Shown: in pieces, positions 1 to 64,000 of the stretch
Position numbering within the stretch: the stretch's first letter is position 1
How the letters are laid out: every line of letters starts with the position of its first letter
Source of the DNA: Escherichia coli
GTDB taxonomy: Bacteria > Pseudomonadota > Gammaproteobacteria > Enterobacterales > Enterobacteriaceae
Length of the DNA stretch: 64,000 nt
NCBI RefSeq assembly: GCF_044324875.1
Contig: NZ_CP172185.1
Strand: one strand, 5' to 3'
The notes under the pieces: model-generated
Database searches by the model: none
Told to the model about the DNA's origin: nothing
Seen by the model: the letters and a program-made list of their open reading frames with translations, nothing else
Made by a program: the position numbers and the translations under genes

Positions 1-378
1 GTTTCCACCAGTGCCTGCACACCGAAGGTCAGGCGCAGACGGTCGATGTTTGCCGACGTGATGGTCCGGGTAATCGGCGTGTCGTACTTCACTTCCGTAC
101 CCAGCACCGTCTCGGAGCCGGAGGATTCAAATCCCTCCGGCGGCGTCTGCTCCTGCTCACCGGCCCGGAATACCACCGTGACGCCGGATATATTGGTATT
201 CCCCTCACTGTCCAGCACCGGCGTACCGTTCAGCAGCACGCTTTTTAATCCATCCACCGGTCCTTGTATCGGCCCTTCGCTGATGACATCGATCACACTC
301 AGCAACTGCGTGGACTTCAGGTTGTCCTTCGCTTCGCGCGGGGTATGCCCCTTACTGCTGCCTTTACCCATTCGTCAT
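1..378 (-). CDS. J: Tail tip/host specificity protein J, N-terminal 126 codons only (gene runs off window start)
   Basis: Minus-strand translation from ATG at 378 gives MGKGSSKGHTPREAKDNLKSTQLLSVID..., matching the lambda gpJ N-terminus as I recall it; no stop before position 1. Confidence 0.8.
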
Positions 379-431
379 GCTCCATAAACGACAAAACCGC
401 CCGGAGGCGGTTTCACATAAAACATTTTGCA

Positions 432-1079
432 TCAGCGACCAATCACCACAACCCGGACGCCATCCCCCTCATCCGCTGTGCTGATCTCCTGCGAAATTAC
501 CAGTGACCCCACGCGCATTTCACCGTACAGAACGGGCAGAGCATTCCCCTGGGCAACCATGTTTTCCAGTGAGGAGAAATAGGTGTTCTGTTTGCCGTTA
601 TCCGTGGCTGATACTCCGGGCATTCTGGCTTTCGGTGCCAGCATCTGCGCCACACCACCGAGCACCATACTGGCCCCTGCCGCATACATGCCCGATAAAG
701 CCGCAGCCCCCAGCCAGCCTGCAGGGTTCCACCATGCCACCGCAATCAGCGCCGCGCCCAGCACTGCCTGAAACACACCACCACGTTTGGCTCCCGCCAG
801 ACGCGGCACGATGTGGATCACGGCACCATTTGCCAGCGGTTCATTAAGACGGGCTGATAATTCGTTTTCGCCTGTATCACGCCCGGCAATACGCACCTGA
901 TACCAGCCGTCGCTCAGTTTCTGACGAAACGCAGGGAGCTGCGTGGCCAGCGCCCGGATGGCTTCGGCTCCCGTTTTCACACGAAGGTCGATGCGGCGGC
1001 CAAATCGTTGCAAATCCCCGTAAAGGCAGATGCGTGCCATGCCCGGTGACGCCAGAGGGAGTGTGTGCGTCGCTGCCAT
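432..1079 (-). CDS. I: Tail assembly protein I
   Basis: ORF track; N-terminus MAATHTLPLASPGMARICLYGDLQRFGRR and C-terminus ...QEISTADEGDG..VVVIGR match lambda gpI. Confidence 0.9.
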   Translation of the reverse strand: MAATHTLPLASPGMARICLYGDLQRFGRRIDLRVKTGAEAIRALATQLPAFRQKLSDGWYQVRIAGRDTGENELSARLNEPLANGAVIHIVPRLAGAKRGGVFQAVLGAALIAVAWWNPAGWLGAAALSGMYAAGASMVLGGVAQMLAPKARMPGVSATDNGKQNTYFSSLENMVAQGNALPVLYGEMRVGSLVISQEISTADEGDGVRVVVIGR

Positions 1080-1720
1080 TTGTCGGTATACCTCTCTCGT
1101 TTGCTCAGTTGTTCAGGAATATGGTGCAGCAGCCCGCCGTCGCCGCAGTAAATGGCGGCATGATTCGGCACCGATGAACCAAAACAGCACAGCAGCACGT
1201 CGCCGGGCTGCGCCTCTGTCAGTGCGACACGGTAAAAACCAGTCGCCTCCATATTGTCAAGATAGAGATTCTGACCTGATTTCCACCAGTCATCATGTCG
1301 GTAAAAATCCGGCAAATCGATACCTGCAAGATGATAGGCATCGCGGAACAGCGTGTAACAGTCCGTCACCCCGTGCTCAAAGCGCCGCCCGGTGAGATGC
1401 GGCACACAGCGGAACTTGTGAATCGTCCCCCGGCAGACCAGCCACCACGGCAAATCACTCTGCACCTGCAGCCGCCGGTCGGCCTCACTCAGCCAGGGCA
1501 GACCACCGGGGTGGCTGTGGACCAGCGCCACAATCTCACCCTGCATTTCTGCCTGCAGCCAGTCCTCCGGCGACATCCGGAAATACGCCTCCGGCTCACC
1601 GGAGATATTCACGCAGGGAAAATATCTTTCCCCCTCCGGCGTTCTCACCACGAAGCCGCACGACTCCGCTGGCGCACATCGCCGGGCGTGCGCCAGAATC
1701 GCTGATTCTGTCTCTGTCAT
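977..1720 (-). CDS. K: Tail assembly protein K (JAMM/MPN motif HSHPGG plus NlpC/P60-like C-terminal region)
   Basis: ORF 977..1795; likely start at internal Met (MTETESAILAHARR...); overlaps I start as in lambda. Confidence 0.8.
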   Translation of the reverse strand: MTETESAILAHARRCAPAESCGFVVRTPEGERYFPCVNISGEPEAYFRMSPEDWLQAEMQGEIVALVHSHPGGLPWLSEADRRLQVQSDLPWWLVCRGTIHKFRCVPHLTGRRFEHGVTDCYTLFRDAYHLAGIDLPDFYRHDDWWKSGQNLYLDNMEATGFYRVALTEAQPGDVLLCCFGSSVPNHAAIYCGDGGLLHHIPEQLSKRERYTDKWQRRTHSLWRHRAWHASAFTGICNDLAAASTFV

Positions 1721-1724
1721 GGAA

Positions 1725-2423
1725 TTACTGCGAAAGTTTGTGAATGGAAAGAAAACCGCCAAAGTTGCCGACGTTATTGCGGAACTTACAGCCACTCAGG
1801 CATTTGCTGCATTTATCCTTCGTGATATCGGACGTCGGCTGGTCATATTCATCCGCGACCGCCGGACCGCTATAACCGCACTCATCGCCGCGATAGGTCC
1901 AGGTGCAGGTGTTGGCCAGCATAATACGTCCCGGAAAAACAGCGCCGTCCGTTTCCGTCGGCGTGGCCAGTACAAAGGTCGCGCTGACCGCTGTCAAATC
2001 ACTGCACTGCTCGATGCGCCAGCGGCTGATCACCTCCTGCTCCGGATCGGCGTCACGGTTTCCGTTGACGAAGTTCACCGCATCCAGAAAACGGGCATAA
2101 ACTTTACGCCGGACCACCGTTCCGCCGACCAGACTCTGCATATCTTCCACCATACCGGTGACCATACCGTACAGGTTAGAAACCGTCAGCGTGGGGCGCG
2201 TACTGGTGCCTTTGCCATTCAGTTCAAAACCACTCCCCTGAATGGGATACGGCTGATACTGTCGCCTCTGCCAGGTGACCGGCTCACCTTTTTCGTTCTG
2301 CTCATTACAGAAAAAATAACGTTCTCCACCGACCTCTGTCAGATCGATTTCCCAGAGCACCACGCTGGCCGACTGCTCCGCACGGGTGCATTCATTCAGT
2401 GTTTCCTGCCGGATATCCTGCAT
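1725..2423 (-). CDS. L: Minor tail protein L
   Basis: ORF track, 232 aa, lambda gpL-like (MQDIRQETLNECTRAEQSASVVLWEIDL...). Confidence 0.9.
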   Translation of the reverse strand: MQDIRQETLNECTRAEQSASVVLWEIDLTEVGGERYFFCNEQNEKGEPVTWQRRQYQPYPIQGSGFELNGKGTSTRPTLTVSNLYGMVTGMVEDMQSLVGGTVVRRKVYARFLDAVNFVNGNRDADPEQEVISRWRIEQCSDLTAVSATFVLATPTETDGAVFPGRIMLANTCTWTYRGDECGYSGPAVADEYDQPTSDITKDKCSKCLSGCKFRNNVGNFGGFLSIHKLSQ

Positions 2424-2752
2424 CAGTTCACCACCTGTTCAAACTCTGCGCTGAACTCAACACGCAGCATACTGACCCGCGACGACCATTTTGCGCAGGT
2501 CACCTTTATCTGCCGCCACTCATAAGGCGGCGTCCACAGAAAGGCCTTCCAGCCCCCGTGCTCAGCCAGAAACGACTCCAGCGCCGTGGCCTCCTCACGG
2601 GGGACAGAAAGCGTCACGCTGTACGTTTTCAGGTCGGCATTCAGCCCGGCAGGCGCTCGCTGGGAATGGCCATCACCAAAGCGCACTTTCCTGACGGAAG
2701 GGGCCGAAGCCACATCCATACCGGGTTTCACTTTCCAGCGGAAGGTCTTCAT
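2423..2752 (-). CDS. M: Minor tail protein M
   Basis: ORF track, 109 aa, lambda gpM-like. Confidence 0.9.
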   Translation of the reverse strand: MKTFRWKVKPGMDVASAPSVRKVRFGDGHSQRAPAGLNADLKTYSVTLSVPREEATALESFLAEHGGWKAFLWTPPYEWRQIKVTCAKWSSRVSMLRVEFSAEFEQVVN

Positions 2753-5310
2753 CGTCCACCTCCGGAGAACAGACCACCATCGCGCATCTGTGCCTGAATT
2801 TCATCACGGGCACCCTTGCGGGCCATGTCATACACAGCCTTCAGCGCCTGTGGTCCAATCTGCCCGTTCGTGCCGTCGTTGTTAATCACCACATGGTTAT
2901 TCTGCTCAAACGTCCCGGACGCCTGCGACCGGCTGTCTGCCATGCTGCCCGGTGTACCGACATAACCACCAGTGGCATAGCCGCGCATCAGCCGGTAGAG
3001 ATTCCCCACGCCAATCCGGCTGGTTGCCTCCTTCGTGAAGACAAACTCACCACGGTGAACAATCCCCGCTGGCTCATATTTGCCGCCGGTTCCTGTGAAT
3101 CCTCCGGTTGAAAAATGGAATTTCGCCGCAGCGGCCTGAATGGCTGTACCGCCTGACACTGATGCGCCACCACCGGCAGCACCGCCAATGGCGCTGCCGA
3201 TACTCCCGACAATCCCCACCATTGCCTGCTTAAGCAGAATTTCTGTCATCATGGACAGCACGGAACGGGTGAAGCTGCGCCAGTTCTGCTCACTGCCGGT
3301 CAGCATCGCCGCCATATTCTGTGCAATTCCATCAAAGGTCTGCGTGGCTGCACTTTTTACCTGCGACATACTGTCCGTGGCGCTCTCTTCCCACTCACTC
3401 CAGCCGGACCTGAGGCCAGCCATCCAGCTCCCGCGAAGCAGGTCTTCAGCCGCCCAGGTCTTTTTCTGCTCTGACATGACGTTATTCAGCGCCAGCGGAT
3501 TATCGCCATACTGTTCCTTCAGGCGCTGTTCCGTGGCTTCCCGCGCTGCCTGCCGGTCAGTCAGCCCCCGGCTTTTCGCATCAATGGCGGCCCGTTTTGC
3601 CCGTTGCTGCTGTGCGAATTTCTCCGCCTGCTGTACCAGTTCGTTCAGCCGTTTCTGGTGTTCAATCTTATCGCCAAGTTCCGCCAGCTGGCGTTTGTAC
3701 TCCAGCGTCTCATCTTTATGCGCCAGCAGGGATTTCTCCTGTGCAGACAGCTGGCGACGTTGCGCCGCCTCCTCCAGTACCGCGAACTGACTCTCCGCCT
3801 TCCACAAATCCCGGCGCTGCTGGCTGATTTTCTCATTCGCTCCGGCATGCTTCTCCAGCATCCGGAGTTCTGCCTGAAGCGTCAGCAGGGCCGCATGAGC
3901 ACTGTCTTCCTGACGATCTCCCGCAGACACCTTCACGCCGGACTGTTTCGGCTTTTTCAGCGTCGCTTCATAATCCTTTTTCGCCGCCGCCATCAGCGTG
4001 TTGTAATCTGCCTGCAGGATTTTCCCGTCTTTCAGTGCCTTGTTCAGTTCTTCCTGACGGGCGGTATATTTCTCCAGCGGTGTCTGCAGCCGTTCGTAAG
4101 CCTTCTGCGCCTCTTCGGTATATTTCAGCCGTGACGCTTCGGTATCGCTCTGCTGCTGCGCATTTTTGTCCTGTTGACTCAGCTGCTCAGCCTTCTTTCG
4201 GGCGGCTTCAAGCGCAAGACGGGCCTTTTCACGATCATCCCAGTAACGCGCCCGCGCTTCATCGTTAACAAAATAATCATCCTTGCGCAGATTCCAGATG
4301 TCGTCCGCTTTCTTAAACGCAGCCTCTGCCTTAATCAGTATCTCCTGCGCGGTATCAGGACGACCAATATCCAGCACCGAATCCCACATGGATTTGAATG
4401 CCCGCGCTGTCCTGTCTGCCCAGGTCTCCAGCGTGCCCATGTTCTCTTTCAGGCGGCGGGTCTGGTCATCAAACCCTTTCGTCGCGGCCTCGTTCGCCGC
4501 CTGCAATGCCCCGGCTTCATCGCCGGAACGCTGCAACTGAGCAACATACGCAATCTGCTCCGCCGTCACGTTATGGAACTGGCGTGCCATCGCTGTCAGC
4601 CCTGACGTCGGGTCTGTGGTCAGCTTCCCGAAGGCTTCAGCGACCTTGTCCACCTCCACGCCGGATGCAGAGGAGAAACGCGCCACACTCTGGCTGATGG
4701 ATGCAATCTGAGCCTCACCGCTTACTCCCGCCTTAACCAGTGCGCTGAGTGACTCGCTGGTCTGGTTAAACGTCAGCCCTGCCGCCTGCCCGGCTCTGGA
4801 CAGGACCAGCATGCGATCTGCCGTCAGACCCGACTGATTGCCGGAAAGGACCAGCGTTTTGTTGAAATCGGACAGGGTTGAGTTGCCCTGATACCAGGCA
4901 TACGCCAGCGCACCGGTCGCCACCGCCAGCGAGGTGGCCCCGACCATCGGCAGGGTGATCGCACCGGCAAGCCCCCTGAACATGGGGATCATCCCGCCGA
5001 AGGAGTCCTTAACCTGCCCCCCCTGTTGCAGCAGGATCAGCCACGGACTTTGCCCGCCTGCAAGCTGCGTGGCCACGTCGGTGAACTGTGCAGGAAGCAT
5101 ACGCATGGCGGCTTTATACTGTCCGACGGAAATCCCCGCTTTCTGTGCAGCCAGCGCCTGCCGGTTCATTGACTGTTCAACGACTGCCGCTGTTTTTTTC
5201 GCATCACTTTCCGTACCGGAAAAATGACGCCTGACTCTGGCCATCTGCTCGTCAAATCTGGCCGCATCCAGACTCAAATCAACGACCAGATCGCCTACCG
5301 GTTCAGCCAT
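2749..5310 (-). CDS. H: Tail tape measure protein H
   Basis: ORF track, 853 aa (same length as lambda gpH), coiled-coil rich, sits between G/T and M. Confidence 0.9.
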   Translation of the reverse strand: MAEPVGDLVVDLSLDAARFDEQMARVRRHFSGTESDAKKTAAVVEQSMNRQALAAQKAGISVGQYKAAMRMLPAQFTDVATQLAGGQSPWLILLQQGGQVKDSFGGMIPMFRGLAGAITLPMVGATSLAVATGALAYAWYQGNSTLSDFNKTLVLSGNQSGLTADRMLVLSRAGQAAGLTFNQTSESLSALVKAGVSGEAQIASISQSVARFSSASGVEVDKVAEAFGKLTTDPTSGLTAMARQFHNVTAEQIAYVAQLQRSGDEAGALQAANEAATKGFDDQTRRLKENMGTLETWADRTARAFKSMWDSVLDIGRPDTAQEILIKAEAAFKKADDIWNLRKDDYFVNDEARARYWDDREKARLALEAARKKAEQLSQQDKNAQQQSDTEASRLKYTEEAQKAYERLQTPLEKYTARQEELNKALKDGKILQADYNTLMAAAKKDYEATLKKPKQSGVKVSAGDRQEDSAHAALLTLQAELRMLEKHAGANEKISQQRRDLWKAESQFAVLEEAAQRRQLSAQEKSLLAHKDETLEYKRQLAELGDKIEHQKRLNELVQQAEKFAQQQRAKRAAIDAKSRGLTDRQAAREATEQRLKEQYGDNPLALNNVMSEQKKTWAAEDLLRGSWMAGLRSGWSEWEESATDSMSQVKSAATQTFDGIAQNMAAMLTGSEQNWRSFTRSVLSMMTEILLKQAMVGIVGSIGSAIGGAAGGGASVSGGTAIQAAAAKFHFSTGGFTGTGGKYEPAGIVHRGEFVFTKEATSRIGVGNLYRLMRGYATGGYVGTPGSMADSRSQASGTFEQNNHVVINNDGTNGQIGPQALKAVYDMARKGARDEIQAQMRDGGLFSGGGR

Positions 5311-5743
5311 ACCGGACTCCTCCTGCGATCCCTTCTGATACTGTCATCAGCATTACGTCATCCTCCGTCATGTCCGCCACATCCGGGGAAGCGGGGATAA
5401 CTTCATTCCCGTCCGGGCCAAAGCGGACACCTCCGGCAAGCCCTGCCGCTTTCTGCATCAGCACATCATCTTCAGGCTCTTCGTCAGCCTCGCGCCGGTT
5501 CAGCAAACTGAAATCCAGCGGATGCATATCCGGATCGCTGAAAAACAGGCTGAGCACGGTGTACGTCAGCCCGGAAAAATGCATATCCAGCAGAACATCA
5601 TGAAAATAATGGGTACTGTAAAAGCGGTGCCAGTCGGCATACTCCGTGGATGACATCCCGGCAAGCATGGCGCGCCAGTCGGGTCGCCCCATCTCGCGCG
5701 CCAGTTTCAGGGCAAAACTCAGCTCACCGTCGAACACTTTCCC
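5303..5743 (-). CDS. T: T segment of tail assembly chaperone G-T fusion (reached by -1 frameshift from G; no independent ATG)
   Basis: ORF 5303..5737 begins VFDGELSF... directly after the slippery heptamer in the -1 frame relative to G. Confidence 0.8.
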   Translation of the reverse strand, partial: GKVFDGELSFALKLAREMGRPDWRAMLAGMSSTEYADWHRFYSTHYFHDVLLDMHFSGLTYTVLSLFFSDPDMHPLDFSLLNRREADEEPEDDVLMQKAAGLAGGVRFGPDGNEVIPASPDVADMTEDDVMLMTVSEGIAGGVRYG

Positions 5744-6141
5744 GCAGAAACAGGCTCTGCAGGCCCGGCGTCCTCTGCCTGGTCAGGGGCATCATTCACC
5801 ACAAACTCAGACATTCCGGACAGACGTAACACCACGTTTTCAGCATGCGAAATTGCCTCCGTGGGCCAGGTGGTAAGCACTTCCTGCTCAATCTGCGTAA
5901 TGGCTTCATTCATGGACAGCAGCTTTGTCTTCTGCGGATGGTTATGCCACAGAGACATCGCCACCAGAAACGCCCCGCCTCTGATAAGATCCTCTACAGA
6001 CACCTGCAGGTTGCCACTGGATTCAGCCTTTTTTTCCTGCTCTTTCAACCAGGCAAGATGCTCAATACGCTGCAGGGCTGACAGTTCAGAAAGCGTGACG
6101 GTCACGCCGTTATGTTCAAATGATTCGGTTTTCAGGAACAT
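5719..6141 (-). CDS. G: Tail assembly chaperone G
   Basis: ORF track, 140 aa, lambda gpG-like, ends ...SAGKCSTVS. Confidence 0.9.
   Translation of the reverse strand: MFLKTESFEHNGVTVTLSELSALQRIEHLAWLKEQEKKAESSGNLQVSVEDLIRGGAFLVAMSLWHNHPQKTKLLSMNEAITQIEQEVLTTWPTEAISHAENVVLRLSGMSEFVVNDAPDQAEDAGPAEPVSAGKCSTVS
5737..5743 (-). promoter_or_regulatory. Programmed -1 ribosomal frameshift slippery site GGGAAAG (G to G-T)
   Basis: Plus strand CTTTCCC = minus strand G GGA AAG, 5 codons before the G stop; -1 frame continues into T. Confidence 0.75.
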
Positions 6142-6156
6142 CGCTGACTCTCCGGA

Positions 6157-6897
6157 TTAACTGGCGGTGACGTTGATTTCTGCAACCGCAGCAAGTTCAC
6201 CATTACCGGATACGACCGGAATGTTGACCCTGCCTGCAGCAACGCCCTTCACGGTGATGGTCATACCACTGACCGACACGGTGGCTTTTGTTTTATCCGC
6301 AGACACCGCACGGAAGCTCTTGTCGGTTGCGCCTTCCGGCTGGAATGCCACGGTCAGCGTGGTGCTCTGCCCTTTCACCACCGAGGTGCTGGCAGGCGTC
6401 ACGGTCATGCCGGTTGCCGCTGTTAGCGTGCTGCGATCTTCTGCCATCGACGGACGTCCCACGTTGGTGACTTTCACCGTGCGGGTGATCACTTCCTTCG
6501 CTGTCACCGCCTTACCGATGCTGCTGACCCAGCCGCGGAACACATCGACCGTGCCGTTCGGGAAGCGGATTTTATAGGCACGGGTATCACCTTCATTAAA
6601 CCACGCCAGCAGCGCCTGCTGCCCCTGCTCTCCGGGCATCCACGCCAGCGTGAAGCTGGTATCTCCGGCGGATTTCTGCCCCTGTCCGGTCGCGGCCCAG
6701 TCCGAATCTTCATCATCGAGATAACTGTCGTCATAGGGCTCAGCGGTCAGTTCGCCGGGCGTCAGGTCTTTAACTTTTGCCAGACGCGACCAGTCAACGT
6801 CTGAAAGCGGGTTCGCATAAGGGTCACCGTTCCCCTTATAAACCCACAGGGTGGTCCCGGCCCCTTTCACCGGTGCCAGAGGATTTGGTGTTGGCAT
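6157..6897 (-). CDS. V: Major tail protein V (Ig-like C-terminal domain)
   Basis: ORF 6157..6927; start at internal Met [22 protein letters not shown]... matching lambda gpV. Confidence 0.9.
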
Positions 6898-6904
6898 ATC
6901 GTCC

Positions 6905-7300
6905 TCACATTTCATAGGTAATGACATAAGTCAGATCGGCTGAACTCCACAGGCCCGCATCATCGTCGCGCCGGTAGTCATAGCCACTGGCCACCATACT
7001 GGTGATCAAATCTGACAGTGCCGGGATATCGCTCATCACCGGATAAATCCGGGACTCCATCCACGAATCCAGCTCTGAATCCGGCACCTGAGCAGGCAGG
7101 AAAACTTCAATATGCAGCTCCGCCTGCCAGGTATCGCTGTCCAGCTCTTCGCCCGTGTATTCAGCGCCGGTGAGATAAACGGCAACTGCCGGAAAATCCG
7201 CCTCATCAAAAACAGCGGGGCGACCATCAAAAAACGTCGCCCCGGTTTCATGCTTCTCCAGTGCATCCAGTACGGCTGTACGGATATCAGTATTTTTCAT
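6905..7300 (-). CDS. U: Tail terminator protein U
   Basis: ORF track, 131 aa, lambda gpU-like. Confidence 0.9.
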
Positions 7301-7872
7301 CGCTTTATCACAATCCTCAGTTGTTGTTTCAGCGCATAGCTCAGTTCTTTTGGCAGACGTTCGCGTCGGATACGGTTAACGTTCTCATCAAAAGCCTGTT
7401 TCAGTGGGGCCGACATCGGAATTTTCACCACCTGAATGGGAAGACGATTACGCTTTTTCCTTCCCTTATCGTCATTGCCCTTCGCATACCTGGCTTCTGG
7501 CAGACGTTGCATAACATGCCAGCGCCCATTATTCAGTCGCTGGATAAATGCCCGCTGATAACGATGCTGACCGGCTTTGAGTATGCTGTTCGGGCGACGT
7601 CCCAGCATCCTGATCCCCAGCTTAATCACAGGAAGATCGCCGCGGTTAACGATAATTTTTGCGTTCGGATTTCTGACCGTAGCCCGTTTCAGTCTGGATC
7701 GCTCTTTAACAAGTTTTCTCGGCACCCGGGTTTCACGGGCGACCTGAGACGAAGACTGATTAATCGCCGTTGTGGCCACGCGGTTAATGGCCATTGCTGA
7801 CGCACCGGGCACCGCCGTTCTGCTGATACGGCTGAGGTTTTCAACGGCCTGCTCAAGACCCTGTATGGCCAT
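7297..7872 (-). CDS. Z: Tail completion protein Z
   Basis: ORF track, 191 aa, lambda gpZ-like. Confidence 0.85.
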   Translation of the reverse strand: MAIQGLEQAVENLSRISRTAVPGASAMAINRVATTAINQSSSQVARETRVPRKLVKERSRLKRATVRNPNAKIIVNRGDLPVIKLGIRMLGRRPNSILKAGQHRYQRAFIQRLNNGRWHVMQRLPEARYAKGNDDKGRKKRNRLPIQVVKIPMSAPLKQAFDENVNRIRRERLPKELSYALKQQLRIVIKR

Positions 7873-7883
7873 ACATCCCCCTT

Positions 7884-8246
7884 TCAGCGGCGACGATTAA
7901 CGGCAGGCGGTACGCCCCGCCCAAGCCAGAGATGACAGCTTCCGCCATCATCCGGCGAAACCCGGTCTATCCAGAAGTTTTCCTCACCGATGGTCAGCGT
8001 GTCTCCACGCCGCAGTTGCCGCACATCATCAGTCCGGACAAACAGAGACGGGCTGGAGCCTTCAACGCGCACGCCCTGTCCGGCATAGCTGATATTTTCA
8101 GGGTCATCAAAAACACCACGTATTACTGCGCCGGGCTGCTCACCGGATGTAATGGTGGCTGACGTTCCCATATGCCCGCGTATCGTTTCATCAGCCCGGG
8201 CAATGGCTGTATCAAAACCGTTATCCCTGATATTAATAACTTTCAT
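7884..8246 (-). CDS. FII: Head-tail connector protein FII
   Basis: ORF 7884..8282; start at internal Met (MKVINIRDNGFDTAIARADETIRG...), C-terminus ...CHLWLGRGVPPAVNRRR as lambda gpFII. Confidence 0.85.
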   Translation of the reverse strand: MKVINIRDNGFDTAIARADETIRGHMGTSATITSGEQPGAVIRGVFDDPENISYAGQGVRVEGSSPSLFVRTDDVRQLRRGDTLTIGEENFWIDRVSPDDGGSCHLWLGRGVPPAVNRRR

Positions 8247-8595
8247 CTGTAACAAGCCCCTCCAGGACAAGTTCCGCAACATTCACTGGATCAACTCTGA
8301 CAGTCATACCTGTAACAACAATCTCCATATCACTGTCATCATGCGGATGTTTTCCCGCCACATGCAGGGTTTTGAGTACACGAACAGTGCTCATTTCATC
8401 CCCGCCAGTGGAGTAGCTATACGTCATCAAATGCCTTTCGTTCTCATCACTCTCCTGGTTTTTGTCCTCTGCTTCCTCTTCCCATTCCGCCACCCGCTGC
8501 GCTATCTCTGCGGCACTCCCGGATATATCCGGCTCACGCCCCAGAATCCGGGCCAGTTCATCAAGCCGTTTCAGATTTTGCTCTTTCGTTGCCAT
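8233..8595 (-). CDS. FI-like DNA packaging/head completion protein (not the lambda FI allele)
   Basis: ORF 8233..8643; start at internal ATG (MATKEQNLKRLDELARILG...); acidic, in the FI position between E and FII. Confidence 0.55.
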   Translation of the reverse strand: MATKEQNLKRLDELARILGREPDISGSAAEIAQRVAEWEEEAEDKNQESDENERHLMTYSYSTGGDEMSTVRVLKTLHVAGKHPHDDSDMEIVVTGMTVRVDPVNVAELVLEGLVTDESY

Positions 8596-8646
8596 ATCAG
8601 GCCTCTGTGAAAAAAGACACGGGGGCATTTCGCCCCCGCTCACGGA

Positions 8647-9675
8647 TTATTTCACCTGTACCACCACAAACTCATCCGGGTCCGGCAACACCATCAGCGG
8701 CGCGGACTGCGTCATGGTAAATTCACGGGCGGGATCCCCCACCGTCAGCCAGTGTTTCGGATAACGGGAAGAGGCCACCACGCCTTCAGACAACGCCTGT
8801 GCATCCTGAATGGCACCGTAACAACGGATCCCATCTGCAGCAGTATTCCCCAGGACCAGCGTGCCGTCTGGCAGATAACGTTTTTCGGTACCGTCCTCTG
8901 CCACATAAGACGTTTTCGCCACCACAATGGCCAGATCACCGTAATACCCTTTGAAAGACACCACCGCCCCCAGGTCTTTCACTGCCGTTTCGAGTTGCGA
9001 ATTTGAACCGCGACGGGTATCCAGTTTTTCGCGGAACAGCTTAAAACCATTCAGCAGACGCCAGACGGTACCGTCCATAATGGCAATATTCACAAGGCCG
9101 CTGGCCTGGTCGCAGTAGAGGTCAATATCATGCGCAGGATCGAACGTGTCACGATCGTGCTCAGACCATTTTTTACCACTGGCCTGCGTAATGTTATTCG
9201 CCGGCGATCTGCCAAAATCGACCTCAATTTTCTCGAACTGGTCTCCTTCCATGGTGTATTTGCCATACAGCACGGCATTTACCGCCTGCATTTCTTCCAC
9301 CTGGACAATCGCGTACTCTTCCTGTTTGAGGTTATCGGTAATGATACGCAGACGGCGGTAAGCCGGATCGTTCAGTTGAGCCGGATCTTCACCAGGAAGG
9401 CGCTCAACCGCCTGCCGGGAATTAAATTCGTGTTTCGGCTTGACGTAGCCCGGACGCAAGACGCGGGTTTCACCACCACGATGACGCAGCACTTTTCCTT
9501 CAACAACCGGGGAGACATAGGCCGCCACCGGCGTTTTTCCGGTAATTTTGTCCAGCATCACCTCTTCGGTATGGAAATTCACCGTACGACGGAAAAACAG
9601 CTCCAGAAACAGCGCACGAAATTTCACTTTTTGTTCGGTATAACCGAGTAACTGGCGGGTCGTAAACAATCCCAT
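8647..9675 (-). CDS. E: Major capsid protein E
   Basis: ORF track, 342 aa; shares motifs with lambda gpE (RRGSNS.LETAVKDLG, TGDPAREFTM.QSAPLM). Confidence 0.9.
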   Translation of the reverse strand: MGLFTTRQLLGYTEQKVKFRALFLELFFRRTVNFHTEEVMLDKITGKTPVAAYVSPVVEGKVLRHRGGETRVLRPGYVKPKHEFNSRQAVERLPGEDPAQLNDPAYRRLRIITDNLKQEEYAIVQVEEMQAVNAVLYGKYTMEGDQFEKIEVDFGRSPANNITQASGKKWSEHDRDTFDPAHDIDLYCDQASGLVNIAIMDGTVWRLLNGFKLFREKLDTRRGSNSQLETAVKDLGAVVSFKGYYGDLAIVVAKTSYVAEDGTEKRYLPDGTLVLGNTAADGIRCYGAIQDAQALSEGVVASSRYPKHWLTVGDPAREFTMTQSAPLMVLPDPDEFVVVQVK

Positions 9676-9732
9676 AAATCAGTTCCTTTCATTCTGAAAT
9701 CAGTCAGGCCACCGCGGTGGCCTGATAACGTG

Positions 9733-10080
9733 TTACGGCAGCGCCGCGTGACTCAGGGCACTCCCGGCAAAGGCGTTGGCCTTTTTGTGTTCATCCACAC
9801 TGTCAGGCCAGCGGATTGCCTCCGTCGCAAAAGTCCCCGACTTGTAATACGTCAGCACCGTCTCTGTGCCTTCAAGCGGCAGTACCAGTATGCCAACCGC
9901 ACCTCCGGCTTTCTGTCCGTCCCAGACCACCAGTTTCCCGGTGGCTTCATCCAGCATCAGGGGCGTCAGTGCCGGTGTTGCCGAGGAAATCCCGCTGCTG
10001 CCTGTGGCGGTGTGAGCCGGATCATTACCGGCAAAAATACGTACTTCCGCACGCTGTTCAGTGATGGTTTTCGTTACCAT
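9733..10080 (-). CDS. D: Head decoration protein D
   Basis: ORF track, 115 aa; DPAHTAT...TPLMLD...GILV...YKSGTF motifs as in lambda gpD. Confidence 0.85.
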   Translation of the reverse strand: MVTKTITEQRAEVRIFAGNDPAHTATGSSGISSATPALTPLMLDEATGKLVVWDGQKAGGAVGILVLPLEGTETVLTYYKSGTFATEAIRWPDSVDEHKKANAFAGSALSHAALP

Positions 10081-10116
10081 ATTGTCAAAACCTCATATTG
10101 ATGGTCAGCACTGACT

Positions 10117-29723: not shown

Positions 29724-30726
29724 CGCGCCAATCTGTGCAATCCAGAGCTTCGAAGGTGCGGCCCCGTTCTTCCGGGTCCAGCGGTCCGAATAAACCTCCC
29801 CCATGAGTTCCCACAGCTTCCAGGCTGTTTCCGTCGCTGATAAATCCGTTTTCACGTTCCCACTGCTCACGTGCTGCCCGAATTTCCTGAACTGCCCGTG
29901 ATGCGGTGCCACCTGGTGCTGCTGCATGGTTCACCCCCTTGCTGACTGGTTTAACCTGCGCCCTGACGTGATTTACGTGACGGGCGAATTTCTGCTCCCA
30001 CTGAACCTGTGTGAACACTTTCCCCTCCGCCATCCAGTAATCCCGGAAGGCGGCAAGTTCAGCAGGTGTAAATTCCGGTTCCGGCAAAGCCGCTCCCCAC
30101 AACGCAGCCCGCCGTCGAAAATCCAGCGACGGATGCCAGCCATCGGCCATCGGAAATTTCCCGATGGGTTCACTCATGCCGTCCAGATATCCGGGCTCCG
30201 TTGCCTGCGATGGCGTACCGTTCGACTCACTGGTCGGAGCACTCTCGCGCACGCGCGCGTTATGTGTGGGGTTTAATTCTTTATCTGTATCTTTATTAGT
30301 TGCCTTTGTGTTTGCGTCATGTTCAAACACCACACCAATATTTGTTTGAACACCTGTTAAATCTCTCTCTTGTTTTGTTTGAACATCTGCTTCCTTTCTG
30401 CTTCTTCTGGCCTGAACAGATGCTTTTCCGGCGGCTGATTTTTTGGTTAATTTTTCCCTGACTGATGCCAGATCTTCCTCAATCCGAAGATGCACCCATT
30501 CATCGCCGTTATCGTGAAAAAACTCCCGCAAGGATGGCTCCACATCAGCCCATCGCTCATTAGTCAGACGGGCAATTTTTGCCAGCCTGTTTTTAGGTAT
30601 TGGCTTTCCTGTTTGCCAGTAATTGAACATCAGCAACAAATATGCACCGTGCTCCTCTGCTGATAAATGCATGGTGTCAGCCAGGTAATCAGCGATGTAC
30701 AGTTGCATGTATGGTAATGCGGCCAT
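29716..30726 (-). CDS. Replication initiator/replisome organiser-like protein (DUF1376/YdaU-like N-terminus, DnaT-like C-terminal region)
   Basis: ORF track, 336 aa; N-terminal YMQLYIADYLADTMHLSAEEHGAYLLLMFNYW; position between the YdaT-like and P-like genes. Confidence 0.6.
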   Translation of the reverse strand: MAALPYMQLYIADYLADTMHLSAEEHGAYLLLMFNYWQTGKPIPKNRLAKIARLTNERWADVEPSLREFFHDNGDEWVHLRIEEDLASVREKLTKKSAAGKASVQARRSRKEADVQTKQERDLTGVQTNIGVVFEHDANTKATNKDTDKELNPTHNARVRESAPTSESNGTPSQATEPGYLDGMSEPIGKFPMADGWHPSLDFRRRAALWGAALPEPEFTPAELAAFRDYWMAEGKVFTQVQWEQKFARHVNHVRAQVKPVSKGVNHAAAPGGTASRAVQEIRAAREQWERENGFISDGNSLEAVGTHGGGLFGPLDPEERGRTFEALDCTDWRDD

Positions 30727-30796
30727 AATTGCCTCTTCTGATACCGAATTCCTTAATCACGTACTACCGAAAGCGATCCGGTATAACTATTGCCAG

Positions 30797-31222
30797 TCAG
30801 TGCATCACCACAGCATTACCCGCCGGGCCACCACGATTCATCTGATTGAAACCGGCGATTGCCACTGCGATAAAATCATCAGCGTCTCTCACCAGCCGTT
30901 CTCGTGTCTCCAGCAGCTCCCTGAAATAGGCTGAGCTGTGGCTACGCATTCTGGCCACCAGCAAAGGCGGCATTGCCTTTTCGATCGCTGGTAGTAACGC
31001 CTGAATTTTTACAACCGCATCAGGGGTGTCTTTCTCCACCCAGCGGAAAATTTTCTGGGTATTACGGGCCAGGGCTTCGGGATGGCTGTCGTCATACAGT
31101 TCCGGGAACGTCATACCCAGCTCAAAATAAGCCCGGGTTATTTCAGCTGCCGGAACTTTTTCGCCATCAGGACGCGCCCAGGCATTCATCGCCATGCGGA
31201 TGTGTTCATGCTTGATTTTCAT
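30797..31222 (-). CDS. YdaT-family protein (CII-position regulator of Rac-like prophages)
   Basis: ORF track, 141 aa; begins MKIKHEHI and ends ...NRGGPAGNAVVMH, as I recall for E. coli Rac YdaT. Confidence 0.55.
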   Translation of the reverse strand: MKIKHEHIRMAMNAWARPDGEKVPAAEITRAYFELGMTFPELYDDSHPEALARNTQKIFRWVEKDTPDAVVKIQALLPAIEKAMPPLLVARMRSHSSAYFRELLETRERLVRDADDFIAVAIAGFNQMNRGGPAGNAVVMH

Positions 31223-31487
31223 GAATCAAGCTCCTAGTAAGTGGTTGTGTTAACGTTTTGGTATCTTCCAGCTCGGGCCAAATATTCATCCAATCAAAAG
31301 GCCTTAGTTGCTGACGTGTAACTTCACCATTACTGGCTCGCTCAATAAGGACACATAACGATGCCCCTAACATTTGACCTTTACTCAATGCCTTTCTTAG
31401 ATAACCGATGCTAGTACCACACTCACATGCAAACATACGCTGTTCATCTGACGAAAGAGAATTGAGAAATATTCTTAATTCTTCCAT
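31206..31487 (-). CDS. Cro-like HTH regulator (YdaS family)
   Basis: ORF track, 93 aa; divergent from the repressor across an operator-containing region; HTH CGTSIGYLRKALSKGQ. Confidence 0.6.
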   Translation of the reverse strand: MEELRIFLNSLSSDEQRMFACECGTSIGYLRKALSKGQMLGASLCVLIERASNGEVTRQQLRPFDWMNIWPELEDTKTLTQPLTRSLIHENQA

Positions 31488-31517
31488 AGCTACTCCTTAG
31501 TAAACACAGCAAAAGAA

Positions 31518-31593
31518 TACCCATAGGTAAACAAAAGTCAATACCCTTGGGTTGTTTACCTTGCGGTAATCGCATCTATTATTTACCTATGGA
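31518..31593. promoter_or_regulatory. Right operator region: three TACCC-N2-GGGTA-type sites between the cro-like gene and the repressor
   Basis: TACCCATAGGTA (31518..31529), TACCCTTGGGTT (31542..31553), TTACCTATGGA (31583..31593, overlapping the repressor ATG). Confidence 0.5.
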
Positions 31594-32008
31594 CAAATAT
31601 GAATTTAGACGACAACAACTCATCAAAATTCGTGATGAGAAATGCGATGGTAAAGCGGTTAACGTGGCCAGAAAGATCGGTCGCGAGCCTTCTTATGTAT
31701 CAAGAATGTTGTACCCAGAGGGGAAAAAAGGAAAAAAACGGATCGCTGATGATATGGTGGAGATTATAGAAGAGTCCTTTGGGTTACCCCGGGGATGGAT
31801 GGATGGTATCGTTTCATCATCAACGAACACAGCCTCCAATTATGAAACAAGGGTTCTAACGCCACGACAACGTATTTTTTTAGATCTCTTAGACGAACTG
31901 CCTGAAAGTGAAGCGGATAACTTATTAAAAACTCTTGAAGAGAAAAAACAGTATTACAATATGATCTACGAAGAAATCCGTAAAAAGAAAGCACAAAACG
32001 CATCATAA
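31589..32008 (+). CDS. Prophage repressor (HTH, XRE-type; no S24 peptidase domain)
   Basis: ORF 31547..32008 with internal ATG at 31589 (MDKYEFRRQQL...); HTH AVNVARKIGREPSYVSRML. Confidence 0.7.
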   Translation: MDKYEFRRQQLIKIRDEKCDGKAVNVARKIGREPSYVSRMLYPEGKKGKKRIADDMVEIIEESFGLPRGWMDGIVSSSTNTASNYETRVLTPRQRIFLDLLDELPESEADNLLKTLEEKKQYYNMIYEEIRKKKAQNAS

Positions 32009-32053
32009 CTCACCAAACAACCAGTCACCAGTTAAGATACATCAAAAAAAAAT

Positions 32054-32090
32054 TACCCATGGGTATTTACTTTTTGGATACCCATGGGTA
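32054..32090. promoter_or_regulatory. Left operator/promoter: two perfect 12-bp palindromes TACCCATGGGTA
   Basis: Palindromes at 32054..32065 and 32079..32090, 25 bp centre to centre; TTTACT-17 bp-TATACT hexamers overlap them. Confidence 0.5.
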
Positions 32091-32283
32091 TACTTTTTTT
32101 CATACCAACCCACCCCGCCCCACAGAACGCAGGGCAATACTTCGAGTTACCAGGCAGTGGTCAGGGGTTAAGTAGCCAGCCCGAGGCGTATGAACATGAC
32201 GGCAGGGTTTAACTTTAACTATGCAGCAGGTTTTTGTTCCGCTACCCCGGCGTTAAGGGGAAACAGCACTGAGAGAAATCAGT

Positions 32284-32502
32284 ATGCAGAAGCGAGAACC
32301 CGTCATCATCTCGCCAGACTATACCGATGATGAACTTTATGAGTGGATGCGCCGGAAAATTCAGGCTGCGCAGGACCTGAAGTGGGCCAATGAAGCCAGG
32401 GCTAAGGAGGCTGAAAATCTGTCAGCTCTGGAGCAGGATATCACCAGGCTGGAAAAAGCAGCGGCATTAAGCATTGCCAGAATGATTACATACCCGCGTT
32501 AA
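32284..32502 (+). CDS. Hypothetical early-left protein (72 aa)
   Basis: ORF track; first ORF after the left operator; not Arg-rich, so not N-like. Confidence 0.4.
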   Translation: MQKREPVIISPDYTDDELYEWMRRKIQAAQDLKWANEARAKEAENLSALEQDITRLEKAAALSIARMITYPR

Positions 32503-32751
32503 CAGCTAATCAACAAGGCCAGGGTTGGTAATTAATGACTTCTCCACGGGTGAGGTGGAGTGCGTGCGCCGGACACAGACTGGTTAACGTCGCCTGGAGG
32601 CACCAGGCACCGCATCAACAAAGTTCACTTCGGTGATGAAAGGTAAGAGAAAATGTTGAATGTAGCTATTGAAAACCAGTACGGGTGGAATTATAGTGCA
32701 CCTGCACCTCATAAAGCGGGTGCCGGGATTGCTACCCCGACGTTCACTAAC

Positions 32752-32785
32752 GCGCATAACCGCGCCCAGGCGGTTTTTTTATGCG
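32752..32785 (+). terminator. Candidate intrinsic terminator/regulatory hairpin in the early-left leader
   Basis: CCGC-GCCCAG-GCGG followed by TTTTTTT, nested in a 7-bp outer stem CGCATAA/TTATGCG. Confidence 0.3.
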
Positions 32786-32946
32786 TAATGCACAGCCACA
32801 TTCAGATTATGGTGGGGCGTGCAGGGCAGCCGCAAGGCTGGCCGGGTTCGTTAGTGACCGGTTGTAGCAACCCTGTACGTCTCACCACCCATGAGATTGC
32901 TACCTCCGGTGGTGAGTTAATCAAATTCACTAACGAGGCTGCCATC

Positions 32947-33501
32947 ATGGCTACTATCCCTACCCTTTCTCACCCTGACATAACCATCAAAAACGGTCGC
33001 GCTGTCACTACGTCTATTGCGATCGCAGAGTTCTTTGGCAAGCGCCATGAACGAGTGCTGGATAAAATTCGCAATCTGGACTGTTCAGCAAAATTCACTG
33101 AGCACAATTTTGTGTCGAGCAAATACACCGACTCAACCGGGCGCAAACTCCCTATGTACCAAATCACCAAAAACGGCTTCGTTTTCCTGGTGATGGGCTT
33201 CACGGGCAAAAAGGCCGCTGCATTCAAGGAAGCCTACATTGCCGAGTTCGACCGCATGGAGGAAGAACTGCGCCGGAATAACACCACACCCGCTGACAAA
33301 ATAATCCCGGGTGATGGCCGCACCCTGGTTATCCGCTTCGACGAACACGGCTACATCAAATTCACCGAAACCGTTCCTGATGGCGCACTGGTCTGTACTC
33401 TGGATACTTTCCGTTTTTATCTGGAAAAGCAGGGATGGACTCTCATAAACCGGGGCGCAATTAAAAATATGACCGTCGAGCAGTTGCTGAGTATTAAATA
33501 G
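32947..33501 (+). CDS. rha: Rha-family phage regulatory protein
   Basis: ORF 32653..33501, start at internal ATG (MATIPTLSHPDITIKNGRAVTTSIAIAEFFGKRHERVLDKIRNL...); motif TKNGFVFLVMGFTGKKAAAFKEAYIAEFDRME. Confidence 0.65.
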   Translation: MATIPTLSHPDITIKNGRAVTTSIAIAEFFGKRHERVLDKIRNLDCSAKFTEHNFVSSKYTDSTGRKLPMYQITKNGFVFLVMGFTGKKAAAFKEAYIAEFDRMEEELRRNNTTPADKIIPGDGRTLVIRFDEHGYIKFTETVPDGALVCTLDTFRFYLEKQGWTLINRGAIKNMTVEQLLSIK

Positions 33502-33546
33502 TTTTCTGGAATTTCCTTCATATCACAAATTATTAAGGAGATTATT

Positions 33547-33768
33547 ATGATTGCTCATCACTTCGGAACCGATGAAATACCACGCCAGTGCGTCACTCCC
33601 GGCGATTACGTTATTTACGAAGGCCGGACATATATCGCCTCGGCAAACAATATCGAAAAGCAAAAACTTTATATCCGTGATTTCACTACAAAAACATGCA
33701 TTACTGACCGCATGATTAAAGTCTTCCTCGGTCGTGATGGTTTACCTGTAAAGGCGGTGGCATGGTGA
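33547..33768 (+). CDS. Hypothetical protein (73 aa)
   Basis: ORF track only. Confidence 0.35.
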
Positions 33769-33887
33769 GCTGTAATAAATAACTGACCCAATACGACATT
33801 CAGCTTAATAAATACATAAGGGTCGATTCTTATATGCCAGCAATGGCAGGGATTCGCACAACCTTAAAACAGCAATGAGGTTTATCA

Positions 33888-35936
33888 ATGAGCACTGATA
33901 AAGAAACTTTTGCGCTATATTGCGAAGCTAAAAATGACAAAGTCAGAAAACGCCTTGGGATTAAAGGTGGTTTTTACTGGACTACAGCAAAAAAATTATC
34001 TGTTGCCATCTCCCGCTGCATTACCGCAATGGATGATAACGATTATGATGAAGACGACTTTAAAAAACCTGTTCGCGTCCATTTGCCCGTTGTTGATGAC
34101 CTTCCACCGGAAGGCGTGTTTGATACCGAATTCTGTAACCGGTATGAAAAAGGCGGCGAAGATGGCATCACAATGATATTTATCGCGCCTCCGCCATCCG
34201 CGCAGGACAAACCAGCCAGCACTGACAACACCAATGTTAATGGCGAAGACATGACTGAGATTGAGGAGAATATGCTTCTGCCGGTTTCAGGTCAGATTCT
34301 GCCTGTTCGCTGGCTGGCGCAACACGGCGGCGAAAAACCAGTAACGCACGTTTCGCGGGATGAACTGCGCTCATTACATAACGCACAGGAAGAAAAACTT
34401 CCCGCCGTTACCGCGCTGGCCATCTCAAATAAAGCAGCGCAACTCGAACCGCTGGAGATTCGGGATTTGTACAAACTGGTGCGGGACACTGACAAAGTTT
34501 TTCCCGCTCCCGTAAATTCAGACCTGGGACTGATGACCTCCTTCATCGAAGCATACCTGGACGCTGACTACACTGATCGTGGTCTGCTTACAAAAGAGTG
34601 GATGAAAGGAAATCGTGTTTCTCGCATCAGTCGCACACCATCCGGCGCTAACGCTGGCGGCGGTATTCTTACCGATCGCGGCGAAGGTTTTGTGCATGAT
34701 AATGCGTCAATGGCATTCGATGTTGCTACAGGAAAACTGGCTCGTTCGATGGATGTGGATATTTACAGCATGCATCCTTCACATACCAGACGTGTTAACG
34801 AAATTATCGCAGAAAATGATCCCTGTTTCTCCGTCTTCCTTAAGGCTTTTCTGAACATGCCAGGCGGGATGGATTATTCCCGCGCCATCGTGGTTGCCTC
34901 CGTGAAAGAAGCACCGGTTGGTATAGAGGCTATGCCCCACCGCGTCACCGAATACCTGAATAAAGTGCTGACCGAAACCGATCATGCCAACCCTGATCCG
35001 GAAATCGTGGATATTGCCTGCGGTCGTTCCTCTGCACCAATGCCGCAGCGTGTAACAGAAGAAGGAAAACAGGATGATGAAAAAAAACCGCAACCGTCTG
35101 GCGCAATGGCAGATGAACAGGCAACTACTAAAACAGTGGAACCGGATACAACTGAACATCATCCGGACACGCAGACGCTGGATGCTCGGCCGCAGGTGAA
35201 TTCTGTTGATGCGAAATATCAGAAACTGCGGGCAGAACTCCATGAAGCCCGGAAAAACATTCCGCCCCAAAATCCTGTCGACGAAGACAAATTGCTGGCA
35301 ACCTCTCGCGGAGAATTTGCTGAAGGGATTAGCGACCAGAATGATCCGAAATGGGTGAAGGGGATTGAAACCCGCGATTCTGTGAACCAGAATCAGCAAG
35401 AAACGGAACAGAACGACCAGAAAGCGGAACAAAACAGCCCAAATGTGCAACGAAAAGAGCCAAAAGCGAAACAATCCGAACCAGTAGCGCAACAGGAACC
35501 GGAAAAAGTCTGCACCGTCTGCGGTCAGAGCGGTGTCGACAACTGTCCTGATTGTGGCGTGGTGATGGGCGACGCAACATACCAGGAAATGTTCGATGAA
35601 GAGAATCAGCCTGAAGTTCAGGAAAATGATCCAGAGGAAATGGAAGGCTCTGCGCATCAGAACAAGGAGAACTCTGGCGGCAATCAGCATCATGCCAGCG
35701 ATAGTGAAACTGGCGAGACGGCAAATCCCTTAATTAAGATAACCAGTCATCACAAATATAAGTCCACAAGCAAAACGTGGTATCACCTGATGATCGACCT
35801 TGAAACAATGGGAACCAACACCAATGCACCCATAGTAGTTATTGGTGCGGTTTTCTTCGACCCGGAAACAGGGGAAATCGGGCCGGTATTTTATATCGTT
35901 ATCAGCCTGACTGACGCAATGAATACAGGGGCTGTT
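33888..35936 (+). pseudogene. RecE/exonuclease VIII-like protein, N-terminal 683 codons; gene interrupted by IS629-like element
   Basis: ORF ends ...[14 protein letters not shown]...DAMNTGAV and takes its stop codon TGA from the first three bases of the IS; the reading frame resumes in phase after the IS. Confidence 0.7.
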
Positions 35937-35990
35937 TGAACCGCCCCGGGAATCCTGGAGACTAAACTCCCTGAGAAAGAGGTAAACAGA

Positions 35991-36317
35991 ATGACTAAAA
36001 ATACTCGTTTTTCCCCCGAAGTCCGTCAGAGGGCGATTCGTATGGTTCTGGAAAGTCAGGGCGAATATGACTCACAGTGGGCGGCAATTTGTTCCATTGC
36101 CCCAAAGATTGGCTGTACACCGGAGACTCTGCGTGTCTGGGTACGCCAGCATGAGCGGGATACCGGAGGCGGTGATGGCGGGCTCACCACCGCTGAACGT
36201 CAGCGTCTGAAAGAGCTGGAACGTGAAAATCGTGAACTGCGCCGCAGTAACGATATCCTTCGCCAGGCTTCCGCTTATTTTGCGAAGGCGGAGTTCGACC
36301 GCCTCTGGAAAAAGTGA
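35991..36317 (+). CDS. IS3-family transposase OrfA
   Basis: ORF track, 108 aa; HTH and leucine zipper. Confidence 0.9.
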
Positions 36318-37204
36318 TGCCACTGCTGGATAAGCTGCGTAAGCTGTACGGGGTCGGACCGGTATGCAGTGAACTACATATTGCCCCGTCAACGTATTAC
36401 CACTGTCAGCAACAGCGACATCATCCGGATAAACGCAGTGCCCGTGCGCAGCGCGATGACTGGCTGAAGAAAGAGATACTGCGCGTATACGATGGGAATC
36501 ATCAGGTATACGGTGTGCGTAAAGTCTGGCGTCAGTTGTTACGGGAAGGAATCAGGGTAGCCAGATGTACAGTGGCGCGCCTCATGGCGGTTATGGGACT
36601 TGCCGGTGTTCTCCGGGGTAAAAAGGTCCGCACTACCGTCAGCCGGAAAGCCGTTGCCGCAGGCGACCGCGTAAACCGTCAGTTTGTGGCAGAACGTCCT
36701 GACCAGTTGTGGGTGGCTGATTTTACTTACGTCAGCACATGGCAGGGGGTCGTCTATGTGGCGTTCATCATTGATGTGTTTGCCGGATACATCGTGGGGT
36801 GGCGGGTCTCATCGTCTATGGAAACGACATTCGTGCTGGATGCTCTGGAGCAGGCGTTATGGGCCCGTCGACCGTCCGGCACAGTCCATCACAGTGATAA
36901 AGGTTCTCAGTATGTATCGCTGGCCTACACACAGCGGCTTAAGGAAGCCGGATTACTGGCATCAACAGGAAGTACTGGTGACTCGTATGACAACGCGATG
37001 GCGGAGAGCATCAATGGCCTTTACAAAGCGGAGGTAATACACCGTAAGAGCTGGAAAAACCGGACAGAAGTGGAGCTGGCCACACTCACGTGGGTGGACT
37101 GGTATAACAATCGACGATTGCTGGAAAGGCTGGGCCATATCCCACCGGCAGAAGCAGAAAAAGCTTATTATGCTTCCATCGGAAACGATGATCTGGCAGC
37201 CTGA
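36314..37204 (+). CDS. IS3-family transposase OrfB (DDE catalytic region; normally expressed as OrfAB by -1 frameshift)
   Basis: ORF track, 296 aa; overlaps orfA by 4 nt. Confidence 0.9.
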
Positions 37205-37246
37205 GTTCACAGATAAAACACTCTCCAGGAAACCCGGGGCGGTTCA

Positions 37247-37654
37247 GTTCCTGATGGTGGCACCATCGAATGGTGGCTGAAGCAGTCCAGCGAAGCCAGA
37301 GCTGCCATTTTAACTGACCAGGTAAAAATGAAAGATGCCCTTTTGCGTTTTCGGGAATTCGTCAATGAACACTCCGATGAAAAATTCGTTCAGGTGTGGG
37401 GTAATGGCGCAACGTTCGATAACGCAATTTTGCGCACCTCATACGAACGTCTGGACATCCCCTGTCCGTGGCATTACAGCAACGATCGTGATGTACGCAC
37501 AATCGTTGAGATGGGGAAAATCACAGACTTCAATGCCAGAAGCGTAATTCCATTCGAAGGCGTGCGCCATAATGCTCTGGATGACGCTCTTCACCAGGCA
37601 AAATACGTAACAGCCGCTATACAAAAACTGATCCCGAATCAGGCTGATTTTTAA
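37247..37654 (+). pseudogene. C-terminal fragment of the IS-disrupted exonuclease (DEDDh 3'-5' exonuclease domain remainder)
   Basis: In-frame continuation VPDGGTIEWWLKQ...; motifs WGNGATFDNAIL and VRHNALDDALH complete the DLETMG motif found before the IS. Confidence 0.7.
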
Positions 37655-37706
37655 TGTTCAACAGTCGCCAGTTGTCGTTGCTATTCTGCAACTGGCGCGT
37701 TCCGGA

Positions 37707-37985
37707 GTGATAGCCATGAGCGAACAGTACCTGATAACGCTCGATGAGTGGAAACCAAAACGGTTCAGTCTCCCAATAACAAACACTACCCTGGTGAAAT
37801 ATGGAAAACTAGGATACATCGTTCCAAGACCACAAAAAATTCGTGGGCGTTGGCTGATAGATCGCCGGGCAGTATTTGTTGGGCCAGGTGAAACAGGAAT
37901 TGCGCCGGAAATTCATACTGGCGATGATGATGCACTGAAGGAGATTTTAACTCATGTCACCGAGGCCACGAAAAAACAGCACTGA
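37707..37985 (+). CDS. xis: Excisionase (Xis-like)
   Basis: ORF track, 92 aa; YLITLDEW...VKYGKLGYIVPRPQKIRGRWLIDRRAV resembles lambda Xis; 3' end overlaps the int start. Confidence 0.6.
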   Translation: MIAMSEQYLITLDEWKPKRFSLPITNTTLVKYGKLGYIVPRPQKIRGRWLIDRRAVFVGPGETGIAPEIHTGDDDALKEILTHVTEATKKQH

Positions 37986-39072
37986 CGTAGCCGGTCTTTA
38001 CGAAAAGTTTGATCGCAGAACTGGCAGGGTTTACTACCAGTATAAAAACCCTGTGACTGGAAAATTTCACGGTCTCGGAACAGACAAATGTAAGGCAGAA
38101 AAAATCGCTTCCACAGCCAATCAGCGAATAGCTGCAGCAGAAGCTGAATATTACATGCGCAAAATTGATGAAAGTCCGTCAGCAACAAAACGTCGGGGTA
38201 TCAGATTAAAGGCATGGGTTGAACGATATCTGAAAATACAGGACACACGACTAAAAAATGGAGATATTGCAGCTACAACCCACAAAGAAAAAGCCCGAAT
38301 GGCTGCATACCTGGTTTCCCGTCTGGGAAACCACCCATTGAAAGAACTGGAAGTAAGAGACTTTGCATTGATACTGGATGAGTGGCTGGATAAAGACATG
38401 GTCAGCACGGCGAGAGTAAACCGTGGATTATGGGTTGATATTTATAAAGAAGCACAGCATGCAGGGGAAGTTCCTCCCGGATGGAATCCTCCGGAGGCTA
38501 CCCGTAAACCGATCCCTAAAGTAAGCAGAGCCAGACTCACCCTGGAAGACTGGCAAAAAATTTACAATGCAACGCCTGAAAGGCACTTTATTCGTAACGC
38601 AATGCTTCTTGCAATTGTTACTGGTCAGCGCCGTGATGACATTTGCCACATGCGTTTTTCAGATGTGTGGAACGAACACTTGCATATCACCCAGGGAAAA
38701 ACCGGAATGCGTCTGGCGTTACCGCTTACACTCCGCTGTGATGCCATTGGGATAACGTTAAAAGAAGTTATTGATGGATGCCGAGACAGAATATTAAGTC
38801 CATACCTAATCCATAGTCGGCACCAGAAACAACCAAAACCGATGAGTAAAGACAACCTGAGCGACTACTTTGCCAAAGCACGGGATCTGGCTGGGATAAT
38901 TCCACCAGCAGGAAAAACTCCTCCCACATTTCATGAACAACGCTCTCTATCAGAACGGCTGTACCGTACGCAGGGTATCGATACAAAAACATTACTGGGA
39001 CATAAAATCCAGGCAACCACCGATCGCTATAACGATACCCGAGGTCAGGAATGGGTTAAGTTGGTTATTTGA
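37954..39072 (+). CDS. int: Tyrosine integrase (lambda Int family)
   Basis: ORF track, 372 aa; C-terminal LLGHKIQATTDRYNDTRG with catalytic Tyr; terminal position next to host DNA. Confidence 0.9.
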   Translation: MSPRPRKNSTDVAGLYEKFDRRTGRVYYQYKNPVTGKFHGLGTDKCKAEKIASTANQRIAAAEAEYYMRKIDESPSATKRRGIRLKAWVERYLKIQDTRLKNGDIAATTHKEKARMAAYLVSRLGNHPLKELEVRDFALILDEWLDKDMVSTARVNRGLWVDIYKEAQHAGEVPPGWNPPEATRKPIPKVSRARLTLEDWQKIYNATPERHFIRNAMLLAIVTGQRRDDICHMRFSDVWNEHLHITQGKTGMRLALPLTLRCDAIGITLKEVIDGCRDRILSPYLIHSRHQKQPKPMSKDNLSDYFAKARDLAGIIPPAGKTPPTFHEQRSLSERLYRTQGIDTKTLLGHKIQATTDRYNDTRGQEWVKLVI

Positions 39073-39238
39073 CAAACACCATATGGAATATCCGTCACCA
39101 TCTCAGGAAAAAAGTGTTGTAAAATGCGTGGCCTTGTTTTGGGGAAAAGTTTTGGAGAGATTTTGGAGAAAGGAAAAAATTGAATAAATTCAAAATCCTG
39201 AAAGTGCTCCACCTTATGAATAAAAAGGTGGAACTCGA
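39073..39238 (+). other. Prophage-host junction (att core somewhere here) with 3'-terminal potB codons (...KVLHLMNKKVELE-stop) ending in ATGA overlap with the potC start
   Basis: Frame ending TGA at 39240..39242 is open back to about 39123 but the potB body is absent, replaced by int. Confidence 0.4.
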
Positions 39239-40033
39239 ATGATCGGTCGACTGCTTCGCGGCGGTTTTATGACCGCTATCTACGCGTACCTGTATATCCC
39301 AATCATTATTTTGATTGTGAACTCCTTTAACAGCTCGCGCTTTGGCATCAACTGGCAGGGTTTTACCACCAAATGGTATAGCCTGCTGATGAACAACGAC
39401 AGCCTGTTACAGGCAGCGCAGCATTCACTAACAATGGCGGTGTTTTCGGCGACGTTTGCTACGCTTATCGGTTCACTGACGGCAGTTGCGCTGTACCGTT
39501 ATCGCTTTCGTGGTAAGCCGTTCGTTAGCGGAATGCTGTTTGTGGTGATGATGTCACCAGATATCGTGATGGCGATTTCGCTGCTGGTGCTGTTTATGCT
39601 GCTGGGTATTCAGCTTGGCTTCTGGTCGCTGCTGTTCTCGCATATCACCTTCTGCCTGCCATTTGTGGTGGTGACAGTGTATTCGCGCCTGAAAGGTTTT
39701 GACGTGCGAATGCTGGAAGCGGCGAAAGATCTCGGTGCCAGCGAATTTACCATTCTGCGAAAAATCATTCTGCCACTGGCAATGCCAGCGGTAGCGGCGG
39801 GCTGGGTGTTAAGCTTTACCCTGTCGATGGACGATGTAGTAGTTTCTTCGTTCGTCACCGGACCAAGCTATGAAATTCTGCCGTTAAAAATTTATTCGAT
39901 GGTCAAAGTCGGCGTATCGCCGGAAGTTAACGCGCTGGCAACCATATTACTGGTGCTGTCGCTGGTGATGGTAATTGCCAGCCAGCTTATTGCTCGTGAT
40001 AAAACGAAAGGTAACACAGGGGACGTTAAATGA
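39239..40033 (+). CDS. potC: Spermidine/putrescine ABC transporter permease PotC
   Basis: ORF track, 264 aa, matches E. coli PotC. Confidence 0.95.
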   Translation: MIGRLLRGGFMTAIYAYLYIPIIILIVNSFNSSRFGINWQGFTTKWYSLLMNNDSLLQAAQHSLTMAVFSATFATLIGSLTAVALYRYRFRGKPFVSGMLFVVMMSPDIVMAISLLVLFMLLGIQLGFWSLLFSHITFCLPFVVVTVYSRLKGFDVRMLEAAKDLGASEFTILRKIILPLAMPAVAAGWVLSFTLSMDDVVVSSFVTGPSYEILPLKIYSMVKVGVSPEVNALATILLVLSLVMVIASQLIARDKTKGNTGDVK

Positions 40034-41076
40034 AAAAATGGTCACGCCACCTGCTCGCGGCGGGTGCTCTGGCACTGGGCATGAGCGCCGCTCACGCCGA
40101 TGACAACAACACGCTGTATTTTTACAACTGGACCGAGTACGTGCCACCAGGACTGCTTGAACAGTTCACCAAAGAAACCGGTATTAAGGTTATCTATTCG
40201 ACTTACGAGTCGAACGAAACCATGTATGCCAAGCTGAAAACGTACAAAGACGGTGCCTATGACCTGGTGGTTCCTTCAACCTATTACGTCGATAAAATGC
40301 GTAAAGAAGGGATGATCCAGAAGATCGACAAGTCGAAGTTAAGCAATTTCAGCAACCTCGATCCAGACATGCTCAATAAGCCGTTTGACCCGAATAACGA
40401 CTACTCCATTCCGTATATCTGGGGTGCGACGGCGATTGGTGTTAATGGTGATGCGGTGGATCCCAAATCCGTTACCAGCTGGGCCGATCTGTGGAAGCCT
40501 GAGTACAAAGGCAGCCTGCTGCTGACCGACGATGCCCGTGAAGTGTTCCAGATGGCACTGCGTAAGCTGGGCTACTCCGGTAACACCACCGATCCGAAAG
40601 AGATTGAAGCTGCATACAACGAGCTGAAAAAACTGATGCCAAACGTCGCGGCGTTTAACTCCGATAACCCGGCGAACCCGTATATGGAAGGCGAAGTTAA
40701 CCTCGGCATGATCTGGAACGGTTCTGCTTTCGTTGCACGCCAGGCGGGTACGCCAATTGATGTGGTGTGGCCGAAAGAAGGCGGCATTTTCTGGATGGAC
40801 AGCCTGGCGATCCCGGCAAATGCCAAAAACAAAGAAGGCGCGCTGAAATTGATCAACTTCCTGCTGCGCCCAGATGTGGCAAAACAGGTTGCTGAAACTA
40901 TCGGTTATCCAACGCCAAACCTTGCGGCGCGTAAGCTGTTAAGTCCGGAAGTGGCGAACGATAAAACGCTCTACCCGGATGCTGAAACCATTAAAAATGG
41001 TGAATGGCAGAATGACGTTGGCGCAGCCAGCAGCATTTATGAAGAGTATTATCAGAAGCTGAAAGCAGGACGTTAA
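40030..41076 (+). CDS. potD: Spermidine/putrescine ABC transporter periplasmic binding protein PotD
   Basis: ORF track, 348 aa, signal peptide, matches E. coli PotD. Confidence 0.95.
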   Translation: MKKWSRHLLAAGALALGMSAAHADDNNTLYFYNWTEYVPPGLLEQFTKETGIKVIYSTYESNETMYAKLKTYKDGAYDLVVPSTYYVDKMRKEGMIQKIDKSKLSNFSNLDPDMLNKPFDPNNDYSIPYIWGATAIGVNGDAVDPKSVTSWADLWKPEYKGSLLLTDDAREVFQMALRKLGYSGNTTDPKEIEAAYNELKKLMPNVAAFNSDNPANPYMEGEVNLGMIWNGSAFVARQAGTPIDVVWPKEGGIFWMDSLAIPANAKNKEGALKLINFLLRPDVAKQVAETIGYPTPNLAARKLLSPEVANDKTLYPDAETIKNGEWQNDVGAASSIYEEYYQKLKAGR

Positions 41077-41085
41077 TTCAGCAAG

Positions 41086-41114
41086 CGGGCGGTGGTATTA
41101 CCGCCCGTTTTTTA
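41086..41114 (+). terminator. Intrinsic terminator after potD
   Basis: CGGGCGGT-GGTATT-ACCGCCCG hairpin followed by TTTTTT, 10 nt after the potD stop. Confidence 0.65.
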
Positions 41115-41133
41115 TTTAGCAAGGATGTGGCTA

Positions 41134-41595
41134 ATGAGTCAGGACAGTAGAGTTTTCTTTCGTATATTCCTCGGTATCGGTCTGGTACTGATCCTCATTT
41201 CTGTTGTTGTCTTTTATAACCAGTTCACCTATAGCAAAGACGCGATTCATACTGAAGGCGTCATTGTTGATACCGTCTGGCACTCCAGTCATTCTCATCG
41301 CACGGGTAAAAATGGTTCGTGGTATCCCGTCGTTGCCTTTCGACCGACGCCTGATTACACGCTAATTTTCAATTCGAGTATCGGCAGCGATTTTTATGAA
41401 GACAGCGAAGGCGATAAAGTTAATGTTTATTATTCTCCAGGGCATCCTGAAAAGGCTGAGATAAATAACCCGTGGGTTAATTTTTTTAAATGGGGGTTTG
41501 TCGGCATTATGGGCGTTATTTTTATCGCCGTCGGTTTATTAATCAGTATGCCCTCCTCTAAAAAGTCACGCAGGAAACGGAAGTCCCGTCCATGA
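41134..41595 (+). CDS. ymfA: Inner membrane protein YmfA
   Basis: ORF 41092..41595 overlaps the potD terminator; start taken at internal ATG (MSQDSRVFF...) giving 153 aa. Confidence 0.8.
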
Positions 41596-42284
41596 AAAAA
41601 ATCATAATACTGCTCAGTTTACTGATACTGCTGCCTCTGACAGCAACCAGTAAGCCCTTAATCCCAATAATGAAGACACTTTTTACGGATGTTACAGGTA
41701 CTGTACCGGATGCTGAGGAGATTGCGCGGAAAGCGGAGCTTTTTCGTCAACAAACCGGGATTGCGCCGTTTATCGTGGTTGTACCTGACGTTAATGAAGC
41801 AAGCTTCAGGCAAAATGGCAAAGCGATGCTGGCGCATGCGTCATCTTCATTGAGTGATGTAAAAGGCAGCGTCCTGTTACTTTTTACCACCCGCGAGCCA
41901 CGGTTAATTATGATAACCAACGGCCAGGTTGAAAGCGGTCTGGACGATAAACATCTCGGCCTTCTGGTTGAAAATCACACTCATGCTTATTTACATGCGG
42001 ACCTCTGGTATCAGGGAATCAATAATGCATTGGCTGTTTTACAAGCACAGATATTAAAACAACCGACGCCGCCACTGACATATTATCCGCATCCCGGACA
42101 ACAGCAGGAGAATGATCCTCCCGGCAGTACCACGATATTAGGTCTTTTTGCCTGGGCAGTTGCATTCATCTTCTTTACTGCATTTTTTTACTACACGACG
42201 CGCCTTAATTATGCATTAAAGTTTGCAGTGGCGATGACTATTGCCAATATGGGTTATCAGGCTTTATGTTTGTACATCGGGTAA
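41592..42284 (+). pseudogene. ycfZ: ycfZ, 3'-truncated by IS1 (230 codons, stop supplied by the IS1 end)
   Basis: ORF track; reading frame runs into the IS1 inverted repeat (GGTAATGACTCC); displaced 3' codons remain after the IS at 43047..43158. Confidence 0.8.
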
Positions 42285-42294
42285 TGACTCCAAC

Positions 42295-42798
42295 TTATTG
42301 ATAGTGTTTTATGTTCAGATAATGCCCGATGACTTTGTCATGCAGCTCCACCGATTTTGAGAACGACAGCGACTTCCGTCCCAGCCGTGCCAGGTGCTGC
42401 CTCAGATTCAGGTTATGCCGCTCAATTCGCTGCGTATATCGCTTGCTGATTACGTGCAGCTTTCCCTTCAGGCGGGATTCATACAGTGGCCAGCCATCCG
42501 TCATCCATATCACCACGTCAAAGGGTGACAGCAGGCTCATAAGACGCCCCAGCGTCGCCATAGTGCGTTCACCGAATACGTGCGCAACAACCGTCTTCCG
42601 GAGCCTGTCATACGCGTAAAACAGCCAGCGCTGGCGCGATTTAGCCCCGACATAGCCCCACTGTTCGTCCATTTCCGCGCAGACGATGACGTCACTGCCC
42701 GGCTGTATGCGCGAGGTTACCGACTGCGGCCTGAGTTTTTTAAGTGACGTAAAATCGTGTTGAGGCCAACGCCCATAATGCGGGCAGTTGCCCGGCAT
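42295..42798 (-). CDS. insB: IS1 InsB
   Basis: ORF track, 167 aa. Confidence 0.9.
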
Positions 42799-42992
42799 CC
42801 AACGCCATTCATGGCCATATCAATGATTTTCTGGTGCGTACCGGGTTGAGAAGCGGTGTAAGTGAACTGCAGTTGCCATGTTTTACGGCAGTGAGAGCAG
42901 AGATAGCGCTGATGTCCGGCGGTGCTTTTGCCGTTACGCACCACCCCGTCAGTAGCTGAACAGGAGGGACAGCTGATAGAAACAGAAGCCAC
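42717..42992 (-). CDS. insA: IS1 InsA
   Basis: ORF track, 91 aa ([30 protein letters not shown]...). Confidence 0.9.
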
Positions 42993-43179
42993 TGGAGCAC
43001 CTCAAAAACACCATCATACACTAAATCAGTAAGTTGGCAGCATCACCTGTACATCGATAATAGCTTTGCGATTACCAGAATATCGCCGCTCTGGGCAGGG
43101 CTGATTGGTGTCTGTACGTTTATTGCCGCGTTGTTATTGACGAGTAAACGGTAAAAGAGGCAGTAAAGTGTGCGTTTAT

Positions 43180-43280
43180 TATGCCGGATGCGGCGCGAAC
43201 GCCTTATCTGGCCCACAAAACCCGCAAATTCAATTAATTGCGTCCCCTTGTAGGCCTGATAAGCGTAGCGCATCAGGCAA
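43180..43280. repeat. REP/BIME-type extragenic palindromes
   Basis: GCCGGATGCGGCGCGAACGCCTTATCTGGCC and TGTAGGCCTGATAAGCGTAGCGCATCAGGC units downstream of cobB. Confidence 0.5.
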
Positions 43281-43291
43281 TGCTTCCTGCT

Positions 43292-44113
43292 TTATAAGCC
43301 CTTCAGCAACTTTTCAACAAACTCTGGCACCACCTGGCTTGCCGGGCCGTAATATTTCTCGGCAAATTCATTACCGACCTGGCTTGGTTCAAGATTCAGT
43401 TCCACGGTGTGTGCGCCATGCAGTTTCGCTTCGTGAACAAACCCAGCCGCCGGATAAACATGCCCTGATGTACCAATGGCAATGAAAATATCGGCCATTG
43501 ACAACGCCATATAAATTTCATCCATGCCGAGTGGCATTTCGCCAAACCAAACGACGTGCGGGCGCAAGGGTGCCGGGAACTGGCAACAATGGCATTTATC
43601 TTCTGGCGTAACGTCTCCGGTCCAGTCGAGAACCTGACCACTTTGCGAACAGCGAACTTTCAGCAGTTCCCCATGCATATGAATGACATTGGTATTACCT
43701 GCGCGTTCATGCAGGTTGTCGATATTCTGCGTCACCAGCAAAAAGCGATCGCCGAGGGCGTCTTGCAGTTTAGCCAGCGCAAGATGCGCGGCGTTAGGCT
43801 GAATTTCTGGCTGCTGTAGCTGTCGACGACGGGCGTTATAAAACGCTTGCACCAGTTCAGGATCGCGATCGAAACCTTCCGGCGTTGCCACATCTTCAAC
43901 CCGATGTTCTTCCCACAGGCCATCTGCGGCGCGAAAGGTACGAATACCTGATTCCGCAGAAATCCCTGCCCCTGTCAGTACGAGTACTCTTGGTTTTTCC
44001 ATTGCTTCCGGCACCACTTTATCTCTGAAAAAAATACGCTGACGCAAACGCTCGCGCAGACGGCGTTTATTTTTACGAAAACGACTTAACCGATGACCCC
44101 GACGCGACAGCAT
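43292..44113 (-). CDS. cobB: NAD-dependent protein deacylase CobB (Sir2 family, long isoform)
   Basis: ORF track, 273 aa. Confidence 0.95.
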
Positions 44114-44128
44114 AGCAACCTCTGTTGT

Positions 44129-45040
44129 TTAATCGGTTAGATGTAGGAAGGCCGCACCACGCATTCCTCCCGCATCACCGTGGCGCGCGCGTTCAATGCG
44201 CGGAACACGAGCTACAGGTAAGAGATGACGAGGCAGCCTGTCCGCCAGTTGCGTTGTGATTGCCGGGAAATTCGATAAGCCACCACCAATGACGACCAGG
44301 TCAGGGTCAACAATGGTCAGGATATTTCCCAGACAAACCGCTAATAAATCCAGATAACGCTCAACGTGCGCCCTTGCCTGCTCATCACCTTGATCATAAA
44401 GCGCAATAATTTCGGGAGCCTGCAACGGTTGATGATAATAGTGTTGATACAGCCACGCAAAACCGCGACCAGACAGATAATTTTCAATGCAGCCATGCTG
44501 ACCACAGCCGCAGCGGCGTAACGGGAAATCCAGCCCCATCATGGTTAACGCATCAACCGGCAGACGCATATGGCCAAACTCGCCGGTAATATAGCTTTTA
44601 CCGGTAATTGGTTTACCGTTGAAAATCAGCCCGCCGCCAACGCCGGTGCCGAGAATCAACCCCATCACTAGTGGATATTGAGTAAATTCATCATCCCAGG
44701 CTTCTGAAAGGGCAAAACAGTTGGCATCGTTATCAAGGCGGACATCGCGATCAAGACGTGCGCTCAGGTCGGCACGCAGCGGTTTACCGCTGGCAGCGGG
44801 GACATTGGCGGCATACAGCGTACCATCTTCTGTTTCCGGCATTCCCGGAATACCGATGCCGACAGAACCTTTACAGCCAAAACGCTTATCGGCTTCAGCC
44901 ACCAGCTCGCACACTGCATCTAAAAATGCGTCATAGCTGTCACGCGGTGTCGGCACCCGCTTTTCCCACTGCAACTGCCGACTGCTATCAAACACGCCAA
45001 GCGCAATTTTTGTTCCACCAATATCAAACCCGTAATACAT
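44129..45040 (-). CDS. nagK: N-acetyl-D-glucosamine kinase NagK
   Basis: ORF 44129..45100; start at internal ATG ([15 protein letters not shown]...) giving 303 aa. Confidence 0.95.
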
Positions 45041-45068
45041 TGCCGCTCCTTGTTTTAATGTACTGCCT

Positions 45069-48317
<3,249 letters not shown>

Positions 48318-48466
48318 TCAATCGACTAAAGGGCCTCATTTTCTCATCGGCCTTGTAGCCTGATCTTTATCTGAAAAATAACCAAATACAGACAGATACG
48401 CATTACACCACGCGACTGGCCCCTCAGGATCAACAGCATGTTAAATAAAAAGAGCGTGTTGTCCTG

Positions 48467-49540
48467 ATGAAACAAAAAGAGCTATGGATTAACCAGATCA
48501 AAGGGTTATGTATTTGTCTGGTGGTGATTTATCACTCGGTCATTACCTTTTATCCGCATATGACCACTTTTCAGCATCCGTTATCGGAAGTCCTGAGCAA
48601 ATGCTGGATCTATTTCAATCTTTACCTTGCACCCTTTCGTATGCCGGTTTTTTTCTTTATATCCGGCTATTTGATTCGCCGCTATATCGACAGCGTACCG
48701 TGGGGAAATTGTCTCGATAAACGCATCTGGAACATCTTCTGGGTGCTGGCGCTTTGGGGCGTGGTGCAGTGGCTGGCGTTAAGTGCGCTGAACCAGTGGC
48801 TGGCACCTGAGCGCGATTTAAGCAATGCCTCCAATGCCGCGTATGCCGATTCCACCGGTGAGTTCCTGCACGGGATGATCACCGCCAGCACCAGTTTGTG
48901 GTATCTGTATGCGTTAATTGTTTATTTCGTGGTATGTAAAATTTTTAGCCGTCTGGCGCTGCCACTATTCGCCTTGTTTGTACTGATGAGTGTGGCGGTT
49001 AATTTCGTTCCCACGCCGTGGTGGGGAATGAACAGTGTGATCCGCAATTTGCCTTATTACAGCCTTGGCGCATGGTTTGGCGCAACATTAATGACCTACG
49101 TTAAAGAGGTGCCGTTGCGCCGCCATCTGCTGATGGCTTCTTTGCTGACCGTTCTGGCGGTCGGTGCCTGGTTGTTTACTATCTCGCTGCTGTTGTCGCT
49201 GGTATCGATTGTGGTGATCATGAAGCTGTTTTATCAATACGAGCAACGTTTCGGTATGCGCTCCACCAGCCTGCTGAATGTGATTGGCACCAACACCATT
49301 GCTATCTACACCACCCATCGCATTCTGGTAGAGATATTCAGCTTAACTCTGCTTGCGCCAATGAACGCGGCACGCTGGTCGCCGCAAGTCGAACTGACAC
49401 TCCTGATGGTTTACCCCTTTGTCAGTTTGTTCATCTGTACTGTTGCGGGCTTGCTGGTAAGAAAACTTTCACAGCGCGCATTCAGCGATCTGTTGTTCTC
49501 CCCGCCTTCTCTGCCCGCTGCCGTCAGTTACTCCCGCTAA
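48467..49540 (+). CDS. ycfT: Inner membrane acyltransferase-family protein YcfT
   Basis: ORF track, 357 aa. Confidence 0.9.
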   Translation: MKQKELWINQIKGLCICLVVIYHSVITFYPHMTTFQHPLSEVLSKCWIYFNLYLAPFRMPVFFFISGYLIRRYIDSVPWGNCLDKRIWNIFWVLALWGVVQWLALSALNQWLAPERDLSNASNAAYADSTGEFLHGMITASTSLWYLYALIVYFVVCKIFSRLALPLFALFVLMSVAVNFVPTPWWGMNSVIRNLPYYSLGAWFGATLMTYVKEVPLRRHLLMASLLTVLAVGAWLFTISLLLSLVSIVVIMKLFYQYEQRFGMRSTSLLNVIGTNTIAIYTTHRILVEIFSLTLLAPMNAARWSPQVELTLLMVYPFVSLFICTVAGLLVRKLSQRAFSDLLFSPPSLPAAVSYSR

Positions 49541-49667
49541 GCCATCGCCCCAGCCGGGGCGATTCAATTTGCTAAACCATGTCGATTACGGATAATGAAC
49601 AGCATTGCTTATCAGAGATATGCCCCCATATGTTGAGGCATATCCTAACGAGAATCTGACAACCGTT

Positions 49668-52600
49668 ATGCCTGAACAATATCGTTATACGCTGCCCGTC
49701 AAAGCGGGTGAGCAGCGTCTGCTGGGCGAGTTAACTGGCGCTGCCTGCGCGACGCTGGTAGCGGAAATTGCCGAACGTCACGCCGGACCAGTGGTGCTTA
49801 TTGCGCCAGATATGCAAAATGCTCTGCGTTTGCATGATGAAATTAGCCAGTTTACCGACCAGATGGTGATGAATCTGGCGGACTGGGAAACTCTTCCCTA
49901 CGACAGTTTTTCGCCTCATCAGGACATTATCTCCTCGCGCCTTTCCACCCTTTACCAGCTACCGACGATGCAACGTGGTGTACTGATTGTTCCGGTGAAT
50001 ACGCTTATGCAGCGCGTTTGCCCGCACAGTTTTCTCCACGGCCATGCGCTGGTGATGAAAAAAGGTCAGCGCCTGTCACGAGATGCATTACGAACCCAAC
50101 TGGACAGCGCCGGTTATCGCCATGTTGACCAGGTTATGGAGCACGGCGAATACGCCACGCGCGGCGCGTTGCTGGATCTCTTCCCGATGGGAAGTGAGCT
50201 GCCTTATCGTCTTGATTTCTTTGATGATGAAATCGACAGTCTGCGGGTGTTTGACGTCGACAGCCAGCGCACGCTGGAGGAAGTAGAAGCGATCAATCTG
50301 CTGCCCGCGCACGAATTTCCGACCGATAAAGCGGCAATTGAACTGTTCCGCAGCCAGTGGCGCGATACCTTCGAAGTGAAGCGTGACCCGGAACATATTT
50401 ATCAGCAAGTGAGTAAAGGCACATTACCTGCCGGGATCGAGTACTGGCAGCCGCTATTCTTCAGCGAACCGCTGCCGCCACTGTTCAGTTATTTCCCTGC
50501 CAATACGCTGTTGGTGAATACTGGCGATCTGGAAAACAGTGCCGAACGTTTCCAGGCTGACACGCTGGCGCGTTTTGAAAATCGCGGCGTCGATCCGATG
50601 CGTCCACTGTTGCCACCACAATCGCTCTGGCTGCGGGTAGACGAGCTCTTTTCAGAGCTGAAAAACTGGCCGCGTGTGCAGCTAAAAACTGAACATTTAC
50701 CGACAAAAGCAGCGAATGCCAATTTAGGTTTTCAGAAGCTGCTAGACCTGGCCGTTCAGGCACAACAAAAAGCGCCGCTGGATGCGCTGCGTAAGTTCCT
50801 CGAGTCTTTCGACGGTCCGGTGGTGTTCTCGGTAGAAAGTGAAGGTCGCCGTGAAGCACTGGGTGAACTGCTCGCGCGAATTAAAATTGCTCCTCAACGC
50901 ATTATGCGTCTTGATGAAGCCAAAGACCGTGGGCGTTATCTGATGATTGGCGCTGCCGAACATGGTTTTGTCGATACGGTACGTAATCTGGCGCTGATTT
51001 GCGAAAGCGATCTGCTCGGTGAACGCGTTGCCCGTCGTCGTCAGGATTCTCGCCGCGCCATCAACCCCGATACACTGATCCGTAACCTCGCGGAGCTGCA
51101 TATTGGTCAGCCGGTGGTCCATCTGGAGCACGGTGTCGGTCGTTATGCAGGAATGACCACGCTGGAAGCGGGCGGCATTACTGGCGAGTACCTGATGCTC
51201 ACCTATGCCAACGACGCCAAACTGTATGTTCCGGTGTCGTCACTGCATCTGATTAGCCGTTACGCAGGTGGCGCGGAAGAAAACGCCCCGCTGCATAAAC
51301 TTGGCGGCGATGCGTGGTCACGCGCGCGGCAGAAAGCGGCGGAAAAAGTGCGTGATGTGGCGGCAGAATTACTGGATATTTACGCGCAACGCGCCGCCAA
51401 AGAGGGCTTCGCGTTTAAACACGATCGCGAGCAGTATCAGTTGTTCTGCGACAGCTTCCCGTTTGAAACCACGCCGGATCAGGCGCAGGCCATTAATGCG
51501 GTGCTTAGCGACATGTGTCAGCCGCTGGCAATGGATCGTCTGGTGTGCGGCGATGTTGGCTTTGGTAAAACAGAAGTGGCGATGCGCGCCGCTTTCCTGG
51601 CAGTAGATAACCACAAGCAGGTGGCGGTGCTGGTGCCTACCACCCTTCTCGCGCAGCAGCATTACGACAACTTCCGCGACCGTTTCGCCAACTGGCCGGT
51701 ACGTATCGAAATGATCTCCCGTTTCCGCAGCGCCAAAGAGCAGACGCAAATCCTTGCGGAAGTAGCGGAAGGGAAAATCGATATTCTGATCGGTACGCAC
51801 AAACTGCTGCAAAGTGACGTCAAGTTTAAAGATTTAGGCCTGCTGATTGTCGATGAAGAACACCGCTTCGGGGTGCGTCATAAAGAGCGCATTAAAGCGA
51901 TGCGCGCGAACGTGGATATTCTGACGCTTACTGCAACGCCGATCCCACGTACGCTGAATATGGCAATGAGCGGAATGCGTGACCTGTCGATTATCGCCAC
52001 GCCGCCCGCCCGTCGTCTGGCAGTTAAAACCTTTGTCCGTGAGTATGACAGCCTGGTGGTCAGGGAGGCGATCCTGCGTGAAATTTTGCGCGGGGGGCAG
52101 GTTTATTATCTTTACAATGATGTGGAAAACATCCAGAAAGCCGCCGAACGGCTGGCAGAACTGGTGCCAGAAGCGCGGATCGCCATCGGTCACGGGCAGA
52201 TGCGCGAGCGCGAACTGGAACGGGTGATGAATGATTTCCATCATCAACGTTTCAACGTGCTGGTTTGTACAACCATTATCGAAACCGGGATCGACATCCC
52301 GACAGCCAACACCATTATCATTGAACGCGCGGATCACTTCGGTCTGGCGCAGCTGCACCAGTTGCGCGGTCGCGTCGGACGTTCGCATCATCAGGCATAT
52401 GCATGGCTGCTGACGCCGCATCCAAAAGCGATGACTACCGATGCGCAAAAACGTCTTGAAGCGATTGCCTCGCTGGAAGATCTCGGGGCAGGTTTTGCGC
52501 TGGCAACGCACGATCTGGAGATTCGCGGCGCGGGTGAACTGCTTGGCGAAGAACAAAGCGGCTCAATGGAAACTATCGGTTTCTCGCTGTATATGGAGTT

Positions 52601-53114
52601 GCTGGAAAACGCCGTCGATGCGCTGAAAGCCGGACGCGAGCCGTCGCTGGAAGATCTCACCAGTCAACAAACAGAAGTCGAGCTGCGGATGCCGTCGCTG
52701 TTGCCGGATGATTTCATTCCTGACGTGAATACGCGTTTGTCGTTCTATAAACGTATTGCCAGCGCCAAAACGGAAAACGAACTGGAAGAGATCAAAGTTG
52801 AGCTTATCGATCGCTTCGGCCTGCTGCCGGATCCGGCGCGTACCCTGCTGGATATTGCCCGTCTGCGCCAGCAAGCGCAGAAACTGGGGATCAGGAAGCT
52901 GGAAGGTAATGAGAAAGGCGGCGTGATCGAATTTGCCGAGAAGAATCACGTTAATCCGGCCTGGTTGATTGGTTTGCTGCAAAAACAGCCGCAGCATTAC
53001 CGCCTTGATGGTCCGACGCGCCTGAAGTTTATTCAGGATTTGAGTGAGCGGAAAACGCGTATCGAATGGGTACGCCAGTTTATGCGTGAACTGGAAGAGA
53101 ACGCCATCGCTTAA
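49668..53114 (+). CDS. mfd: Transcription-repair coupling factor Mfd
   Basis: ORF 49605..53114; start at internal ATG (MPEQYRYTLPVKAGEQRLLGEL...) giving 1148 aa. Confidence 0.95.
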   Translation: MPEQYRYTLPVKAGEQRLLGELTGAACATLVAEIAERHAGPVVLIAPDMQNALRLHDEISQFTDQMVMNLADWETLPYDSFSPHQDIISSRLSTLYQLPTMQRGVLIVPVNTLMQRVCPHSFLHGHALVMKKGQRLSRDALRTQLDSAGYRHVDQVMEHGEYATRGALLDLFPMGSELPYRLDFFDDEIDSLRVFDVDSQRTLEEVEAINLLPAHEFPTDKAAIELFRSQWRDTFEVKRDPEHIYQQVSKGTLPAGIEYWQPLFFSEPLPPLFSYFPANTLLVNTGDLENSAERFQADTLARFENRGVDPMRPLLPPQSLWLRVDELFSELKNWPRVQLKTEHLPTKAANANLGFQKLLDLAVQAQQKAPLDALRKFLESFDGPVVFSVESEGRREALGELLARIKIAPQRIMRLDEAKDRGRYLMIGAAEHGFVDTVRNLALICESDLLGERVARRRQDSRRAINPDTLIRNLAELHIGQPVVHLEHGVGRYAGMTTLEAGGITGEYLMLTYANDAKLYVPVSSLHLISRYAGGAEENAPLHKLGGDAWSRARQKAAEKVRDVAAELLDIYAQRAAKEGFAFKHDREQYQLFCDSFPFETTPDQAQAINAVLSDMCQPLAMDRLVCGDVGFGKTEVAMRAAFLAVDNHKQVAVLVPTTLLAQQHYDNFRDRFANWPVRIEMISRFRSAKEQTQILAEVAEGKIDILIGTHKLLQSDVKFKDLGLLIVDEEHRFGVRHKERIKAMRANVDILTLTATPIPRTLNMAMSGMRDLSIIATPPARRLAVKTFVREYDSLVVREAILREILRGGQVYYLYNDVENIQKAAERLAELVPEARIAIGHGQMRERELERVMNDFHHQRFNVLVCTTIIETGIDIPTANTIIIERADHFGLAQLHQLRGRVGRSHHQAYAWLLTPHPKAMTTDAQKRLEAIASLEDLGAGFALATHDLEIRGAGELLGEEQSGSMETIGFSLYMELLENAVDALKAGREPSLEDLTSQQTEVELRMPSLLPDDFIPDVNTRLSFYKRIASAKTENELEEIKVELIDRFGLLPDPARTLLDIARLRQQAQKLGIRKLEGNEKGGVIEFAEKNHVNPAWLIGLLQKQPQHYRLDGPTRLKFIQDLSERKTRIEWVRQFMRELEENAIA

Positions 53115-53254
53115 TGGTAAATCGGGGGCGTTTCTGCGCCCCCATCTGCAACATTTACAAATTCTTTGCACTTCCCTGCACTATCCGACACTGTCACCAT
53201 CCATAATTCAGGCTTATCTGTTTATTACAATAACCTTATATTTATTATGTATTT

Positions 53255-54220
53255 TTGGTGATGATCAAAACGCGTTTTTCTCGCTGGCTAACGTTTTTTA
53301 CGTTCGCCGCTGCCGTGGCGCTGGCGCTACCGGCAAAAGCCAACACCTGGCCGCTGCCGCCAGCGGGCAGTCGTCTGGTTGGCGAAAACAAATTTCATGT
53401 GGTGGAAAATGACGGTGGTTCTCTGGAAGCCATCGCCAAAAAATATAACGTCGGCTTTCTCGCTCTGTTACAGGCTAACCCCGGCGTTGATCCTTACGTA
53501 CCGCGCGCGGGCAGCGTGTTAACGATCCCGTTGCAAACCCTACTTCCAGATGCGCCGCGCGAAGGCATTGTGATCAATATTGCGGAGCTGCGTCTCTATT
53601 ACTACCCGCCGGGTAAAAATTCGGTAACCGTGTATCCAATAGGTATTGGTCAGTTGGGTGGTGACACGCTGACACCGACAATGGTGACCACCGTTTCAGA
53701 CAAACGAGCAAACCCAACCTGGACGCCAACGGCAAACATCCGCGCCCGTTATAAAGCACAGGGAATTGAGTTGCCTGCGGTAGTGCCGGCTGGACCGGAT
53801 AATCCAATGGGCCATCATGCGATTCGTCTGGCGGCCTATGGCGGCGTTTATTTGCTTCATGGTACGAACGCCGATTTCGGCATTGGCATGCGGGTAAGTT
53901 CTGGCTGTATTCGTCTGCGTGATGACGATATCAAAACACTCTTTAGCCAGGTCACCCCAGGCACCAAAGTGAATATCATCAACACTCCGATAAAAGTCTC
54001 TGCCGAACCAAACGGTGCGCGTCTGGTTGAAGTACATCAGCCGCTGTCAGAGAAGATTGATGACGATCCGCAGCTGCTGCCAATTACGCTGAATAGCGCA
54101 ATGCAATCATTTAAAGATGCAGCACAAACTGACGCTGAAGTGATGCAACATGTGATGGATGTCCGTTCCGGGATGCCGGTGGATGTCCGCCGTCATCAAG
54201 TGAGCCCACAAACTCTGTAA
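53255..54220 (+). CDS. ldtC: L,D-transpeptidase LdtC (YcfS)
   Basis: ORF track, 321 aa (start may be 1-2 codons downstream); LysM and YkuD-type domains. Confidence 0.9.
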   Translation: MVMIKTRFSRWLTFFTFAAAVALALPAKANTWPLPPAGSRLVGENKFHVVENDGGSLEAIAKKYNVGFLALLQANPGVDPYVPRAGSVLTIPLQTLLPDAPREGIVINIAELRLYYYPPGKNSVTVYPIGIGQLGGDTLTPTMVTTVSDKRANPTWTPTANIRARYKAQGIELPAVVPAGPDNPMGHHAIRLAAYGGVYLLHGTNADFGIGMRVSSGCIRLRDDDIKTLFSQVTPGTKVNIINTPIKVSAEPNGARLVEVHQPLSEKIDDDPQLLPITLNSAMQSFKDAAQTDAEVMQHVMDVRSGMPVDVRRHQVSPQTL

Positions 54221-54230
54221 ATCCTGGATA

Positions 54231-54269
54231 AAAAAAATCCCCGCGACACGGCATGTCGCGGGGAAAAAA
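54231..54269 (-). terminator. Intrinsic terminator for bhsA (hairpin flanked by A8/T8 runs)
   Basis: CCCCGCGACA-CGGCA-TGTCGCGGGG; on the minus strand the hairpin is followed by TTTTTTTT. Confidence 0.55.
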
Positions 54270-54302
54270 TCAGCAGTAGCAGGCATTAATGAGGGTTAAT
54301 GC

Positions 54303-54560
54303 TTATTTATAAATTACTGCTGTTCCATGGAGGGTATTTGGACCGGTTACAGAAGTAATACGGAATGATTTTGCGCCCATCTCATCCGCTTTTTGCGCCA
54401 GCTGCTCTTCCAGCGATCCCAGATTTGTCCCCGCGTTAGCACTGATAGTACCGACTTTTTGTTGGCCTTCTGGCGTTGACTGAACTTCGACAGCCGCAAA
54501 GCTGGCAAATGACATTGAGCTTAAAATCGCCGCAGCGATGAGGGTTTTTACGTTTTTCAT
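54303..54560 (-). CDS. bhsA: Multiple stress resistance protein BhsA (YcfR)
   Basis: ORF track, 85 aa, signal peptide. Confidence 0.9.
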   Translation of the reverse strand: MKNVKTLIAAAILSSMSFASFAAVEVQSTPEGQQKVGTISANAGTNLGSLEEQLAQKADEMGAKSFRITSVTGPNTLHGTAVIYK

Positions 54561-54627
54561 AATAGTGGCCTTATGCAGATGAATGACGTCGCAAGCAATT
54601 ACTTAACGATCGACAACTAAATGATAG

Positions 54628-64000: not shown

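Follow-up and report, generated by a model that had tools for sequence, protein, structure and literature searches.

A lambda-type programmed −1 frameshift site at the G–T tail assembly chaperone genes of an Escherichia coli lambdoid prophage

The G–T junction and the prophage that carries it

In a 64,000-nucleotide stretch of Escherichia coli DNA (contig NZ_CP172185.1 of assembly GCF_044324875.1; the window), we found gene G, which encodes the tail assembly chaperone gpG, overlapped near its 3′ end by the −1 frame that continues as T. The G/T pair lies between the major tail protein and tape-measure genes in the order V-G-T-H, all on the minus strand (Table 1). Gene G has a GGAGAG Shine–Dalgarno (SD) sequence ahead of its start ATG at 6141, and the C terminus of its product reads ...PVSAGKCSTVS. 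From 5743 to 5719 on the minus strand, the junction is GGGAAAG TGT TCG ACG GTG AGC TGA, in which five sense codons separate the heptamer from the G stop. Codon GGG of the T frame starts at 5743, one base ahead of the G-frame codon GGA at 5742, and moving from the G frame to the T frame is therefore a −1 shift. The open T frame spans 5782 to 5303, and translation across the junction reads ...CFCGK VFDGELSFALKLAREMGRPDW.... Base 5737 is read twice in the predicted fusion coding sequence, join(6141..5737, 5737..5303) of the minus strand, which encodes 279 aa, consisting of G residues 1–135 and 144 T-frame residues. At its other end, the T segment overlaps the start of gene H, and the strong SD sequence of H, AGGAGGAG, lies inside the T coding sequence.

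These observations agree with the first-pass annotation of this DNA, which had placed a conserved G–T frameshift at 5719–5743, with GGGAAAG five codons before the G stop and the −1 frame running on as the T ORF (VFDGELSF...). The coordinates, the count of five codons and the open frame all stood; the strand, which had been left unstated, is the minus strand. The description of the site as a known lambda feature was also borne out, as the site is identical to that of lambda and both G and T match lambda equivalog models. GGGAAAG is itself given as the lambda slippery sequence (PMC3296357 Table 1; PMC7618472).

Table 1. Features of the G–T locus and other elements of the window
Feature	Coordinates	Strand	Support and remarks
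Gene V, major tail tube protein	6157..6897	−	246 aa; directly upstream; PF16461 + Big_2; SD-supported ATG at 6897
Gene G, tail assembly chaperone gpG, zero frame	5719..6141	−	140 aa; ORF, translation, Pfam, NCBIfam
Second in-phase A_AAA_AAG in G	6034..6028	−	codons 36–38 (EKK)
Slippery heptamer G GGA AAG	5737..5743	−	X_XXY_YYZ phase with G; sequence, phase, stop distance, lambda identity, conservation
G stop codon TGA	5719..5721	−	five codons past the heptamer; would be bypassed by shifted ribosomes
T segment, −1 frame	5303..5737	−	144 codons (VFDGELSF...GGVRYG) + TGA; translation, Pfam, TIGR01715
Predicted RNA fold, candidate frameshift stimulator	5659..5729	−	outer helix (5729..5722 with 5666..5659) enclosing GC-rich hairpin (5702..5669)
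ATGGCTGA overlap of T stop and H start	5303..5310	−	T stop TGA (5305..5303), H start ATG (5310..5308); sequence
Gene H, tape measure protein	2749..5310	−	853 aa; directly downstream; Pfam PF06791 + PF09718
tRNA-Arg(TCT) and tRNA-Met(CAT)	20,978–21,131	−	adjacent; prophage
isrK Hfq-binding RNA beside C4 antisense RNA	32,704–32,892	+	Rfam, 62.7 and 78.2 bits, respectively; prophage early region
Prophage 3′-5′ exonuclease ORF	33888..35939		683 aa
IS3-family element	~35,940–37,210	+	inside prophage
orfA of IS3-family element	35991..36317	+	HTH_Tnp_1
orfB of IS3-family element	36314..37204	+	rve
ALIL frameshift pseudoknot	36272–36388		Rfam, 116 bits; in IS3-family element
Prophage integrase	37954..39072		Arm-DNA-bind_1 + Phage_integrase domains
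insB of IS1	42,295–42,798	−	chromosomal flank; left end of the IS1 element unmapped
A_AAA_AAC frameshift site of IS1	42741..42735	−	classic IS1 site
In-phase G_GGA_AAG inside insB	42466..42460	−	

Matches to protein families covered both parts of the predicted fusion. G matched the Pfam family of lambda tail assembly chaperone G (PF06894, E=4.9e-52), and the G part of the fusion matched the NCBIfam equivalog TIGR01674 with 188.9 bits against a cutoff of 74.45. The T-frame ORF matched minor tail protein T (PF06223, E=2.1e-14), and the T part of the fusion matched the equivalog TIGR01715 with 185.9 bits (cutoff, 77.35); this match begins with T residue 5, ahead of any T-frame ATG. For the upstream gene V, we observed that the longest ORF begins at ATG 6927 (256 aa, the form given in the older lambda annotation) and lacks an SD sequence (+0.3 kcal/mol). 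The ATG at 6897 (MPTPNPL...) has an SD duplex of −5.9 kcal/mol, and the homologous start is used by RefSeq.

The lambdoid prophage extends from position 1 to ~39,100 of the window, and the remainder is E. coli chromosome (potCD, cobB, nagK, lolCDE, ycfT, mfd, ndh and others). Its integrase gene abuts potC (interval with potC, 37,954–40,033), and in a relative, NZ_CM135151, this site is likewise occupied by a prophage whose integrase is the same. Even the best complete E. coli genome matches the chromosomal flank at only 98.5% identity. An isrK–C4 RNA pair lies in the prophage early region, and the two adjacent prophage tRNA genes have no obvious bearing on the G–T shift because neither encodes tRNA-Lys or tRNA-Gly.

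Two insertion sequences in the window carry frameshift sites of their own. The IS3-family element, inserted in the prophage early region, contains a match to the Rfam ALIL frameshift pseudoknot, its orfA ends TGG AAA AAG TGA, and it is the second programmed −1 frameshift cassette of the window. The prophage exonuclease ORF ends at the boundary of this element; the corresponding gene of a relative encodes 812 aa, and the last ~500 nt of the exonuclease gene were not found downstream of the insertion. With this IS3-family insertion, the prophage may not be inducible. The chromosomal flank contains an IS1 element with its classic A_AAA_AAC site. The G–T, IS3-family and IS1 sites thus represent three separate programmed −1 frameshift systems in the window. 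We also observed an in-phase G_GGA_AAG inside insB, at which a −1 shift would lead to 12 codons and then a stop; it corresponds to the candidate cluster G_GGA_AAG_1 of Sharma et al.

Conservation of the shift site and the status of T

The bare heptamer GGGAAAG is not enriched in the window, which contains 5 copies against an expectation of 8.0 ± 3.1. Only the G–T copy combines a long in-phase upstream ORF, a stop five codons on and a 144-codon extension in the −1 frame. The copy at 30024 was rejected, as it resembles a shift site only because a real gene occupies the '−1' frame. The prophage structural genes, 3737 codons in all, contained 8 in-phase X_XXY_YYZ heptamers (0.0021 per codon). At this rate, ~0.045 would be expected over the 21 codons in which a shift could productively join G to T.

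For comparison with relatives, we gathered loci from 11 annotated phage records, 2 RefSeq E. coli chromosomes and 80 IMG/VR contigs; the resulting set of 93 covers the loci that include the region and counts the window itself, the one exception being a contig that is incomplete at its 5′ end. A shift-prone heptamer was present five codons before the G stop in all 93 loci (85 GGGAAAG, 4 AAAAAAG and 4 GGAAAAG). Because the site is kept in 93/93 relatives, a chance origin is ruled out. Six further homologues with 32–69% T identity also had a shift-prone motif with a lysine codon in the A site at the same place. In CP-1639 and Stx2_KH16-043, this motif is A_AAA_AAG, five codons before the stop. 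In Klebsiella Kp4865-4, Salmonella Fels-1, the mEp460-like Ayreon (E. coli) and Vibrio HY01 (32–54% T identity), the motif is G_GAA_AAG or C_CCA_AAA, its position with respect to T is unchanged, and the G stop follows after one codon, not five. The lysine codon in the A site is the element shared by all of the heptamer variants. Reporter measurements in E. coli gave shift rates of 0.28, 3.8 and 43% for G_GGA_AAG without a stimulator, with IS911 stimulators and with the IS3 stimulator, respectively, and 0.29, 4.3 and 39% for A_AAA_AAG in the same series (PMC4066793 Table S3). As their measured shiftiness is nearly equal, the two heptamers are interchangeable. NNA_AAG tetramers more generally are established −1 sites in E. 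coli (PMC5009743).

The T frame contains no ATG, GTG or TTG from its upstream stop as far as the heptamer; its first possible initiator is a GTG at 5737, formed with the last base of the heptamer. We scored the ATG, GTG and TTG candidates of the T frame by their duplex energy against the 16S anti-SD sequence. The GTG (T codon 1) scored −2.2 kcal/mol and the ATGs at codons 16, 24 and 28 scored −1.5, −1.5 and +1.9 kcal/mol, compared with a background median of −2.8 kcal/mol and with −6.6, −10.3, −5.9, −5.6 and −10.7 kcal/mol for genes G, H, V, U and Z. None of these first four T-frame candidates had an SD match better than background. The first-pass annotation had stated that T has no ATG or ribosome-binding site of its own; this held to the extent that no start exceeded the SD background, although the statement had passed over the GTG that directly follows the slip. 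An independent T start with a ribosome-binding site, which it had named as the observation that would speak against a frameshift, did not emerge from the anti-SD scoring.

T could nevertheless be an independent gene translated from the GTG at 5737, the heptamer being a coincidence. The annotated 144-aa T coding sequence begins precisely with this GTG, and T is annotated in this way in lambda J02459 and in two RefSeq E. coli chromosomes. However, the duplex of the GTG is no stronger than the background median, whereas those of the neighbouring genes range from −5.6 to −10.7 kcal/mol, and conservation sets the GTG apart from the heptamer: the codon at this position is GTC, GTA, GCG, GCA or GCC, none of which is a start, in 40 of the 93 loci, and the heptamer is kept in every one of them. 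In those 40 loci, the first possible initiator is 10–24 codons into T, and the T protein is conserved from the slip site onward. Published lambda experiments also give the product as a gpGT fusion (PMC5009743, PMC3296357). We consider an independent T gene to be very improbable. Termination at the G stop followed by reinitiation at the in-frame ATG 5692 (T codon 16) would instead produce an N-terminally shorter T. The position of this ATG, 27 nt downstream of the G stop, is compatible with such a restart, and T is annotated from it in PhiR12_1, VT1-Sakai and 1720a-02. By contrast, the ATG has no SD sequence (−1.5 kcal/mol) and is not conserved, being replaced by TTC (Phe) in the phi80, HK225, mEp213 and Klebsiella types, and T residues 5–15, which lie ahead of it, are conserved as protein and covered by TIGR01715. 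Reinitiation would also leave the invariant heptamer unexplained, and its probability appears to be exceedingly low.

A change of frame by transcriptional slippage of RNA polymerase on a run of A or G was also weighed, given that the AAAAAAG variant of some relatives is a run of six A. Polymerase slippage needs homopolymer runs far longer than three, and the site in the window has runs of three G and three A only. Furthermore, what is conserved is the codon-phased X_XXY_YYZ or A_AAG pattern, which is a signature of tRNA re-pairing. In lambda, the gpG:gpGT ratio changes upon loss of tRNA-Lys U34 thiolation (PMC3296357), indicating that the event takes place on the ribosome. Slippage by the polymerase is thus extremely unlikely to account for the frame change. 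We conclude that G and T, tail assembly chaperone genes of the lambda type, are almost certainly joined at this locus by programmed −1 ribosomal frameshifting, and we saw no feature of the sequence that contradicts this reading.

This conclusion bears on annotation rather than on discovery. The correct products of the locus are the 279-aa gpGT fusion and the 140-aa gpG, and a free-standing 144-aa T is not the right call; the earlier recommendation that T should not be annotated as an independent gene was well founded, as both J02459 and RefSeq/PGAP do annotate it so. In J02459, T is an independent coding sequence (10115..10549, 144 aa) that starts from the GTG, and RefSeq/PGAP gives a stand-alone T from the GTG in both of the E. 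coli chromosomes inspected (n=2). These entries reflect an annotation convention and are not evidence. In other phage records, T is given a start at the internal codon-16 ATG or further downstream, and among the records compared only phi80 FN582354 has a joined gpG-T coding sequence together with a 'slippery sequence for -1 translational frameshift'. As judged from two RefSeq records and from the presence of the G–T region in 3702 of 5426 complete E. coli genomes, stand-alone annotation of T may be widespread in this species.

Candidate stimulators of the shift

We found no SD-like stimulator in the interval 6–17 nt 5′ of the heptamer, where the upstream GAGCCTGTTTCTGC gives a duplex of −2.2 kcal/mol. 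Downstream, the RNA is predicted to form a fold whose outer helix begins 7 nt past the heptamer. Inside this helix lies a GC-rich hairpin formed by the T codons for LAR and DWRA (Table 1). The 89-nt fold had a minimum free energy of −40.8 kcal/mol (z=−2.9). The result varied with the length folded: 60 nt was unremarkable (z +0.5) and 89–100 nt was unusual. The same architecture was predicted in the Stx2a-type, VT1-Sakai, HK225, phi80 and Klebsiella relatives, and z ranged from −2.0 to −4.1 over six lineages. Fels-1, Ayreon and Vibrio HY01 fold differently downstream of the site; in Vibrio HY01, the LAREFGQ codons form a perfect 8-bp hairpin.

The alignment of relatives contained one compensatory pair in this fold (G-C to A-U), seen only in the 4 sequences of the phi80 group. 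RNAalifold gave a covariation term of −0.79, and covariation fell short of significance. Synonymous divergence was 0.271 in T codons 10–27 and 0.268 in the rest of T, and synonymous suppression at the stem codons was not significant (permutation P=0.12). A scan of positions 5300–6200 against Rfam (E<=10) returned no match beyond chance-level snoRNA, miRNA and lncRNA models. A predicted structure had already been flagged for the gpG cluster by Sharma et al. in 2014 ('Structure Y, RVSS N'; PMC4066793 Table S4). In the lambda reviews and in the papers citing the primary work, no stimulator of the G–T shift has been demonstrated. Sequences downstream of the lambda G–T site may already have been examined by Levin et al. 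in 1993.

The bare G_GGA_AAG shifts at only 0.28% (3.8% with IS911 stimulators), and lambda's ~4% therefore seems to need context. A contribution of the 3′ context to this ~4% is plausible. That the fold predicted at 5729..5659 is a genuine stimulator of moderate strength that sets the ~4% G–T rate is a tentative proposal, and on balance we lean against it.

Proposed mechanism and comparison with known systems

The G–T frameshift at this locus is an already known, textbook feature of lambda. It was reportedly described by Levin, Hendrix and Casjens in 1993 and by Xu, Hendrix and Duda in 2004, 2013 and 2014. For this prophage, the shift itself, its rate and the roles of the proteins are taken from the lambda experiments. 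On that analogy, most ribosomes would read G GGA AAG in frame and end five codons later, producing gpG (140 aa). A few percent would slip back by one base, with the P-site tRNA-Gly moving from GGA to GGG and the A-site tRNA-Lys from AAG to AAA; these ribosomes would miss the G stop and read 144 T-frame codons, producing gpGT (279 aa). The G part would bind the tape-measure protein H and the T part would recruit the tail-tube protein V, a gpG:gpGT ratio of ~30:1 would be needed for correct tail assembly, and neither protein would be present in the virion.

In lambda, about 4% of ribosomes shift at GGGAAAG (PMC3296357), and the gpG:gpGT ratio is ~30:1, with G binding H and T binding V (PMC5009743). 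gpG and gpGT are absent from mature virions, and both products are required for tail assembly (PMC5009743, PMC4493119). Virion proteomics, which the first-pass annotation had proposed as a check, would fail to detect gpG or gpGT because neither is packaged. As established for lambda, tail assembly depends on the gpG:gpGT ratio that this site determines, and the site also ties phage yield to host tRNA-Lys modification.

The closest known system is lambda itself, which shares with the window the heptamer G GGA AAG, the five codons to TGA, the 144-codon T frame, the overlap of the T stop with the H start and the order V-G-T-H. The 60 nt around the slip site (~30 nt on each side) are identical, as is the T protein (100% identity; 99.1% in DNA). 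By contrast, G is a diverged allele with 83% aa and 87.9% nt identity, and the prophage adjoins potC and has a non-lambda early region. Over the 951-bp G–T region as a whole, identity is 93.9% to lambda J02459 9652-10602 and ~98% to phages Turner, PhiR46_1 and IdasGreatGrand. DNA identity to lambda is 86% for G codons 1–114, 95.1% for the last 27 G codons and 99.1% for T. G having diverged while T is near-identical to lambda, there is a mosaic joint inside G, and the slip site falls within the block that is conserved with lambda.

The G allele in the window also differs from that of lambda in containing a second in-phase A_AAA_AAG (Table 1), which is present in 15 related loci ('AWLKEQEKKAESS') and absent from lambda. 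A −1 shift at this position would give AAA AAA GGC TGA, a near-immediate stop, and no unusual structure was found downstream of it (z −0.8). The bare-motif rate of A_AAA_AAG is ~0.3% (PMC4066793 Table S3). This second motif is probably an incidental, slightly wasteful site.

In the phi80, N15 and HK225 type (FN582354, NC_019717), G and T are homologous to those of the window and the shift site lies at the same position. This type differs in its heptamer, G GAA AAG, which departs from the strict X_XXY_YYZ form and depends on the tetramer A_AAG, and in its shorter T of 113–115 aa. The chaperone of the E. coli O157 Sakai prophage (ECs1801 type; cluster A_AAA_AAG_25 of Sharma et al. 2014) belongs to the same gene family with the site at the same position, but has A AAA AAG in place of G GGA AAG, with nearly equal measured shiftiness. 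Sharma et al. listed their cluster G_GGA_AAG_4 as 'gpG, phage tail protein; [true]', with SD N, Structure Y and RVSS N (PMC4066793 Table S4). The site in the window resembles their gpG and ECs1801 clusters in having no upstream SD, a predicted downstream structure and no significant synonymous-site suppression. The dnaX and IS3-family cassettes have a proven upstream SD and/or downstream stem-loop or pseudoknot as stimulators and reach 40–80% shifting, unlike the G–T site, which has no upstream SD, a candidate downstream fold only and, by the lambda figure, ~4% shifting. What the G–T site has in common with these cassettes is the class of heptamer, which ends in A_AAG and is read by the single E. 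coli tRNA-Lys.

Follow-up and report, generated by a model that had tools for sequence, protein, structure and literature searches.

The window analysed, a 64-kb stretch of Escherichia coli DNA (64,000 nucleotides from contig NZ_CP172185.1 of assembly GCF_044324875.1), contains the immunity region of a prophage. This region is centered on a gene encoding a 139-aa repressor (31589..32008, + strand), transcribed divergently from a cro-like gene of the YdaS family encoding 93 aa (31206..31487, − strand) and a YdaT-family gene encoding a 141-aa CII equivalent (30797..31222, − strand). Operator sites flank the repressor gene on both sides, which bears out the description of the locus as a lambdoid immunity module in a sequence-only reading of the same DNA. 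Of 5,426 complete E. coli genomes, 812 contain the module over at least 80% of its length; 'hypothetical protein' is the only annotation given to its repressor.

The repressor is composed of an N-terminal helix-turn-helix (HTH) DNA-binding domain (residues 1-73, 31589-31807, + strand), a disordered linker (residues 74-91) and a helical C-terminal domain (residues 92-138, 31862-32002). The AF2 model (pLDDT 86) contains the HTH domain, the linker and two C-terminal helices, and residues 34-40 (PSYVSRM), which are predicted to form the recognition helix, hardly vary among family members. Pfam returned no domain for this protein even at E ≤ 10, S24 included, in agreement with the earlier proposal of an HTH repressor lacking the S24 peptidase, and searches of PDB sequences and PADLOC with the repressor yielded nothing significant. 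Foldseek matched the model to the Rep protein of phage SPC32H (5d50), C-proteins, HigA and the N-terminal domain of TP901-1 CI. The Rep component of SPC32H Rep-Ant (PDB 5d50/5d4z) is the best structural match to the predicted N-terminal domain (Foldseek E 1e-3; rmsd 1.3 Å over 72 columns, one chain), although the two share no detectable sequence similarity and their C-terminal parts differ. The SPC32H repressor of the 5d50 structure reportedly loses its activity through an antirepressor and not through cleavage.

The two halves of the repressor have different relatives. Its N-terminal domain is 70-85% identical to those of S24-type repressors of 221-242 aa that bear PF00717, including 'LexA family' repressors of Enterobacterales, and 65% identical to that of mEp043 cI; in the alignment, the S24 part of these relatives is replaced by ~55 helical residues of the DicA type. 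The C-terminus matches positions 79-131 of the NCBIfam DicA model (E 2.5e-5), scoring below the curated full-length cut-off because the match is confined to this part of the protein, and BLASTP aligns the repressor with DicA at 33% identity (E 1e-7). The C-terminal domain is also 72% identical to that of Tritos CI, whose N-terminal domain is unrelated. Correspondingly, when the DNA is compared with Tritos, the segment from cro through OR to the DNA-binding domain and the OL-PL segment are unique, and the region coding for the C-terminal domain forms a conserved island between them. Judged by these relationships, the repressor is a hybrid that joins a DNA-binding domain usually carried by self-cleaving repressors to a non-cleavable tail of the DicA type. 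It is not a truncation: a conserved DicA-like domain makes up its C-terminal part, and its stop codon lies only 45 bp from the first downstream operator. By homology it falls into the Gifsy/DicA class, a known group of non-cleavable repressors. With Qin DicA/DicC and the Gifsy repressors of Salmonella it has in common a length of ~135-140 aa, the lack of an S24 domain, cleavage motif or Ala-Gly site, a helical domain at the C-terminus with homology to DicA residues 79-131, a divergent cro gene and a downstream promoter for ydfC-type genes. From the lambda/P22/LexA type, the locus retains the N-terminal HTH, three OR sites between divergent promoters and PL sites downstream; the S24 peptidase domain with its cleavage site is absent.

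The assignment of the two leftward genes to the YdaS and YdaT families, first made from the sequence alone, is upheld by Pfam (YdaS_toxin, PF15943, E 1.1e-5; YdaT_toxin, PF06254, E 7.5e-9). The cro-like protein is 73% identical to mEp043 Cro and matches the PDB 'Cro' chains 8c7k and 8co2 (E 1.5e-10), and in 25 further loci, or 26 with mEp043, a homologue (BLASTP E < 1e-10) lies divergently beside the repressor. The YdaT-like protein, named 'toxin YdaT family protein' in RefSeq, matches PHROG 163, a 'CII-like activator' (E 1.8e-44), as well as PDB 3c4r (E 5.9e-88) and 8bt1, the YdaT of CP-933P (E 3e-79). Its operator TTGATTTTCATGAATCAA (31212..31229), the sole perfect match to TTGATT-N6-AATCAA in the window, is located at the junction of the ydaS end and the ydaT start, and CP-933P YdaT has been footprinted on this inverted repeat at the same relative position (PMC9986795). 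The YdaT protein of this prophage would bind its own inverted repeat. CP-933P of E. coli O157:H7, which encodes PaaR2, YdaS and YdaT, resembles the present locus in its nearly identical YdaT and operator, as well as in its peptidase-less repressor, probably leaderless repressor gene and lambda-like PR/PRM/PL logic. The specificity of repressor and Cro differs, CP-933P using GTTTAGTAA-type repeats, and the paaA2-parE2 toxin-antitoxin pair does not follow the repressor here.

A perfect palindrome, TACCCATGGGTA, occurs twice downstream of the repressor gene (32054-32065 and 32079-32090), and the 64 kb contain only two further matches with at most two mismatches, one at 31518 (TACCCATAGGTA) and one at 31542 (TACCCTTGGGTT). 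The core of these sites, TACC-N4-GGTA, has four copies in the window (31518, 31557, 32054 and 32079) where ~0.35 would be expected, a number reached in 0 of 100 shuffles, and all four lie inside 573 bp around the repressor gene. A scan for further copies, which had been suggested earlier, was extended to 33 loci carrying homologues of the DNA-binding domain in Enterobacterales, Aeromonas, Burkholderiaceae (Burkholderia), Neisseria, Pasteurellaceae and Xanthomonas, and detected 91 sites in 165 kb. Every one of the 91 is placed either between the repressor and cro genes or downstream of the repressor. Relative to the repressor ATG, the operator positions cluster at about −72, −48 and −32: 44 intergenic TACC-N4-GGTA sites are found at −71 to −75 or −32 to −35 and three others at −48, −58 or −98, and the sites downstream of the repressor mostly form pairs 24-26 bp apart around −35 and −10 elements. 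In near-identical E. coli relatives, substitutions are confined to the central 4 bp and leave TACC and GGTA unchanged, with the one exception of site 3 in relative H6, where GGTA is replaced by AGTA. Phage mEp043, which has a lambda-type cII and an N antiterminator unlike the present prophage, carries the motif at equal OR and OL positions (about −72, −48 and −32, and paired at PL). The comparative evidence that TACC-N4-GGTA sites serve as operators is strong, and a literature search on the operator strings and mEp043 did not find a description of them.

Three of these sites are arranged between the repressor and cro-like genes. The OR1-like operator TACCCATAGGTA (31518..31529) lies 71 bp before the repressor ATG and spans the spacer and the edge of the −10 element of a PR-like promoter, and a TACC-N4-GGTA site is present at −71 to −75 in 26 of the 33 related loci. 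The OR2-like operator TACCCTTGGGTT (31542..31553), whose right half is weaker, abuts the PR −35 element, and most of the 33 loci have a −48 site with a similarly degenerate right half (GGTT/GGGA). The OR3-like operator TACCTTGCGGTA (31557..31568) overlaps the PRM −35 element and has a counterpart at −32 to −35 in 18 of the 33 loci. The sequence-only reading also counted three sites in this interval; it missed the conserved third site at 31557 and had as its third 31584-31595, which has 3 mismatches and is at chance level (22 such matches against ~18 expected) and which is not conserved, being missing outside near-identical relatives.

Both promoters of the right operator region were identified by consensus scan. 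The PR-like promoter TTGACT-16-TATTCT (31514..31541, − strand, read 31541-31514) leads into the cro-like gene, and its TTGAC element, which lies immediately left of site 2 and reads 'gtcaa' or 'atcaa' on the + strand, is a conserved feature of the loci compared. The PRM-like promoter TTTACC-16-TATTAT (31555..31582, + strand) has a −10 element ending 6 nt before the repressor ATG, a geometry common to other loci, and the sequence contains no Shine-Dalgarno element before this ATG. With such a short distance between −10 element and start codon, the repressor mRNA is probably leaderless, its start site being placed by spacing; leaderless cI and paaR2 have been described (PMC8630535). Occupancy of the 31518 and 31542 sites would cover the leftward PR, the promoter from which the replication genes are driven together with the YdaS-like cro and the YdaT-like equivalent of cII. 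The center of the 31542 site lies ~41.5 bp upstream of the presumed PRM start, the position from which lambda CI activates PRM, while a repressor bound at 31557, on the PRM −35 element, would permit negative autoregulation. The −48 and −32 sites are 15 bp apart from center to center, and their joint occupancy may therefore fail.

The perfect palindrome pair constitutes the left operator region. The OL2-like copy of TACCCATGGGTA (32054..32065) is directly upstream of the −35 element of the PL-like promoter TTTACT-17-TATACT (32066..32094, + strand, consensus scan), and the OL1-like copy (32079..32090) spans its spacer and the first bases of its −10 element. Both palindromes and their overlap with this promoter had been reported from the sequence alone and proved exact. 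In 23 genome loci and in mEp043, pairs spaced by 24-26 bp stand in the same relation to −35 and −10, and the positions of the PL hexamers against the operator pair are conserved across loci; in near relatives, the PL −10 element reads TATCCT.

The first gene of the PL operon is ydfC-like (32284..32502, + strand; PHROG 1744), is annotated ydfC in relatives and shares 91% DNA identity with Tritos. It is followed by a PisrK-like promoter, TTGAAA-17-TATAGT (32669..32697, + strand), which agrees with the consensus at 10 of 12 positions and ends 7 nt before the 5′ end of an isrK-like sRNA (32704..32780, + strand; Rfam RF01394, 62.7 bits against a gathering threshold of 50, full length) that possesses its own terminator (32758-32775 and a T-run). 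A C4 antisense-type RNA, the equivalent of orf45/STnc1160 (32805..32892, + strand; Rfam RF01695, 78.2 bits against 45, full length), lies just upstream of the start of a gene for a 184-aa Rha-family, AnrP-like protein (32947..33501, + strand; Phage_pRha, PF09669, E 8e-31; TIGR02681) that also matches PHROG anti-repressor families. Further downstream is kil (33547..33768, + strand; NCBIfam NF008465, 149.9 bits against a cut-off of 92), which encodes an FtsZ inhibitor and is a toxic PL-operon gene that must be silenced by the repressor.

The segment from isrK to the Rha gene has the traits of the isrK-orf45-anrP cassette characterised in Gifsy-1 (PMC4825925) and the c4-icd-ant cassettes of P1/P7, namely both RNAs, an isrK 5′-end promoter and, encoded directly downstream of the RNAs, a protein of the Rha family. 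The role of the C4-type element has been described in Gifsy-1 (PMC4825925). Unlike in Gifsy-1, the cassette here is embedded in a PL operon, its target repressor is only putative, and a small upstream ORF reaching back to 32653 shares its frame with the Rha gene; such a fusion of small ORF and Rha has also been noted in S. dysenteriae (PMC4825925). Its location in a cassette of this type with its own promoter makes the Rha protein a plausible candidate antirepressor, which is as far as the earlier suggestion of an accessory regulator holds. The repressor (WP_000362152.1), identical or as a close variant, also occurs in three other E. coli prophages that carry no Rha gene and in which it adjoins a ydfC-dicB operon, with ydfA/ydfB in two of the three, so the linkage between Rha and repressor is not obligatory. 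The C-terminal part of the Rha protein matches PHROG 340, the PHROG of Rem (E 2.3e-5), but a relation of this part to Rem received no support from BLASTP or Pfam PF27490, hhalign of shallow Rha and Rem alignments gave a probability of 0.5%, and Foldseek with a low-confidence Rha model (pLDDT 67) retrieved its own family only.

It is highly probable that the locus is a lambda-type prophage immunity switch built from shuffled modules, in which the repressor acts on TACC-N4-GGTA, does not cleave itself and, if the prophage is inducible, yields to an antirepressor-type mechanism. Given the geometry and conservation of the sites, the 139-aa repressor is expected to bind these dyads through its N-terminal HTH, with pairing, and any cooperativity that depends on it, probably mediated by the C-terminal helices. 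The two perfect OL sites that bracket PL would place ydfC, the isrK/C4/Rha cassette, kil and recE under its control, and the YdaS-like Cro is presumably a competitor for the same operators. With a DicA/Gifsy-type C-terminal domain in place of the S24 autopeptidase, RecA-driven self-cleavage is not expected, as the sequence-only reading had anticipated. This agrees with what has been published on DicA, which has no cleavage site and whose repression is lifted by the antirepressor Rem, on the uncleaved Gifsy repressors of ~136 aa, which are inactivated by antirepressors, and on PaaR2, which is without a peptidase motif and unresponsive to mitomycin C (PMC8630535). Induction, if any, would most likely proceed through an antirepressor protein, for which the sole candidate in cis is the AnrP-like Rha protein, expressed from its own promoter and presumably gated by the isrK/C4 RNA structures.

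Another reading, less probable but with appreciable weight, places the switch under a small Gifsy/Rem-type antirepressor encoded elsewhere, in another prophage or beyond the window, and possibly controlled by LexA, and gives the Rha protein another role. The DicA-type C-terminal domain is consistent with this, Rem being the antirepressor that relieves DicA; Gifsy antirepressors work in trans between prophages and are encoded beyond the immunity region, and the same repressor is found in prophages lacking Rha. The window itself, however, contains neither of the features associated with such a gene in the Gifsy/DicA class, in which respect the locus differs from Qin and Gifsy: tblastn found no Rem homologue in the 64 kb, and a strict pattern and a 20-mer consensus detected no credible LexA box there, the best candidate having 8 of 20 mismatches. 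Among the nin-region ORFs, none has an anti-repressor annotation or anti-repressor PHROG, and the ORF at the rem-equivalent position belongs to PHROG 1212, whereas Rem belongs to PHROG 340.

It is likewise possible, though on balance doubtful, that the prophage is cryptic and its switch locked, so that the repressor merely silences kil and other toxic genes and, without a dedicated inducer, the switch flips rarely and spontaneously, as happens in Qin or CP-933P. An IS21-family and an IS3-family element are inserted in the prophage, the latter disrupting recE, and with these two insertions inducibility may be lost; bistable switching independent of RecA and Rem has been reported for DicA/DicC and for PaaR2/YdaS (PMC8630535). 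Nevertheless, recE is dispensable for lytic growth, the structural, lysis, Q, replication and integrase genes appear intact, and the same C-terminal domain is shared by the viable phages Tritos and vB_EcoS-673R7.

A bolder extension of the shuffled-module switch is unlikely as it stands. The DNA-binding domain may represent an unrecognised family, for which neither Pfam nor NCBIfam has a model, with a fixed TACC-N4-GGTA code and swapped C-terminal induction modules, the DicA-type tail being sensed by an RNA-gated Rha/AnrP protein. In that reading, the lambda-like OR/OL geometry would be conserved from Xanthomonas to E. coli, while the tails, whether S24 autopeptidase, DicA/Gifsy-type helices or others, would have been exchanged repeatedly. 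If this is true, induction would be triggered by an sRNA independently of SOS and reinforced by positive feedback, the Rha/AnrP gene itself belonging to the PL operon.

That the palindrome pair is mainly an intrinsic terminator of the repressor transcript, rather than a pair of repressor-binding sites, is very improbable. The two palindromes can form a hairpin (32044..32100, + strand) with an A-run ahead, a 16-pair stem and a TACTTTTTTT tail (T7-run) that resembles a terminator and is predicted to fold strongly as RNA (−26.6 kcal/mol, z −6.1), and since it lies after the repressor stop codon but before the predicted PL start, it would act only on read-through from PRM. Such a hairpin nevertheless comes free, as two copies of one palindrome are always complementary, and the same dyad is found again in the cro-repressor intergenic region. 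The T-run is broken even in near-identical E. coli relatives and is not conserved in other loci, where the 24-26 bp pairs and their −35/−10 relation persist without it (23 genome loci and mEp043). Termination as the sole function of the pair is rejected on these comparative grounds; a secondary terminator role in this prophage is possible but less likely than not.

Least probable is that the module is a repressor-toxin cassette of the Rac racR-ydaS-ydaT type and not a phage switch of another immunity type, since its likeness to K-12 Rac extends to the order of repressor and divergent YdaS- and YdaT-family genes, the Pfam matches and RefSeq 'toxin' label of these genes and an adjoining DUF1376 YdaU-like replication gene (DUF1376 annotation in H1), whereas the repressor has no similarity to RacR (BLASTP best E 2.3), the homology to K-12 YdaS (39% identity over 44 residues, E 9e-7, BLASTP) and YdaT (33% identity, E 3e-15, BLASTP) is distant, current understanding makes YdaS and YdaT equivalents of Cro and CII rather than toxins (PMC8630535, PMC9986795), and the nearest relatives, part by part, are CP-933P, mEp043 and Qin/Tritos. 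Of the 'Rac-like' core proposed from the sequence alone, with its suggested comparison to K-12, the YdaS- and YdaT-like genes and their order stand, but the kinship of the repressors does not.

Read as a switch built from shuffled modules, this prophage offers a fairly ordinary instance of phage module shuffling and leaves the current picture of lambdoid switches unchanged. Repressors with the same DNA-binding domain and either an S24 or a DicA-type tail, or with the same tail on different DNA-binding domains, form natural pairs in which the evolution of induction mode could be tested independently of immunity specificity. The operator code and domain make-up may together be used to predict which prophages are mutually immune, and to flag those that would not respond directly to SOS-inducing antibiotics.

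The immunity module forms part of the early region of a prophage of the lambda type. To its left are genes for the tape measure, the major head protein, the portal, and the large terminase, together with a Q-like antiterminator, and to its right is an integrase (37954-39072). An ORF listing combined with family searches places a DUF1376/DnaT-like replication gene (29716-30726), a YdaT-family gene (30797-31222), and a YdaS-family cro-like gene (31206-31487) on the minus strand, followed by a 101-bp intergenic region (between 31487 and 31589) and the plus-strand gene of a 139-aa repressor (31589-32008). A 275-bp regulatory region then precedes a ydfC-like gene (32284-32502), isrK-like and C4-like RNA elements, a Rha-family gene (32947-33501), and kil (33547-33768), the three genes all on the plus strand, and finally a recE-like exonuclease gene. 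The recE-like ORF (region 33888-37204) ends at 35939 and is followed by an IS3-family element (orfA from 35991, with an ALIL frameshift pseudoknot at 36272-36388), indicating that the recombination gene has been disrupted. An IS21-family element (transposase and IstB/DnaC-like ATPase; 25999-27800, plus strand) is inserted where the nin-like region separates the replication genes from Q, two small plus-strand ORFs (24654-25279) match by position the ParD antitoxin and RelE/ParE toxin annotations in the near-identical prophage of E. coli F1022, and two minus-strand tRNA genes (20981-21131), annotated as tRNA-Arg and tRNA-Ile in F1022, are found just downstream of the Q antiterminator region. In F1022, a prophage adjoining ompW carries the module at 99.8% identity. 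Of 5,426 complete E. coli genomes, 812 have the module over at least 80% of its length. Two annotation slips were encountered, the kil product of F1022 (23228-23449 of the compared record L001) being named "cell division protein FtsZ" by RefSeq and the YdaT-like gene of phage Tritos (4978-5403 of L038) "Rha family transcriptional regulator".

Exact copies of the 12-mer TACCCATGGGTA are found at 32054 and 32079, and the scan for further copies proposed in the sequence-only reading returned additional matches with up to two mismatches only at 31518 and 31542 in the 64 kb. Its TACC-N4-GGTA core is present four times (31518, 31557, 32054, and 32079), all within 573 bp; about 0.35 copies are expected in the window, and none of 100 shuffles contained four or more. 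Three promoter-like sites were called by consensus scan: a leftward PR-like TTGACT-16-TATTCT (31541-31514) directed into the cro-like gene, a rightward PRM-like TTTACC-16-TATTAT (31555-31582) before the repressor, and a rightward PL-like TTTACT-17-TATACT (32066-32094) downstream of it. The two perfect palindromes 3' of the repressor and the accompanying TTTACT-17-TATACT promoter, both described earlier from the sequence, were thus recovered, whereas the accompanying claim of three sites between the repressor and cro held for 31518 and 31542 but not for 31584. This last site has three mismatches, a class with 22 matches against ∼18 expected by chance, and is conserved in near-identical relatives only; it was rejected as the third operator, the conserved third site being 31557-31568. 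None of the papers searched gives an account of the operator sequence of this repressor.

The N-terminal 75 residues of the repressor were used to fetch 33 loci (one genome per species, 165 kb in total) from Edwardsiella, Klebsiella, Pantoea, Yersinia, Brenneria, Arsenophonus, Aeromonas, Paraburkholderia, Herbaspirillum, Neisseria, Xanthomonas, a Pasteurellaceae MAG, and others. They contain 91 TACC-N4-GGTA sites, 26 of which fall at -71 to -75 and 18 at -32 to -35 from the repressor ATG; another three are at other positions between the repressor and cro genes (-48, -58, and -98), and the remainder are all 3' of the repressor, mostly paired 24-26 bp apart. The corresponding positions in the window are -71 and -32, with the downstream pair 25 bp apart. 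Upstream, the loci share one layout. Site 1 is followed by ∼12 bp ending in (g/a)tcaa, which forms the PR -35 on the opposite strand, and then by site 2, in which the right half is weaker (GGTT or GGGA). Site 3 comes 3 bp further on, its left half overlapping the PRM -35 (TTTACC), and the -10 hexamer stops 6-7 nt short of the ATG. Downstream, in 23 genome loci and lambdoid phage mEp043, a -35 hexamer directly follows the first site and a -10 overlaps the end of the second. Substitutions in near-identical E. coli relatives affect the central four bases and leave the TACC/GGTA halves unchanged, with the single exception of site 3 in one relative (H6; GGTA to AGTA), and the predicted recognition helix PSYVSRM (residues 34-40) hardly varies across the family. 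As strongly as sequence evidence can, these observations identify the TACC-N4-GGTA dyads as the operators of this DNA-binding domain, an assignment independent of the type of C-terminal domain that the repressor carries.

Database searches show the repressor itself to be composed of two modules. Pfam gave no match to it even with the E cut-off relaxed to 10, and it has no significant match among PDB sequences and no S24 domain, in agreement with the earlier claim that it lacks a peptidase. Residues 1-75 share 70-85% identity with the N-termini of 221-242-aa proteins carrying the S24 peptidase domain PF00717 ("LexA family" repressors of Salmonella, Edwardsiella, Yersinia, Pantoea, and Klebsiella) and 65% with mEp043 cI. 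Residues 86-139 resemble the DicA C-terminus (NCBIfam positions 79-131, E 2.5e-5; BLASTP 33% identity, E 1e-7) and are 72% identical to the CI C-terminus of the isolated phages Tritos and vB_EcoS-673R7, in which CI has an unrelated N-terminal domain. An AlphaFold model (pLDDT 86) contains an HTH domain (helices 3-18, 23-30, 34-40, and 54-64), a disordered linker (74-91), and C-terminal helices 92-103 and 106-138. Foldseek places the N-domain among Xre/lambda-repressor-like HTH proteins, with Rep of the Salmonella phage Rep-Ant complex (5d50, E 1e-3) as top match, followed by C-proteins, HigA, and the TP901-1 CI NTD. In a search of 1.84 billion proteins, this domain was found in 703 cluster representatives with varied C-terminal parts. 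In five compared loci (L023, L026, L027, L029, and L030; Paraburkholderia, Neisseria, Herbaspirillum, and Burkholderiaceae), it carries still other C-terminal parts, among them short tails that are helical but unlike DicA and one form of 301 aa that has a second HTH, so it must have recombined many times. Repressor, Cro, and operators of the E. coli type, essentially unchanged, are also found on a 6.4-kb contig assigned to the actinobacterium Collinsella (L004, JAIJJM010000125.1, "Collinsella sp." MAG); this contig is very likely mis-binned E. coli prophage DNA.

The geometry of the sites suggests that the module works like the lambda switch, provided that the ATG is also where the repressor mRNA begins. 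The PRM -10 ends 6 nt before this codon and no Shine-Dalgarno sequence is present; leaderless cI and paaR2 have been documented (PMC8630535). Relative to the assumed start, the OR sites are centered at approximately -65.5, -41.5, and -26.5. In lambda, OR1 and OR2 have the first two of these positions relative to PRM, and repressor bound to sites 1 and 2 would accordingly be expected to block PR and might also activate PRM, while site 3, over the PRM -35, may serve to shut off PRM when repressor is abundant. The two perfect sites at PL adjoin its -35 and extend over the spacer and -10. As RNA, the palindrome pair can form a hairpin (-26.6 kcal/mol, z -6.1) with a T7 run behind it, all upstream of the PL start. 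This hairpin may terminate PRM read-through, at most a local extra because the T-run is unconserved. The PL -10 TATACT and unbroken T7 run (32089-32100) are found in the window only, F1022 and three close relatives (L040-L042) having TATCCT and interrupted T-runs; these single-base changes may tune PL strength or termination in the window copy.

The description of the regulatory core as Rac-like fits the families of the cro-side genes and not the repressor. The Cro-like protein is a YdaS-family member with 73% identity to mEp043 Cro, and Cro homologs lie beside the DNA-binding domain in 25 further loci (26 with mEp043). The YdaT-like protein matches PDB 3c4r (E 5.9e-88) and the YdaT structure of prophage CP-933P, 8bt1 (E 3e-79). 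The CP-933P YdaT footprint is the inverted repeat TTGATT-N6-AATCAA (PMC9986795), a single, perfect copy of which is found in the window at the ydaS-end/ydaT-start junction (31212-31229). Identity to the K-12 Rac proteins is low, at 39% over 44 residues for YdaS and 33% for YdaT. The suggested comparison with K-12 racR-ydaS-ydaT detected no similarity between the repressor and RacR, and identity with the RacR module was rejected.

As the protein has no S24 domain, RecA-stimulated self-cleavage is unexpected, in line with the earlier reading, and such an architecture belongs to a published non-cleavable class. The antirepressor Rem lifts repression by DicA, which has no cleavage site (bioRxiv 10.1101/2023.04.14.536235), Gifsy repressors (∼136 aa) are uncleaved and inactivated by antirepressors, some in trans (PMC3121763), and PaaR2, which has no peptidase motif, is unresponsive to mitomycin C (PMC8630535). 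No LexA box or Rem homolog was found in the window, and the nin-like region holds no annotated antirepressor; the Rha-family gene is the only candidate antirepressor in cis. Its proposed role as accessory regulator finds support in a complete isrK-C4-Rha cassette, with, in order, a promoter (32669-32697; 10/12 consensus match, ending 7 nt before the isrK 5' end), isrK with its own terminator (62.7 bits against a gathering score of 50), C4 (78.2 against 45), and the Rha ORF. In Gifsy-1, the same arrangement allows IsrK to unlock translation of antirepressor-like AnrP (PMC4825925). However, an identical or closely variant repressor is followed in other E. coli prophages by ydfC-dicB operons (two of the three also carrying ydfA/ydfB) and no Rha gene, which counts against a dedicated Rha-repressor link. 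A hint at the PHROG level of likeness between the Rha C-terminal part and Rem found no confirmation in four other tests. RefSeq pipelines annotate a single 282-aa "Rha family" ORF (32653-33501) overlapping full-length isrK and C4-type RNAs. This is probably either orf45 fused in frame to anrP or an ORF call that is too long; the ATG that opens the Rha domain is at 32947.

Compared with Tritos DNA, two segments are unique, cro-OR-DNA-binding domain (31235-31891) and OL-PL (32009-32107), separated by the C-terminal-domain coding region as a 77% identical island and flanked by DNA of 88-96% identity, a pattern that reads as a classic immunity-specificity swap. The PL operon lacks the ydfA and ydfB of Tritos and Qin (32260-32627 compared with Tritos), and beyond 32627 isrK-Rha-kil replaces the dicF-dicB segment at a clear mosaic joint. 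The parts of the module can be traced to four described lineages: mEp043 as the source type of the DNA-binding domain, Cro, and operators, DicA/Tritos of the repressor tail and PL leader, CP-933P of YdaT, and Gifsy-1 of the isrK-AnrP cassette. The repressor is a new, uncharacterised member of the known non-cleavable lambdoid repressor class, and the conservation of operator layout across phyla, together with the clean domain swaps, is a useful finding of modest interest that would not surprise a specialist.

Follow-up and report, generated by a model that had tools for sequence, protein, structure and literature searches.

Which gene has been interrupted by the insertion sequence that lies just ahead of xis-int in this E. 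coli prophage, and what does the interruption mean for its product? The window analyzed here is the whole stretch of 64,000 nucleotides. An earlier note, made from the sequence alone, had described a RecE-like exonuclease gene of roughly 818 codons, split in frame by an IS629-like element and lacking a visible RecT partner. We recomputed every coordinate and feature in that note from the window and all were confirmed (Table 1), while the codon count and the nature of the nuclease called for amendment. Our overall reading, held with high confidence, is that an IS629-group insertion pseudogenized a prophage gene encoding a chimera of a RecE-type region and a DEDDh nuclease domain.

As the note had it, the 683-aa open reading frame (33888..35939, plus strand) is ended by a stop codon that the IS supplies, TGA being its first three bases. 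When 35937..37249, that is the IS and one GTT, was deleted in silico, a single 2454-nt frame was regained, with the join in frame. The figures of 818 codons for the gene and 135 codons after the IS are right only if the stop is counted; the protein has 817 aa. In the 5′ fragment, a RecE-type N-terminal region (aa 1-616) is followed by the opening 51 residues of the DEDDh domain, Exo I among them; the 3′ fragment bears Exo II and Exo III. The motifs read from the raw sequence were recovered in the rebuilt protein: DLETMG (aa 637) precedes the IS, WGNGATFD (aa 733) and HNALDD (aa 790) follow it, and the CxxC...CxxC element is present as CTVC...CPDC at aa 542-556. BLASTP aligns this putative zinc ribbon with CNACG...CPDCG of K-12 RecE, where it is conserved too. 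The longest free reading frame in the 3′ fragment is 37328..37654 (108 aa), and an internal ATG is the only start signal in that remnant. The succession of a kilR-like gene and the exonuclease gene is the operon order of Rac. Elsewhere in the prophage lies another IS, a member of the IS21 family, and a gene neighboring the locus is truncated by IS1.

Table 1. Features of the interrupted locus, in window coordinates (L002 and L004-L011 are related loci).
Feature	Position	Strand	Basis
kilR-like gene, directly upstream of exonuclease gene	33547..33768	+	PF27398 KilR on the identical gene in L004-L011; annotated kil in L002
Exonuclease gene, 5′ fragment, codons 1-683	33888..35936	+	ORF list, rebuilt ORF, PF06630, NCBIfam RecE model, BLASTP against K-12 RecE
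CxxC...CxxC, putative zinc ribbon (C542, C545, C553, C556)	35511..35558	+	motif positions; alignment with RecE
Target-site duplication GTT, left copy	35934..35936	.	junction sequence; single GTT in empty sites
IS3-family IS, IS629 group, 1310 bp	35937..37246	+	length, ends, copies, transposase profiles
Left inverted repeat IRL, TGAACCGCCCCGGGAATCCTGGAGA	35937..35961	+	repeat search
orfA, 108 aa, helix-turn-helix	35991..36317	+	ORF list, Pfam
ALIL pseudoknot, frameshift-stimulating RNA at orfA/orfB overlap	36272..36388	+	Rfam RF01497
orfB, 296 aa, DDE/rve catalytic domain, -1 frame relative to orfA	36314..37204	+	ORF list, Pfam, NCBIfam
Right inverted repeat IRR	37222..37246	+	repeat search
Target-site duplication GTT, right copy	37247..37249	.	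junction sequence
Exonuclease gene, 3′ fragment, aa 684-817 and stop	37250..37654	+	ORF list, rebuilt ORF, Pfam, motifs
Excisionase, downstream of exonuclease gene	37707..37985	+	ORF list, related loci
Integrase, after excisionase	37954..39072	+	ORF list, related loci
potC, abutted by prophage end	39239..		ORF list, related loci

The assignment of the element to the IS3 family, as IS629-like, was borne out by its structure and by its relatives. It begins with TGAACC and ends with GGTTCA, and its 25-nt inverted repeats match at 23 of 25 positions (92% complementary). The ALIL pseudoknot scored 116.2 bits against a gathering threshold of 50 (E 2.5e-30). Pfam domains HTH_Tnp_1 (PF01527), HTH_21 (PF13276) and rve (PF00665) were found in the transposase, and the NCBIfam model transpos_IS3 gave 308.7 bits (cut-off 160), its positions 1-86 and 93-369 being covered by the two reading frames. 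A fully identical copy (100%) is found in E. coli 23CRST013, and copies with at least 80% coverage occur in 3042 of 5426 complete E. coli genomes. In ISfinder, an isoform shares more than 90% nucleotide identity with its reference IS. Copies entered by their depositors as IS629 (BP-4795, Stx2_499) share 95.7-96.1% identity with the element, and one called 'IS1203 family' by PGAP shares 95.1%. It resembles the IS629/IS1203/IS3411 group in its 1310-bp length, its 25-nt inverted repeats and TG...CA termini, its 3-bp duplication, its orfA/orfB pair with -1 frameshift and ALIL pseudoknot, and its 95-96% identity to IS629/IS1203 copies. It also fits the preference of the group for prophages, which house 62% of O157 IS629 copies (PMC3271280). 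IS629 subtypes lie 4-5% apart (PMC3271280); that of the window is about 5% from O157 IS1203 and from the copies in PK8241 and NZRM4169.

Empty sites were found at eight potC loci with the same integrase (L004-L011), which carry the uninterrupted 817-aa gene, frameshifted in L006. At all eight, the junction reads GGGGCTGTT followed directly by CCTGATGG, with one GTT only, in agreement with the 3-bp duplication that had been proposed. In the interrupted allele, the junction 30-mer is ACAGGGGCTGTT joined to TGAACCGCCCCGGG, with an equivalent at the right end. Leaving L006 aside, these genes have 2-10 nt differences from the rebuilt one, 2 of 2454 in the nearest intact allele (L011); their xis-int regions are 99.9-100% identical to that of the window and their early-left regions 99.1-99.9%. 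By these comparisons the insertion is recent, because the gene has no other lesion and, once rebuilt, matches an intact allele at all but 2 nt.

The gene itself is common and the interrupted allele is rare. Matches to the exonuclease gene with at least 80% coverage occur in 1141 of the 5426 complete E. coli genomes, about a fifth, and hundreds of proteins of 812-818 aa combine PF06630 and PF16473 under the names exonuclease or 3′-5′ exoribonuclease; the gene is also found in induced phages, for example vB_EcoM-606R7. The IS-gene junction occurs in one of the 5426 genomes, and exact-sequence look-ups returned no record of the 683-aa fragment, the 108-aa remnant or a 687-aa fragment from strain PK8241. 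The only contigs recovered for the lineage, by way of the IS1-truncated neighboring gene, were two short-read contigs of 4.7 kb that end before IS629. Among all 5426 complete genomes, the best match to the chromosomal part of the window reaches 98.6% identity; its exact Mfd protein is, however, on record in E. coli. The homologue has decayed by other routes as well, through the frameshift in L006 and through IS insertions at other codons in NZRM4169 (codon ~369) and SD134209.

E. coli PK8241 carries an IS629 at the same nucleotide, in the same orientation and with the same GTT duplication. The PK8241 element differs from that of the window at 70 of 1310 nt and belongs to another IS629 subtype; the exonuclease allele that it interrupts is about 85-90% identical to the window allele and, once rebuilt, has uninterrupted and 100% identical counterparts in three genomes. 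By sequence comparison these are two independent events, because the elements are of different subtypes and each allele has an intact twin. One old insertion common to both prophages, blurred by mosaic recombination and later gene conversion of the IS, would dispense with a hot spot altogether. It would fit the similar divergence of the IS (94.7% identity), the 150 bp to its left (95.3%) and about 40 bp to its right (97%), next to remoter parts of the gene that are 43-90% identical between the two; both prophages also lie at potC, and the several IS629 subtypes in PK8241 are possible conversion donors. However, an intact counterpart that is all but identical exists for each allele (that of the window differs at 2 nt, that of PK8241 at 0 nt), the 70 differences are scattered across the whole IS, and a transferred tract would have to end within 5 nt of the IS, since allele-specific SNPs lie 6 and 12 nt beyond the right end of the element. 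A shared insertion is therefore improbable in our judgement.

With two independent events to go by, IS629 seems to prefer this insertion site, which would make it a local hot spot. Of 12 positions compared, the target and the IS terminus share 9 (AGGGGCTGTTCC against CGGGGCGGTTCA), a match equalled at 1.0% of window positions. The choice of 'end-like' targets, which resemble an inverted repeat, is described for IS911; we know of no such description for IS629. No target of this kind was present at three other IS629 sites (two in exonuclease homologues, one in a neighboring integrase pseudogene). SD134209, considered as a third same-site insertion, was rejected: its IS lies at a different site and the flank similarity is due to chance. 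Rump et al. found no sequence-specific target for IS629 (PMC3271280), and a target hit twice independently contradicts the view that the element has no preference. This matters for IS629-based typing of O157 and related E. coli, in which a shared site is read as shared ancestry.

What became of the gene can be outlined as follows. A lambdoid, Rac-like prophage lies beside potC in the E. coli chromosome, with an 'exonuclease' gene of ~815 aa as its last early-left gene ahead of xis-int. An active-looking IS629-group element transposed into codon 683/684, duplicating GTT and placing its first triplet, TGA, where it now ends the protein. In the predicted product the N-terminal region is complete and Exo I is retained, and Exo II and Exo III would be lacking. 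Nuclease activity has probably been lost, because the IS parts Exo I from Exo II and Exo III. The truncated 683-aa protein could retain whatever role the N-terminal module has, given that the module is predicted to fold with high confidence (AF2 pLDDT 92.4).

The split might alternatively be functional, either through selection for the 683-aa protein or through an IS that silences or regulates xis-int and so locks the prophage. The first version gains from a module that is predicted with high confidence to fold alone and from the 46 of 78 long representatives of it in which single-sequence phmmer detects neither a DEDDh nor a RecE-type head; when those 46 proteins were scanned with Pfam, two matched RecT and one gave a weak hit to the PDDEXK-like DUF3799, with no others. 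The second gains from the position of the IS, directly upstream of xis-int and in the same transcriptional direction, and the IS21-family element would fit domestication or decay. Against both stand the rarity of the allele, with its single junction and unrecorded fragments, the intact gene in near-identical prophages and the other routes by which the homologue decays elsewhere. Consensus scans predicted no terminator on the plus strand of the IS, which leaves a polar effect on xis-int unsupported, and around the IS promoter and terminator scores were at or below shuffle expectation and thus uninformative on polarity. A functional split is in our view quite improbable; pseudogenization by the IS629-group element is of the ordinary kind, and the pseudogene call is routine.

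The label 'RecE-like exonuclease' holds for the front of the protein and fails for its nuclease. In BLASTP, aa 58-616 of the rebuilt protein align with residues 50-591 of K-12 RecE at 69% identity over 559 residues, and no RecE similarity was detected past residue 591; tblastn of the window likewise matched RecE 50-591 only. Exonuc_VIII (PF06630) was found at aa 57-189 with 94.4 bits against a cut-off of 25. The NCBIfam RecE model (NF007259) reached 1010.2 bits, below its cut-off of 1269, and covered only model positions 1-620 of 877. The PD-(D/E)XK 5′-3′ nuclease domain that makes RecE catalytic spans residues 564-866 (PMC11611040), and Pfam found no match to PDDEXK or DUF3799 in the rebuilt protein. 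Instead, the search with the rebuilt protein, which the earlier note had proposed as a check, returned an exonuclease domain of the Rv2179c-like family (PF16473) at aa 633-805, with E 1.2e-67, 227.5 bits against a cut-off of 27 and profile positions 2-175 of 177. PADLOC gave a weak generic DEDDh match and nothing else. The DEDDh residues are D637 and E639 (Exo I, DxE), D740 (Exo II) and H790 and D795 (Exo III, H-x4-D), and MAFFT aligned Exo I and Exo II with D7/E9 and D119 of T4 DexA. DexA (8KEL) is also the sole sequence match in the PDB (E 1.5e-8); the two share 30% identity, and their catalytic residues align. Literature searches on PF06630, PF16473 and Rv2179c-like proteins in a prophage setting found nothing relevant.

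On its domain assignments, then, the gene product is a natural chimera, in which a RecE-type N-terminal region is joined by a zinc-ribbon/acidic linker to a C-terminal DEDDh domain of 3′-5′ type. The substrate of that domain is probably DNA, as for DexA; by analogy with Rv2179c it may instead be RNA. A genuine RecE (exonuclease VIII) that lost its RecT partner or never had one, as part of an orphaned or unusual RecET system, would agree with the clear RecE homology of the N-terminal 616 residues, with the PGAP name 'RecE family exodeoxyribonuclease' for the 5′ fragment of the PK8241 pseudogene and with several phage records that label the whole protein 'exodeoxyribonuclease VIII'. Yet the RecE catalytic domain has no counterpart here, the RecE family model falls short of its cut-off and stops at position 620, and the nuclease comes from another superfamily with the opposite polarity. 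At the level of sequence this reading is already refuted, and we rate it very improbable.

The reported absence of RecT was confirmed and has a simple explanation in the chimera. No match better than E 0.005 to RecT, Bet, lambda Exo, Gam or the RecE nuclease domain was obtained by tblastn in the 64-kb window, and neither RecT nor Bet occurs at any of 11 related loci. RecT partners a 5′-3′ resecting nuclease, and a 3′-5′ enzyme has no need of it. As judged from these loci, this common gene family normally goes without RecT, and its absence here is no anomaly, because the nuclease is of 3′-5′ type and RecT is missing from all 11. Annotators should accordingly not deduce 'RecE', 'exodeoxyribonuclease VIII' or a RecT partner for members of the chimera family.

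Misplacement of a repeated IS by misassembly is extremely improbable: IS629 is multi-copy in E. coli and short-read assemblies break at such repeats, the lineage contigs of 4.7 kb included, but the perfect 3-bp duplication, the complete ends of the 1310-bp element and the exact in-frame empty site speak for real transposition, and the same junction is present in an independent complete genome, that of PK8241.

A bolder pair of ideas, which we put forward jointly and tentatively and regard as rather doubtful, is that codon 683/684 is a true IS629 hot spot and that the RecE-type N-terminal region is an autonomous module. By analogy, a 12-nt stretch mimicking the IS terminus may guide the transposase to an end-like target. 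The N-terminal 400 residues, for their part, may form an autonomous and structurally unprecedented module; in nature its heads are PD-(D/E)XK, DEDDh, occasionally RecT, or none that is recognized. If so, the module would act independently of resection polarity, for example in the recruitment of DNA ends or host factors, and the IS-truncated protein would still perform that function. To our knowledge, no function has been known for the N-terminal region of RecE from its first description onward. In this analysis the fold of the region is predicted with confidence and has no relative among solved structures, and the region is found joined to nuclease heads of either polarity, which narrows its possible roles and puts natural chimeras at hand for tests.

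Among known systems, RecE of the Rac prophage (K-12 b1350) is the closest in position and in its front part. It occupies the same early-left slot, after kilR and before xis-int, and the identity over its residues 50-591 includes the CxxC...CxxC element and the acidic linker; in the window gene, however, a DEDDh domain replaces the PD-(D/E)XK domain, and the Rac neighbors recT, ralR and rcbA are absent. Rv2179c of M. tuberculosis, the type member of PF16473, is matched over nearly the full length of the family, whereas it is described in Pfam as an exoribonuclease, lies in a chromosomal, non-phage context and has no N-terminal extension.

For the nuclease, the closest counterpart is T4 DexA (exodeoxyribonuclease A; 8KEL/8KEN), with which Exo I (D, E), the Exo II Asp and the stretch TIEWW...Q.S.EAR align. 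DexA is likewise phage-borne and a 3′-5′ DNA exonuclease, an activity predicted from sequence for the window domain, but it is a free-standing protein of 227 aa from a lytic phage, whereas the window domain sits at the C terminus of a prophage protein of 817 aa and lacks several of the DexA loops. The DexA residues that recognize 5hmC, W152 and D169, have no unambiguous equivalents: when the two proteins are aligned pairwise (30% identity), the Trp of PCPWHY and the Asp of KITDF stand 1-2 positions off those columns and out of register. In a single pairwise MAFFT alignment, again at 30% identity, an Asp (KMKD) lies opposite DexA D90, and DexA S87 is replaced by Lys. EcD/HREX, a DexA-like DEDDh exonuclease that is also encoded in E. 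coli, is reported to degrade 5hmC-modified T4 DNA and to protect against T4 (PMC12153337). From its description, EcD is set apart as an apparently short stand-alone protein (A78 is numbered opposite DexA D90), and its defining feature is the Ala at the D90 position, that is the loss of the tetramer-forming Asp, which the window protein keeps. By analogy with EcD/HREX, defence against superinfection may be a role of the intact gene.

On direct reading of the sequence, the interrupted exonuclease ORF encodes 683 aa and ends in a TGA stop codon formed by the first three bases of an insertion of exactly 1310 bp. This element starts with TGAACCGCCCCGGG and ends with CCCGGGGCGGTTCA, carries terminal inverted repeats of 25 nt that match at 23 positions, and is directly flanked by GTT on both sides. 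We removed the IS together with one GTT (35937..37249) in silico, as the earlier note had proposed, and obtained an intact ORF of 2454 nt, encoding 817 aa plus stop, in which the 3' remnant has the same frame as the 5' part. The in-frame split, the 683-codon ORF, the stop supplied by the IS, its 1310-bp length and the GTT duplication had all been described correctly in that note, whose counts of 818 and 135 codons take in the stop.

Coordinates of the features discussed, in the window unless another locus is named
Feature	Coordinates	Particulars
IS21-family element	25999..27800	istA, 340 aa, rve; istB, 260 aa, IstB_IS21, E 8e-112
Rha/Phage_ASH-family regulator ORF	32653..33501	
isrK and C4 antisense RNA	32704..32892 (+)	Rfam, 62.7 and 78.2 bits
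Exonuclease ORF	33888..35939	
Left GTT	35934..35936	
Inserted IS	35937..37246	
orfA	35991..36317	HTH_Tnp_1
ALIL frameshift pseudoknot	36272..36388	Rfam, 116 bits against a gathering score of 50
orfB	36314..37204	-1 frame; HTH_21 and rve
Right GTT	37247..37249	
3' remnant of exonuclease gene	37250..37654	
Truncated TPM_phosphatase-family ORF	41592..42284	
IS1 copy	42280..43047	768 bp; 9-bp duplication TGTACATCG
IS in PK8241 (L001, NZ_CP080139)	5192..6501	1310 bp
Exonuclease gene in L006	3248..5702	frameshift
IS629-group insertion in NZRM4169 (L014)	3609..4918	codon ~369; TSD CTG
IS629-group (IS1203) insertion in SD134209 (L015)	4031..5340	about codon 468; TSD GCT

The two ORFs of the element jointly span the NCBIfam IS3-transposase model (positions 1-86 and 93-369 of 369), and copies labelled IS629 by their depositors in phages BP-4795 and Stx2_499 are 95.7-96.1% identical to it. 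Subtypes of IS629 (IS1203, Shigella-type, O26-type) lie 4-5% apart, and prophages hold 62% of O157 IS629 copies (Rump et al., PMC3271280). Given this IS3-family anatomy with its ALIL pseudoknot, the similarity to labelled copies and the known subtype divergence, the designation IS629-like was right. E. coli 23CRST013 has a 100%-identical copy, and 3042 of 5426 complete E. coli genomes have a copy at a coverage of at least 80%.

To describe the gene as a RecE-like exonuclease, as the earlier note did, is accurate for its N-terminal region only. Pfam assigned Exonuc_VIII (PF06630) to aa 57-189 of the rebuilt protein and an Rv2179c-like 3'-5' exoribonuclease domain (PF16473) to aa 633-805 (E 1.2e-67), and the NCBIfam RecE equivalog model was covered at positions 1-620 of 877 only, with 1010 bits, below its 1269-bit cut-off. 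BLASTP aligned aa 58-616 with residues 50-591 of K-12 RecE at 69% identity and found no similarity to RecE beyond these limits. Since the nuclease domain of RecE comprises residues 564-866 (the function of its N-terminal domain being unknown; review PMC11611040), homology ends at the start of the RecE catalytic domain, and the domain that follows in the window protein belongs to a different superfamily. Its DEDDh set consists of D637/E639, D740 and H790/D795, which bears out the motifs proposed earlier; the IS follows residue 683 and thereby splits this set, with Exo I on one side and Exo II on the other. Judging from these motifs, the 683-aa product could not be an active nuclease because its Exo I is separated from Exo II.

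With tblastn, queries of RecT, lambda Bet, Exo, Gam and RecE found no match in the 64-kb window except that to the RecE N-terminal region, in agreement with the earlier remark that no RecT partner is visible. RecT and Bet were likewise absent in 11 of 11 related loci with a DEDDh-type gene. The order in annotated relatives is kil - exonuclease - excisionase - integrase, whereas that of Rac is kilR - ydaE - racC - recE - recT - ralR - rcbA - xisR - intR. An annealase partner goes with 5'-3' resection that leaves a 3' tail, as established for Red and RecET (PMC11611040); an exonuclease working 3'-5' would not supply an annealase with substrate. We conclude that members of the DEDDh-type family normally lack RecT. 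The notion of a RecE without RecT dissolves once the DEDDh domain is identified in place of the RecE nuclease.

Exact look-up of the window integrase found many contigs, from which eight loci were retrieved (L004-L011), all with the same prophage adjoining potC. Relative to the window, their xis-int is 99.9-100% and their early-left region 99.1-99.9% identical. Seven of the eight carry an uninterrupted 817-aa gene with both domains, differing from the rebuilt gene by 2-10 nt; in the exception, L006, the same gene is inactivated by a frameshift instead. The empty site reads GGGGCTGTT followed directly by CCTGATGG, with GTT once only, which is the in-silico equivalent of the junction PCR suggested previously. 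The two differences from L011 (nt 1149 and 1288) are well removed from the point of insertion (nt 2049/2050), and the insertion is young because the rebuilt gene has no other lesion. These data show that the insertion is a real, recent transposition. In the comparison with window 30600..45100, the core genes that flank this nearly identical prophage are only 96-99% identical to the window, which indicates that the phage has recently moved horizontally among E. coli lineages.

A search of 5426 complete genomes with the left junction matched one genome, PK8241 (chicken, Pakistan), whose prophage is likewise at potC. Its IS is at the identical nucleotide, shares orientation and GTT duplication with the window IS, and differs from it at 70 of 1310 nt spread along its length. 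Identity between the two genes is no more than about 85-90% and falls under 60% in some blocks. Rebuilding the PK8241 gene gives an in-frame join, and the sequence agrees at 100.0% with uninterrupted copies from three further genomes, so that each disrupted allele has a virtually identical intact twin. Allele-specific SNPs also persist in the flanks, at distances of 6 and 12 nt from the element. Because of these twins and flanking SNPs, the simplest reading is that two IS629 subtypes inserted recently and independently. With 2.45 kb of gene and either orientation available, any one pair would coincide by chance about once in 4900; the four IS629-group insertions seen in the gene family (window, PK8241, NZRM4169 and SD134209) make six pairs, and thus a chance of roughly 1e-3. 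The target AGGGGCTGTTCC, which ends 2 nt past the insertion point, agrees at 9 of 12 nt with the terminus of the IS (CGGGGCGGTTCA), a score reached by only 1.0% of window positions; the other three IS629 sites compared match at 5-6 of 12. Loot et al. are said to have found in 2002 that IS911, of the IS3 family, inserts beside end-like sequences. IS629 has no sequence-specific target according to Rump et al. (PMC3271280). Our one site is suggestive of an IS629 hot spot at an end-like target. Homologues of the exonuclease are inactivated elsewhere too, making the gene a recurrent prophage casualty.

An intact IS629-group element thus entered the gene by copy-out/paste-in, with a premature stop arising at its boundary. 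Loss of 3'-5' exonuclease activity is very probable, and the truncated protein may keep its N-terminal function. A polar effect on xis-int was not supported. The event is an unremarkable case of pseudogene formation by an IS, in a prophage that is decaying.

A profile-free, exhaustive search of aa 1-618 against 1.84 billion representatives matched only 224 clusters. Among the best 150, 78 were long: 14 had a DEDDh head, 18 a RecE-type head and 46 neither, and a Pfam scan of these 46 found RecT in two, a PDDEXK-like domain in one and nothing further. The RecE-type N-terminal module is, by these comparisons, real and portable. P0153 and one other protein of alignment A2 join this region to a C-terminal domain of the RecT family (Pfam RecT, best E 1.2e-42); these are either natural NTD-RecT fusions or the outcome of a deletion that joined recE to recT. 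The recurrent insertion site and the modular N-terminal domain are worth following up, and nothing else.

The IS21-family element is a second IS inside the prophage. In the nearby chromosome, an IS1 copy interrupts a TPM_phosphatase-family gene; this insertion is missing from all eight related loci, and the truncated product occurs in two short-read contigs only. Back to back at the 5' end of the Rha/Phage_ASH-family gene, isrK and C4 form a c4-ant-like immunity module of the P1/P7 type, here within a lambdoid prophage and its early-left operon. The window lineage is IS-rich and also sparsely sampled, since its chromosomal part (39100..64000) is at best 98.6%, typically 97.4-97.8%, identical to any of the 5426 complete genomes; its exact Mfd sequence is on record in E. 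coli.

At a coverage of at least 80%, the rebuilt gene is present in 1141 and the PK8241 allele in 1214 of the 5426 genomes. The protein database holds hundreds of PF06630+PF16473 proteins of 812-818 aa from E. coli/Shigella, named 'exonuclease', '3'-5' exoribonuclease' or at times 'exodeoxyribonuclease VIII', and the gene is also found in induced temperate phages. A literature search on this architecture found no paper. The intact protein plausibly works on DNA ends, in the early-left programme or against superinfecting phage. Among solved structures, a sequence search found T4 DexA alone (8KEL, E 1.5e-8); in pairwise alignment it is 30% identical to the window protein, and the Exo I and Exo II motifs match up. 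The nearest functional lead is EcD, a DexA homologue of E. coli, which is reported to degrade 5hmC-DNA and to confer protection from T4 (Kang et al. 2025, PMC12153337). A role in T4 defence is hypothetical because, by the criteria of Kang et al., the window domain does not look EcD-like: it keeps Asp at the DexA D90 position, and its Trp and Asp recognition residues are out of register with those of DexA in the alignment.

Follow-up and report, generated by a model that had tools for sequence, protein, structure and literature searches.

We identify positions 39073 to 39245 of the analysed stretch of Escherichia coli DNA (64 kb, in the following called the window) with high confidence as an attR-type junction, comprising P arm, core and B' sequence, of a lambda-like prophage that was integrated at the end codons of potB by Int-mediated site-specific recombination. 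A prophage of about 40–50 kb splits the potABCD operon into potAB and potCD.

The window contains the right-hand 39.2 kb of the lambdoid prophage (positions 1..39230, no strand assigned); its left end, including J, the tail fibres and attL, lies beyond the window start. The int gene encodes a lambda-type tyrosine integrase (37954..39072, plus strand) and is transcribed toward potC, with its end at 39072 as originally predicted. In a pairwise alignment with the empty potB-potC locus of K-12, DNA similarity begins exactly at 39217, and in a megablast search of 5,426 complete E. coli genomes the empty loci likewise match the window from 39217 onward only. Everything left of this position is phage DNA unrelated to potB, including the 144-bp P arm between the int stop and the core (39073..39216, plus strand), which has no similarity to the empty K-12 locus. 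The segment does match potB, from 39217, and the proposed location of a lambdoid prophage in the extreme 3' end of potB is confirmed: the window holds the int-proximal junction, which is of the attR type (phage arm, core, host potC). The open frame that ends at the TGA at 39240-39242 reads ...KVLHLMNKKVELE, or in the other renderings ...NAWPCFGEKFWRDFGERKKLNKFKILKVLHLMNKKVELE and ...KFKILKVLHLMNKKVELE, before its stop, which overlaps the potC ATG as ATGA. These codons and the overlap had been transcribed accurately; the resemblance to PotB, whose native C-terminus in K-12 is ...YWRASRLLNKKVELE, is however restricted to the last seven residues NKKVELE, and the preceding KVLHLM is phage-arm sequence that is in frame by chance. 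A potB-like frame arising altogether by chance is rejected, since the core and the downstream sequence are identical to the host locus.

What remains of native potB on this side is only GAA CTC GAA TGA (E-L-E-stop; 39231..39242, plus strand), identical to the K-12 potB end. It is followed by intact potC (39239..40033, plus strand; 264 aa, Pfam BPD_transp_1) and intact potD (40030..41076, plus strand; 348 aa, SBP_bac_8 and related families). The encoded PotC is full length and shows no amino-acid difference to PotC of K-12, in agreement with the original description of potC as intact. The core pattern occurs a single time in the 64-kb window; therefore the other junction, the potB body and potA are absent from the window, as had been stated for potA and the potB body.

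The anatomy of the att site emerges from a comparison of the window with the empty K-12 site, the lysogens EcPNK006 and O104:H4 2009EL-2071, and two attP-type contigs from IMG/VR, both of which carry a P arm-core-P' arm arrangement. Since the two related lysogens are complete, they also provide the other prophage end, and the comparison defines a 14-bp core TGAATAARAAGGTG (39217..39230, plus strand), with the pattern TGAATAA(A/G)AAGGTG common to attP, attB, attL and attR. The core thus falls within the interval of 39.1–39.24 kb to which it had been assigned. Left of the core, attR and attP share ...GCTCCACCTTA, while attB and attL share ...CTCGTCTGC; the sequence on its right is GAACTCGAATGATCGG in attR and attB (where potB ends and potC starts) and AGCGAATTAGATGATTAA in attL and attP. 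At core position 8 the two attP and the two attL copies all have G, whereas the attR copies are divided, six having A and four having G. The empty site of K-12 has G at this position, and the empty sites of several strains carry exactly the A found in the window. The 160 bp of P arm are identical in 11 of 12 attR and attP copies from different hosts, with three substitutions in the remaining copy. Since the attR base varies although the P arms are nearly identical, we take it to be derived from the host, which places the strand exchange, probably, within the 7-bp TGAATAA (39217-39223).

This candidate exchange region is bracketed by two predicted core-type half-sites, the phage-derived TCCACCTT on the left (39208..39215, plus strand) and AAGGTGGA on the right (39225..39232, plus strand), the latter being also the Shine-Dalgarno sequence of potC, 7-14 nt upstream of the ATG. 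Both form a perfect 8-bp inverted repeat with a 9-nt spacer, an arrangement that would be expected of core-type Int sites on either side of an overlap. The motif TTTTGGRGA is found three times in tandem within 33 bp of the P arm (39137-39145, 39150-39158 and 39161-39169, plus strand) and nowhere else in the 64 kb. The P' arm adds two further repeats of the form TTTT[GC]GAGA (attP positions +130 and +144) and an IHF-consensus site. The arm repeats are presumed to be binding sites for the N-terminal domain of Int. No RNA family of Rfam matches at the junction.

The integrase itself has an arm-binding domain (Arm-DNA-bind_1, PF09003, 4e-21) and a catalytic domain (Phage_integrase, PF00589, 9e-18), and aligns end to end with the structure of lambda Int (1z1b, E-value 2e-53). 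The catalytic residues are conserved, with TGQRRDD, HEQRSL, LLGHK and DRY corresponding to TGQRVGD, HELRSL, LLGHK and QY of lambda. The exact protein occurs in 357 blocks of the assembly collection; in all eight loci that were read it adjoins potC, and none of these eight has the host backbone of the window. The start of int is overlapped by the excisionase gene xis (37716..37985, plus strand; Pfam Exc, PF07825, E-value 7.8e-05), whose counterpart at the same position is annotated as excisionase (270 nt) in EcPNK006 and O104:H4. Among GenBank phages, only two records contain this int. The presence of potC sequence in both points to prophages extracted together with host flank, not to genomes of free phages.

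The proposed course of integration is as follows. Int-mediated recombination would join phage attP and bacterial attB at the common core, with the exchange in TGAATAA between the inverted core-type Int sites. The reaction would be aided by the arm-type repeats, three in P and two in P', and by the IHF-consensus site in P', and Xis would assist excision. At the far junction the P' arm, which starts with a diverged potB end, rebuilds potB in the related lysogens as ...NKKVSELDD followed by a stop codon; at attR potC keeps its start codon and, inside core and B', its Shine-Dalgarno sequence. Transcription of potCD in the lysogen would then come only from weak read-through out of the xis-int region or from weak promoter-like sequences, and translation of potC would proceed without coupling to potB, probably at a reduced level. 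Upon induction of the prophage, read-through into potCD may become strong.

The far junction was read in the related lysogens. The prophage between potB and potC measures about 41 kb in EcPNK006 and 48.6 kb in O104:H4 2009EL-2071, and attL of both consists of the potB body, the core, and then phage sequence. Here the phage codons AGC GAA TTA GAT GAT TAA (S-E-L-D-D-stop) replace the native potB end codons, displacing just three codons and the stop (GAA CTC GAA TGA). The phage thereby supplies substitute end codons and potB stays full length: PotB of the lysogens has 287 aa and ends with NKKVSELDD, compared to 285 aa ending with NKKVELE in the native protein, and is annotated by RefSeq as ordinary PotB. 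A truncated potB pseudogene was considered and rejected, as the phage provides the gene end. An intact potB at the other junction, which the original prediction had set against an insertion, is indeed found in the related lysogens; the insertion stands nevertheless, because the phage replaces the potB end codons. The phage segment GAATTAGATGATTAA resembles the host sequence GAACTCGAATGATCGG, which gives the start of P' the appearance of a diverged potB end. Over its first 18 nt (AGCGAATTAGATGATTAA) the P' arm likewise resembles a diverged version of the host potB end plus potC start (GAACTCGAATGATCGG). The substitute potB end AARAAGGTGAGCGAATTAGATGAT has no match in 100,044 species-representative genomes. 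Since the left junction of the window's own prophage lies outside the stretch, potAB at its far end are deduced from the other lysogens; the expected arrangement is potA, then potB ending with ...CTGAATAAGAAGGTG joined to AGCGAATTAGATGATTAA.

With 41 and 48.6 kb of prophage between potB and potC in the complete lysogens, potCD have lost their connection to the potA promoter, and the original claim that a prophage separates potCD from their native promoter holds. potC retains its own start codon and Shine-Dalgarno sequence (AAGGTGG), the latter within the core and B' site. A scan for sigma-70 consensus promoters found none on the plus strand from 37600 to the potD end (about 41080), and a relaxed scan of the int-potC-potD region gave two weak matches (8 of 12 positions) compared to 1.4 expected, that is, background density. 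No terminator-like site was found on the plus strand between int and potC, for which reason read-through into potCD is proposed; the operon terminator is present 3' of potD as a terminator-like hairpin with a T-run (41083-41110). In the attR RNA the ribosome-binding site of potC is covered by an 8-bp hairpin that the two half-sites form by pairing (−11.1 kcal/mol, z −3.3), while the native leader has a weaker structure (−8.1 kcal/mol, z +0.4) that is normally opened by ribosomes finishing potB. An internal promoter of potABCD known from genomic SELEX maps to the potA/potB side (PMC3946193); hence it stays with potAB and cannot serve potCD in the lysogen. Judged from sequence, read-through from int or an internal promoter, as originally suggested, would be a reasonable source of potCD expression, and the levels of PotCD, and hence spermidine uptake by PotABCD, are probably reduced until induction or excision of the prophage. 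Our literature search returned no report on potCD expression in such lysogens. A change in potCB in a lambda lysogen (PMC2147009) was set aside as irrelevant, since lambda sits at its own site.

A stricter reading of these features is that potCD are effectively silenced in the lysogen, the promoter and the coupling being lost and the ribosome-binding site buried in the half-site hairpin, and that the prophage works as a switch by which spermidine uptake through PotABCD is reversibly turned off. The plus strand without a consensus promoter from 37600 to potD, the hairpin that covers AAGGUGGA more stably than the native leader structure, and a report that calls the operon disrupted (PMC9453080) all point this way. 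We nonetheless consider silencing doubtful: any transcription of int reads through, as no terminator separates int from potC; the inverted repeat is fully accounted for as core-binding sites of Int; and neither potC nor potD is damaged at any of the 11 lysogen loci examined. Still more is claimed by a scenario in which the insertion is a reversible switch on polyamine uptake in about a quarter of E. coli, with potCD orphaned, the potC ribosome-binding site blocked by the hairpin and PotABCD off in lysogens, and with expression restored, or even strongly elevated, from an anti-terminated early-left xis-int transcript on induction or excision. This scenario we regard as improbable. The opposite proposal, that the conserved P arm holds a dedicated outward promoter which restores potCD expression and so parallels the compensation of the potB end by P', would agree with an A/T-rich arm that is nearly invariant across hosts and with the clear preservation of potB and of the ribosome-binding site of potC by the phage. 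The arm also offers a weak −35/−10 pair at 39153-39180 (TGGAGA-16-AAAAAT, 8 of 12 positions). However, this pair coincides in part with the arm-type Int sites, by which the conservation is already accounted for, no sequence passes the consensus threshold, and the weak matches do not exceed the background noted above; such a promoter appears very improbable to us.

The junction might also be a fossil, with a defective prophage locked in place, a non-functional att site and a permanently fixed operon split. Here an IS3 element (35937-37246) that splits a recE-like exonuclease gene of the prophage, an IS21-family element at 25999-27800, and an IS-rich host backbone with an IS1 in ycfZ speak for decay. 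On the other side, intact versions of int, xis, the P arm, the arm repeats and the core are present and do not differ from those of other genomes, and the genes interrupted by IS elements are dispensable for excision. We therefore hold a fossil junction to be rather unlikely, and retain the attR junction of an integrated lambda-like prophage, with potCD probably weakly served, as the preferred reading.

The gene content of the prophage is that of a lambdoid phage. The head and tail genes, through which the left window edge cuts within the tail region, are about 94% identical to those of relatives of phage lambda, and the early region is 99.8% identical to potC-adjacent prophages of other genomes. 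Genes for a Q antiterminator, an endolysin, spanins, a RecE-like exonuclease and a Rha/Ash protein are present, as are two tRNA genes. We found no open reading frame of the size of stxA between Q (22218-22892) and the endolysin gene (19099-19632), and the reading frames in this interval either match PHROGs of unknown function or have no match. A Stx-converting phage is rejected, as the region between Q with its tRNAs and the lysis cassette is without stx. The two phage tRNA genes (Arg-tct and Met-cat, 20978-21131) lie downstream of Q, in the tRNA/stx position of Stx phages, with no toxin genes after them.

The IS3 element consists of orfA and orfB and contains an ALIL frameshift pseudoknot (Rfam, 36272-36388). 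It splits the gene for the RecE-like exonuclease/3'-5' exoribonuclease into reading frames at 33888-35939 and 37328-37654, whereas intact homologues have 817 aa; the two flanks join with a 3-bp overlap, which is consistent with a simple insertion. The truncated exonuclease gave zero hits in the exact-protein look-up. The IS21-family element lies in the early/nin region and encodes IstA (340 aa, with an rve domain) and IstB (260 aa). Within the 5' part of the open reading frame of the Rha/Ash family (32653-33501), Rfam models recognize isrK (32704-32780) and the C4 antisense RNA (32805-32892), a segment that represents an antisense immunity module of the P1/P7 type within a lambdoid prophage.

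Compared to phage lambda, Int shows the same arm-binding and catalytic domains at about 45% identity, and the att region is organized likewise, with xis overlapping int, putative inverted core-type sites around a short candidate exchange region, arm-type repeats in both arms and an IHF consensus, all read here from sequence. The core TGAATAARAAGGTG and the arm site TTTTGGRGA differ in sequence from those of lambda, and the arm layout is 3 + 2. Also the target differs: lambda attB is located in the intergenic region between gal and bio, whereas the target here lies within an operon, at the potB 3' end. A closer parallel is provided by prophages that carry a substitute end for the gene they enter. 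One of them is e14, which resides at the 3' end of icd and carries a substitute end for this gene. Another is Rac in ttcA, where the phage also supplies the substitute gene end (PMC4632033). Both share with the present case a diverged target-gene end in attP and a target gene that keeps its full length but encodes a slightly changed C-terminus (here VELE-stop becomes VSELDD-stop). The present case differs in that the target, potB, lies inside an operon of four genes and its stop codon overlaps the potC start. For this reason the insertion also uncouples potCD from the promoter and from translational coupling.

Among prophages of E. coli at the potB/potC site, the present copy has the same insertion point and the same type of integrase adjoining potC. 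It differs from the Stx phages at this site in that stx is missing from the interval between Q and the lysis genes, and from other prophages at this site in being interrupted by elements of the IS3 and IS21 families and in residing in a backbone that has no counterpart among complete E. coli genomes. The int-potC junction, counted at a coverage of at least 80% of a 601-bp probe, is present in 1395 of the 5426 complete E. coli genomes (about 26%). A long, full-length attL is found in 960 complete genomes, and in further genomes the P' arm matches over its first ~32 bp only. Strain 12089 (NZ_CP159875.1) matches the window only from about 39109; it has no int, though a portion of the P arm is there together with the core and potC. 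This locus may be a remnant junction or reflect another insertion upstream.

The naming of potC, in the original prediction, as an insertion site for lambdoid prophages including Stx prophages agrees with the literature (PMC8065619, PMC9453080, PMC11052207, PMC9997748, PMC4632033). As one of the Stx-phage sites, potC was first reported by Steyert et al. in 2012 (PMC8065619). Stx2e and Stx1 prophages at potC have been described (PMC8705337, PMC10675304), as have the BP-4795-like PP10 and Stx2a, Stx2d, Stx2e and Stx2g phages (among PMC11052207, PMC9453080, PMC8705337 and PMC8065619), a PP_potB prophage in clade 8 of O157:H7 (PMC9997748) and the phi-CFT073-potB prophage (PMC4632033). Both the site and the disruption of the operon are hence part of the genomics literature on STEC and UPEC, and the potB/potC prophage junction is an ordinary, already described feature, here resolved to base level. 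For the base-level anatomy (core, exchange region, arm repeats, substitute PotB end, potC ribosome-binding site in the core) our literature search found no description; this anatomy is what the lambda paradigm predicts.

We note that the result is of use for annotation, as it marks the prophage end and flags the operon split. In strains of this kind potB is not a pseudogene, and a potC without its partners is an effect of integration, not of gene loss. As a physiological consequence, spermidine uptake by PotABCD may be reduced by this prophage in a quarter of E. coli strains.

The chromosomal backbone beside potCD shows further features. The region 43100-62000 has at most 99.1% identity to any of the 5,426 complete E. 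coli genomes (megablast), and the arrangement of IS elements at 35500-43500 was not matched among the same genomes. This identity ceiling, together with three IS families (IS3, IS1 and IS21) in 64 kb, suggests a divergent, IS-rich lineage, perhaps a Shigella-like one. Just downstream of potD-ymfA, an IS1 (42280-43047) is inserted in ycfZ, a TPM-domain gene, with a 9-bp target duplication (TGTACATCG), and truncates the gene product to 230 aa. An open reading frame of 321 aa at 62099-63064 has the Plug domain of TonB-dependent receptors as its sole domain. By its position, which we take from the gene order of K-12 to be that of fhuE (~729 aa), it probably represents a truncated or frameshifted fhuE.

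Follow-up and report, generated by a model that had tools for sequence, protein, structure and literature searches.

The ymfA-ycfZ operon of Escherichia coli encodes two uncharacterised inner-membrane proteins. In the 64,000-nucleotide stretch of E. coli DNA analysed here (the window), its second gene, ycfZ, breaks off at the boundary of an insertion sequence, which raises the question of how the gene came to be interrupted, what is left of its product and whether the loss is a private accident of one strain or part of a wider, possibly selected pattern. In the literature we found ycfZ in passing mentions only (in catalogues of putative virulence genes, as a hit in a CRISPRi screen and as one mutation in phage-resistant isolates). 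A sequence-only reading of the locus had proposed the strain-specific pseudogenisation of a core gene by IS1, and we followed up this proposal by comparing the locus with 5,426 complete E. coli genomes and with other sequence collections.

The interrupted gene and the inserted element

The genes around the interruption are arranged as potC-potD-ymfA-ycfZ, facing the convergent genes cobB-nagK-lolE, in the same order as in K-12, NRZ14408 and other strains. The upstream operon gene (41134..41595, plus strand), annotated as ymfA in syntenic loci, encodes a DUF3592 inner-membrane protein (Pfam PF12158) and shares 98.1% nucleotide identity with K-12 b1122 over 462 nt. Its TGA stop codon overlaps the ATG of ycfZ. 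The truncated ycfZ frame (41592..42284, plus strand) contains 230 sense codons, of which 229 are native (41592-42278). The last one is a hybrid GGG codon (42279-42281) composed of the final target base and the first two bases of IS1, producing a D230G exchange, and it is followed by a TAA stop (42282-42284) formed by IS1 bases 3-5. The claim that ycfZ reads into the IS1 terminal repeat and stops after 230 codons is thus correct.

The displaced 3' end of the gene is located on the far side of the element (43048..43154, plus strand). It comprises 34 whole codons, YIDNSF...LLLTSKR, and the original TAA stop at 43152-43154, and it translates as (L)YIDNSFAITRISPLWAGLIGVCTFIAALLLTSKR*, with 32 of the codons lying beyond the repeated target sequence. 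This agrees well with the "about 35" displaced codons ending in LTSKR that had been noticed earlier; the span then assigned to the whole event, 41592-43158, starts at the right base but runs 4 nt past the stop. No plus-strand frame of at least 30 aa ending at the original ycfZ stop is present in the open reading frame list, and expression of the remnant is therefore very unlikely.

Deleting the IS together with one repeat copy in silico generates a 786-nt open reading frame of 261 aa, with no base lost or gained. The restored gene aligns as a single ungapped piece (1-787 nt) at 99.9% identity to intact ycfZ from four E. coli genomes, including NRZ14408, and at 99.7% nucleotide identity to strain 042. 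This 261-aa allele is common among E. coli, and contigs encoding exactly the same protein number 739. Compared with K-12 YcfZ (b1121, 262 aa), the restored protein is 91% identical (238/262 aligned residues), and the two differ in length by a one-codon indel, the extra K-12 codon being located near residue 67. The two genes are thus colinear, as the sequence-only reading had expected, but its assumption of 262 codons does not hold for this allele. By synteny, sequence identity and the TPM domain of its product, we assign the interrupted gene as the ycfZ (b1121) orthologue. The same reading had named reference alleles that end at the same position without an IS as the observation that would speak against it. 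We found instead that K-12 YcfZ continues past the insertion point, and that ycfZ is uninterrupted across this site in 4,828 complete genomes.

The inserted element (42280-43047, minus strand) is 768 bp long, with its transposase genes antisense to ycfZ. Its right inverted repeat, IRR (GGTAATGACTCCAACTTATTGAT, 42280..42302), adjoins the 5' part of ycfZ and provides the stop codon, and its left inverted repeat, IRL (43025..43047), is the reverse complement of GGTGATGCTGCCAACTTACTGAT on the plus strand. The 23-bp ends pair at 18/23 positions and thus form imperfect terminal inverted repeats, beginning GGTRATG. The insA gene (42717..42992, minus strand) starts with GTG at IS1 coordinate 56 and encodes a 91-aa zinc-ribbon and HTH repressor that also serves as the N-terminal part of the transposase (PF03811, E = 1.3e-21; PF12759, E = 4.7e-31). 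The insB' frame (42295..42798, minus strand) has 167 codons and encodes the DDE catalytic part (PF03400, DDE_Tnp_IS1, E = 2.3e-78). An A6C slippery site, AAAAAAC (42735..42741, minus strand; IS coordinate 307), is in place for programmed -1 frameshifting, by which InsA and InsB' are joined, and a conceptual shift at this site would give an InsAB' protein of 232 aa. IS1 family elements have been described as 768 bp in length, with imperfect terminal repeats, the insA/insB' arrangement, an A6C frameshift, a 232-aa transposase and a target duplication of 8 or 9 bp (PMC12428005). Four E. coli records contain copies that are 100% identical to the window element, and the best match reaches at least 99% in 6,906 records. 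Judged by length, ends, insA, insB', A6C, target duplication and near-identity to the reference, the element classifies as a complete IS1 of the IS1A type, and all of its sequence features related to transposition are intact. A script scan detected no second IS1 end elsewhere in the whole window.

The element is flanked by two copies of the 9-bp sequence TGTACATCG, as had been noticed in the initial reading. The left copy (42271..42279) corresponds to ycfZ nt 680-688, and the right copy (43048..43056) abuts the right side of IS1. The repeats are perfect over 9 bp, and identity ends at 9 bp on either side; a 9-mer would match at two fixed positions by chance with a probability of 4^-9 (~4e-6). 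The target neighbourhood (within 10 bp) is 69% A+T, compared with 55% for ycfZ and 48.7% for the whole window. Further copies of TGTACATCG are found at 17334, 26450 and 30693 (reverse complement); they lie in unrelated contexts without IS ends and hence mark no further IS-related events.

The best explanation for these observations, and one we hold with little reservation, is that an ancestor of this lineage acquired an IS1A-type element by insertion into codon 230 of ycfZ; nothing contradicts the insertion itself. Following the known IS1 mechanism, a canonical element would have transposed into this codon by means of its InsAB' DDE transposase, which would have cut the two strands of an A+T-rich ycfZ stretch 9 bp apart. 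Joining of the IS ends and gap repair would then have produced the 9-bp duplication.

We considered two other ways in which the present arrangement could have come about. In place of a simple insertion, two IS1 copies might have recombined, or IS1 might have mediated a deletion or an inversion, so that the two flanks were joined. Adjacent deletions are known effects of IS1, and strain ET490 and its relatives carry an IS1 at this locus without a target duplication and with a segment missing. In the window, however, the identical 9-mer is present on both flanks, excision restores ycfZ exactly, and the gene order on either side of IS1 is that of K-12. With matching duplications, no bases missing and both flanks conserved, all three of these routes are excluded for this copy, and we regard such a history as exceedingly improbable. 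Alternatively, the assembler could have misplaced a repeat into a ycfZ gene that is in reality intact. IS1 is a multicopy element, with a median of ~11 matching places per E. coli genome having any, and repeats of this kind are a classic source of misassembly. Yet a misplaced repeat is not expected to be bounded at both ends by a perfect 9-bp duplication of a unique target, and the left junction between ycfZ and IS1 is also present in independent Logan short-read assemblies. An assembly artefact is thus hardly credible, and we take the element to be a genuine insertion in the discussion below.

Consequences for the YcfZ protein

We next considered what the insertion removes from the protein. 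YcfZ begins with a hydrophobic, signal-like segment at its N-terminus, followed by a TPM domain (PF04536) at residues 41-151, which scores 29.7 bits against a Pfam gathering score of 22.1. Its hydrophobicity profile contains a strong helix at ~179-201, a weaker segment at 211-229 and a strong final helix at ~239-259, around which the Kyte-Doolittle values peak at 2.01-2.05. The coding sequence is reduced to 230 codons, compared with 261 in intact orthologues, and residues 230-261, the last 32 residues, are removed and with them the final hydrophobic helix. The signal peptide, the TPM domain and the first hydrophobic helix are retained.

The last 39 residues of YcfZ are identical in K-12 and in the restored allele despite 5 nucleotide differences, which indicates that the C-terminus is under purifying selection. 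Its loss is therefore likely to damage the function or the membrane topology of the protein, and we infer that truncated YcfZ may be mis-anchored or non-functional. It is also possible that the 230-aa product retains a residual function, as its TPM domain is intact and NCBI gives it the name of an ordinary protein. Of the pseudogenisation proposed for this gene, the interruption and the loss of the last 32 residues stand; a loss of function, with signal peptide and TPM domain intact, is a probable consequence rather than an observed one. For the neighbouring genes we expect no polar effect, since no gene of the operon follows ycfZ and the next gene, cobB, is convergent and has its 3' end towards ycfZ. 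The cell probably tolerates the loss of ycfZ, given that the complete operon is missing from roughly one in ten E. coli genomes.

Distribution of ycfZ and of the insertion

In sensitive blastn searches, ycfZ was detectable in 4,848 of the 5,426 complete E. coli genomes. A probe made of the ends of potD and cobB located these two genes ~155 bp apart, with ymfA-ycfZ absent, in 575 genomes (about 11%). The gene is thus not near-universal and not strictly core in E. coli, and its description as a core gene was too strong.

To assess how far this exact insertion has spread, we used a 300-nt probe across the left junction (GCTTTATGTTTGTACATCG followed directly by GGTAATGACTCC). The junction was found in 0/5,426 complete E. 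coli genomes, where the three best probe matches represent other IS1 insertions in ycfZ. Exact-pattern scans for the left junction returned no matches among GTDB species representatives and none in JGI metagenomes; these two scans serve only to bound the rarity of the junction. For the right junction, a protein look-up found no record of its junction-specific 76-aa antisense open reading frame.

The left junction does occur in Logan short-read contigs, namely in run ERR14764776 and in a contig of ERR1512459 that is common to 3 samples. Identity to the window is 99.97% and 100%, respectively, and the contigs end 27-29 nt inside IS1. In addition, the exact 230-aa product is already public as an E. 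coli protein (WP_395762506.1 / XJR43447.1) under the name TPM domain-containing protein. A Shigella origin, considered in view of the IS1, is not supported, as the organism names recorded for this truncated product are E. coli. The insertion is best described as lineage-restricted rather than strain-specific or unique to one isolate. Over the 21-kb backbone on the right side of the IS, the best identity to any complete genome is 99.0%, and the host therefore belongs to a sparsely sampled lineage; the 13-kb region was found intact in no complete E. coli genome searched. How old the insertion is, and how far it has spread, can be bounded only roughly. The ycfZ-IS1 junction could be used as a lineage marker.

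Taken together, the insertion is real, fully explained and ordinary: it agrees with established biology, and its truncated product is already in public databases. As a textbook-clean case of insertional truncation by IS1, it is of little importance beyond annotation, where WP_395762506.1, the 230-aa "TPM domain-containing protein", is better regarded as the product of a ycfZ gene truncated by an IS.

Recurrent IS1 insertion at ymfA-ycfZ and comparison with known systems

Probes running from ycfZ into the IS1 ends revealed IS1 in or beside ymfA-ycfZ in 42 of the 5,426 complete genomes, 30 in the orientation seen in the window and 12 in the opposite one. We mapped eleven loci, numbering positions on the window ycfZ allele. 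Apart from the window's own insertion, ycfZ has been the site of at least eight separate IS1 events. Duplications of 9 bp flank the insertions at nt 27 (ET846, opposite orientation), nt 172 (S56), nt 584 (E138), nt 655 (23CRST009), nt 677 (N18-04097 and 19SZHZ869Rt, opposite orientation, 11 bp from the window site) and nt 748 (PSS-08-1), and an 8-bp duplication flanks the one at ~nt 95 (2017.02.04CC). The remaining event, in ET490 and three genomes with the same match pattern, combines IS1 with a deletion from ymfA -57 to ycfZ nt 110 and has no duplication. Outside ycfZ, we located an insertion just 3' of the ycfZ stop in PRO_A-1462 and one at the 3' end of ymfA in 51489, each with an 8-bp duplication. 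Further probe matches fall where ymfA is annotated as split in two, which points to additional IS1 events in that gene. The window site (nt 688) is shared by none of the mapped events. IS1 disruption of ycfZ is thus ordinary, with similar events elsewhere in the same operon in other strains.

The number of these events raises the possibility that loss of YmfA-YcfZ has been repeatedly selected, for example where a phage or toxin exploits envelope proteins, and that the window IS1 represents one convergent knock-out among several. Apart from the recurrence of IS1 and the genomes that lack the whole operon, this idea draws on the unusual divergence of ycfZ alleles (dS of 0.415 relative to K-12, compared with 0.06-0.13 for neighbouring genes) and on a study of phage-resistant APEC isolates in which ycfZ was one of the mutated genes (PMC12057083). 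The authors of that study caution, however, that mutations seen once may be hitch-hikers. The IS1 count itself must be read against a rough uniform expectation, calculated from ~59,000 chromosomal copies across the 5,426 genomes, of ~35 IS1 in the ~3.3-kb zone captured by the probes and ~13 in the 1.25-kb operon. Set against these values, the 42 cases amount to at most a roughly 3-fold excess, with clonal kin counted (about a dozen of them belong to the OkiPb series). IS1 moreover favours A+T-rich DNA, and target preference alone could explain an excess in a gene of 55% A+T within a window of 48.7%. The dN/dS ratio of 0.11 between alleles indicates purifying rather than diversifying selection. 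We do not claim an IS1 hot spot at ymfA-ycfZ, as any enrichment is at most modest, and we consider an adaptive disruption unlikely. It is similarly doubtful that ymfA-ycfZ has been lost recurrently under selection and harbours ancient diversity among its alleles across E. coli; if so, the insertion would represent an adaptive and convergent loss of a pair of envelope proteins that a phage, toxin or host factor exploits. For the study of the two proteins it is mildly useful to know that ymfA-ycfZ is dispensable, repeatedly struck by IS1 and unusually divergent between lineages.

We compared the window insertion with the IS1 insertions in ycfZ of other strains. They involve the same element family and the same gene, carry 9-bp duplications and mostly truncate the C-terminal membrane region. 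In contrast, none of them shares the window site at nt 680-688 or its duplication TGTACATCG, some are inserted in the opposite orientation or belong to the isoforms IS1X2 and IS1B (93-99.7% identity), and their host alleles are only 89-92% identical to the window allele. These differences in site, duplication, isoform and allele together indicate that the insertions in other strains are independent events. The ymfA-ycfZ-null genotype, as found in E. coli O121 RM8352, resembles the window in that it cannot provide full-length YcfZ either, and the existence of such natural null genomes implies that YcfZ function is dispensable in nature. In RM8352, however, the whole two-gene operon is gone and no IS is present, whereas the window keeps ymfA and 88% of ycfZ. 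The closest known relative of the element itself is IS1A of K-12 (NC_000913.3 19796-20563), the "consensus" active IS1, with which it shares the 768-bp length, insA, A6C, insB', the terminal repeats and a conceptual InsAB' of 232 aa. The two are identical at 765/768 bases and differ by 3 point mismatches, at positions 208, 325 and 507 of the window element, and in their chromosomal site.

Divergence and presence of the ymfA-ycfZ operon

We compared ycfZ, the membrane-protein gene that is interrupted by IS1 in the window, with its K-12 counterpart in 200-nt windows. Over its full extent (41592-43154), the gene shares only 82-92% nucleotide identity with K-12, whereas the genes around it (potC, potD, ymfA, cobB, nagK and lolE; flanks 39239-47200) are 94-100% identical. 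Across the region 39239-47200, divergence between E. coli lineages is thus far larger in ycfZ than in the flanking genes. The synonymous divergence from K-12 follows the same pattern, with a dS of 0.415 for ycfZ and of 0.06-0.13 for its neighbors, and the ycfZ dN/dS ratio in this comparison is 0.11. Among the 4,848 complete E. coli genomes in which ycfZ is detectable, the allele found in the window is matched at 99% identity or better in only 42, and at 80-90% identity in 3,030. Members of the YcfZ protein cluster at 90% identity include entries from E. fergusonii, from cryptic-clade Escherichia and from S. dysenteriae. The divergence of ycfZ, together with the spread of identities across genomes, suggests that the gene exists in several classes of old alleles or that alleles have been imported.

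The operon as a whole (41134-43154) is also polymorphic for its presence. In 575 of 5,426 complete E. coli genomes, O121 strain RM8352 being one example, potD and cobB are separated by ~155 bp, and both ymfA and ycfZ are missing. A private deletion in a single strain, JSMCR1, extends from potD into ycfZ.

IS1 in other strains and short repeats in the window

IS1 lies inside or adjoins ymfA-ycfZ in 42 complete E. coli genomes. In the mapped loci of other genomes (L001, L002 and L011-L019), the element occupies many distinct sites, in either orientation, with target duplications of 8 or 9 bp. ET490 and three further genomes that share its match pattern carry an IS1 with an associated deletion and without a duplication. 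In E. coli PSS-08-1 (L001), the annotation marks ymfA as a pseudogene because of an internal stop, and ycfZ contains IS1X2; both genes of the operon have thus been hit independently.

The 9-mer TGTACATCG, which is duplicated on either side of the IS1 in the window's ycfZ, occurs elsewhere in the window in three extra copies, at 17334, 26450 and 30693 (two on the plus strand, one as the reverse complement), against a chance expectation of ~0.5 occurrences. No IS ends are located beside these three copies. Because their sequence contexts are unrelated and lack IS ends, the extra copies are probably coincidental. The intergenic region between ycfZ and cobB (43165-43290) contains GC-rich palindromic units, such as GCCGGATGCGGCGCGAACGCCTTATCTGGCC and GTAGGCCTGATAAGCGTAGCGCATCAGGCA, which by eye look like candidate REP/BIME elements.

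A lambdoid prophage adjoining potC

By similarity to phage records, a lambdoid prophage occupies positions ~1-39216 and adjoins potC. Its integrase gene maps to 37954-39072, and the same records identify ORFs resembling an excisionase, a large gene for an exonuclease, a Q antiterminator and genes for replication. Homology to K-12 restarts at 39217, only ~26 nt short of the end of potB, which places the prophage in the potB 3' end. The remainder of potB, as well as potA, lies outside the window.

A second insertion sequence, a 1,310-bp IS3-family element (35937-37246), has 25-bp terminal inverted repeats that are 92% complementary and an apparent 3-bp duplication, GTT. It contains orfA (35991-36317), orfB (36314-37204) and an ALIL frameshift pseudoknot (36272-36388; Rfam RF01497, 116 bits). 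The element splits the prophage exonuclease gene into a 683-amino-acid ORF that reads into it and a 108-amino-acid remainder (37328-37654).

Two adjacent Rfam hits, one to isrK (62.7 bits) and one to C4 antisense RNA (78.2 bits), are located on the plus strand at 32704-32892, both within the prophage. The prophage also has a pair of neighboring tRNA genes, tRNA-Arg(UCU) and a tRNA-Met/Ile-like(CAU) gene (20978-21131, minus strand). In the 1.3 kb downstream of this pair, no ORF reaches 150 amino acids, the size of stxA. Paired tRNA genes downstream of Q are typical of lambdoid and Stx-type phages.
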